DNA of 64,000 nt from Utricularia gibba (taxonomy: Eukaryota; Plantae; Magnoliophyta). Shown here piece after piece: positions 1 to 64,000 of the stretch; position 1 is the stretch's first letter; each line of letters begins with the position of its first letter. The stretch lies in NCBI GenBank assembly GCA_002189035.1, contig NEEC01000010.1:2232001-2296000 (forward strand), read 5' to 3'. The notes below the pieces were generated by a model. The model saw only the letters and a list, made by a program, of their open reading frames with translations. It did no database searches and was not told where the DNA came from. The translations under genes were made by a program, and so were the position numbers.

Positions 1-1185
1 AGGCGTATTTGGGAATATTTATAATCTTATATAATTAAATTCTATATTTTAAATATATTTTTTTATTTCAAGTGCATGCAATGTTTTGCCCATGTTGTTC
101 ATGCCTACATAACTGCAACCTTTTTCCAGCGCTTTTCTTGAGTACCACTAGAAACTCCGATGAGACCACCGGCGGCACCGGAGACTGGAGGTGACGGTTT
201 TTGCTTATTAAAGTTGAGAGCCGCTGCCTCTGCAATGAACAGATTTGTGTTCCACTGAGCCGGTGCTAACCAACCCTGTTGCAAAGAAGCGTCCGCCACC
301 GGGTTTGCTGCCAAATGCCATGACGCGGTTCCTCCAACGAGCTACTCGAGGAATCACGGGGACTACACATCAGATCGAAGAAGACGAAGGGATGTTTCAG
401 TCCTTCAATTCAGAATCATACCAAAGAAGGCGAGCATTGGGTGTGTTGAGCTTATTATGCGTTCTTTCATTGCACGCAGAAAACAAATCGGGGTGTTTTC
501 ATTTCATGGAATTTTAGAATGTGATCTTTAGAAAAAATGATCCTACTTTTCAACAAACAATCAAGTTGTAGTCATATTTTGAGTGTTGCATATCAATTGA
601 CGATTCAATCAACGTTGCATCAGGAAAACCCAACTCAACCATTGTAAGGTTGGAAATCCTATATGGCATCCTCGGCAGAAGTTCGTTGTGTGCTTCGAGC
701 CTTCCCATGTCTCGTCGGAAGAGCAACAGAATTTCTTGAGTGCTGTGCTGTTGTTGTACAAGAACCCAGAAGCTATGCCGTTAACCTCTATTCACTTCCA
801 AGTTCAAACAAGCATCTTTTTCATACAAATGGGAAGGTGAACTTTGAGACTAAGAAATAAGATGGAACAAGGAAACTAGCACTAGGCTTCGCATTGATGA
901 GCCGTGCAACAGATTCAGCTATGCCCTGGGGATACTTTGTTCGAGAACGCACGCTCTATCAAGTATAGATAAGCTCGTACTTGAAATTTTCAATGGGATT
1001 GTCTGGAAAACTTGAAATGACTGACTGTTCATTAAGCAACTGAAACAGAAAGTTTTAGTAGCATTCCCTTGCCTGGCCCTGCAAGCATTCTCGACGGTGG
1101 CTTGATTGATCGATCGATCTCACGAATTGAATGGTTTCTGCAACTTCGCAAGCCTAAGCAGAATTACAAATAAGCTGGGCCATGT

Positions 1186-1958
1186 TCAGATGTTGTCGAA
1201 GAAGAATGGATCGCCGTCGTCCCAAATGCTATTTGATGGATACCCATCGTCGGGTTCATTGCCGAACGGCGGCCAACTGGTATATCCTCCGTTCAACAAC
1301 GCGGCGGGATCCGACTGCGGTGGCGCCTGTGTGGGATCGGGGGGAGCGAGTGGGCTCATTTCATCATAACCATGATAGTTGCTGAATTGCTGAGGATTCT
1401 CTTCTTGCCAACCGGAGCTGGAATTAGGGTTTTGGAACGGAACAGCAGTTTCTGACCATTCCCTCATCGCCGCTGCTTCCCCTTGTGTCATTTCATACGG
1501 CCGCGAAGCTGGCGCAGCAGGATACGAAGACGGCGGAGTCGGCATCGGAAACGTAAGCCCGTACCCCGAGGGCCGAGGGAGCAAGGGCCGCAGTAGTCTC
1601 TGCGTGGACGAGGAACTTGACGCGCGTTCCCGGGCATCACCGCCTCCGCTCCTGCCAGTACCAGCAACAGATGTCTGAAGATTCAATTGAGCCTTGGACC
1701 CATACAGCACAACCGCGGCACGGTCGTAGGCTCGAGCCGCTTCCTCAGCCGTCGCGAAGGTTCCGAGCCATCGGCGCGTGCGCTTTCTGGGCTCGCGGAT
1801 CTCCGCCACCCATTTTCCCCAGCTCCTCTGGCGCACCCCTCTGTACCTGAATTTCCCGTTGTCGGGACCTCCCTTTCCCTTGCTTGGCCTCTTGTTGAGC
1901 GGAGGGGAAGTCTCTGGGGAGGAGAGTTATTAGGGTTTGCTGCATCAGCACCGCTCAT
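1186..1958 (-). CDS. ABI4: AP2/ERF transcription factor ABI4 (intronless; one-base frameshift near the 5' end)
   Basis: Reads [68 protein letters not shown], with an ABI4-like C-terminus SIWDDGDPF. The AP2 frame has two TAA stops upstream and no ATG. Adding one base to the G4 run at 1916-1919 joins it to the ATG at 1958 ([25 protein letters not shown]...). Confidence 0.9.
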
Positions 1959-1980
1959 GGTGAGTGGCTGCTCCCGGACG

Positions 1981-2123
1981 CGGTGTCCGAAATAAGACAA
2001 CAGTAGCGAAGGGCAAAGAAAGAGAAGCCTGGGGAAGGCAAACTTTCACCCCGTTCCATGGATACCAACTGAAGCCCACTGTTGAAATACCGCCCTCGCT
2101 GTCAATGGTGGAACAGGGCGGTG
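1981..2123 (-). promoter_or_regulatory. Candidate CE1-like CACCG elements upstream of the ABI4 start
   Basis: CACCG on the minus strand at 1981-1985 and 2119-2123. Arabidopsis ABI4 autoregulates through a CACCG element, but the motif is short and may be chance. Confidence 0.25.
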
Positions 2124-2984
2124 GTCTCACCTTCCCTCGAACGCGTGCACCGGGACTGCATCCTCGCCCTTCATCTAACATTATCATCTATGGGACCTTT
2201 TTTTTTTCCCATCAAACATTATTTTAATTAAAATAAAATAAAAATTCTAATAGGTATGAAATACGTATTATCTCATCATATAATCTGTTACCTCTGTTCT
2301 TGAGTAGTGTTTGCTTTATGTGATTACAATGCAAAAAGTTTAATTTGTTTGAATTTAAACAAAAATAATGTAAAAAGATTAATTTTTTTATATAATTTTT
2401 TAATAAATAGGAATAAATCAAAATATTCTTGTTTATATTTCGATTAGAAACACCTCTAAACGTAAAACGTCAAAAAATATAAAATAAATATTTTTTATAT
2501 TATACTATATTTCTAATATTTCGATTTATATTTTATAAACATCTAGATCATTTATTAAAGAATTATATATTTATTTTAAAATTTAATCTAATATCGAACT
2601 ATTAGCATTTAACATAATCTTTTTGTTTAATTATAATATGCTTTTATTCCCACCTTTAAATATTGATTTTTTTAAGTTGGTTTCTATATTTATTGGATTC
2701 TATTTTATTATTTTAAAACTTGTTGAAATTGAGTGTTCAATAGTTATAGTGAGCATACATGATATCTAAATATATAATAAACGTGAATTATATTAAAAAT
2801 TTTCAATCAATTATAATAATTTATAATTTATTATATATTTAATTAGTTTATTTTAATTGCTTGATTGTCACACAATCCAACTAGATCGGACATGACGAGA
2901 CTGTGAGTTGGGGGTGTTCAGCGGTCGATAGGGTGATTCCTAAAGACCCGGCCCCAACTAAAATGAAATGTTCAAAAAAGGATG

Positions 2985-3350
2985 TTTTTATTTCACATTT
3001 CTTAGTATTTTATTTCCGATTTCTTATTCGGTTTGGAAAATGGCCTCGCGTCGCACTCGTACTGTTGGGCTGTAGCCCAAGTTCCTTCCTAATTTTGAAT
3101 ATTTCTGGAAAGATAATCTTTCAACATTAAAAATACAAGCAAGACCAGGTCACTGTGACGGATTTGTCAAAGATTTATTAATAGTGGGACCCAAATATTG
3201 ACTTGACCTGAGTTGACTTCGACTGGTCCCTCCCAAATTACGGACTTGTGCCTGGTTATGGGACAGTTTTTGTTTGTATGTAAATATTTTTTGAAATTAA
3301 AAATACCAAAATAAGAAAAAGTCTGCTACAGAGGGCCCACAAACGTCGTC
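2985..3350. repeat. HSP70 promoter block, copy 1 of 3 (others at about 8320-8690 and 9140-9450)
   Basis: Shared strings such as CCAAGTTC.TTCC.AATTTT, CAAATTACGGACTTGTGCCT and AATAAG.AAAAGTC recur at all three places or in pairs. Confidence 0.8.
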
Positions 3351-3391
3351 ATCTTCAAGCTGCTCCACACAATCAAGTCAAGTCAAGTCAA
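3198..3391. promoter_or_regulatory. W-box (TTGACY) clusters upstream of HSP70a
   Basis: TTGACT/TTGACC at 3198, 3203 and 3213, plus three overlapping AGTCAA at 3376-3391, all within about 330 bp of the ATG. Confidence 0.55.
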
Positions 3392-3527
3392 CCATTCTGG
3401 ATAAGAGTTTTTTTCTTTTGGAGGAGGAAGCCTTGGGACGCGACTATAATTAGCGCCATGGAGGTTCTCATTCATCTGTGCATTGCGATCAAAAGTTCCC
3501 TAAATCTGTGTGAGCGTGTGGAGAAAG

Positions 3528-5558
3528 ATGTCTGGTGAAAAAGGTCATGTGATTGGCATGGATCTTGGAACTACTTACTCCGTCGTCGGCGCTTGGCACA
3601 AGGGTCGCATCGAGATCATCGCGAATCATCAGGACGGTAGCCGGACGACGCCGTCTGCCGTTGCTTTCACCCAAACTGAAAGGCTCATTGGTCAAGCTGC
3701 TCACAATCAGCTGTCCTCAAATCCAACCAACACTGTGTTTGGTGAGTAATACAGATGGTTAGAACTTGCATTCATCAAAGCCCATTTGATTCATTTCTCT
3801 ACCCTACAATCTCCGCTCACAAACAGATGTAAAGAGGCTGATTGGAAGGAAGTTCTCGGATGAGCTTGTTCAGAAAGATATCAAGCTATGGCCCTTCAAG
3901 GTCATCCGAGGAAGCAACGACAGGCCTATGATTGTTGTGAACTACAAGGGTGAGGAAAAGCTGTTTTCGGCGGAGGAGATATCTTCCATGGTGTTGACGA
4001 AGATGAAGGAGACAGCTGAAAAATATCTTGGGTCAGCTGTGAAACAGGCCGTGATCACTGTTCCGGCATACTTCAACGACTCTCAACGCCGTGCAACCAT
4101 AGATGCTGGTACTATTGCCGGCCTAAATGTCATGCGCATCATAAGTGAGCCAACAGCTGCTGCTTTTGCCTACGCCTTGAACCAAAATTCTGCCGAAGAA
4201 AGAAATATTCTGGTTTTTGACCTCGGTGGTGGCACTTTTGATGTCTCTATTCTTACCACCGATGGAGGGGGCACCATGAGGTTAAGGCTGTCGCCGGTGA
4301 TACTCACCTTGGAGGCGAAGACTTCAACAACAGAATGGTTGAGCATTTCGTTGCGGAGTTCATGAGAAAGCACAAAAAAGATATGAGCGGAAATTTCAAG
4401 TCTCTGAGGAAATTGAGGACCGCTTGTGAGAAAGCGAAGAAGGAGTTGTCATCCACAGCTGAAACCCACATGGAGATTGACAATCTGTTCGAGGGTGTTG
4501 ATTTCCACGCACGGTTGACTCGTGCGAAGTTCGAGGAGCTAAACAAGGATTTGTTCAACAAGTGTGTGCAGATAGTAAAAGAGTGTTTGGAGGATGCGAA
4601 GATGGACAAGAAGAGTGTGGATGATGTGGTTCTAGTGGGAGGATCCACCAGGATCCCCAAAGTGAAGCAATTAATGCGGGAATTTTTCAATAGGAAAGAG
4701 CTGTCTAGTGAAGGCATCCACCCTGATGAAGCTGTTGCATATGGTGCTGCTGTTCAGGCTGCCATCTTGAGCGACGAGGCTACTGAGGAGATGAAGGATA
4801 TCGTACTTCTAGATGTCAATCCGCTTTCCCTTGGTTTGGAAACTAAGGACTATTCTATGAGTGTGGTCATTCCAAGGAACACCACTATTCCCACAAAGAA
4901 GGAGGATGTCTTCTGTACAACCGAAGATGATCAAACTGCAGCCAGGTTTTCGATCTATGAAGGTGAGCGCCCAAACACCAAAGACAACAACTTGCTGGGT
5001 CAGTTCAGGATCTCTGGAGTTCCACGGGCTCCAAGAGAGAAAATAAAGTTTGACGTGTGCTTTGAGATCGATTTCAATGGAATTCTGAAGGTATCTGCCG
5101 TGGAAACAACCACCGGCTTGAGGAATCAAATCACAATCACCAACGACAACGAAAGACACTCCAATGCGGAGATCGAAAGGATGATAGAAGAGGCCGAAAG
5201 GTTCAAGCTGGAAGATGAGGAGTTCCGGAAGAGGGCTAAGGCGAGAAACGAATTGGAGACATACGCTTACAAACTGAGAGACGCTCTCATGGAAAATAAG
5301 ATAGTATCTATGCTCCCCGCCGCCACTAGGAAGAAGATCGAGGACGCTGTTACCTCCACCATCGACTGGATCGACGACAACCAACATGCTCTTACGCGAC
5401 AGGAATTCGACTCCAAAAGGGCTGAGCTGGAGGAGCAGATTCTCAAAATATGCAGCCCCATCATGGCCGACAACAAAAGTCGCCTCAAATTGCTCGGACT
5501 CTTGAAACTCTTGATGAGTGGAGCGAGTGTGGCAGCTGCAATCGGAGGATTTTTTTAG
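3528..5558 (+). pseudogene. HSP70: Cytosolic-type HSP70, atypical copy a (exons 3528-3741, 3827-5558); frameshift at about 4276, so either a pseudogene or an assembly error
   Basis: Motifs [49 protein letters not shown]. The phase-1 intron lies in the canonical NTVF/D position. At 4271-4282 it reads GGCACCATGAGG where the paralogue has GGCACCTTTGAGG (net -1). No EEVD. Confidence 0.88.
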
Positions 5559-6029
5559 GGCTTGCGGACCTTTGCTTTTTTTTTTTTTTACTGCATCTTT
5601 TGGAAAAATTTGTGTGTGACACTCACGACGTGATGTCTTTTTGCTTGTGTTTATTTCTGTGTATAGCTTTTTTCCTAATAAACATTAGGAGCGTGTAATG
5701 ATCAAGAGCCACATATTATGTATGACTTGTGGGATTTGTGTAAAAATAAATAAAAAAACAACGTAGTGCCAAGTAATAAATACAACAAGGGAAGGGCAAA
5801 TGATCAATCCGAATAATAAAAATGTAATCTTTATCATAAATTGGATAAACTCAGATCTTGGGTTATCCCCAACATGATTGTTGTATGCATTGATGGCGGC
5901 TTTGACCAGGCCTTCCAATGGGTCACGATGTCTCTTTCTACTTAATCGACCAAAAGGCCACCAGTCAACAAGCATTCAGTAATGGCAACTGGCATGTCAT
6001 CATGTTGTATTGATGCTTGTCCAGACCTT

Positions 6030-6670
6030 ACAAATGGAATAGTGATCTGGTAATTCCTGACGACGCTCTTCTGTCTTCCAAGAATTCCCACAAGGAAGGA
6101 GAAGAGATATGAAACAGGCATAAGCAGCCAAACTGGAATAATGTATTCAGTGTATGAAGGCGAGAGTTCTTATACCAAAGATAACAAACTTGGGTAAATT
6201 CGAACTCAATGCGGTCTCCCCCCTGCACGCAAAGGAAAACTCCAGTGTAGTGTATGTTTTGAAATGGATGAAAACGGTATTCGAAGAATGACTCACAATT
6301 GCGAATGATAAGAGCAGATATGGTGCCAGAAATGATTTGCTGGTGTACGTTGGCAAACTACTAAACGAACTCAGTGATGAGATGGCTTCCAAACTTCCGC
6401 TGCGATCAGAAAGGGGGTTTCGAGATGCTTTTAGACTCCAAACAAAACATGGCTCGACGAGAACCAAGACCCTGGGGTTCATGACTTCAAAAGCAGGGAA
6501 GTGGAGCTTGAGAAGGGCATCATCACACTCATTGATCCTCAAGCTGCAGCCGCCCCTGGTGGTGGTGCTGCATGGTTAGGTTTTTCCAAACGGAGTGAAT
6601 GTGGTTTCTTCGATGCTGCCGAAGGAATGCCATGAAGAAACTAAACAAAGAGATTGAAATGGATGATTGA
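6030..6670 (+). pseudogene. Decayed, divergent third HSP70 fragment (substrate-binding domain and lid only)
   Basis: Across frames it reads IPTRKEKRYETGISSQTGIMYSVYEGESSYTKDNKL / GKFELNAV / PPARKGKLQCSVCFEMDENGI / LTIANDKSR / ARNDLLVYVGKLLNELSDEMASKLP / WLDENQ...ELEK, ending near KEIEMDD*. This is colinear with the HSP70 SBD and lid, with several stops and frameshifts. Confidence 0.8.
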
Positions 6671-7204
6671 TTAGTCGACAGGCTCCTGCTGTGCCACTTC
6701 CCCTGTTCCAAGGATGTCTGTTGCTGCTGCTCAAAGTCTGGTGTGCATGTTGTCTGTGAACATCGTGGTTGCTGTCAGACTACATTATCTTGTTGCTACC
6801 TGCTGCTAAGTCAAAGACTGTTAAGTTTTTGATGAATAAAGGAGCCAGCTTTTTCTTATTGATTCCAAGAACCAACAACAAAGTCTCATAAATGTGCAGA
6901 GATGCACAGTAGTGTTACATGAAAAATAGGATGAATTTTAACATGAAATCGTTTAAGTAAAAAACAATAATAAAAAAGAGGGTTTTGATTTGAAAGAGTA
7001 TGAGAATGAAGAACAAAGTTTATTTTAATAGAATAGATACAAATACAAGCTGTGTACATCAGCTTTTATAAATTCAAAAGTAACAAACTTCACATAAAAT
7101 CAGTATTTAATGAGACCATTTAATGAGATCTCTTTAGGGATGATAATACATATTTTTGAATGATTGAGTGTATAGAAATTACTCATATTGTGTTACAAAA
7201 ATCA

Positions 7205-7365
7205 AATTTTACTTCATAAACTAATGATTTCAGGGATTCATGAGGTGAATTCTAGTGCAATCAATGCGTTGGCAAAGAATTGTCTATCCTGGAAGACCTT
7301 GGACTTATTGACTGCCGCATGATTGATGGAACATCTCTCGGGGATCTATCAACAGCCTAACCAAC
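7205..7365 (+). pseudogene. ARABIDILLO-like F-box/LRR gene fragment
   Basis: LHKLMISGIHEVNSSAINALAKNC / ILEDLGLIDCRMIDGTSLG resembles the ARABIDILLO LRR segment LRLSGIRDVTSEAIEALAKHCPQLNDLGFLDCLNIDEEALG (comparison from memory). It is frameshifted and isolated. Confidence 0.5.
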
Positions 7366-7584
7366 CCGCGAAACCAGGGCTGATTGACTTGCTCACTTCC
7401 AACGGCTGTGTAGCCTTTATTACTCAATCTTATTTCAATATTTTAAGATTATCTTCTAACTTAGCAGAAGCTCGTTCAACACATGAAATGCCCGATTCGA
7501 ACGTGCAGTGGATAGTCTTTAAACGTGTCTCAAACACCCCAAATCGGTCAGCTTTGACTGGTCGAACACTCAGTCTTGACAAGA

Positions 7585-7748
7585 AGCCGCTTCCTCAGCC
7601 GTAGCGAAGGTGCCGAGCCAGCGGCGCGTGCGCTTTCTGGGATCGCGGATCTCCGCCACCCATTTCCCCACAGCTCCTCCGGCGCACCCCTCCGTTCCGG
7701 AATTTCCCATTGTCGGGCCTCCCCTTCCCTTGCATGGCCTCTTGTTGA
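7585..7748 (-). pseudogene. ABI4: Truncated duplicate of ABI4 (basic region and first half of the AP2 domain)
   Basis: Aligns by eye to 1735-1898 with high identity, with compensating -1/+1 indels. It has no ATG and lacks the 3' part of the gene. Confidence 0.9.
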
Positions 7749-8319
7749 CGAGAGGTGAATTCTCTACATTTCATGGGCCATCTATATTAAAAAATTATTT
7801 TTATTAAAATAAAAAAGTTCTATCCCAAGTACTAGGAACGAAATACACCATATAATTTGTTGCCTCTATTCCTAGGGAGTGTTTGGTCTATATGACTAGA
7901 ATGTAAAAATATTATTAATTTATTTGAATTCAAATAAAAATGACGTAAATATATTACTTTTTATATAGTATTTAATGAATAAATAAAAATTTAGATTAGG
8001 TAAAGAAAGAGTGTATAGGTTTAATTAAATAAATATGTCTTTATAGAACTAAATAAAACCTTCATAATCATGAACTTTTTAAACTCGTAAAGTAAATGTA
8101 TCACAACTTATTTTTTTGGGCAATACCACCATTTATATAATATTTTATTAATTATAAAATCATGACTTTAAACGATGGTGAGATGAAATTCAATCCAAAC
8201 TCATTATTTAATGAATTAAATCAAACAACTTTAGATAGAATAAACAAATTATGTGGTATAAAAATAATAGCTTTGGATAAGAATTTTTATTTCTTATGCT
8301 TTCTTTCTTTATTTTAAAT

Positions 8320-9450
8320 ATTTACATTTATTAATTTTTTGTTTCTGATTTCTTATTGGGATTGGCGTTGCACTTCTAGTGTTTGGCCAAGTTCATTCCA
8401 AATTTTAGTTATTAGCGGAACGATATTCCTTCCCAATTAAGAATATGAAAAATAATTAAATCAAAACAACCAATACAATAATTAAACCAATGGATAATTA
8501 ATGCTGGAACCACCCATTGACGTGACCCATTTTATTGACTTGACTTGGGTTGACTTTGACCGGTCCCTCCTATAATGGGCCAAATTACGGACTTGTGCCT
8601 GTCTTGTGGGACAGTTTTTGTTTGATGTAAATATTTTTTGCAATTAAAAATTCAAAAATAAGAAAAAGTCGGCTACAGAGGGAATGAAGAAACATGACTT
8701 TATTTTAGATTTCTTTTTATCCTTTACTGCATGGTTTCAATAGATTGTTTTTTAATTATACATAATTTAACCAACCAACCAAACATATAATCAATATTTA
8801 ATTTCCTATTAAAACCGTCCATATCAATCCAATAAAACACGTCTCAAGCGGTTTTTCCAAACGTAACATTAATATTATATATAGAATCGGGGGGATCTCT
8901 GTGCCCGAATAAGTAGCGATGGATGAGATTGAAGGATTGTATCCAGCTATGGGTGCAACGAGCAATAGACAATGCACCCGAATGAGGGTGATGTCACGAA
9001 ACTTATGAATCCATAATATTTCCGTTTTCATTTCCAAATGTGAAGCATCAAAAAATATATAAAATAATGTATTTCTTTTTTATATTAAATATTACTTCTT
9101 ATGCTTTCAATCTTTATTCTAAACATTTACATTTAATCAAAATATATATTAGTATTTGGTTTCTGATTTCCCATTGGGGATGACCAAGTTCGTTCCTAAT
9201 TTTAGGTATTTGTGGAACGATCGATATTCCTTCGCAATTAAGAATATGGAAAATCATTAAACCAAAAAACCGAGTCAACAAGCAATTGAACAACACCGTG
9301 GTCGGCGGATATGTCCAAGGGACGGGACCCACCTAATGACTTGACTGAGTTAACAAACACTGGCCCAAATTACATGTGCGTGAAGTTTGTCTGCAATTAA
9401 AAATACCAAAATAAGTAAAAGTCTGTCAGAGGGCCCACGAACGAATGGTC
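8320..9450. repeat. Two further diverged copies of the HSP70 promoter block, one with four W-boxes at 8535-8561
   Basis: 8341-8440 and 9160-9250 match about 3010-3130; 8535-8682 and 9335-9440 match about 3198-3340. Confidence 0.75.
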
Positions 9451-10182
9451 TCATCCAGGAAGTTTCGTATATGTAATCAACTAACACAAATTACTTTATT
9501 TAAATTAATTGAAAAACAATTTTATTCACTAATGTTTATGAACACTTGTTAATTATTATATTTATTATATTTTAAATTAATTGGTAAATGTATTATATAT
9601 TTATATAATTCAAATTTAAATATCAAAATTTTGTATTAATAAATTTGTGATAAAAATATTTTGATAAATAAAAAATTATATGTTAATTTAAAAAATAAAA
9701 ATATAGCAATTGCTTCAATAATTATTATGTTATTATTATAATTTTTATTTTATTGTTAAAGTTTAGTATCATTCAATATAAATAATCACATACTTGTATA
9801 ATATATAATTATTGTAAATAATTAAATATTTTTATAAATTCATTTTATTGTATGAATTTTTTTTCCACTCGATTATCAATACAAATTAATAGTTCCTTTA
9901 TTTAAATTTATTAAATTTATTAAAAATTATTCATAAATCGATTAAAAACACTAAAAAAACTTATTTTAATATAACATATTAATCTCATTTATATTCGCTT
10001 ATTAAATTATTTAAACATGAATTTTATTTACTTTTATTTATTTATAATATTCAAACGAATATAAATAATGTTAATCGAATCAAACACAATACTAATTATT
10101 TAACATTGTTATTTAAGTTATAACATCCCTTATCATCTAGAACTTACCCCAAACACAATCAAGTCTAGTCCACCATTCCGGA

Positions 10183-10679
10183 TAGGAATGGCAGCGGGGC
10201 GGATATGGGGCAGGTAAACTCTTACCCGATACCCGCTCCACCGAAACGCCCCACCGCTACCTGCCCCGCCTGCTTGTTTCATCCATTTACCCGCCCCGCT
10301 GCCTGCCCCCACTACCCACCCGGCTGCCATTCCTAGATCTTGCAAGAACTAAGAGGGGCAAAATGGACATTTTCCTTGATGTCATTATGATGGCTGAAAC
10401 ACAAGTATTGACAAAAAAAAAATCAAATAGAGTAAAAATTGACATTTTTCTATATCTTAGCTATCTTCTTCTTAGTTCAGACTACTCAACACAAATATTT
10501 ACAAGGAAAAGAACAAAAAAAAACATGGTAAACCCTACGAATAAACAAAGAAAATTATTGTAATTTTTTATCCGCTACCTGCCTTGCTACCCGCTACCTG
10601 CGGACCTGACTCTCACAGGTACTGAACAGGTCAGATATCTGACGGGTTGCCGGTCGGATTATCCATTTTGCCATCCCTA
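10183..10679. mobile_element. hAT-type MITE (497 bp) in the HSP70b promoter
   Basis: TIRs TAGGAATGGCA...TGCCATCCCTA. The 8-bp TSDs ATTCCGGA (10175-10182) and ATTCTCGA (10680-10687) each differ by one base from the empty site ATTCTGGA in the paralogous promoter (3394-3401). Confidence 0.85.
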
Positions 10680-10845
10680 ATTCTCGATATATAAATTTAG
10701 GAGTTTTTTTTTTTTTTTTTTGTTCTTTTGAACGAGTAAGACTTGGGACAACTATAATTAGCGCCATGGGCCTTTCTCATTCTTCTGTGGTGCACTGCAA
10801 ATGCAATCAAAAGTTCCCTGAATCTGTGTGAGCATGTGGAGAAAG

Positions 10846-12874
10846 ATGCCTGGCGAAGCAGGTCATGCGATTGGCATCGACCTTGGAACTACTTACTCCG
10901 TCGTCGGCGCTTGGCACCAGGGTGGCATCGAGATCATCGCCAATGATCACGGCAGCCGGACGACGCCGTCTGCTGTTGCTTTCACCCAAACTGAAAGGCT
11001 CATTGGTCAAGCTGCTCACAATCAGCTGTCTTCAAATCCAACCAACACCGTGTTTGGTGAGTAATACAGATGGTCTGAACTTGAATTCATCGAAAACCAT
11101 TTGATTCATTTCTCTACCCTGCAATCTCCTCTCACAAACAGATGTTAAGAGGCTGATTGGAAGGAAGTTCTCGGATGAGCTTGTTCAGAAAGATATCAAG
11201 CTATGGCCCTTCAAGGTCATCCGAGGAAGCAACGACAGGCCTATGATTGTTGTGAACTACAAGGGTGAGGAAAAGCTGTTTTCGGCGGAGGAGATATCTT
11301 CCATGGTGTTGACGAAGATGAAGGAGACAGCTGAAAAATATCTTGGGTCAGCTGTGAAACAGGCCGTGATCACTGTTCCGGCATACTTCAACGACTCTCA
11401 ACGCCGTGCAACCATAGATGCTGGTACTATTGCCGGCCTAAATGTCATGCGCATCATAAGTGAGCCAACAGCTGCTGCTTTTGCCTACGCCTTGAACCAA
11501 AATTCTGCCGAAGAAAGAAATATTCTGGTTTTTGATCTCGGTGGTGGCACTTTCGATGTCTCTATTCTTACCACCGATGGAGGGGGCACCTTTGAGGTTA
11601 AGGCTGTCGCCGGTGATACTCACCTTGGAGGTGAAGATTTTAACAACAGAATGGTTGACCATTTCGTGGCGGCGTTCATGAGAAATCACAAAAAAGATAT
11701 GAGCGGAGATTTCAGGTCTCTGAGGAAATTGAGGACCGCTTGTGAGAAAGCGAAGAGGGAGTTGTCATTCACAGCTGAAACCCACATGGAGATTGACAAT
11801 CTGTTCGAGGGTGTTGATTTCTACACACGGTTGACTCGTGCGAAGTTCGAGGAGCTAAACAAGGATTTGTTCAACAAGTGTGTGCAGATAGTGAAAGAGT
11901 GTTTGGAGGATGCGAAGATGGACAAGAAGAGTGTGGATGATGTGGTTCTAGTGGGAGGATCCACCAGGATCCCCAAAGTGAAGCAATTAATGGAGGAATT
12001 TTTCAATAGGAAAGAGCTCTGTAGTAAAGGCATTCACCCTGATGAAGCTGTTGCATATGGTGCTGCTGTTCAGGCTGCCATCTTGAGTGGCGAGGCTACT
12101 AAGAAGATTAAGGATATCGTACTTCTAGACGTCACTCCGCTTTCCCTTGGTGTGGACACCGTGGACTGTTACATGAGTGTGGTGATTCCAAGGAACACCA
12201 CTATTCCCACCAAGAAGGAGCGTGCATACTGTACAAGCAAAGATGACCAAACTACAGTCAACTTTTCGATCTATGAAGGTGAGCGCGCAAACACCAAACA
12301 CAACAACTTGCTGGGTGAATTCACGCTCTTTGGAATTCCTCCGGCTCCAAGTGAGAAAATAAAGTTTAAGGTCTGCTTTGAGATCGATTTTAATGGAATT
12401 CTCAAGGTATCTGCCGTGGAAACAACCACCGGCTTGAGGAATCAAATCACAATCACCAACGACAACGGAAGGCGCTCCGAGGCGGAGATCGAAAGGATGA
12501 TAGAAGAGGCCGAAAGGTTCAAGCTGGAAGATGAGGAGTTCCGGAAGAGGGCAACTGCGAAAAACGATTTGGAGACATACGCTTACAAACTAAGAGACGC
12601 TCTCCTGGAAAATGAGATAGTAGCCATGCTCCCCGCCGCCACTAGGAAGAAGATCGAGGATGCTGTTACCTCCACCATCAACTGGATCGACGACAACCAG
12701 CATGCTCGTACGCGACAGGAATTCGACTCCAAAAAGGCTGAGCTTAAGGAGCAGATTCTCAAAATATGCAGCCCCATCATGGCCGACAACAAAAGTCGCC
12801 TCAAATTGCTCGAACTCTTGAACCTCTTGATGAGGGGAGCAAGTGTGGCAGCTGCGGTCGCAGGATTTTTTTAG
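10846..12874 (+). CDS. HSP70: Cytosolic-type HSP70, atypical copy b, intact, about 647 aa (exons 10846-11056, 11142-12874)
   Basis: Spliced length is 1944 nt and in frame, with all NBD motifs and the interdomain linker DIVLLDV. It ends ...[26 protein letters not shown] with no EEVD. An alternative in-frame ATG is at 10834. Confidence 0.93.
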
Positions 12875-13291
12875 GGCTTGCAGACTCTTTTTTTTACTGC
12901 ATCTTTTGGAAAAAAATTGTTTGCATGTGTTTATTTCTGTGTATATCTTTTTTCCTAATAAACATTAGAAGCGTGTAATGAACACGTGCCACATCAATTT
13001 TCGTGCATCTTTTGTATTTTGGGACTTGGGGGATTTGTGTAAAAATAAATAAAAAAAACAACGTAGTGCCAGGGAATAAATACAACAAGGGAAGGGCCAA
13101 TGGTCAATCCTGTTGTATATCAATGCTTGGCCAGACACCATCCATGAAGTTTCTTTGTATTTACTCGCTCATTCACATATGACAAGGTATAAACCATGAT
13201 CATAAAAACCAGCTTTATAAACACACAAACAGGTCATTTCCGAATATGGAGTTAGTGAAGCACCAGCAACGCTGCTTCTCTTTGCTGGTAA

Positions 13292-14657
13292 TTACAGGTA
13301 CCTGACCAGAAAATATATAACCGTGGCTAAAATGACAATACCGATGACTGAGAGGAGCAGGGATAAGCAGGAGCAGCCGCTCTTTGCTCGATTGTTTAAT
13401 ACTGCAAGCCTTTTCTGCACTCGCTGTTACAATGCCAGAAATAGTTGGGAAGAAGGGAGTCAGTTGGTCGAACAGAATGGAGATAAATTTATGAAACAAT
13501 GCATTTTGTAGTTAGAGACTTCTAGTCTAAGCATGAAGATATGTATGTTCTGAAACAGGAGATAAGTCGAACGACATGGAAAGGTTTGGCAGAAATGAAC
13601 GATGAGATTTAACTGCATGGATTCCCACACACCACCCTTGGTGTATGGTGCGAAAAAAATTGGGAACCCACTGCTTTGAGGCTGGAGTTGCACTTATACA
13701 CGAATGATAACTGGCACGTTAAAGCTTAGGATCATAGAAATTTCAAAAGGAGTTAATCTGCATACAAGTTCCAGCTTGGAAAAAGTTTTCGATCACGTGA
13801 ACACAAAAAGCGTTTTCTATAGGGAGAAAAGTAACCTGCAGTCTTGAGTCAGTGACATCAACATGTTCATCCAGATTTTCCTGCATCACACGATATATAA
13901 TTCATGGATACAACAAATTCAAAATTTCTAGGAAATATAAACATCAGAAAAGCATTCATACGATCAATCTGGTGTGTAGATCAAGCTCTTCATTCACGGC
14001 TAGAGCGATGTGTTTTGTGCTTATGACTGTCTCCTCTAATTTATCAAGATCCTCATCTTGTTCTGAAGAAACAACAATGAACTGTCAAGACGACAACAAA
14101 GGGCGGCAAAATGCAGAGGAGGTTGGAGATAAAACTAGCCTCTCATGATTTGCCTTTGGAGAACGACAATTCCCTGGTTGTCAAGATCCTGTGTTCTAGT
14201 AACAGCATCAATTGGTTTTACTTCTGGGCCAAGCAATCCATCTCGGTCTCCAAAACTGGACATGTTTAACATGGATGCCATCTGGTTTACCTTTGATCTC
14301 AAGTTATTCATCATGTCCTTGCGACGGTTCATTTCCCTCACCGTACTGTTAGTTAGAGCATTTACAGGTTATAAATTCAAATGAGAGAAGGTGCAACATT
14401 GTAGAGATAGATGACTTCCTCAAGAATCGGGATTCTTACATAGACTGCTTTCCTGGAAGCTTGGACAAGAGCACATCTAGGCCATCAAGCTTGGTTCCTA
14501 GTATAGTTATTTTCCTCCTCATTGCGGAAGAATGCCTCTGTGCTTCTGGGCCCATCACTTGCAACGTACTTTTATCACTTATCATACTGCTGATATCATC
14601 TGCAAGTTTGACTGCCTCATTGTACTCCCTCACCCATGAGTCGGACGAAGCTGCCAT
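13292..14657 (-). CDS. SYP51: Syntaxin SYP5 family Qc-SNARE, 233 aa (exons 14657-14440, 14345-14140, 14062-13962, 13880-13836, 13423-13292)
   Basis: MAASSDSWVREYNEAVKLADDI, SNARE core QIMREQDEDLDKLEETVISTKHIALAVNEELDLHTRLI, and a C-terminal TM. The exons sum to 702 nt. Intron 2 has a GC donor. SYP51 versus SYP52 cannot be resolved. Confidence 0.92.
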
Positions 14658-15494
14658 TGTCTTGTAAAACATACAGCTTTTTAGTCAACGTAAATAACCA
14701 TGGTTCCCAAGAACGAGCATATATTCAATGCCTCGGCTGACTGACTGGAGCGCGACAAGAGGTAATTTTAAAATGTAGGCTTCACAACAATCAGAGAATT
14801 AGACTAATGTGATCTCAGACAAAATACGCTGGAAAAACATGAATGTAGTTTAACAAAGAATTTAACTTTGACACCTCAAAGCCACAGAAAATACCTATAA
14901 GTGAATATTACGCTTTCAAATTCCTTTATTTTTCTACTCAATCATCTGAAAAGTTTACGATCCAAGTGTCAAAATTGGAGCATCAATCAGGATATATCAA
15001 GATATGAAAATACAAGAACAAAAGCATCTAGATACCTCCCCGCAAATTTGAACAACGAGGACAGCTTAAATGCGAATGATCGTATGCTTTAACGAACCCT
15101 AAATTGGATTCTATCGAGCAATCCCCTCAAATAGGAAGCACAAAAGTCGTCTTTACGGACGCGCTCCTAAAGATCTGTTGAAGAATCCATCGACGACCAG
15201 GGCAAGACGTACCGCGGCGAAAAGTCGCCGCTGAAATCTAATCACGACGGACGGCGAAGAGTCGTCCTAGTCCAGAGAGTCCCTTTAATTAATTAATTAA
15301 CCTGTAAGAGCAGTAACCAATTTCAGTAACGAAACTATCTTTTATAGCATTCTTATATATGAATTTTTCGAAAAAATATATATATTAAAAAACACCTCAT
15401 CATGAATTTTTATTCTGCTCAAAATCGAGTCAATTTTAAAATAAATTCATCCCTTCTACAGTCATACACTTTTTGGCAATAATCAGATGTGTAT

Positions 15495-15590
15495 GATTAA
15501 TGGGCTTATTTGAGGCCCATCTTTTACATTTTTTGGGCCGATGCTTTGAATTTTAACTGGTAAGCTTGATGGGCTTTATTTGGGCTAGCT
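15495..15590. promoter_or_regulatory. Site II (TGGGCY/GCCCA) cluster in the divergent SYP5/PRP4 promoter
   Basis: Five TGGGCY-type motifs within about 90 bp between the head-to-head genes. Confidence 0.5.
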
Positions 15591-15957
15591 TTTGCATTGT
15601 GGGGGTTCTGGGTAGATGACTCTGTGCACTTGCAGGGAACCAGACGGAGAATAATCGGTTCTTGCTTACCGGGTAGTGGACTTTGCTTCACGGCTGCGTG
15701 TCCTCGACGGCGGCAAGCACAGGTACGGTGTTTGCGTTCACGCGCGAGTTTTCTTAGTGCTTGGTGTTAATCTCCATGAATTTTGGAAGTTGGCTCGGAG
15801 TTCTCTGTGAATTTTTCATTTCTAGTGAGAGAGAGATGCTTGATTTGGTTGTTGAGAATCAGCGAAAACGTTATTTTTTATCCATTTGAATGCTGAATTT
15901 CTGGAACTAAGAGAATGATTTTTATGGGTTTTCGCTTTTGTTGTTCTTGGTAGAAAA

Positions 15958-18095
15958 ATGGGCGTCGATGAGGAAACTCCCGTCGCTAGCTCAGCCGCGC
16001 AGACCTCTGTAACCGTTGATGATGACGCTACTGAAATTGATGCAGTCTCAGCGCCCAGTAGTGATGTTGTCGCTTCTTTTGCTCCAACGCCTGCCGTACC
16101 TCCTCCCATTGCTCCCATACCAGGTGTTCCCCCTCCTGTCCCAAGGCCTTTGGCACCATTGCCTCTTCGGAACCCGGTGGTCAATTCTCCTCTTGTTCGG
16201 AATGGGATATTCGAAGTAGTGACTTCAATTCTGAGCATGAAGAGTCGGTGCCAAGCCGTGCTTCTAAAGGGTCGACGCAGGAATATCATATCTCTGAAGA
16301 GAGCAAACAGGCTAGAGAGAGGAATGAGAAAGCTGTGCAGGAGCTTATGATGAAGCGCCGTGCAGCAGCTTTGGCTGTTCCTACCAATGATAGTGCAGTC
16401 TGTGCTAGGCTTCGGCGTCTTGGTGAACCTATCACTCTCTTTGGGGAGAGGGAGATGGAGAGACGTGATCGGTTGCGGGCCCTTATGGCAAAGCTCGATT
16501 CTGAAGGGCAGCTTGAAAAGCTTATGAAGGCACATGAGGATGAAGAAACGACAGCTTCCGCTTTATCTGAAGAACCTGAAGAACATATACAATACCCCTT
16601 TTACACTGAAGGTTCACAAGCACTACTAGAGGCTCGTAGAGAAATTGCAAAGTATTCGCTTGTAAAGGCTGCAAAGCGCCTTAATCGTGCGAGGCGTAGA
16701 GTAGATGATCCTGATGAGGATTTAGATGCAGAGATAGACTGGGCTCTGAAACATGCTTCAACGCTTGCCCTGGAATGCAGTGAGATCGGTGACGATCGGC
16801 CCCTCTCTGGATGTTCAGTTTCACATGATGGAAAGACTCTTGCAACCTGGTATTTTTTTAGTTTTTTGTTAAAATTGGCAGATACCTTTTTATAGATGTG
16901 ATTGTATGTGTCCACTAACTTGAGATGCAATGTTTTAGCTGTGTTATGTTTTCATATTTGCTGTATGTAACGAGCTATTCTCATTAGCTGATGGGATTCA
17001 TCATCCCCTTGTTTCTAGCTCTTTAACTGGGGTTGCAAAGCTGTGGAGCATGCCTGGGGTAAAGCTAGTTTCTGAGTTGAAGGGGCATACTGAACGAGCT
17101 ACTGATGTTGCATTTTCTCCACTGGGAACCCAACTGGCGACTGCTTCTGCTGATAGAAGTGCAAAACTGTGGAGTACCCAGGGATCAGCTTTGAGAACAT
17201 TTCAGGGGCATCTGGATCGCTTGGCTCGTATTGCATTTCATCCTACAGGGAAATATTTAGGCACAGCAAGCTTTGACAGAACATGGAGATTATGGGATGT
17301 AGAAACAGGTGACGAGTTGCTTCTCCAGGAAGGTCATAGTAGAAGTGTCTATGGAATATGCTTTCATCAGGATGGCTCCTTAGCTGCATCTTGTGGGCTT
17401 GACGCTCTCGCTCGTGTCTGGGATCTGAGATCCGGCAGAAGTATTCTTGTTCTGGAAGGCCATGTCAAGCCTGTAAAATCCCTTTTCTTTAGTTGCTTCT
17501 GTTCTCCACACTCTAGTAGGAAATGCTTACATCTCCCTTTGCTCTCAGGTCCTTGGTCTCGACTTTTCTCCAAACGGTTATCATCTAGCTACCGGTGGCG
17601 AAGATAATTCCTGCAGAATATGGGACTTGAGGAAGAGAAAATGCCTCTCCATAATACCTGCTCATTCCAACCTCATCTCTCAGGTCAAATACGAACCTCA
17701 GGAAGGGTACTTTCTCATTACATCTTCATACGACATGACGGTTAAGGTGTGCATTTATAGCTTTTTTGCCGCAACATCCATTTGGCGATGCTCTTGCCAA
17801 CATGCTGCTCTTTTCATATCCAGATCTGGTCTTCAAGAGATTTCAAGCCTGTGAGGACACTCTCCGGTCATGAGGCCAAAGTTACATCCATAGATGCAAT
17901 GGGAGGTGCGCTCTAATCTCCCAAGGATTCCCAAACTCATCCTCTTAAACTACTGCTGGTTGAAAACTTGTTCATATGCTGATTCTGTATGTTTCCACAG
18001 ATGGGCAATTCATTGCATCCGTCTCACATGATCGGACCATCAAGATCTGGACCAGCAGGCAATCTGAGAAGGAGCAGGAAATGGACGTAGATTAA
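15958..18095 (+). CDS. PRP4: U4/U6 snRNP protein PRP4 (LACHESIS); exons 15958-16849, 17019-17472, 17549-17746, 17824-17905, 18001-18095; apparent -1 frameshift at 16204-16206
   Basis: PRP4 motif KRRAAALAVPTND...RLRRLGEPITLFGE and WD40 repeats (GHLDRLARIAFHP, EGHSRSVYG, SHDRTIKIW). One extra G in the GGG run joins the Pro-rich N-terminus to the main frame. Confidence 0.93.
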
Positions 18096-19110
18096 TGACC
18101 AGAGGAGTGTGTACTCAGCATTCTACACTTGTTTTTTGACTCTCGGAATGCAATGCATGTGCTAACTTGAGTGCTCCTGGAGGAGCAATTCAGCAGATTG
18201 GATTTAGAAGTGAGGCGAGGAGGAGCAGCAGCAGCTGAGACACTGGACTTCTAAAGAAAGTTGTTTACTAACCAGTCTCTTTAGTACCATGTTTTGCATT
18301 ATTAATCAATTAATTAATGCAACTAATTATCTAATTTTTGAAATTGAAACTAACAGAGAATGGATGACATAAGTATGTGTTTGGTAGTAAATGATAATAA
18401 ATACCATGTTAAGATTTATAAAGAATTGATATTGAAATTTAATATTCTTAATTTTAGTGTATGTGAATTATCTCTTAGGTCTTATGGTGAAATTTATATA
18501 TTTCATGATTCATTTGCTATTTTATATTATAAAATAGTAGGGATATAATCATTTTTTATGAATAGATTATTTTTCATGATATTTATAATTTATCAATTAA
18601 ATATATTTTATGATATCTACATAAATATTGATTTGATTTATTTGTTAGTTCAATCAAGATTCACACCGTGAGAAACCATTTTTTTAAATTGTTACCATAT
18701 AAATACTATAAAATATATTGATTTAAATTTACTATATTTATGCAGGAGGTAGAAAAATATTTTATTTTGTTCCCATGGGGTGATATTTGATTTTATTCAA
18801 CTTTAGTAACTTGGATAAAAAATTTCCAAAGTTTTGAACAAAAATCTAAAGTGAATGCCTTTTTGGTAAATATCCGCACAGGTGTTGATTCCGGTTAGGC
18901 AAGGACAAGTCTTGATTTCGATTTCACTCCCTTCGGATCGAAATCATCCTCCGATCGATCCTTCCGCAACTTGGATCTTACAAGTGGTATTGTGCCAGCG
19001 CTTATTCAGTTCTTTTCTTGGGGAACTTTGACGATTTGTGTGGCGAATTACGATTTTTTAGGGGTAAATGTTGTGTGTTGATGTTGGATTCTGATTTTTC
19101 GACAGCGGAA

Positions 19111-20787
19111 ATGAATATGCAGAAATTGCCTTCGTTAGTCGACCTTTGTGTTCAGGTGGCGATAGATAATGTTAGGTTTCTTGGAGATGTTGGGGAAACT
19201 GAAAATCATCTCCTGGATCGCTTTCTGTCCCATTGTACACTCGATCAGTTGAGGCATATCGAGGACAGTACGAGGGTGAGGTTTTTGTTTCGAAATATCT
19301 GATTTTTGTTGGGTTCTTTTTCATTGTTGTGTCAGTAAGTGTGTTCCATTTTCAGGGTAGAGATCTTAGCCCTGTTACTGATAAGTTGTGGAAGAAATTT
19401 TACGAGTCACAGTTTGGAAAGGAGAGCATGAATGCTGTTGTTGGGAGAATGAAGCAGAAAAGAGTCAACATTAAATGGCGGAAATTGTACGAGGTACTTG
19501 TTCGTTTGTCAGTTTGCAAGTCAAGTTGTGAATGTTCCTTGGTAGTTCATGTTGGCTTCGCATTGCCCCAGGCAAAATTGGAGGAGAGGGAGAAGATGAC
19601 AGAAGATTCACTTGCTCGTTTAAAACAACATTATGAGCAAGAGCGTGCTAGTAAGTGTGATTCACTTGCTTCTTCTCTCTCAATTTCATCTTCGCATAAT
19701 TCTTGAAACAGTCGCTTATTAAGATAAAGGTTGTTCAAGACCTTTGCTCACTTTGTTTAGGTGGCCACCAATGACAAAGCATGAAGCAAAAGTTTTTAAG
19801 ACATTAGATAGGTTTTTTTAACGATGTATTGTTGCAGAGAAAATGAGTCGACAAGTTCAGGTTTGCAACAAAGTCCCTCCCAGTGGCTCTAAAAGATACT
19901 TTGGAGGTACCTATGTAACTTGGCTTGTTGAAGGGTCATTTTATGTCTTGAGTAAACGTATTGGATTGACTCAAATGTGATTTCAAATTATATAGGCAGC
20001 CCATATGATACCAAAAGTTCACTGATGAAGAAAGCAAGGCGAGAATTTGTCAACTGGTAAGATCTAGAAGCTATTTACCTTTCTTTTGATGTTTCTCTAC
20101 GTTGATGTTTAATCTTGAAATTTCACCTTTTAAAACTACATGTCCGTGCATTGAATGCTGGTGCACTGATCAGACATAAGAAGGGTTGGTATAAAAAATG
20201 CGAGCGTGTTTGAGTACTGTTGTGGTGGATGCTTTGCCTTCTACCAGAAGACACCTTAACTAACATAGTGAAAGTGGTGTCAAAACCAATAAAAGTCTGC
20301 GTATGTTCTTATTGGTTGTTGCAACCAACTGATGGTTTCTCTTCCCAGACATGGGGAAGGATCCACAGAGAACAATTCATCACTTGACTTTCCGGTGCCC
20401 CACCTGCCATCAGAGTTTTTTTCCTTGGGAAATGGACCATTCTCCATAAGTTTATCACTTAATTTGATGACATCGCCTGCTTTTTCTTATGATGTTTGTT
20501 TTTGTTGGAATAAGTAATTTCTTGCACGTGTGGATGCGATACTGTTGATTGATCGGTCATGATGTTATTCACTTCTCATCTTGAAAACTGTGCATGCATT
20601 CATTGGTTTTTCTTTTTTGTTTGTGATACTTATTGCATCCCTGAGAAACTCTTATAAATGATAATCAACAGGGTTTGCGTATCTCTGACTCCTTACCCCT
20701 TTGGAACTGGTTTTTTACAGCCGTGAGGTGAAAAATCTCGCCAGTCTGAAGAAGAATCCGGTGGTCAGGAACAGCAGCAGGTACTAG
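19111..20787 (+). CDS. Elongin A-like (RNA pol II transcription factor SIII subunit A); exons 19111-19275, 19356-19493, 19572-19650, 19838-19906, 19996-20056, 20721-20787
   Basis: BC-box-like LPSLVDLCVQVAIDN, then DLSPVTDKLWKKFY and WRKLYE. GT-AG junctions are phase-consistent. The true last exon is uncertain. Confidence 0.82.
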
Positions 20788-22562
20788 CCATCCTCAATTC
20801 AAGTACAGTCACCCATATGATTTTATTCTTGGTTAACGCATTCTTACGCTGCCCTTTTCCTTCAAAAGTGTGAAGCCGCCTCCCCCTCCGTCTTCATCAT
20901 CATCATCGTCATTCAAGTATATCAAGCCGCCCCAGAGAAGATTCCACTGACGCTCAGCCCTATTTCTCTCTCTGTATCGGTGCTTATACCATGGATGATT
21001 CAAACACAAGGAACACACTGTGTATACACATACCAGGTGCAAAGCAACCGGTTCAGATGCATGAAAAGCAATTAAGCAGTTGTGGGGTTTCGTTTCCATC
21101 CCTAATGGGACACAAACATTGTCCAAGCCGTGCAACTGAATCTTCTCCCGGGTTTCTTTTGGTCCCAGAGTTGGAATCACGACCATCATGCATCAAATCT
21201 CCTTCCTCGTCCTCGCGAAGGCGCGAGCATTGCTTCATCTCGATCGATCATATGCTGCCTGCTCCATGTCTTAGGAATAGGTGCATTCCATGGCCTACGT
21301 CTCTCGTAAACCGTTTCAGATTTGTTTCACAAATAAATAACAGCTAGTGGTTTTGTAATATGTATATAATCTTAATTTTGTATTAGCCAATCATTGACCA
21401 ATTCAGCCATTTTAGTGGGCCCGTTCAATAATTGCATTTTCCGTGTAGGGTTTGAAGTGATGACGGGGTGGGGTGCGATTAGGGATGTGGATGGATAAGA
21501 TATTATTATTATGATTGAAATCGATAAATTGGAACTGATAATAAATGATTTGGATTCGAATTTAAATTTTTATGAATTGTTTATTTAAAATTGAATTGAT
21601 TATTTTTTTATAAAATTGATTATATTATATATTATATGTTTAAAATAAATACATAGATTATTTAAAGTTAATAATATAAATTTATCATTTATATCTCAAC
21701 AAAAATAAAATACAATTGAAATTTTAGATCATTAATATTTAAAATATAAATATAAATAAAAAAATTTATAAATGGTTACTATTTAAAACCGAAATCAATT
21801 AATAAACGAAAGTAATCATGTGGATAAAAACTGAATAATTCAATATTTAAATGTGTTTGGTTTCAGTTCTTGTTGGTACCGGATCGAACCCAATCTACGA
21901 CCATTTCTTAATGCAACGCTTGAAATTTAAGAAAATTTTTAATTGGGTTCAAAATAGAAATTTGAGGAAATTTCAAGAATATTTTATTTTGAAATAAGAG
22001 ACCAAAACTCGAAATTTAAACATATGACTGTATAGGATAGAGTTTTCAGAGTACTAATTTGTGCTCTTTCACGTCATTGATTCTTACTCTTTGTAAAAAT
22101 TACAAAAACAATCTTCAATGTTTACAAATTGGATATAATTAGTTTTCATTGTTTCAAAATATTGGTAAAATTAATCACTATTGTTTAAAAAAATTGATGC
22201 TCAATAACTTAATACCAATTATTTACATAAATATTTGATATAAATAACCATTATTATAAAAATGATTGACATCAGTAATATTCAATTATTTAAAATTTGT
22301 TAAAATTCATCTTTAATTAAATTTGTTTAGTTTTTGAATAGCATAAATTAATTATTTCCGATGTTCAAATAGCAAAAGAACGCGGAGTCAGAGACCATGG
22401 GACCAAACTTACAAATTACGAATGAGTCTCAGACAGGTTTCCCCATGAAAACTAGACAAGGGAGCGAACTCTTGATGCGTCCAGTCCATATATAGTCAGT
22501 CTCCTCTTCGCTCCTCACCAAGTGAACCAGCTTTCGTGGGTTAAGGGGAAAACACAAGAAGA

Positions 22563-25500
22563 ATGGGACTTGCCAAGATTTTGTGCTTCATGTTGATTCT
22601 CTGCGGAGTTGTAGCTTCATCGGCTGACTTGGCCACCACGGAAAAACTTGTTCCAAGCGAAGGTAATCAGTAGTCTTAGTTTTTGAAATGGGTTCAGGTG
22701 TTTGCAACTCCCCTGGCTCGTTTCTTGCATTCTTTTTTCTGTCTGTTTCTGGGTTAGAGTTAACTGTTGCGTAAGATATCACCTTCTGTGTACGCATGAG
22801 ATTGTGTTGTTTGCTTGATTCGCTTGCTTTGTCATCGGTGATAGTGGCAGCGTTGAAGGCGATTGCGAAGCGTATAGGGAAGAAAGACTGGGACTTTAGC
22901 AAGGATCCATGCAGTGGGGAAGGGAATTGGAGTTTACCCTTTCAACGTACAAGCATTCAAAGCCAAGTTCGATGCGATTGCACGTTTAGCAATAATACTG
23001 TCTGCCACGTTAATTACACGTATGTTCTCATCTTCCATTTCAATTCGCCCCACAATCAGATATATTGGGAAAAAGAAGACAATGAAAAAAGTGAGTTGTA
23101 GACAGAGAAGTAGAGGAAATAGAGTCCTTGTGTGATCTCCCTGCTTATTTGACTGAGCGTTCAATAAACGTGTGAAGAATGACTCAAGTGTTGACTGAGT
23201 CAAGTCAATCATGACCTTGCCCGTATGTGTCGTCAAGTCAATCAGTCGATTTCTTTTATCTGGTGAAAGAGATATATCCTTTTCTTGAGTCATTCTACTT
23301 GTTCTTTTAGTCCTTTCTGATGACTAATTGAGTCCTTCTTGTTTAAGATACATGTTCCTTGTTAAAAGATTGGATTTTTAGTTGATGAATCATGAGCTTC
23401 AACATTCATGTAGGTTTACAATGTCTACGTGAAGTAGAAGCGTATTTGTGCTAATACTGTACTGGGAAGTGGGACTTGACTCACATATATTGCTGCTATA
23501 CCATAAATGATAATGATATTCCAGTTGCTAACTGTGTCATATTGAATTGATGTAGAGCTTTGAAATCACAAAATCTGACTGGTAATGTTCCACCAGAGTT
23601 TGCTAAGTTGCCCTATCTTAAAGTATTGTAAGTCTTCTTCATTAAAAATTATTGTTTATGATGCTGTTTGAAATTTTGGCACATCCCAAATGACTTTGAA
23701 CTCTGTTCAAACATTCAAGTGTATCGTCTTATTTGGCGTTTTTTTTTTCTTTCAGGGATCTTAGTCGAAACTACTTTCGTGGGAACATACCCCTTGAATT
23801 GGGGAAACTGAAATTGGAAAACCTGTAATCCCTTTGTTCAACCTGCCTTTCTACCCCATTTTGAAGTCAGCACCAAATTTAATTTCCCTTTTGTTTATGT
23901 GCAGGTCTTTCATGGGAAACCGTTTGTCTGGTCCGTTTCCCACGTTTCTCACAAGAATGACCAGCCTCCTTAACCTGTATGATTAGACTTCAGTGATCAT
24001 TGTTTTATTTGTTATCATGGCTAGGGCAAACTCATATGTGAATCATCATGCTGAGACTTTTAGGCTGCTCCAGGTATAATACGTTTATACTGACCTCTTG
24101 TATGAAGGAGTCTCGAGGGGAACCAGTTTCATGGATCCATTCCTCCTCAGATTGGACTCTTGTTCACGTAGAAAATCTGTATGTTCTGCTATATGTCACT
24201 TCCTGTGTGTAAATGGTTCTTAAGGTATTGATTTTCCCCTGCTTTTCCAGCATCCTGTCATCGAATTTTTTCACGGGGACACTACCAGTGGAGTTAACCA
24301 ACATGACATCCCTGGCTGACTTGTGAGTACATTTTGCTTGCCCCCATCTCAACACTATCGTGGAAAAACTAATGTAACAGGGATTACAGATGATTTGTCT
24401 TTCTGTTGCTGGTTTTAGTATTCTTCCTCCGAGATTGGAAGCTTCTTTACTCTGACTTAGCTGCAACCCTTTAATATTTCAGGAGGCTAAATGACAATAA
24501 TTTCACGGGAATGGTTCCAGATTTTATCGGCAGAATAACCAAACTTGAGAAACTGTAAGCTTTTTCATCACCCTGTTGTATGCATGTTTGATTCTGTTGA
24601 ATGTGATTGGCTCCTTCTTGAGCAACTTTCATTCACCATACAGGTACCTGCAAGGTTCCAGTCTGAGTGGCCCGATTCCCTCATCGTTTTCTTCCCTGAA
24701 AAAATTAAAGGACTTGTAGGTGGCTTGCAAATGTTTTTACTGAGCATTATTACTTGTGAATATAGGTTTAACGGTCGTTTACCATGCAGACGAATCAGTG
24801 ATCTGGTTGGAGGGGTATCAGATTTTCCCTTAATAAGCAATTGGGGAGAGTTCAAACACCTGTGAGTCCTTGGTTTCTTTTAACTCTCTGGCCAAAATTG
24901 TTCATGTTGAATCCACATCTCTTTCACAGGATACTAAGGCGTTGCTCTATTCAAGGCAGTATCCCAGAGTATATTGGAAATCTTTCCAAGTTAGAAACAT
25001 TGTAAGTGAAAACACTTATCGTTCGATATATGTTGTCCTTAGTATGCATTTTAGCTCAAATCTTCACGGTATAAGCTCATCAACATAGGGACCTTAGCTT
25101 TAATAATTTGACTGGTGTAATCCCTGACTCTCTTCCTCCCAAGAAAATTAAAAACATGTAAGTGTTCTTTGCCTCCCTCAGGCCATTTTAATTGAGATCA
25201 TATTTTCTCAAGAACTATGATTCTAAACCTTCATGTTTTGTGCTAATAGGTATTTAACTGGTAACAAATTAACAGGAAAAATACCAAGAAGGATTTCAGC
25301 TAGTGACAACGTTATGTAAGTCATATAACATTTTACAGTTACTTTTCTTTCAGTCACCACTTGCAACCTTCAAATATTTTTCTTTCGTATAATAACTTGT
25401 AGCGATGTTTCATTCAACAATTTTGCCTTGACAAATTCATCTCCTGAACAATGCCAACAAGGGAACACGTAAGGACTTCATATATTTTGTAATGGTGATT

Positions 25501-28254
25501 TACATGCATTGAATATGACAATAGAGTCTTATGCTTTCTTGATTCAGAAACATGGTGGAGAGCCACTCATTTGCACTTAATAATTCCTTTATGAATGTTA
25601 GTAATCTGGAAACATGCTTGCAGCAAGGCTTTCCTTGCGCAAAGAGACAGAGTAAGTTCTTCTTATTGCATTCCAGAAAAATAGTAGTTTATACTCAATA
25701 AATTTTTATATATCTTTCAATCTTAAGGAAATTACACTCTATATATCAATTGCGGTGGCGGTAACCTAAGAATCGGTAATGTGGAATATGAATCTGATGT
25801 TCAAGAGGGGGTGCCTCAAGGTTTTACTTAAGCCCAAAGATGAACTGGGCGTTTAGCAACACTGGGAACTTCATGGAACGTGATGGTCCTGATGAGTACA
25901 TTGTGGAGAATAATGGTTCTACCTTTTCCAACTCCACGAGCCCTATACCAGAACTGTACCAAACTGCACGTGGTTCTGCCATCTCCCTCACTTACTATGG
26001 CCTCTGTCTTGGGAATGGAAGTTACAATGTGACGCTCCACTTTGCAGAGATACAGTTCACAAATGATTCCACATTTAGTAGTCTTGGAACTCGCATATTT
26101 GATGTTTATTTGCAGGTAGATGGTATGCATTTTTTGTTGATGAAACATTTAAGCAGTTCAGTTGTACTTATGGCTTCCAGTTAACAGGGGAATCTGGTTC
26201 TGAAGGATTTCAATATTGCTGCTGAGGCTGGTGGTACTGGAAAGCCTATTTTGAGAACTTTTCCAGTTGTAGTATCAAAGGATACGCTGAAGATCCAGTT
26301 TTACTGGGCAGGAAGAGGAACAACGGGAATCCCACAAAGAGGGTATTATGGCCCTCTCATATCAGCAATCGCAGTGGTTCCAAGTATGCTAATCCATACT
26401 TTGGCTTGATATAGTGTCATGAAAACTTACATTGGATCGTCACATGCAATATGTTTAGGGAGTCAGCAGAAGAATTTTTGTGTGTTTCGTGAACAAATTC
26501 TTCTTACTTAAATCACTTGGATGGCTAACTCACCCTTGATTCTAGATTTTACACCGCCCAGGAGGAATGAACACCTCGGAGCTCGTCAGTTGCTTGGATT
26601 ATTCCTGTAGCAGCTTGCTTGCTGCTGATTTTAATGGCAGCAGTGCTGATGATATGCTACCATAGAAACAAAAAAATTTCAGGTAAGCTACACTACCTTC
26701 CAAACTCTTATGGTTGGCTCCTCGGATCTTGGGATTTAAGTGAATGCATGGTCTAAATAAACTGCAGCATTCGAATCTTCATTTCGAATGCTTCATTTGA
26801 GCTGTAATCTGACTTTGAATGCTGTGTTGTTGTCCTTAAGTTGCTAGGATACACCTTTTCTTTTCTTCTTAAGTATATTAAACATGGACCTTGTTTTGCT
26901 CCGTGACAGAGATCAGTGTTCTTGATCTTAAAACGGGTCTCTTCACATTAAGACAGATGAAGGCAGCAACTAACAACTTCGATGCATCGCTAAAAGTTGG
27001 AGAAGGTGGCTTTGGATCCGTTTACAAGGTATTCCAGAAGCTCCCTTCTCTTATCTATTGATGCCACTAACACTGCAAATGAGCAATGGTTTTCATGCAG
27101 GGGTTGTTACCAGATGGAACTATAATAGCAGTCAAGCAGCTGTCCACAAAGTCGAAACAGGGGATACGAGAGTTTGTCAATGAAATAGGAATGATTTCTG
27201 CACTCCAACACCCAAATCTTGTGAAGCTTTATGGATGCTGTGTTGAAGGAAATCATCTGTTGTTAGTGTATGAATACATGGAAAATAATTGCTTGGCCCG
27301 TGCTCTCTTCGGTGAGTTTCCTCGTACATTCTACTAGAAATACACCTCAGGATCTTTATTTTTTGTTTCTCTGGTCATTCAGGGCATCCTACTGCTTTGA
27401 AAGAGAAGCTGGACTGGAAAACAAGAAAGAAGATCTGCATTGGAATAGCCAGAGGCTTGTTGTATCTACATGAAGAGTCAAAGCTGAAAATAGTTCACAG
27501 AGATATCAAAGCTAGCAACGTTCTACTAGACAATGACTTGGAGGCCAAAATATCAGATTTTGGTTTGGCAAAGCTGAACGAAGACGATAAATCTCATATC
27601 ACCACACGGGTTGCAGGAACAGTGTAAGTACAGCTTCTGGACTAAATAAAATTTCTCCATGTCTCCAACACCAAGCAAACCTCTTTTTGCATTTTGTGCT
27701 TATGTGCAGAGGATACATGGCTCCGGAGTATGCCATGCGAGGCTACCTCACGCCCAAAGCTGATGTCTACAGCTTTGGTATCGTTTTACTGGAGATTGTG
27801 AGTGGAAAAAGCAGCACCATCTCCAAACCAGATGAAGATGATCTGTATCTCCTTGACTGGGTAAGCATTTCCTCGCTTCCCATCATAACAAAAGAAAGAA
27901 CAGAATCTGATACTTCTCTGTAACTAGGCATATGTTTTACAAGAAAAAGGCGACTTACTCGAGATAGTCGACTCGGGTTTGGGGTGCGAGTACTCGTTGG
28001 ATGAGGCGATGCTCCTACTGAATGTGGCCCTGCTGTGCACCAATGCTTCGCCATCTCTGCGACCAGACATGGCCCAGGTGGTGAGCATGCTCGAAGGCCG
28101 TACGGACATTCAGGAAATCCTGTCCGATCCTGGGTTCTCCATGGCTTATTACAAGGCGAGAGTTGTTACACACTTTTGGCAGCGCCCAGGTTCAACTCGT
28201 GGAACTACAGCCGAGCGCGAGCCAGATTCATCAGCTTTGTTGGAGGCAGCATGA
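22563..28254 (+). CDS. LRR-malectin receptor-like kinase (LRR-VIII-2, At1g07650/LMK1-like), copy 1; three apparent one-base deletions
   Basis: Signal peptide, [11 protein letters not shown] cap, a series of about 72-nt LRR exons, malectin (YINCGG, LYQTAR...[14 protein letters not shown]), TM, and an RD kinase ([29 protein letters not shown]). Frames are restored by adding one base at about 24155, 25807-25811 and 26596. Confidence 0.9.
23149..23241. promoter_or_regulatory. Intronic W-box cluster in RLK copy 1
   Basis: Five TTGACT/AGTCAA plus one CGTCAA within about 93 bp of intron 2. Confidence 0.5.
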
Positions 28255-29045
28255 GACACCCTCCTCCATGCGAGAAACCGTGTCCGTACAGGTTCATCTC
28301 CCGAAGAAATAACGTCTACCCAAAATGTTCATTCCATAAATAAATAAATATGTAAATATTTGTAGATGTTTAATTTTCTTATTAATCCCAAGGAATGTAT
28401 GAATCTTTTCATAATTCTATTTAATTTTTGAAAATTCTAATATTTAATCATTCTAAAGTTCATAAATTCAGATTTTGTGATTCAATTTAAAAATTATTAG
28501 AAAAATTATATTATTTACGTTTTATATCATAATATTAAATTATATAATAATATAATATATAGTTTATTGTAGAATTAATTCAATCACAATTTGAATTAGG
28601 ATTTAATTTATCTAAATTACGAACTATCTATCAAAATTATCGAATTAAATTTGAATTATTTTAAAATAAAAAATCACGACCTAATTACAATTTTCTCATG
28701 ATTCATTTTAATTATGATGATTTGATGTTTTTTTTTATAAAAAAGAAATATTAAAATTAATTCAATCATAATTTACCGTTTTTGTTTGACGCTGAGTAAA
28801 ATACGCGTCAACCAGCTTTATTTTCGAAAATTGCAGCTGAGGCGAACTGGCGAAGCGTGTGTGTCCCACTCGCAGTCCCATCCTCACCATGGAATGAATC
28901 CTATTGGTTCTTTTGCATTCACTTGCCATTTGTCCGCTCTGTCTCATGTTCAAACTTTATATACTCGTCTTTCATGATCACCCCATTTCATTCTTCCCAC
29001 CTTCTGCAGTCCATTTTGGAAGTGATTCACTCGAAGCACCGGACT

Positions 29046-34694
<5,649 letters not shown>

Positions 34695-34876
34695 GAAGTT
34701 GCGTTGGGGCCTGAGGATGTATTGCATTCCAAGAACAACATGCATGCCACGGCGTTTACTAGTTTATGTAGAAACTACATAATGGATTCTGTATATAGCA
34801 CTTTCTAACGAATGGAGACATGCAACGAAGATAATTGAGTGATGAGAATTATTGGCTGAATTGGATGGCTGTAAGG

Positions 34877-36488
34877 TCAGGGAACTGACGCAGGCTTCTC
34901 GGGCACTGGAGCAGGTTTCCTTTTACCAGATCCAGAGGACACCTTCACCATGGCAGGTCTCAATAAACGCTCCCCTAGTAGAAAGCCACGACGAACTTCT
35001 TGGCTTATGATTCCTTCTTTAAACTGAACCGACTCCACACGTGCGATGGCTTCGTGCCTCTGCAACCACGAAAGGATAATTACATCTCAAATCCAAATGC
35101 GTGAGATCTTCAAATATGGGATGCATGTTATATATGATACAAAACGCCAGCCGGAATAAAGCCTTGGACTTGGTAGCAGATATATGATAAAAACACAACA
35201 AAATTAAAGCTACAAAAGAAGGGTAGGGGGAGGGAAGATAAAGCCTTGGACTTACTAAAGGATCAAATGGCTTGCCCACAGTTGGAATAGCAGACACCTT
35301 CAAGCTTCTCATAATCTCCACAAACTGCTTATATATTCCTTGGTAACTTGTATCAATCTTCTTCTCCATCTCGGTTTCCACTTTGATCTGCAATCTGGCT
35401 CGTTCAAAACTATCGATTAAAGGCAAAAGTCTTTCAATTACTTCTGCTTGAGCATCATTCCTGACTCCTAAGCTTTCCTTTTCTATTCTTTTCCTATAAT
35501 TATCAAAATCTGCTTGCAAACGAATGCACTTTTCTTTTTCAGCTGGTATTTCTGTTGACAACACCGAAGATTTCTGGAAGAGCTCATTTTTCTCTTTTTC
35601 TAACATAATTATCTCATCTTCGAGTTCATGAAGAGCCTTGTGATCTCCATTTAAAAACGCTGCCTTGTAGGCCAGAACAAGGGTTTTTAATGAGTTTTTC
35701 GTCTGCAATTGAAATGTAGACAAATGTGAAAAGACGACTAGCCTTCAAAATTATATTGACAGCATTGAAATCCTTCACCTTCACAACTATGAGAATTCAG
35801 TTAACCAAGTTCCGAACCTCAATGCCAAGGTCAGTTCTACTATATCACAGAAAAGATTCAATCAGTCCCATGTATGCGTACTCTCCAAAGGTTCTAATAC
35901 TTGGCATCTAATCCAAGTCATCATTCATTATAACAACACAAATTTATACTCCACAAAATCAAGGAACACATCCCAACACAAGGTTTCAAGTAAGAAATAT
36001 GAAGTACACATCGCGTAAACTAGGAAAACATGCCCTAATTGAAGGTTTAGGTACAAAAACCGATCAATGATGAGCATAGAAAAATCTAGGCACTATGAAA
36101 GAAGTACTGCAAATTTCACAGGTGAGTCCACACAAGTGACCATAAGGTGCCATTTCTTCACGAAGAAACATACAGCACTCGGCTAGGCAAATTCACAAAC
36201 AGGTAATCTTCATGAAAGGTTGAGAATGAATGCCTGTATAGGATGATTGTCTTGGAGGGAAGAGGCAGAGATTCTGAAAACCAAACGGCGGCCCTTCCTG
36301 CATCTGTTGTCAACAACTTTTGAATGCCGCCAAGAGCTACTACGCAAATCGGGAGCAATATATGTATCCGAAGCGACCCCCCAATTGGATTTCCTATGAA
36401 CTTCAAAGTGCCCAAACGGTGAGCAATCGATGTATCTCAAGGAAGAAAACGGAACGCGGTGAGTGCCGGGCAAAGTAGCCATAGCCAT
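34877..36488 (-). CDS. GrpE: Plastid GrpE nucleotide-exchange factor (CGE2-like); exons 36488-36234, 35702-35256, 35059-34877
   Basis: RLQADFDNYRKR, SYQGIYKQF, GKPFDPL/HEAI and GFLLGERLLRPAMVKVS, with a transit-peptide-like N-terminus. Intron 1 appears to need a GC donor. Confidence 0.9.
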
Positions 36489-36996
36489 TCCTCTTCGCCG
36501 ACGAAGGTACCGCGAGAGCCGTCGAAAGCTCAACTTAAAAATCTCTCACACAGCCCCGCTTTTTATTTGCTTTTGATCAGTAATAATGGGCAAAATTGCC
36601 ATTTCATACATGAATTCCCCGGTAACTAATTACTGTATCTTCCTTGCGCTGTTACATAATATTCGGGGTTTGAAAATATTAAACTTTTCTTTTTCTTAAT
36701 ATTATTTTAATTTATCTTCCGGGAAAAGGTGTTTCCTCAATCGTAGGAGGGCCTGCCCAAGACAAAACAAGGAGAGAAATGCACCAACCCCATTGCCCAA
36801 GAATAATAAGAAGAGCTCATGCTGCAGCATGCAGCCAGCTGCAAGGTAAAGCACCAACACAACAGCTTCTAACAATCTCTCAACACCAAGCAATCTTGGC
36901 TTATTATTTTTCCATGCTCTGTTGCTAATGCTCAAAAATCCTATACGCGCTCTTTGCTTGAGCCCCACCCTGCTCATTCCCAGAAAACTGCTTCAC

Positions 36997-37165
36997 CTGC
37001 AAATGGCACATTGATAGGGAGAACACAGATGAGTTCTGACGCATAGGGGGAGAAGAAGGGGATGAAGTTTCGGATCCCAGCATAGATATCGATGGGATAA
37101 ATGAGGGGCGGGGGTGTGAAGAAAGAGTGATCAGGGGGCGGTCCTAGATAAGATGAAGGGCTTAC
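36997..37165 (-). other. Predicted 3'-UTR intron of eIF2B-beta
   Basis: Donor TTG|GTAAGC 37 nt after the stop, and a pyrimidine-rich acceptor TTTGCAG|GT. Confidence 0.5.
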
Positions 37166-37202
37166 CAATTGGTCTGCAAAACTGAGTCATTCATATTTAA
37201 AT

Positions 37203-40057
37203 TCATGAAGTTGAAGACTTTGGCAGAACTAAGTCATCAGGAGAGTAGTAGTCTGCAAGCAGACGATTCATGTATGATGGACTATGGCCACCCCTGCAAA
37301 AATAACACTGTGATGAGCTGTGGAATCAAGGAGCACCTTAAAACAACGCAAGTCTTAAAACTTCAAACCAATGGCAACCATTTGCTGATGTTTTATAAAG
37401 CAAAAGCAAAAGGAATCCCAAAGCTCTATGGCCTAGCGTTTGGACTTAAAAGAGGAACTTACGTATCCGTGATGAATAGGCTAACAAGATTTGGTGGGAC
37501 ATAGTCAAATGCAGGATTGACTACATCAAGAAGGCGTGAACCAGTTCCAATCCCAAAACCCAAACAATCTGAGAACTCTCCAAAATCTAGAAGCTCAGAT
37601 GGGGACTTCAGGTCGTTCAGAAGGACCTCTGGGTTGTGAGGGTATAGGGGGCACAGCTGTATCAAGTAACTATACGTTTAGTGATGAAACAGATGAAACA
37701 TTAAATATTCACAGAAACAAATATATTACTTCACAACTGTATATTTTACCCTGCCTTTTGAACGGAAATGGCAAATACTATTTATCAAGAAGGTTTGGGC
37801 CTTAAATACTTCAAACCAAGTGACACAGGATTATGTCTCGCCAATCTACCAAAGCTTTAAAAACAATACCTTATGAGTACCAGCAAGCACAACAAAAGGA
37901 ACAGAATGTCTTTGGGCAGCCAAGGCAACCATGTTCAGGCCTACAGGGACTATAACCCCTCCATTGGCCATAATGGCGTGTGCTCCAACTATAACCTTCA
38001 TTATAAAGAACACCAGGTTGCAGCAGAATCCCACATCTCAATCAAAAAGATAAGTAGGCTTTCATTTAATCTTATATTTTACAATTAAATCAGTCATAAC
38101 ATCAATTTCACATGTTGATGGATAGAGGATTTCATTCATTTGTGCGAGCATACCATGTTGACACGAGAAATCACAGCAAAAACAGCAGAATCGGTAATAA
38201 CAGTGGTTTGCAGTCCCCGTGCAGCCAGTTCTTTTGCAAGAGAATGACCCTGATACCTAAAATGCCCAAGAAAGAAAAGAAGACATGTCATGATTTAGAG
38301 GGAAACATGATTGACAACAAAAAATTTCTCCTTGTTAGGGGAGACGTCAATGTTTAACCTTGGAGCACCCTCGGCCACAAATACACGGAATGACCTTTGT
38401 TTTTCCTTCGCAGCACAAAGAAACTCCATTACCGTCACAGAACTTCCTAGCGTCAAAATTACCTCACTGGAAAAAATTGAAACGGAAAATAAGTGACAGC
38501 TAATTATCTCCACAGTTCCATAGCGCAAAAGAAAGAAAAACAGCTAGAGTTTTAAGCCTGACATTAGTTCTAATGTGATGGTTTAAAACACTAGACATTG
38601 CTATAAAATTATCACAGGCAAATACACCTCATGAGGCAGCAATGGAAAATCATTCAATCCTCTTACAGCAACTGTAAAGTACTCAAACATCAAAAAATCA
38701 CAACGAAAAAATAATAAAACAATCCACCTAAATGGACTATGGCCTATGTGAACCAGACATAATAAAAAAAGTTTTAATTAATAAATGATAAGTTACCAGG
38801 AGGAATCATAATAGCAGAAATAGTTAATAAGTTGGGAGAAAACACAAAAAGCAAAAGAAGAGGAAGCACGCAAAGAAAATCCAGGCTAATTCCCGTCTGA
38901 GAGATACAGAAACCATACTTATGATGAATATGCTCGACAGCCTGTTCCGCTATCAGTTCATGGCAAGTTGAAATTTCTTGGATAAGTTCATTCACAGCCT
39001 CAATTACATGGTGCTTGAGTTTCCGGGTCATTGCGTTTTTATCACCTGCTGAAAGAAACAAAACAAACAGACAATCAGATGCATAAAACAATTAGAAACT
39101 AAAGATCATTTTGCTGCTGAAAAAAACTATTAGTGCGAGGGTAATGCTTGAATTTCTGCTAGAGAACAAAAACTCATAAGAGAAGAGGGTTTGGTGAGCT
39201 TATTGAAATTGTGAATATGAGAAGACAATAGCTTGAAAGTACATTTGCTTTTTCCTTCCGAATCACCCGCAGACGACAGTGTTTGGGGAGCAGCAGCGGT
39301 GTGCGGCATATCCTCAAGAAGAGTCTTCAGAGAAGGGGGCCTCAAAACATTTCTTGAAGCTGCAGCTACTGCGCTTGCTGAAAGAACTGGATGATCACCT
39401 TGAACATCATCATCCTCATCATCGCTTCCAGCTCCCAGGTTCAATCCACCCACGGCAGCAGTTGCCAGTGAAAGTTCTTCTTCACGTATGATATGCAGAA
39501 CGCGCCGAACAACATTACCAACAGCTAATTCTGAACCATAATACAACATACATAAGCCATTTTAGAAGATTCCAAGGATAAATAATTCTAATTGATATCA
39601 AATAACCCTAACCGGAAACAGGAAACATTAATCCATCCAGTCAGGAAAGCATGCAGGGTACAGGAAAACAGGAATGGCAGGAAAGCAGAAGTAAATCAGC
39701 AAGCTGGGGACTTGAAACTTGAAATATAAACACTTTAGGGGAGAAAATATCACAAGAATATTCTAACCAACAGGATTGGCGTCAATGAGTTCTGCTCCAA
39801 CACTTTTAATAGCATCAATAAGCGCCCCCGCCTGGTTACTCTGCGGCAGCCGCTTGTTAGAAATAAACGAACGGAGAAGTTCCGCAGTCAACCTCGCCGT
39901 CGCCTTCGAACCCTCGATCTTCCTGAAATCACAGTAAAACCAACATTAAAGCAAATCCAGTGATACTCAGAAGAACCACCCTAAAAAAAAAAACAAAATC
40001 CTACCTTTTCTTGAGCTTCTCCAGGAACTCATTCACAAGAGGAAGTGCGTCGGGCAT
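37203..40057 (-). CDS. EIF2B2: Translation initiation factor eIF2B beta subunit (multi-exon)
   Basis: MPDALPLVNEFLEKLKK, ELAVGNVVRRVLHIIREE, NEVILTLGSS, FVAEGAP, VIVGAHAIMANGG, NPAFDYVPPNLVSLFITD and GGHSPSY...DYYSPDD. Confidence 0.93.
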
Positions 40058-40354
40058 GATTTACAACAAGAAATCAACCAAATCACTCCTACGACAACTG
40101 GAAATCTGAATTAACAGAATAAAGCGCACTCCAAGAGAAGAGACGCAGACGCAGTGACGCGTTTTTGTAGAACTTGGAAATACCGAAAAGCAAGAATTCA
40201 TTCCTTCCCCCAGGATCCAGATCGTCGTTAAACGGGTCGGGTTCAAGCCCAATTTCAGAGCCCATTGTCGCCACGCATATAAATCAGCCCAATCTCTGAC
40301 ATCTAATGTTGAAACCCTAGCTCCACAGATTACAATTACGAAACATGATCACAG

Positions 40355-40590
40355 TTGAATTCTCGTGGGGACTACGGCTCGGAGGATGCTGCTGGTATCG
40401 CCTACAACGCATTATCCGATGATCAAAGAGCTGCAGCCGACGAAGGTGATCAGGACGATGTCTCTCCGTATCGCCAGAAGAGAAGCTGTCCGTACATTTT
40501 GTGGCGGTTGAAGGAAGCTTTCTTCGTGCTTCATAGAGTGCTTTTGTGGATGTCCTCACCCTTCCTACGACTGTTGAAAGATTCAGCCCA
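40355..40590 (+). other. Unassigned exon-like segment divergent from eIF2B-beta
   Basis: An 85-codon open frame with a CAG|GTACG donor, downstream of a telobox (GAAACCCTAG, about 40311). There is no in-frame ATG and no recognisable family. Confidence 0.2.
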
Positions 40591-41039
40591 GGTACGATCG
40601 ATCAAGTTGTGATGCTTTTCAACGATGATATGGAGAGGTTTCCATTTTTCTTCATGTGATCGAGGATTCAATGCAAGGGATTCGTGTCTGGGCAAAAAGC
40701 CATTATGTTAAAATAATTTAATTAATAATAATTTTAAATTATTATATTTACATAACATACTTTCTTTATTTATAATTAAAATAAAAATATGTTTTACAAA
40801 TATATTGTTAATCACGTTTAGAAACGGAGTCCATGTTTTTTAATTTGTAAATAGTAAATTTATGTGTTATATTAAATAATTATGATGATTGAATCTAATT
40901 AAATTTGTTTTAATAAATTAGATTGATATAGACTTGGCGGCGACGATGGTCATTAGTCATTGCTCGTAAGACGGTTGATGAAACAATGATTGAGTGATGG
41001 GACCCACCAAATGGATGCGGTCTGTAGGGCAATGGTTGG

Positions 41040-43160
41040 TTTTATGTACTTCAAGCAAGCTTCGTAATCGGGGAAACGGAGGGGTCCCCCGCGGCGGAGC
41101 TCGATGACGATCTTGACGGAAAAGCTAGGCGAAGTTTTTGACACAAATGGACAGCATCGAGGTGGTGAGTTTCTCCGCACTTAAACAAGCTTTCCGTCCG
41201 CTTTAAACGGAGTATAACGAGGTCAAACACCTGAGAGGGGCTCGGTCTTCTCCGGTCAAGCAGGAGGCGTTTGTGTGAGGAGATGATGGCGATGAAATTG
41301 GATCTGAGCTCCAGTAGCTTGGAATGGCACGACACGGCGAAGGTAGATGAAGTCGTGGAAGAGGAAGGAAGAATAGCAGCATTAGATGACGCGGTTTTGC
41401 AGATCGGGAGTGGTAACTTGTGCTCTTAGACGGGATGATTTCTGATGAAACTATAGATGAAGAAGGTATCGTAAACGCTCTATGTCGCCTGCTGATTGTT
41501 CATAAGCGACAAGCACAAGGTAATTGCAGAGGCCATGAATTTAGAATCGAAGCTGAATTTGGTAGCTTTCTTATCCCTTCGCTCCGAAGTGTGCAGGAGA
41601 AGATGAAACAGTTGGAGTTTCTATCAGCTTTGGTGAAGTCAATGGCACGCGATGTCCATGAGCAAGGAGAGACTGTGGGCCTCCTACGGACCTTATCCGA
41701 TGATGTTGGACTCAACCGCAGAATCGGGCGAATAGCAGATGCATCTGGCTGCTGATCTACACAGCAAATTCAGATAACAAGAAGGCTGCACATGATGCGG
41801 AGATTCTGCTCAACTCTATGTCGAGTAATCCTATATTCAGATTCCCTAAATCCTCAGCGTGTTATTCATATGGCTGAAGCTGGTTGCTTTAAACCTATAT
41901 TCAGATTCCTCGAAGGAGGTGGACAATCATTCCTCATAGTCTGGAAAGCTCAGTGTAGTGTTTGTAGCTTAAAACAGTTCCACCATCTTTCCAGGATCAG
42001 ACATGAACAAGATTCTGATGGCAACAGCCTAATCCAAACTAAAACTCCATGACCAACACGAGGCTTTCCTAGGAGAAAACGGGGTCATAGACTCACTCGG
42101 AAGAGTGCTCAATAAAGGGAATCTTGGGGCTAAGCTTTCCTCCTTAAAGGCCTTGCAGATGTTATTGGACTTCACAGAAAACGTCATATGGTTGATCGAT
42201 CCCAGGATTGTATCATATTTTTTGAATCTGTTCTGTGTCTTCGGTGATGATGACACTTAGAGAACGAGCAGCAGAAATTCTGACAAAGGTGGCAAGATCA
42301 GAAAACATTCTAGTTAATCAAGATATGACGCACCAGATGCTCTAACTTCTGAGTTTATCTGGCCCACTGATTCAAGGCCATCTCATGGAACCGTTGAATT
42401 CTGTAGCTTCTCATAAGAAGCTAAAAATGGCTCGCATGCTTGCCAGTGGTTTCATCATCAAATTTGGAGTCTGACCGGGTAGCATCCCTTGGAATTCTCG
42501 GCATTTTTCCTGTGAATGACGAGGAAATCTCGGACATCCTAATAAAAGCACCTCTGATAGTTTCCATGATCAATTCAAGCTACTGCCAGTTTGATAGAAA
42601 CAACCGATCAACTGACTCCTGCACATTCCTGCTGCCAAGTTCACAGTTCTTCAGAGATCACCAACTCTCTCATAATACTCCCAAGCTTTCCCAGTCATGG
42701 AAATTGCAATGGCTACATGTCCTGACTCCTGCACATTCCTGCTGCCAAGTTCACAGTACCTACTGCTCCACAAGCAGCACCCTATCTGTAATCAAAGCTG
42801 GAGATCCACATCTCTTGGTCCAGACTCTCGACGGGAACCAAAGGGGCGCAGATGCATCCATCCTAAGCTGCCCTTCAACACTCATATACCAGATGGAATA
42901 TGGGAGAGCGGATGCAAATATGTCGCCCACAACTCCATCCTCCCTCTGACCATTAAGATACTTTCCTGTGGGAGCTTTAAGGCCAAGGAGAAAGCTCTGT
43001 GGATATTGGAAAAAATATTTAGAGTCATGGCTAATAGAGATGCCTACGCTCAAACAGCTCAAGCTCTGCTTACTGATCTTGTGCATAATGATAATCCCTG
43101 CTTGCCCCCAACATGGCTAAGCTGCTGGCAGTGCTTGAGATCCTGCTATATAAGTCTAGT
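41040..43160 (+). pseudogene. PUB43/44-like ARM-repeat gene, heavily decayed
   Basis: Fragments LCEEMMAMKLDLSSSS, LDDAVLQIGSG, EQGETVGLLRTLSD...RRIGRI, HMAEAGCFKP, NKILMATA, EKALWILEKIF. It has many stops, deletions and frameshifts, plus an exact 36-nt internal duplication (42612-42647 = 42722-42757). Confidence 0.8.
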
Positions 43161-43539
43161 TACTTCTGATATTTTTTTTCACTTCATCATTCCTTCTCAT
43201 GCAACGAGCCCAAGCTTTTACAGCACGTTAGAAATCCCATTCCTTTTACGGCCAATCCAATCAGAGTGTCAATGCTCAAGGGCAAGAATCACAAGTAGGA
43301 AAAGAGCTAAAGGACTGTTAATACAATACAATACTTTACATGTCAATAGATCTAGCACAGATAGTAACTAAAGAAACATAATAAACCCTAAAACCCATAG
43401 TTATTCGCCACTATTGTCCTAGCAGAGCACAACTAATCAGAATCCATGCATCAATTCGTATACTTGATCAAAGGGTTAAGAAAAAAGGCGGAAAAGGCTG
43501 ATAAAAACGAGAAAATACAGACGAAAATGGTGTCAATGA

Positions 43540-44670
43540 TCAGTTCCCCATTGATCTAAGCTCTTTCAACTGCTCTCTAATCTGATCCTGCACCAGTTCA
43601 AGCCGCTTAGAGAAGACTTCCAACTCCAGAATCTGCTGCTTTCTCCACCGTTCATCAGCCGTTTTATCTGGAACAGTTCCCGGATAACACAAGGATATGG
43701 GGCTACCGGGGCCGAATGCGTGGCCGCAGCACAAGCCGCTGGAAAAAGCATTTGATCCTGTCAAACTGGGAAGCAACTCCTTCAGTATTGGGGATAGGCA
43801 ACTCTTGACAGTCTCTTCGATCACATTCGACATGGGCCCAGAAAACCCCATGTTCAGAACGGGTGCTGCAATCGGCGTTGCCATCGCAGGCGGCGTTTGT
43901 AAGATGTTGATGTTACTGTATCCTGAGTTGTGCAGCGGCGGTTTTTCCTCTGATTTCATGGACCCAGAAAGATTCCTCTTTCTGGAAGCAGGTGATTTGT
44001 TGTTGACCTCAACGCCTCCTGGAACGGTCCTCTGAAAAGCAAAGAAGTTTGGGTTGTTGAGATCGTCGTCATCGTCCTCTAGGGCGGCACCTCGGAAAGC
44101 AGCAGAACCGTTGGCGTTGACGGCGGCGTTGCCCCATATTTTGGAGGAAATTTCGAAGGTGGCCTGATCGTGGGGGCTCTTAAAGATGTAGTCTTTTCCG
44201 GAGCTGAATCTGGTGACTAGGTTACGATACTTCTTCTTCAGCCTCCGTAGCTTCTCAACAAGTTGATTCTTGTTGAAATCGAACTGCAATTTTGTCTTGA
44301 TTTGGTCGTAAAACGAGGACGTATCATGATACTGCTGCGAGGAGCCACGGCGAGTGGTATAGTCCAGAAACCCTTGCAAAAGCTCGATTTCGTCCTCATC
44401 CGTCCACAGGCGCTGGAATAGCTTCCGAGACTCATCCCCCGGTACCGGCCTCTTAGAGTCCGTCACATGGTGCTGCAGATGGAGATCGGGGACCGCGATA
44501 GTCACCTGGGAGATGGAGAGAGGAGCCCGATCAAGTGCAGCGGCGGCGGCGGCGGCAGCAGCAGCAGCGGAGGAGGAGGAATCGTCCTCGTCATGATCCG
44601 TAAGGTCGTCCTCGTCGTCAAGGAGGCCGTTGAAGATGACGGAGGAGGGTTCGGCGGCAGCGGCGGCCAT
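43540..44670 (-). CDS. GeBP/STOREKEEPER (DUF573) transcription factor, At3g04930-like, intronless, 376 aa
   Basis: FQRLWTDEDEIELLQGFLDY, FDFNKNQLVEKLRRLKKKY, and a C-terminal WRKQQILELEVFSKRLELVQ. Confidence 0.92.
   Translation of the reverse strand: MAAAAAEPSSVIFNGLLDDEDDLTDHDEDDSSSSAAAAAAAAAAALDRAPLSISQVTIAVPDLHLQHHVTDSKRPVPGDESRKLFQRLWTDEDEIELLQGFLDYTTRRGSSQQYHDTSSFYDQIKTKLQFDFNKNQLVEKLRRLKKKYRNLVTRFSSGKDYIFKSPHDQATFEISSKIWGNAAVNANGSAAFRGAALEDDDDDLNNPNFFAFQRTVPGGVEVNNKSPASRKRNLSGSMKSEEKPPLHNSGYSNINILQTPPAMATPIAAPVLNMGFSGPMSNVIEETVKSCLSPILKELLPSLTGSNAFSSGLCCGHAFGPGSPISLCYPGTVPDKTADERWRKQQILELEVFSKRLELVQDQIREQLKELRSMGN
44538..44580. repeat. Compound (GCG)n(GCA)n(GGA)n microsatellite encoding a poly-Ala/Ser tract
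   Basis: GCGGCGGCGGCGGCGGCAGCAGCAGCAGCGGAGGAGGAGGA, read directly. Confidence 0.8.
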
Positions 44671-45837
44671 CGGCGTTTGGTGATCGCGCGTGGGCTGTGG
44701 GGTTGGGTGCCCTCTACCCTGCCAATTTTTGCCCCTTTTTTTGGGTTAACCCCGAACCCGGTCAAGCAAGCGCACCACCCCCGCACCACCAGGCCCCATT
44801 CCTCGGACCCAGGCGCCTGACCCTCCCCTCTTCAAAGCCCACCCACACCCACCTACTACTACCACTCACCCCACGACCAACCCATCCAACGTTTGGAAAA
44901 CCTAATTAAATTGATTTTAATAGAATTTAAAATTATGAAAAAACGAGATTAATACATATTTGAAATATTTTTTAGAAATAATTATTATAAAATTAATTCA
45001 TATTTATAAAAAATTGAAATTTAAACAGTGTTTTGAAAATTTTTTAAATCTATTTTTACTTTTTAAAAAATAAAAAATAATTCTACAAAAAGTAATTTTA
45101 AAATTATAATATAAAAATTACTTTTGGAAAAATAAAAAATAAGTTACTTTTTTATCTTATTTCTAATTTTTAATTAGAATAGTTTTTTAAAATACTTATA
45201 ATTCATTTATATTTTTATCAATTATTTTTATTTTTTTAAAGTAACTTTGAAAAAATATAAATATATTCTAAAAAATTTTCAAAACACTACTTTAGTTTTT
45301 ATGCATAAAGTATGTATTTATTCATGTTCATTAATGTATATTTTATAAATTTTCAAATTTAAAAAAGTATTTTTGTATAAATCATTTTATACTATAAAAA
45401 ATATTTTATAAATCTATAAATTATATATACTTTATATTATTATAGTTTAATAAAATATTAAAATAAATTTAATTTATTGCAATGCCGACGTCAACTGGGG
45501 ACAAGGGGCAAAAAAGACAGAATTTTTATGTGCGTCTCCTTTCAGAAGGAATAAACGACTTCTCCGAAGTTAAAATCTTCTCTTTCATGGCGGAGACTGA
45601 AGTTGTCCGGGGAACAAGAAGGACAGCGACATGCATAAAGGGCGGCGTTCTGAGTGCTCCATCCACGCAATGCAAAAGCAGGTGCCCCCACGAGCGCCTT
45701 TTCCACCGCCCAAGACCGTCTAAAACAAACTGCTGATTTGGTTTGATTAGTCTTCTTCTCCCCCTTTTCCGCGATATTCCATATATAAGTTTCCATTCAA
45801 AGCTTCTTTCTCCGGCGAAACCCGGAGATCTTGAAAG

Positions 45838-47222
45838 ATGAAGATGAAGAAAGCATCTGTTCCTTGTTCGAATACGCCGAGTTATATGAAGCCCACTTCC
45901 AGTTTTGAGGCGAAAAGGAAACTTTCACCCGATTCAGGTACGAAATCGATGAGTAAATTGCGTAGAACCAGCAGCTTGGAGAAGACGGGCGGTTTGATTA
46001 CGAATCGCAGTCGTGACTTGGATGTCAAAAGGGCAACGTGCTCATCAACGCTGAAACATCGAAAATTTCCACCTTTTCTGAGTTTGAATCCAGGAGGAAG
46101 AGAGTCTGAAGGAGTTTCTACTGTTAAAGTTTGCCCTTATGTCTATTGTTCTTTGAATGGGCATTATCATGCTTCCTTGACGGCTTTAAAGCGCTTCATA
46201 TCAGCAAAAAGGAAAATGATCAAGGCCCAAAAGTGTTCAAAACCAGTTGATCTGGTAGAAGAAATCATTGCAGAGTTTCAACCATTTGAATTGAATTCTG
46301 AGGCCTCTGAGCTGGAAGAGTCAGCAATGACCATTATCGATGAGCCCTGCTTTGATTGTTGCGCAGATGATGAAAGGAAACTTGAACCGGGAGTCAGACA
46401 TGTCGATGAGCATTTCAAAAAGAAGGATGTGTTTACTGTTTGTGTACAGGAAATCAAACAGAAGTCAGAAGAGGGAAATTCATTTGCTCCATTGAGATCA
46501 GATTTGATTGATGAAGATACAAAGAACAGAGTGGAAATGCCACCAGAGCCAGCAGAAACTCATCTGGAGTTCGCGCTGAAGTCATCTGAACAAGAAATCA
46601 ATGGAGAGTATCAGTCATTTGAATCAGATTCTGAGGCTTCTGTGTCGGAGCAGTCATCAGGATTGGAATCATGCAAAGATGAAGAAGCTGACAACAGGGA
46701 GCTCATACCCAAGTCAGGGATGAATGTGTCGGATCAAACGAGCTTTTCCACAATCGGAAGCATGCAATTTCAAGTCAAGACAGCTCTCCAGCACCTGCTG
46801 ATAACCATGTGGAAGAAACAACTCTGCATTCCAAGAAGCATATTTCATCCCTACAAGAGCGTCATCTTCAGGGAGACTTGGTTGATGAAGATCATGACAC
46901 CGTAAAGGCACCAGCTCCAAGAAAATGCGATGATACAGGTGAATCCAGACACTTCAATCCTAAAGAACCAAACTTCCTCCCATCCGAGCCCGACAAAGAA
47001 GCAGAGAAGGTCGATCTGAAACATCAGGAGCTTGACGACAGGCGAAACTCAGAAGAGTGGATGGTCGATTACGCTCTCAGGCAAGTGGTTACCAAGCTCC
47101 GCCCCGCTCGCCGCAGGAAAGTAGCCCTCCTTGTCGAAGCATTTGAAAAAGTGATGCCAACGAAAAGCTTCAACCACCCTCCTCCCCTCCAGAACTCAAC
47201 TCCAATCCAACCTTGCAGGTGA
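45838..47222 (+). CDS. Plant calmodulin-binding protein (PICBP-like, CaM_binding domain); apparent -1 frameshift at about 46697-46720
   Basis: PSYMKPTSS, RATCSSTLK and KVCPYVYCSLNGH at the N-terminus; FNPKEPNFL...EKVDLKHQ...EEWMVDYALRQVV...KVALLVEAFEKV at the C-terminus. The two ORFs are offset by one base. Confidence 0.87.
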
Positions 47223-48055
47223 TCCCCACTCTCAAGCATCAACTACTTAGTGATCGATAACAAGTTTCGACATATCGTAAGAATTTGGGAAATGTAGAAG
47301 CGTCGAAAGCATGACACAAGATATCGGTTTGTCAAAGGTTCCTACGTTGGATTTGCAATGAATTCTACGCTTGTAGCTCCGTGGATGCTGATTGCTGAGT
47401 TTTGTCTGTTCAATGACATCTGATTCTGCACAACTGCAGTTACTAAAAAAAAAAAGAAAGAAAATGTTTTATAAAATTAAAAATAAATTTGACCAACAAT
47501 ATATATTTACAATAAAATGTTCAATATTAAAAATTATACCATTAATTTGAAAATGCAAATAATTGTCCCATCGCCCTTCTAAAAACGAGGTCTCTGTAAA
47601 GGTTCACGTGAATTTGGGACCATCCTGCCCGTGAATCTTCATTTATCCTTTTTATTCATTTATTTTTTTGCGTTTTTTCAAAAATTGTAGAAATTAAAAT
47701 CATAAATATCTTACAATTGAAACGGATAATATCTATTGCACGTTTTCGTATCGCTCGAAACGAATATGGAGGAATAAACTATCTTTTTCGATCAATTTTT
47801 TATTAGAAAATAGTTTTTTTCTTGTTTTGAACTATAGACTTGTCTAATATAGCAAGAAGATTTATCCAATCATAAGTGCAGACAAATTCTCTTCACATGC
47901 ATCAGAAGCAGGTTTCCACACTGCATTATTGCTTCACTTTTTGCGCTGCTCTGTGCGATCGACAGCCAGAGAGGAAGACTGTCACGGGGCACCACCGCCG
48001 TAGTATAAGATGATGGGAGGGGGAGAGATGCCGGTTGCCTGCCCATCGCTCCCCA

Positions 48056-49392
48056 ATGGAAGACGCCTCCTCCGCCTCGACGCTTACTCTCACACTACTC
48101 CTGCTTCTATGCCTCGCCGCCAGGACAGCGGCATCTCATGGCTCTTGCTCTGCATCAGAACCGGATTCAGATCTGTCCATCCTCCACATCCACGGCCATT
48201 GCTCGCCCTTCCGCTCTGCGGCGGCGACGTGGCTCGACTCCGTCCTCAGCATGGCCGCCTACGCAGATCCCAACCGCGTCTCCTACCTCTCCACCCTCGC
48301 CACGAACCGCTCCGCCACGCTCCCGGTCGCACCCGGGCACGTGATAAACACCGGCAACTATGTCGTTCGCGTTCAGGTCGGGTCACCGGGTCAGGTGATG
48401 TTCATGGTCTTGGACACTAGCAGCGACGCTACGTGGCTCCCGTGCATCGGCTGCGTCGGTTGCGCATCCTCTGTTTTCAACTCATCGGCCTCCGCTACGT
48501 TTGAGCTTGTGGACTGCTCTCTCCCCAATGCAGCGCTGTAAAAGGAGCCTCATGTTCGACGGAATCTGGGACGGGATCCGGGTCATGCCTGTTTAACCAG
48601 ACCTACGGTGGGGATTCGTCCTTCACTGCAACTCTGTCACGCGACGTGCTGCTTCTGAGCAATGACGTTGTCCGGAACTATGCGTTCGGATGCATGACGT
48701 CAGTTTCCGGCACGTCGACTCCGCCACAAGGGTTACTGGGTTTGGGTCGAGGCGCCATGTCGTTGATCTCGCAAGCCGGGTCACTTTATTCCGGTGTCTT
48801 TTCCTACTGCCTGCCAAGTTTCAGATCATATTACTTCTCCGGCTCGCTGAAGCTCGGCCCTGTGGGTCAACCAAAGAACATCAGAACCACCCCACTTCTC
48901 AAAAACCCCCACCGGCCGTCGCTGTACTATGTTAATCTCACCGGAATAACTGTCGGCAGGGTGAGCGTACCTATCCCTCCAGAGCTTCTAGCTTTCGACG
49001 TGAACACTGGTGCTGGAACGATCATAGATTCCGGCACAGTGATATCCAGGTTCGTCCAACCAGTGTATAATGCTGTCCGCGATGAATTCAAGAAGCAGCT
49101 GCCAGGGCCGTTTACCTCTTTGGGGGCATTCGACACTTGTTTCAATGCAACAAATGATGCAGTTGCACCGGCAATAACATTGCACTTCACAGACTTGGAC
49201 CTGAAGCTGCCATTAGAGAACAGCTTAATACACAGCAGCGCAGGATCACTGGCCTGCTTGGCTATGGCAGCAGCTCCAAACAATGTGAACTCAGTGCTGA
49301 ATATCCTAGCCAATTTGCAGCAGCAGAACCTCAGGATATTGTTTGATACCACCAACTCGCGCCTGGGCATTGTTAGAGAAGTTTGTAACTAG
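48056..49392 (+). CDS. AED3: Secreted aspartic protease, AED3-like (At1g09750-type); -1 frameshift at the C4 run 48523-48526
   Basis: Signal peptide, MVLDTSSD, GLLGLGRG...FSYCLPSF, IIDSGT and NLQQQN. One extra C restores CSLPQCSAVKGASC. Confidence 0.9.
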
Positions 49393-50743
49393 CGTTGTTA
49401 TGTTCCTGGGATGGCGTAGATGTAGTCGTGTTAGTTTCTTGTTGAATAACGAAGTCTGTACCTGAGACTGTTGTCTTGTATTGAACTTGGAACTTTTCCA
49501 TTCAGAGAAAGGGGATATTATTAGAGCAAACGTATTACTAGACACTGCTATTCATAATCAACAAATAACAGCCTGCAAATCATGGGATACATGCAATAAA
49601 TTCACACAAGGAGCTAGCATGAAGAAGTTTCACTACGGCAAACTCAACTGTTTTCCACATTAAACCCGAAACACAGGAAAGTTCGAGTGTAAATGACACG
49701 AATATGTTGCAGTGAGAGAGATCCACTACTCCTAAAAAAAGGTTAAGAGTATCAGAAATAGGTTGAAAGCTTCATCATTTGGCCACAAGATGTTTTATAA
49801 TGCCATCGATTTGAATGCAACAAAATCCAAATGAAAATGCTCTTGTGAACAAGTCACCCCCACCCCCCTCCGCTTGTAACCATCAATTTGCACGCATCCG
49901 TTGTCTATCGAATAAAAAGGTTACTCTAATTTGGATGAAAATCATGAAATTAATCTAAAGAACAAGAACAATCAAGATAAGTCTGGATGCACCGAAATTC
50001 CATGAATCGGAAAAGTTTAAGCTCATTTCTTGGAAATCCAAGAACAGTAAAACAAACTGCGGTGCGTTTGATCATATAGCCCAAAAGGCTATCACCACTA
50101 AAACCCTAGAAAAAACGTAACAAAGCAAACCAACCTGGGATTGGTGAGAGGAAACTGAAAATCATCACAAGGCAGAGCCGTCATCAAGATCATTGATGTA
50201 ACCACGCGAAAACCTTCTTCGGGAGCTCTTGTAGATGGGCGTATCTGCATCGTTATTCATGCCCTATAAAGCGGAATCGGAGAATGGACCAGCCTTCCTC
50301 GCCGGAGGAAGACGAAAATCAATAAACCCCCTTGTGGAGCTTTGCCCCAATAACCGCCACGCTATCCCAAAGTTGCCCTAATTTCAGCGTTTCATGCCAG
50401 AAACATACAGGTTTTCGGTTTGGATTGACGTTTCCATAAATAATTTATAAGTAATCATAAATAAAAAACCAAAATAATTCATTTTCCTTGGTTTAAATAA
50501 TTGGATTGGGCATGGATTGGTGTGGGCCCATCTGCATTGGGTTCGAAGGGCTGAACATGGTAAGTTTGCCACAAATTTTAAAATAATAATTAAAATAAAA
50601 AAACAACATGAAGCTCCTCCAAACCTAAACCATCAAACAGGGAAACAAGTAGCTAGAACCAAGGTTAGCAAATGGCACGCCTAAACGCATCAAAGAGACG
50701 AACAGGCATAAAACAAACGCATACTTCCGCCTCCAATCGAACC

Positions 50744-50941
50744 TCAATACGGCGGCGGAGCGCCGATACTAACGAACGGCCGGCCGCAGCCACCGGCAGA
50801 ATAATCGCACTCGTGAAACGTGTTCTTAATTTTGTCGAATCCATGCTGGAAAATCCCGAATCCGAAGACGATCCCGAGGGCGATTACGACGATTACGAGG
50901 CATGAGCACAAGCAGCAGACTTTGGAGGGGCAGCAGCACAT
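50744..50941 (-). CDS. Small Cys-rich single-pass membrane protein, 65 aa, function unknown
   Basis: MCCCPSKVCCLCSCLVIVVIALGIVFGFGIFQHGFDKIKNTFHECD...GRPFVSIGAPPPY: coding-like GC content and a clear TM helix. It resembles a conserved uncharacterised angiosperm family as I recall it (not verified). Confidence 0.75.
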   Translation of the reverse strand: MCCCPSKVCCLCSCLVIVVIALGIVFGFGIFQHGFDKIKNTFHECDYSAGGCGRPFVSIGAPPPY

Positions 50942-51555
50942 CTTCACGGATCCGAATCTGAATATCGCCGCAGAGAAAGTGGGGGGAGTTAAGGAAGAAT
51001 TGGGAAGTCAAGCGGTTACGCTACGCAACGCGAGTCTTGTGCCTTCGAAATTTGCCGTTTCGATGGAAATTTGAATCGCCTCTTTTCCGTTGCCCCTGAC
51101 TTTTTTTAATATCCAGAAATTTAGCAAAATACCTGACTTTGTCACTTATTACCAAAATATCCGAATTTTGTAAAGATATTTGTAAAAATATGGATAAAAA
51201 GTGTAGTTTTTAATAATAATTTTCTTGTATTCGATAAAACAGTAAATTAGGATATTATTTAGGGTTTAGATTTGGCACATTATGGGAATAAATAAAAATG
51301 AATAGTAATATTATTAAGGTAAATATATTTTAAAAATTAAAAACGCCGTACAATCTCCAAAATCATTTCGATCCTGTTGTGAATTCACTCCTCCCATTTT
51401 CACCGGTCCAAAATTCTCGATCAATCTCGAGGCGTTCGTCACCAGCAGCAGCAGCAGCACCGTATCACAATCGGCGGCGATATTGCTCAGATCTCCGTCG
51501 ATCAGGTTGCCGCAGGAGTTTCCTGGAGGAATCCTCATTTATTGCACAAACAAAG

Positions 51556-54500
51556 ATGGCTACTTCGGGGAACCCTAACGTACTTGGAGGGGGCAGCCCA
51601 TTCGATGTGCAGAATTTGTTCAGGCCTTCGACGCCGCCCCAGCCGCAGCCACTCACCTCTATTGCCTCCTCCAACCCTAATCCCCAAAATTTCATGGTTA
51701 ATGTAAGTAACCCCACAGATTTTGCTTCTGCTCATTTCCCGCCGCCTTCAACGTCTTATCCTCCGACGTCTGGAGGCGCCGGTGAAGGTGGCGTGTACCC
51801 TTTCCCACCTCAAGCTGCGGGCTTTGGTTACCATCCAGTGTATACCGCTTATTCTAATCCTCCGACGCCACAGAACCACCCGGAATTCGCGCCACCACAG
51901 AGGTCTTTGTCTTATCCTACTCCAACGCTGCAGCCCCAAGTGCAATCCACGGTGTCACCACTGCACGCCAATTTTCAGAGTCCCACGGTTCATTCGAATA
52001 ATCACGGGGCTCGATTGATGGCGTTGTTGAGTGCGCCGGCTACTGCTCTTGATGTCCAGCAGCAGCTCACGATGCCCATGCCTTCCAATTCTTCTTCAGT
52101 GCCAGATTCATCGCAGCCTCTGAATGCAGATAGCATGCCTTCTGCGATTGTGGGTTCACATCAGAATCTTGTGATGCGAATGCCAAGCAATAAGATACCG
52201 AAGGGGAGGCATTTGTTCGGCGATCATTTGGTGTATGATATCGATGTTAGGTTGCCAGGGGAGGCGCAGCCGCAGCTCGAAGTTACCCCTATTACTAAAT
52301 ATGGTTCAGATCCAGGACTTGTTCTAGGCCGCCAGGTTGCGATCAGCAAGAAATATATATGCTATGGGCTTAAGGGGGGTGCTATTCGTGTCCTTAACAC
52401 CACCACGGCGTTGAGATCGTTGCTCAAGGGCCTAAATAAGGTTTGCATCCCTCTACCCGCAATTTGTCTCCTAGAATTTCCCTAAATTACTTGTTTTCCT
52501 TTTTAAAACATTTTTGATTGTTATTCATTTTCACTCCTGGAGTTCCCCTCGTATAGTGTGGCAAGGAAATTTTAATTAGGCAATGAGAAGTTCTTGCTAT
52601 GCCTATTTAATTAAATGTTTTTGTACCCCACGCATATAAATTTTTCAGAGAGTCACAGACATGGCCTTCTTTGCTGAAGATGTTGACATTTTGGCCAGGT
52701 TACTGTCTTCCGTTTTCGTATCCTTGTGTTGATTTTTTTACTGTTGCACTAATGCTATCGGTTATTTTCACTCAGTGCTAGTGTAGATGGGCGTATTTAT
52801 GTGTGGAAGATTACTGAAGGCCCAGATGAAGAAGATAAACCTCAAATTTTTGGAAGGACAGTTATTGCCATTCATGTTACTGGACAAGGAGAAAATGCTC
52901 ACCCAAGAGTTTGCTGGCACTGCCATAAACAAGTAAACCACTTTAGTGATGCTGTATAATTATTGTAATTATCACGAAAGGCTAGATTTCTTTTCCTTCT
53001 TTTTTGGCTGAGCATATATGTATTTAGATTGTATTTTCAATTGCTGGTTTTTTTGACAGGAATTTCTGGTGGTGGGCATTGGAAAGCATGTTCTTAAGAT
53101 CGACACTACAAAAGTTGGAAAGGGTGAGAAGTTCTCATCAGATCAACCACTTCATTGTCCCATTCGGAAGTTGATTGATGGAGTTCAGCTCGTTGGTACA
53201 CATGATGGAGAAGTAACTGGCCTGTCAATGTGCCAGTGGATGACCACACGTTTGGTATCCGCTTCTATGGATGGCACAGTATGTTCTTAGTATATTATGT
53301 TTTATTTTTATTTTTTTCATGATGCATTATTCAATATCTTCACATGTATCCTGTGGATTGGTAGCTTCATTCTTTCAAATCTGGTGGATCTTTACAAATT
53401 AAAATTTCTAAAGCAAGTCTAGCAATCCCCATCGTTAAATCACTTTTTCCGTTGATCCAACTCTCCATTAATTTTGAAAATTATTAGCATATGCTACTTA
53501 GAAATTGAAAGTTAAGTGGATTCCCTCTTTCATAGACGGTTGTGGTGTTGCTGATAATTGCAAAAAATCTTTTTTTTTTTTAAACTTTCAACCTGTACAA
53601 ATTTTGTACCCGTCTAGAAATTTATTGGATTTGCAATTTACGGTCGTGCTGTTGCAGATAAAGATATGGGAAGACCGAAAGTCTCAACCAATTGCAGTTC
53701 TTCGGCCGCATGACGGACATCCTGTTAATTCTGCCACATTTTTAGCTGCACCTCCCCGCCCAGATCATATCATACTCATTACTGGGGTATTTGATGTTTA
53801 TAATATTTTATTTCTGTATGTGATGGTGATAAATGCTTGATTTGTGTTGTGTAGTGCCGGATGGTACAATGATCCTGCTGAAGATGTTATTTGGGTGGTT
53901 TGTGTGTGATTTGGCATCACGTGTTATACTGCTTACAATATTTTTTCAGGGCCCAATGAACCGTGAGTTGAAAATCTGGGTTCCAGCAAGTGAGGAGGGT
54001 TGGTTACTTTCAAGTGATGCAGAGTCGTGGCGCTGTATACAGACATTAGAACTGAAGACATCAGAAGCTCTGGCGGAAGAAGCTTTCTTCAATCAAGTGA
54101 TGGCATTGCCACAAGCTAGCCTTCTTTTACTGGTAAACGCAAAGAGGAATGCAATATATGCTGTGCACTTGGAGTATGGTCTATACCCAGCAGAATCGTG
54201 TATGGATTACATTGCAGAGTTTACTGTAACAATGCCGATACTGAGTTTCACAGGAACAAGTCAATTATTGCCTCATGGTGAACAAGAAGTTCGGTTATAT
54301 TGTGTCCAGACCCAGGCTATTCAGTACTATGTATTGGACTTGTCACAGTGTCTGCCACCTCCATCGGCAAATGTGTGCGAGAGGTTGGACTCCAGTGCCA
54401 ATCTTGATGCTTCTAGTTCCAAGGCTTTTGTGGATGTGGAGGCTTTCTCCAGTGTACCAGATATTTCCATTTCAAGCATGCCTCCCAAGTCAGCCATCAG

Positions 54501-57277
54501 CGACAGCATCTCAGAGAGCTCAACCGCAATCAAATTCTCTACCAGTCCTGCATCATCTCAATTGGCTGGACCACAGGAGTTCTCAACAGTTGTGGAAACA
54601 AATTTACTTGATGGGCTTCAGATGCCAGAAAATGCCTTATCCGGTCTGGGAATCAGAGTCAGTGAAGGTCCTCCATTATGTGAGAACATTTCAGAGCCAA
54701 AGATCGTGGAGTATTCTGTAGACAGGAAAATGGATATCCTATCTAGGAACGCTTCTGATGCTGCTTCATTTGACAGTGTACCAAGGAGTGATGACAGCCG
54801 ACATTCTCAAGATGATTCTGTGCCCCTTGGGCAGCAGGCTAAGTTCAAACACCCAACGCATTTGGTGACCCCCTCTGAAATATTAATGGCCAATTCAGCA
54901 TCTGAAATTAGCAAAACTAATGAGTCAAGAAATGATCTTGAACTGAATGTTCAAGATGTAGGAATTAGCAATGATGCGAGGAGTGTTGAAGTGGAGGTAA
55001 AAGTGGTGGATGATGCTGGGATTCAACATGAACATCAAACTGTTTTGGATAACAATGAAAATTCCTTTTGCTCTCAAGCATCTAATATAGGTATTGAAAT
55101 GCCTCGAGAGTGTCGTGAACTTCTACCAGAAGCATATGTTGTGCGTGAAGCTCAGCAGGCTAAGGATACTTGTATGACTGAGGTTTTCTCTGAACCATCT
55201 GCAGTGGAAGAAGTCCGTGGCACTTCTGATAAAGCTTCTAGAGAATTCGTTGATTCGCAAGACCCTCTGACGGCACAACCTTCATCAAGTCAGAAAAGGA
55301 AAAAGAAGGGAAAGAATGTTCAGACATCTGGGTCAGTTTCACAAATGTCAAATGCCGTCAATTCAACAGAACCATCTAATGAACCACTTATTGGCTCTAG
55401 CACAAGTATGGAAGCTGCATTTGCACAATTAATGTCCATGCAGGAGATGCTGAATCAGGTGATTGATTACCTGGCCATGATCACCCTGATTGCAATGAAT
55501 TCTGTTATTTTTTTTTTCTTGTGAATGGGTTCTTGATGTATGAGATTCAAAAATCTCATGAGTCTTCTATCCTTTGTTTTTTTTTTAGGTTGTTACACTG
55601 CAAAAAGATATGCAGAAGCAGTTGGGTACGCTGATTACTGCTCCCATTACAAGGGAAGGAAAGCGCCTGGAGGTATCTATCGGAAGAAGTATGGAGGATG
55701 CATTTAAGGCTCATGCTGATGCTTTATGGGCACGTTTCCATGATGAGAGTGCAAGGCAGGAAAAGGAATTAAAGGATCGTGTGCAACAGTTGACCAACGT
55801 GGTCAGTAGTTGTTTGAACAAAGAATTGCCTTCAGTTATTGATAAAACTGTCAAGAAAGAACTGAGTTCTTTGGGGCAATCCTTGGCACGCACTATTACT
55901 CCCGTCATCGAGAAAGCAGTATCTTCTTCTATTGTTGAGAATTTCCAGGTTGAATATAATTTTGCTTTTTCAATAGGGATAAACGTATCCTTTGCGGTGT
56001 CTTTATGAAAATATTTTGTGAATGTAAGCAGAAAGGTGTAGGCGATAAAGCAGTAAATCAACTGGAGAAATCTGTGAGCACTAAGCTGGAAGGGACAGTT
56101 GCTAGGCACATCCAAACTCAGTTCCAGACTTCTGGCAAGCAAGCTCTTCAGGTATTACTGCATCCAAGATCTTTATGTATTACTGGATCAAAGCTTACGT
56201 TCTCTTGATGAATATGGTGGTTTATGCAGGACTCTATGAAATCTAGTTTTGAAGCTTTAGTGATCCCTGCTTTTGAAATGTCCTGTCGGACAATGCTTGA
56301 GCAGCTGGATTCTGCACTCCAAAAGGGGATGAAGGAACACACTACTACTGTGCAGCACCAGCTGGAAGCAACACATTCGCCATTAGCTATTGCTCTAAAG
56401 GCATGAATTTGTTTAGTCATCATATGCTTTCCCCTCGATGGTTTTGCGAATCCCATCTAGTGTTTTTGTTTTTGATTTTCAGGATGCTATAAGTTCTGCA
56501 TCATCGATGACTCAAACGTTGGGCGGTGAGATTCTCGATGGGCAAAGAAAATTGCTAGCTCTTGCAGTTTCAGGCGCTAATTCGAAGGCAGCGACGGCCG
56601 GTCTGGTTGGCCAACTCAACAATGGTCCTTTGGGTGCTATTCATGACAAGGTTTATACCGCACTTCCCTTCCAGATAATGTCTTTGTAGGTGTCTTCTTT
56701 TTCCTGAGACCCCTCACATGTTTGATATCTCAAGCTGGAGGTCCCCGTTGATCCTACAAAAGAGCTTTTCCGACTGATCAGCGAGCGCAAATACGAGGAA
56801 GCTTTCACTTCTGCTCTCCACAGGAGTGACGTCAGCATCGTCTCCTGGCTGTGCTCCCAGGTGCTCTGCTCTCTCCCTCACCATCTTTTCAAAAAAACTC
56901 TGCATACCAAATCCTCCCCTCCCCCCTGGTAGGTAGATTTCATCTTGTGCTAAACTCTCCCCCCGCAGGTGGACCTGGCGGCAATCCTGTCGCTGAGCCC
57001 TCTCCCACTGAGCCAAGGGGTGCTTCTGTCTCTGGTGCAGCAGCTCGCCTGCGACATCAACAACGACACCCCCAGGAAACTAACGTGGATGAGGGAAGTG
57101 CTGTCGGCAGTGAACCCCGTGGATCCGATGATCGTGATGCACGTACGGCCGATCTTCGAGCAGGTGTATCAGATACTGAACCACCAGCGCAGTCTGCCGA
57201 CCATGGCGGGCTCCGAACTCTCCAACATCCGGTTGATTATGCACGTTCTCAACTCCATGTTGATGGCCTCCAAATGA
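51556..57277 (+). CDS. VCS: VARICOSE / enhancer of mRNA-decapping 4 (EDC4), about 12 exons
   Basis: Pro-rich N-terminus, [26 protein letters not shown]40 region, [14 protein letters not shown], and a C-terminal [17 protein letters not shown]...KLTWM. The intron at 56401 has a GC donor. Confidence 0.95.
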
Positions 57278-57532
57278 GTTTTTGTCCCCCACCCCTCACT
57301 CAACTACTTGAGTTTTTGTTGATGCACGTACGGACGTACCCTCCCTCGTGTCGTGTACAAAAGAACGACTGCTCGCTCTCCTGTTTGCAATTCACCTTTT
57401 TCTTCTCCCCTTTCCATCACTTACGTAAAAAAGGAAATTGGAAATCATGGCAATGTGGGAGTTTGCTTGAAATGAATGTTGGAGGAAGATCCTGGTTTCA
57501 ATACCCGCACGCATTGCAAGAGCATCAGTACA

Positions 57533-57664
57533 TCAGTTGTTGCCGACAACCTCCTCTTCGCGATCATCAATCTCCACTTCACCTCCTAAGTTTGCACACC
57601 ACATATGAGCAAAACCCTTCTCATCTTCTTCCTCTTCATCCCCATCGTCTTCATTATCGTTGTC
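57533..57664 (-). pseudogene. Detached acidic C-terminal tail of the NLR, left of the retroelement
   Basis: Reads DNDNEDDGDEEEEDEKGFAHMWCANLGGEVEIDDREEEVVGNN*. It starts at the LTR edge, on the same strand and with the same composition as the NLR end (DLEDQEEEDDDGANDE) at the other side of the element. Confidence 0.6.
57569..57614. repeat. About 47-bp direct repeat, second copy at 63795-63841
   Basis: AATCTCCA-CTTCACCTCCTAAGTTTGCACACCACATATGAGCAAAA versus AATCTCCAAATTCACCCTTTAAGTTTGCACACCACATAGGAGCAAAA. Confidence 0.75.
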
Positions 57665-57666
57665 CC

Positions 57667-60226
57667 TGATGGGGGATAAATCGGTCAGGTGTAATCGGCT
57701 TCTAAAAGATTGTCAAAAGAAACTCTGAGGGGATAATGCCAGTCGACAGATTGATATCTGATCTGACAGATACGGCTGCATAGCACAGTCTGAAAAGCGG
57801 CCGAATTATGGCATGATAGGCAGTCGATATCTGAAAAACGAGATCGCATAGCAGGAGCATAAAGCAGCCGATATTTGCAAACGCCAAGATTCGACCAGGT
57901 CGAGTTCTCCTATCAATAGGAGAAATCATTATGAAGAGAGGATTGGACTTTGAGAACTCTTCAACTTGTATCCTCTTCTTGGCCACCTTTGGATAGTGGA
58001 TATTTTTCCCGGCGAGCTCTGATAGCTCCGTAGTTTTTCCATCTTCCGACAGTTTTCACGTAAAAATCTTCGTTACTCTCATTTTAACCGAACCAACTGT
58101 GAAAAACGTGATTAAGTGTGATATTCCCGATTGCACTCATCACCCTAAAATCGGCCCCCATCGGACACTGATTTTACCCATAACATTTTTGGCGCCCACC
58201 GTAGGATAGATTTACAACCCTACTCGAGAAATCCACGAGAGTCAATCACTAAGTATTGATCATGGCGGAAAATAGCACAGCCACCAACCCAGTTCATGAT
58301 AGAAGCGCCAGTGCACAAGACCTTGGCCTTATGATCATTAGCAAGTAACAGCTAAAGGCCCTTCTAACGGAAATTCTCACCGATTTCAGGACACCTTCGG
58401 GCCTCAACTCCAACACCCAAGAGGGGACACCCAAAACCACACCACGAGCAGAGAAGCAACCCCCGGTTCCGGAATACCCCTCAAACATAGAGATTGAGTC
58501 CAAAACTCAAGAGGAGATACTACGAAGAAAAAGACGCAACCAAGTCATATATGAGCCAAGAATTGATAAGGAAAACATGGCTGGCGAGATCTTAAAAAAA
58601 AAAGGAAGAAGAGCTGAAGAGAGAGTTAGACCAGATTCAGAGAAAAGACTTATCGATAAATGGATGTCATTAGAGAGAAGAGAGGATAGGGGCTTCAGGG
58701 ATGTTTTCGACCAGAACGTATCCATCGGGAGAGGGGATGTTCTTGTCGATATTGCTCTGACCTTGAAGAGTGGAGTTGAGGGAGCAGCTGGGACTACAGC
58801 ACTGCGCTTTAGTCGAGGAAGAGCCCATGAGAGGATTTAGAGTTCAGACGGATTACCCACGTATGACATAAAAGGGGATCCCATATCACACATAACCGAC
58901 TTCGATATGAGGATGTACACGGTTCGACATTCAGAAGCCATAAAGTGTAAGTTGTTCACTTGCTCGCTCCAAAAGGGAGCAAAGACTTAGTTTAAACAAT
59001 TAGAACCATGCAATGTGGCATCCTATCGAGAGTTAGTGTTCCTCTTCACTACCCGATACGTTGTCAACATCGAAGCCCCACCTTCAAAGGCAGCACTGTA
59101 CTTTATTCGATATGACCACCGAAAAGAGAGTTTGAGAAGATCCGTCGACCGATTTAACTGCCAAGCGCAAGACGTCCAGCTAGATTTAAAGGAGAGGGTG
59201 GAAATAATGAAGTGGGCCCTGGAAGCATCGAAGTTAGGGTAGAGTGTATCTAAATCCCCCTCGAAAAACCTCGAGGAATTGCTAAGGAAAATCATGAAGT
59301 ACATCCGGGTGGATGATGATCTCAGGGCCGAAATGAAGAGTCGTGTTGAGATACGTCCAGCCCCACAGCAAGAAATGCAGCCTATTCAAGCCCACCGGCC
59401 GAATAAGCGTTGTGAAGTATATCAGGTGGAACCGACCAAAACGAATGCCTATTGTGAGATACACAAAACAACAGGGGCACAAGAATGTCGAATAATGAAA
59501 AGGTTGGTTGAACAATATCATGCCAACAGAGGAACAAACAATATGACACGGAACCCTACGCAAGTGACAGAAAGAAAAAAGGGACGTAATGAGCATCTGA
59601 GGAGTGAGGGTAATCGATATCCGAAGTTCCCCCCAAAACCAATGAGGGAAAATCTGAGAGCCAATAGGGAACCGAGTCATGGAGGAAGACAAGACGTACC
59701 GGAAAGTTCAAGGAACGCCCATCAAATGCAGGGTAGTCCCCCTATATTCAAGAAATCCACGTGATATCCGAAGGAATCGAGATGGATGCATCAGGAAAAG
59801 CACGGAAGAGATATTCGATGAAGCCAGAAGAGGAGAAGTTTTCGAGATAGGGAGTGGTCTGAATGAAAAAGCTCTTGGGAAAAGGAAGAGGTCAGCTTCT
59901 CCGACAAAGACATTCCGATCAATACAGCCACAAGAAATAAGCCTTTGGTGGTATCAGGAATATGCGAGAGCACCAAAGTAAGGAGGATTCTTATTGATCA
60001 AGAATCCTCATACAATATTATGAAGAAGGAAGTAGTTGAGTTACTGGCGTCATCCAACGAGGGAAATATCCACAATGCGCGCATGGAATTATACGCATTC
60101 GACGAGTGGGCCGAGCAAACTACTGGGAAAATAACCCTACTCGTAACATTCGGAGCGGCAAGGCGAGCCGAACCGAGAGGTTGGAATTCTTGATCCTGGA
60201 TTCAGAGGTCTCATACAACATCGTGG
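57667..60226 (+). mobile_element. Truncated Ty3/gypsy (Tat-type) LTR retrotransposon: 5' LTR 57667-58185, PBS 58190-58205, decayed gag and protease; RT/RH/INT and 3' LTR absent
   Basis: LTR TG...CA followed by TTTT-TGGCGCCCACCGT. Gag YDIKGDPISH...CKLFTCSL..*F..L...VASYRELVFLF, a Cys/His motif YCEIHK...EC, and protease KPLVVSG...VRRILIDQESSYNIM and EFLILDSEVSYNIV, all with stops and frameshifts. Confidence 0.88.
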
Positions 60227-62633
60227 TATTCTTCTTCTTTCATCGTTGGCCCCATCGTCATCTTCTTCTTCTTGATCTTCCAAATCAATGGTTAGACGGA
60301 GTTGGTAATTTCCTGATCTCCGTTGCTGCTTCAGTATCCACTTCGCTCTCTCAACAACATCGTTGTGACAATCAGTCAATTGAATTTCTGTCAAAGTGTC
60401 GATATTTTTCAAACCTCGTGGGATCTCATGCAAACCCCACACCTCAAGAATCTCTAGCTGGGGAAGTGAATATCCGACCCCTTTCGCCAGTACTCGCACA
60501 ACTCCCTGATTTCCAAATATTTCAATCTGCGAAATCCACCTTCAATCGGCGTCCACACACGACCAAAATATTTACTACTGTCGTTATACACCACCAGCGC
60601 TTCAAGATTAGGCAACGCCCCAAATCCATTCACTTGGCTGCAACTGATACGGCACTCACTCAAACGCAGCACTTTCAGTGACTCCGGGAAACTAAGATGC
60701 TCAATACCCCGCGCATTAACCAAATTTAGAGTCTCTAATTGTGAGGGGAGTGCCACATTCTTTGAATCTCTTGAGTCACAGAGAGTTAGATGCTTCACAC
60801 TCGGCATTGTATCAGCCATCTCTCTCGTAAACTCATCAGATTCAAGTTCACGAAGGCGCTCAAAAACAGTGGGGAGTTTCCTTTCATTCACAGGAAAGCT
60901 ATTGGTACACAGCACCAGTGATGAAAGCTGCGGCCAGCTCCATATTTCAGAAACTAGCTGGCGAAAGATGACAGCTCCATAATTCCCGCGGCCGAGTGAG
61001 TGCATCATCGAATTTCTGCATGTTCCATAACGCAGAACCAAGTGAAGAAGCCTCCTCGCTCTTATCAGATTTTCTGCAGCTTCCACATAACTGGCAATCA
61101 CGCACAAGATAACATGATCCTTTCGAATTCAGGGTGCACTTGGTGCACCTACCCACCAGATCAGAAAACAGTTTTCTGGTGCTGATCTCTTTCAAGCAAA
61201 GATCCCGTAAAAGATCGTGTATCCCCAGATTCATGATTTGCCCAATCTCATCCCAGATCGAATAAAAATCAAGTTTGTATGAATAAGCTCGATCGTGTAC
61301 TCCAATGCAGCCTCTTCGATTCGTTTGCCTTGTATTGGTCTCACAAGTGCAAAGGCAACCAGTGCATTAATCAAATCAGACAACCCAATGAGCGTCTTCT
61401 TTATAGAATCCTCCGATGTACAGAAACAGGGGCTTGAGGCGAAGAGGCAAGTAGTCGTAACTCAAGCTCAGAGCCCTTCTGCTGTATTCATTGTCTTCCA
61501 AGTTAACCAAAGACGCCACATCTTTCGAAACGCTGCTCCAGTACTCACATGTCTTGTCCGACCTGGAGAGCAACCCAGCAATGGTGGTGATTGCAAGAGG
61601 GTGCCCTCTGCAATTTTCCACTATTTCCTTTCCATAGGCCTCGAGCTCAGTAGGGCAGCACATGCTGCCGAACACTCGATCACAAAACAATTCCCAGCTT
61701 TTTTCTGGATCAAGAAAGTCGACATTGTAAGCCTTGGATGATCCTAAACCAGCAGCAAGTTGCCAGTCTCTTGTCGTCACGATAACTCGACTTCCCTGGT
61801 TATCGTCGGGAAGATATTGTCTCAAAGCCTCCCATGCTTTCAGATCCCACATATCATCCAACACAATCAAATACCTGAAACCTTTTAAACTTTGATACAG
61901 ATCGGTTCCCAAATCCCTAATGCTGTCACAACCTAAGCCTCCCAGAATACCTTGGAGTATTCGCAGCAAATCGTATTCTTGTGATACCGTAACCCAATAG
62001 CTCCGTTCAAATCGCCGTTGGATGAGGCGATCCTCGTAAACCAGCCGAGCTAAAGTTGTTTTTCCGATCCCTCCCATCCCAACGATGGGAATCACCTCAC
62101 GGCTTTTTACGTGACTAGCAATCAGCTCATCCTTATCCAAGAGAGGTGGCTTTCGAATCCGACCACTTTTGGCCGACAATTTTCGGTAAATGAGGTTGAG
62201 CGATTTGATTTCAGAGATCGTTGGCTTACCGGGGTGGATTCCAAATTACACCCAGCAGTAGTTACCTTGCAGCTTAACGACTCTAGATCTCGAATAACTT
62301 TATCATATCCTCAGTGGAAGCCGCAGACGGCCATTCATCGCCTTCATCCGTAACATCCTCCGCTCTGAGAATTTGATTCACCAAGTACCTGTCTAGAACC
62401 TCAGATGCCGCAATGACTGAATCACGAATGTCAAGGGCGATTTGCTCCATCCGTGGATCATCCGGTCCCCGCGGGAGACTTTCGAGAAATTCCAGGAAAT
62501 AAAGAGCCTGCCCTTCCAACTCCTCTATCCGCTCCGGATCTATAGAATTAAGCTTGTACTTGTAGCGAAGCTTCAAGGTTTCCAGAAGCTGCAAGAGGGT
62601 GAGCAGGGGAATGTAGGCCGAAACAGCAGCCAT
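60227..62633 (-). pseudogene. CC-NB-LRR resistance gene (R1B-like), disrupted by the retroelement and about 6 frameshifts
   Basis: CC with an EDVID-like EVLD, P-loop GMGGIGKTT, kinase-2 YLIVLDDMW, RNBS-B GSRVIVTTR, GHPLAI (GLPL), LSLSYDYLP, GIHDLLRDLC (MHD), then LRRs (EIWSWPQL, FGALPNLEAL, GGFRRLKYL). It is spread over at least 6 frames. Confidence 0.88.
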
Positions 62634-64000
62634 AAGATTAATGGCGAGACGGCAGTATTCCGGTACTTCTAAAAAGAGAGAAAACAAAGGTCGTCGATCG
62701 GGACAAGATCTGCAAGCAAAGGAAGACCATACAAACTTTTCTTGTTTGATCCACACGGGAAAGGAAGAGAGGCAAACCTGTCAACATTCACGGCATGACA
62801 AATAATTGCAAGCTCGACGGAGTGCCGCAGACAGGGAGCAGTGTTGGTGGATGAGGCTGTTTCGTACGCTCATTTGCACGCGGCTCCTGATTTTGATGGA
62901 TCATGGGTAGGTAATTTGTAACCATATTCATAATAAAATATAAAAAATATATATTTTTCGATGACAATGAATATAACGTATTATTAAAATAATGATAATT
63001 ATAATGTTAAACTGCTTTAATTGTGTGAGATTTTATGACTAATATATAAAAATATTTAAAGAAAATTAGTTTATATAAAAATGAAGAATTTAATAAAACT
63101 TAAATATATTTTTGAAAAATAATTTTCAGAAAGATAATTAATTATCTTATATTCGATAAAAGTAAATATAAAAATCATCAAATACAACTATAATAAAATT
63201 AATAGGGTGAAATTTTTCACAAAATAAGTTGTAATAGTACTTTATGAATCATGGAAGCATATCTAATTCGTTGCATGTTATAGAAAAATGTATATAATGA
63301 ATTGTTTTTCAAATTTTATAACTATAACTAGTTATATTTAGCTATTTTAATTGAAAAAATTTAAAACAATTATTATTGTACATTGATTAAAATGTGTTAT
63401 TTTATCTGATAATATATATTTTATTGATATTTTTAAGTCATAAAATTAGTATGTTTAATAATAAAATTATATATTTTAATTATAATTTTTAATATTTTTT
63501 AATTGTATTATTATTTGTATTTTATGTATAATATAGTTTAAATTGATGATTTAATTTATATTGTGATTTACAATATTTTTAAAATATTACTAACAACTCT
63601 ATAGATAAAATTTAACTAATTTATAAGAACAAGTCCATGAATACAAGATACAAGAATGAAATATGATTGATATTCAATTGTTTACAATCGATAAGTATCA
63701 AGAACAGTATAATAATTTTAAAAAATAGAAAAAATGAGACAAAATCCTAAAAGGAGAGTGAGAAAGTAAAAATAAGATTACTTTTTAGAGGAAAAATCTC
63801 CAAATTCACCCTTTAAGTTTGCACACCACATAGGAGCAAAATTGAGGAAAATTCTATGAATAACTGTGTTTTGGGGAATTCATTCCCACTTCTAACTATT
63901 TTTGTCTTTTAGTGTAAATAATACTTTTAATTATTACTTTTTCTACCTCAACTTTATTAATGTTTCTCATATTGACTCATAATTTTACATTTTTTTACCA

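Follow-up and report, generated by a model that had tools for sequence, protein, structure and literature searches.

A tandem cluster of T1-type cytosolic HSP70 genes without EEVD in Utricularia gibba, probably with one functional copy

Background

The canonical cytosolic Hsp70s show more than 85% similarity among plants (PMC10687569). Cytosolic Hsp70s that lack the EEVD and are arranged in tandem clusters have been described as the T1 lineage and occur in some 60% of the plant genomes (Chen et al. 2023, PMC10687569). The T1 genes keep the DAKR intron, are about 69% similar to the full-length genes, and are weakly expressed, barely so in Arabidopsis, sunflower, peanut, and Litsea; the lineage is itself polyphyletic (PMC10687569). 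The T2 genes are intronless, have no SBD-alpha, and are about 49% similar to the full-length genes (PMC10687569). In the T1 Type IV proteins of Lauraceae, a Leu-rich C-terminal helix is found, for which a protein-protein role has been proposed (PMC10687569). The tables of the 192-genome survey contain neither Utricularia nor Genlisea (PMC10687569).

Here, an HSP70 cluster of Utricularia gibba is compared with these systems. The window, that is, the whole stretch of DNA that was analysed, is 64 kb long, and positions refer to it. Judged by the features given in PMC10687569, the encoded sequences place the cluster among the T1-type truncated cytosolic Hsp70s, a class already described. A preliminary description had put the pair of genes forward as an undescribed system; EEVD-less tandem cytosolic Hsp70s are, however, a class already described as the T1 lineage (PMC10687569).

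Results

Organization of the cluster

Two whole genes lie in tandem on the + strand, copy a at 3528–5558 and copy b at 10846–12874. The duplicated segment begins about 90 nt 5' of the ATG. By direct reading, a TATA-like CTATAATTAG is found 5' of copy a (3444–3453) and is kept 5' of copy b (10752–10761). Exon 1 of copy a (3528–3741) runs from the Met to the first base of an Asp codon, matches residues 1–70 of copy b at 87% (tblastn), and contains AGG at 3631–3633 as a 3-nt in-frame insertion; exon 1 of copy b occupies 10846–11056. Each copy has an 85-nt GT..AG intron of phase 1 (3742–3826 and 11057–11141, respectively), which splits the Asp codon of D/VKR, the cytosolic 'DAKR' position. Exon 2 extends over 3827–5558 in copy a and 11142–12874 in copy b, where it forms an intact 647-aa HSP70 together with exon 1.

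After CSPIMA, both genes continue into a Leu/Ala-rich tail of 30 aa plus stop (5466–5558 in copy a, 12782–12874 in copy b). The tail stands in place of the Gly-rich domain and the EEVD, terminates in GFF in both copies, and ends at homologous stops, 5558 and 12874. An AATAAA lies at 12957–12962, about 85 nt 3' of the copy b stop, and is kept 3' of copy a; the homology of the 3' flanks extends to about 13110 (copy b) and about 5810 (copy a). The 1 kb upstream of each copy contains no heat-shock element.

The phosphate-1, phosphate-2, EPTAAA-type, and linker (DIVLLDV) motifs are found in both copies. These motifs, the cytosolic-clade intron, and the shared tail had all been noted in the preliminary description, and all are confirmed.

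Copy a and the relic

In this assembly, copy a is one base shorter than copy b at 4275–4277 (11591 in copy b; codon 221 in copy b numbering). The break point is located 10 residues past a 10-residue stretch. Because of this 1-nt deletion the reading frame breaks, and the remainder is open in the shifted frame up to the stop. The part after the frameshift still matches Pfam PF00012 (E 3.2e-107), and at the position of the adenine-stacking Arg it carries R276K. The public runs consist of contigs only, which break where copies a and b turn identical, and among those shown no contig in the copy a form spans the site corresponding to 11591 of copy b. By its sequence, copy a is a recent duplicate, with a dS of about 0.10; it is frameshifted in this assembly and likely a pseudogene. 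That both copies are intact is therefore not upheld, and the reading as a pair of working ATPases is unsupported, copy a being frameshifted.

A third HSP70 sequence is located at 6072–6293 (+ strand; tblastn and translation). It comprises 74 SBD-beta codons with an in-frame stop, shares 42–44% identity with both copy b and canonical HSC70 (tblastn), and is an older dead copy. This relic, the deletion in copy a, and the extreme divergence of the pair had been overlooked in the preliminary description.

Integrity and divergence of copy b

Exon 2 of copy b matches PF00012 over profile positions 65–597 (E 9.2e-191, 635 bits, above the gathering score). The ATP-binding and catalytic motifs are kept, as are the hydrophobic interdomain linker and the full helical lid down to CSPIMA, and the length of 647 aa is close to the approximately 650 of canonical HSC70/HSP70. 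The substrate-binding loops and pocket, on the other hand, are strongly changed. Two conserved allosteric positions are also altered, ATKDAG to ATIDAG and NEPTAAA to SEPTAAA; from the work on K155 and N170 of DnaK, we take these positions to have a role in interdomain coupling.

Identity to the best 120 database proteins, of which 107 are canonical EEVD-ending HSC70s, is only 62–66% over 95% of the query. In the pair, 121 of 443 near-invariant canonical columns (27%) are changed. In a tree that contained no curated T1 set, the pair is placed on a long, unresolved branch among the cytosolic Hsp70s, and its stem branch measures 3.09 substitutions per site versus at most 0.18 for the canonical sequences. 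The two copies can be told apart at 123 sites. Their overall dN/dS is 0.5, and values of 0.5–0.9 hold for most of the gene; within the NBD, the ratio rises from 0.21 in the N-terminal part to 0.93 in its second half. The most diverged region is SBD-beta (residues 386–510; 12083–12457 in copy b), where 28 of 125 residues differ and dN/dS is 0.69. Should copy a have evolved neutrally since the duplication, the pairwise dN/dS of 0.5 would still be compatible with constraint on copy b. That a frame of 647 codons has stayed open despite about 35% amino-acid divergence implies that the line of descent to copy b was under selection for a long time.

In the public runs, one RNA-type contig of X11 runs from 11055 straight on to 11141, the ends being GT..AG, which corresponds to removal of the copy b intron; this contig derives from a variant that is only at least 90% alike. 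In X1, perfect-match contigs span 11180–12871 of copy b; all runs are contigs, and that X1 represents RNA is a guess only. On its sequence features, copy b is an intact and probably functional HSP70.

Absence of EEVD and origin of the tail

No EEVD codon string is present on either strand of the entire 64-kb window. A scan of the window for a downstream exon that would restore EEVD found none, and no contig joint leaving the 3' end was seen in the public-run contigs. The lack of EEVD claimed earlier therefore stands. Without EEVD, the EEVD–TPR clamp route to HOP or CHIP would be closed to the encoded proteins, so that the uncoupling from these co-chaperones proposed in the preliminary description appears sound as far as this route is concerned.

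An origin of the tail as a frameshifted Gly-rich/EEVD tail was also considered. Alignment of the other two reading frames of the tail DNA with 61 canonical tails gave top scores of 29 for copy b, which equals the 95th percentile of shuffled sequences, and 18 for copy a; these scores not being significant, the idea was dropped.

The last 60 residues, searched exhaustively with HMMER against 1.84 billion representative proteins, gave no homologue of the tail, the only matches being two chance hits to repeat proteins (P0241 and P0242). Nothing was found with the last 72 residues in a word-index protein search (whose length filter would hide short fragments), no relative of lid plus tail was found in a JGI metagenome scan, and in a feature search of the ESM Atlas the tail scored 0.84, which is at noise level. 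Other T1-like matches stop directly after NPIIA, which is the boundary where the tail starts here.

Biophysical properties of the tail

The last 19–21 residues form the most hydrophobic window in the entire protein. On the simple hydrophobicity and energy scales by which the tail was judged, Kyte-Doolittle means over 19 residues peak at 1.61 in copy b and 1.78 in copy a, copy b being right at the limit of the classical cut-off of 1.6. Copy b has at most 12 uncharged residues in a row and copy a at most 16; neither reaches the approximately 17–22 uncharged residues used as the bilayer-span criterion for a tail anchor. In copy b, Glu628, Asn631, and Arg635 break up the rest of the candidate span. 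The summed Hessa insertion energies are positive, +3.9 kcal/mol for copy b and +2.7 kcal/mol for copy a. The hydrophobic moment, in contrast, is high enough over 11 tail residues (muH 0.64) for the tail to be called amphipathic. Of the two properties for which a check had been proposed, amphipathicity is thus present, and a TM span is not, on the simple scales.

Between copies a and b, 5 of the 30 tail residues differ, charge changes included, with a dN/dS of 0.72, and therefore there is no sign of constraint on the tail. In an AlphaFold model of SBD, lid, and tail, the tail is predicted to be helical; the pLDDT is 62, and 43–61 in the tail, and at this low confidence no statement is made as to where the tail packs. 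Judged from the sequence, an amphipathic Leu-rich helix describes the tail better than a membrane anchor. The tethering to a membrane or lipid droplet that had been proposed earlier is unsupported beyond the borderline hydrophobicity.

Discussion

Comparison with known systems

Like the T1 genes (cyHsp70T-T1; AtHsp70T1/HSP70-18 type), the present genes have no EEVD, have the DAKR intron, and show about two-thirds identity to the full-length proteins. The NBD plus SBD-beta architecture is likewise kept with variation mostly at the C-terminus, and the tandem clustering, the independent lineage-specific expansion, and the weak expression are further points of likeness. They differ in that the SBD-alpha lid is complete here and the C-terminal domain is exchanged for a 30-aa hydrophobic orphan tail, whereas in Type I the C-terminal domain is simply deleted. 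T1 Type IV (Group B) of Lauraceae is also EEVD-less with a Leu-rich helix at the C-terminus, but its SBD-alpha is atypical, and the type is reported from Laurales only. No sequence similarity between Type IV and the present tail was detected, and any likeness would therefore be convergent.

From T2 (AtHsp70T2), the pair is distinguished by its intron, its full lid, and about 65% identity to the full-length proteins. With canonical HSC70/HSP70 it shares domain order, catalytic motifs, linker, intron position, and length, but it is only 62–66% identical, has neither Gly-rich region nor EEVD, and has a remodelled pocket. The hydrophobic extreme C-terminus and the absence of a signal peptide are reminiscent of tail-anchored proteins; in contrast to these, the span is too short, is broken by charges (copy b), has a positive insertion energy, and is followed by no luminal residues.

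Possible explanations

With a probability of roughly 0.7, birth and death has shaped the locus into a small cluster of lineage-specific T1-kind HSP70s, in a member of the Lamiales whose genome is compact, with copy b intact and likely functional, copy a a probable pseudogene, and the relic dead. Copy b would then cycle ATP with J-proteins as other Hsp70s do, would not hand over clients to HOP/Hsp90 or CHIP by the EEVD–TPR clamp, and would have an altered client specificity. Its tail would most likely form an amphipathic, Leu-rich helix that is soluble or associates peripherally and serves in protein-protein or self contact rather than as a bilayer-spanning anchor. It is unlikely that both copies are inert, decaying T1-type debris and that the tail is a neutral deletion or read-through product of former non-coding sequence. 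The frameshift of copy a and the stop in the third copy agree with such decay, as do the low expression of T1 genes in the four plants named above (PMC10687569), the absence of nearby heat-shock elements, and the change of 27% of the near-invariant positions; the high dN/dS (0.5 overall, rising to 0.93 in the NBD's second half), the remodelled pocket, and the changes at allosteric positions fit decay equally well. However, through a very long divergence from canonical HSC70 copy b has preserved all catalytic motifs and an open frame of 647 codons, dN/dS falls to 0.21 in the N-terminal NBD, and the pairwise value of 0.5 leaves room for constraint on copy b if copy a is neutral. The spliced family contig in X11 and the copy-b-identical contigs in X1 also speak against inert debris.

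The remaining explanations concern the tail. That it is a membrane or lipid-droplet anchor, by which a working Hsp70 ATPase is tethered and uncoupled from HOP and CHIP, is very unlikely. Kyte-Doolittle means at or above the rule of thumb of 1.6 in the last 19–21 residues, the most hydrophobic window of the protein, the predicted helicity, the lack of an N-terminal signal sequence, and a hydrophobic moment like that of surface-seeking helices speak for such an anchor, but the short uncharged run with polar residues inside the span in copy b, the positive Hessa sums, the divergence between the two tails, and the lack of a homologous tail among the 1.84 billion representatives argue against it. 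It is likewise quite improbable that the tail newly evolved as a targeting device, either a weak tail anchor or an amphipathic helix lying in-plane, which keeps the EEVD-less Hsp70 at the surface of a membrane or lipid droplet; if true, it would mean a locally tethered chaperone with changed client specificity in one carnivorous-plant lineage. It is also highly doubtful that the tail is a built-in pseudo-substrate in its own or a neighbour's groove, causing autoinhibition or oligomerisation. The Hsp70-binding motif has a Leu-rich core with basic flanks (cf. the model peptide NRLLLTG), and the tail, which follows directly after the lid, resembles it; the proposed role of the Type IV helix (PMC10687569) points in the same direction. 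The structure model, however, places the tail without confidence, and the residues of the binding pocket and arch are heavily changed, which makes canonical peptide binding doubtful.

At present, the locus is an ordinary case of birth and death among genes of an established class. Should copy b be functional, it would be a T1-type Hsp70 that has gained a new hydrophobic helix, and not merely lost its C-terminus, and it could shed light on the role of the widespread, uncharacterised T1 Hsp70s. A GeBP gene is the neighbour of the HSP70 cluster.

Structure of the HSP70 cluster

Two HSP70 genes of the same architecture were recovered on the + strand from the ORF listing, direct reading and a splice-aware reconstruction. 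Copy b comprises exon 1 (10846-11056), an 85-nt GT..AG intron and exon 2 (11142-12874; Pfam HSP70, E 9.2e-191), which together encode an intact 647-aa protein. Copy a comprises exon 1 (3528-3741), an intron (3742-3826) and exon 2 (3827-5558). In both copies the intron is in phase 1, within the Asp codon of NTVF-D/VKRLIGR (slash, intron), which is where plant cytosolic Hsp70s have their 'DAKR' intron. The copies also have in common an upstream TATA-like CTATAATTAG, and an AATAAA about 85 nt past the stop is conserved in the 3' flank on direct reading. In the 1 kb upstream of each copy, no three-unit heat-shock element was found. The spacer between the copies is very AT-rich (8001-10000, GC 0.26), and a poly-T run (about 10702-10721) lies directly upstream of the copy b promoter.

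The preliminary description was right in its core observation that both proteins carry, after the last lid helix, the quoted Leu/Ala-rich tails of about 30 aa, with homologous stop codons. It was wrong in taking both copies to be intact. Copy a is one base short relative to copy b at 4275-4277 (b 11591), ACC TTT GAG in b corresponding to ACC AT GAG in a. The frame breaks at codon 221, 10 residues past the phosphate-2 motif, and the shifted frame then reaches the same tail without meeting a stop. As assembled here, copy a is thus not intact. A third HSP70 remnant (6072-6293, +), 0.5 kb downstream of copy a, consists of 74 codons of the β substrate-binding domain (SBD-beta) with an in-frame stop, and is 42-44% identical to copy b and canonical HSC70. 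The locus therefore forms a small cluster in which copy b is live, copy a is freshly broken and the remnant is an old fragment. At 6450-6512 there may be a faint match to the lid.

Absence of EEVD and relation to truncated Hsp70s

The absence of EEVD is real: no GAR-GAR-GTN-GAY string occurs on either strand of the whole 64-kb window, and no contig joint leaves the gene's 3' end in four public runs. Read in its other frames, the tail DNA holds no significant relic of a canonical tail.

The pair had been put forward as a candidate for an undescribed system, for which no support was found. A survey of 192 plant and algal genomes, in which Utricularia and Genlisea were not included, defined EEVD-less 'truncated' cytosolic Hsp70s (Chen et al. 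2023, PMC10687569). Their T1 lineage, present in about 60% of species, retains the DAKR intron and is on average ~69% similar to full-length cytosolic Hsp70. It has formed tandem clusters by independent expansion, among others in Salvia, Dorcoceras and Striga (all Lamiales), and where examined, it is barely expressed (PMC10687569). The defining features of T1 that were tested are all found at the present locus, which therefore belongs to a described class. Uncoupling from EEVD-dependent co-chaperones, as suggested in the preliminary description, is a reasonable reading of the sequence and has already been proposed for T1 (PMC10687569). The only distinctive trait of the locus relative to T1 is the orphan hydrophobic tail replacing the C-terminal domain; other T1-like database matches stop right after …NPIIA, the boundary at which this tail starts.

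Divergence and retained motifs

Copy b is only 62-66% identical to its best 120 database proteins, nearly all of them canonical HSC70s (107 of the 120 end in EEVD). Among 443 columns near-invariant in 82 canonical sequences, 121 are changed in copy b and 127 in copy a. In the maximum-likelihood tree, the stem of the pair measures 3.09 substitutions per site, against ≤0.18 on every canonical branch, and the pair has no resolved place among cytosolic Hsp70s.

Copy b keeps IDLGTTYS, EPTAAA, GGSTRIPK, the linker DIVLLDV, FDVKRLIGR with the catalytic Lys, CEKAKRELS with the adenosine contacts, and further 10-residue motifs. ATKDAG is changed to ATIDAG and NEPTAAA to SEPTAAA, at positions that in DnaK (K155, N170) are part of interdomain coupling. 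Substrate-binding loop L1,2 is changed from the canonical ETAGGVMT to DTVDCYMS, and L3,4 from the canonical STYSDNQPGVLIQVYEGER to a different 19-residue stretch. With the motifs kept and the substrate loops altered, it is plausible that the nucleotide-binding domain (NBD) of copy b binds and hydrolyses ATP, while client recognition is probably changed. Since the 647-codon frame has stayed open and no catalytic motif has been lost despite such divergence, the lineage that gave rise to copy b was probably under selection in the past.

Nature of the tail

When the last 60 residues were searched exhaustively with HMMER, 1.84 billion representative proteins yielded no tail homologue (two matches were dismissed as unrelated repeat proteins), and word-index, metagenome and Atlas searches gave no tail relatives. 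The tail is thus an orphan.

The suggestion of a membrane tether is unsupported. The best 19-residue Kyte-Doolittle means (1.61 in copy b, 1.78 in copy a) are borderline at the classical threshold of 1.6, the simple sums of Hessa apparent insertion energies are +3.9 and +2.7 kcal/mol, and the longest uncharged runs are 12 and 16 residues, respectively. Glu628, Asn631 and Arg635 of copy b fall within the would-be span, and on these simple scales a bilayer-spanning anchor is not credible in the intact copy. An 11-residue stretch of the tail has the amphipathic pattern (hydrophobic moment 0.64, mean hydrophobicity 0.13). An AlphaFold2 model of SBD, lid and tail is of low confidence (mean pLDDT 62), with two short tail helices at pLDDT 43-61. 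We therefore interpret the tail as a Leu-rich amphipathic helix that runs into a small hydrophobic end rich in Ala and Gly; it could make peripheral or protein-protein contacts. A conserved Leu-rich alpha-helix is present in the C-terminal extension of Lauraceae Type IV, for which protein-protein interaction was suggested (PMC10687569).

Contigs from public runs

The public-run data are assembled contigs, from which no expression level, transcript end or strand is readable. In run X11, a contig lacks exactly the 85-nt intron, joining 11055 to 11141 with GT..AG ends, which indicates transcription of some family member at least 90% alike. Some X11 variants are a-type and others neither a nor b, reflecting either another accession or further paralogues. 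Run X1, guessed to be RNA, has perfect copy-b contigs over 11180-12871 and one contig with 10 differences, as many as separate a and b in that interval. In the DNA-like run X2, contigs with 12, 15 and 7 differences match the a-b counts exactly, so copy a is present in independent data. Among the contigs listed, none crosses the frameshift site in its a form, since assembly stops wherever the two copies become identical. Over 10600-13400, dozens of contigs in X10 and X11 are 90-99% alike and include variants matching neither copy, so the same-labelled organism has further alleles or paralogues of the divergent HSP70.

Divergence between the copies

The duplicated segment begins about 90 nt ahead of the ATG and ends about 250 nt beyond the stop, and its identity is very patchy. 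A tract of about 400 nt in the first half of the NBD (a 3834-4233, b 11149-11548) is 100% identical, with flanks at 82-94%, probably through recent gene conversion; the SBD-beta core is 82-86% identical. Nei-Gojobori estimates give dN/dS of 0.50 (dS 0.10) for the whole gene, 0.21 for the first 248 codons, 0.93 for codons 250-385, 0.69 for SBD-beta (28/125 residues differ), 0.47 for the lid and 0.72 for the tail, where 5 of 31 codons are changed (E/G, N/K, R/S, V/I, A/G). Such a pattern fits neutral drift in one copy with constraint on the other, and provides no evidence that the tail is constrained.

Remainder of the window

The window is compact and gene-dense, with short introns; together with the set of public runs (DNA runs of 2013 and a 'plant metagenome' run of 2016), these traits tentatively suggest a bladderwort (Utricularia). 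No Pfam match at E ≤0.001 was obtained for the ORFs at 53833-55521 (+, 563 aa), 45838-46902 (+, 355 aa) and 51379-52482 (+, 368 aa). An AP2-domain ORF (1186-1836, -), a receptor-kinase-like malectin-domain ORF (32182-33147, +) and an NB-ARC resistance-gene fragment (61376-62179, -) are ordinary plant genes. An intronless GeBP-family transcription factor gene (43543-44670, -; PF04504, E 2e-33) puts the genome within Lamiales, though not in any well-annotated family: its best matches, in Sesamum, Handroanthus, Paulownia, Rehmannia, Perilla and Salvia, are only 57-64% identical.
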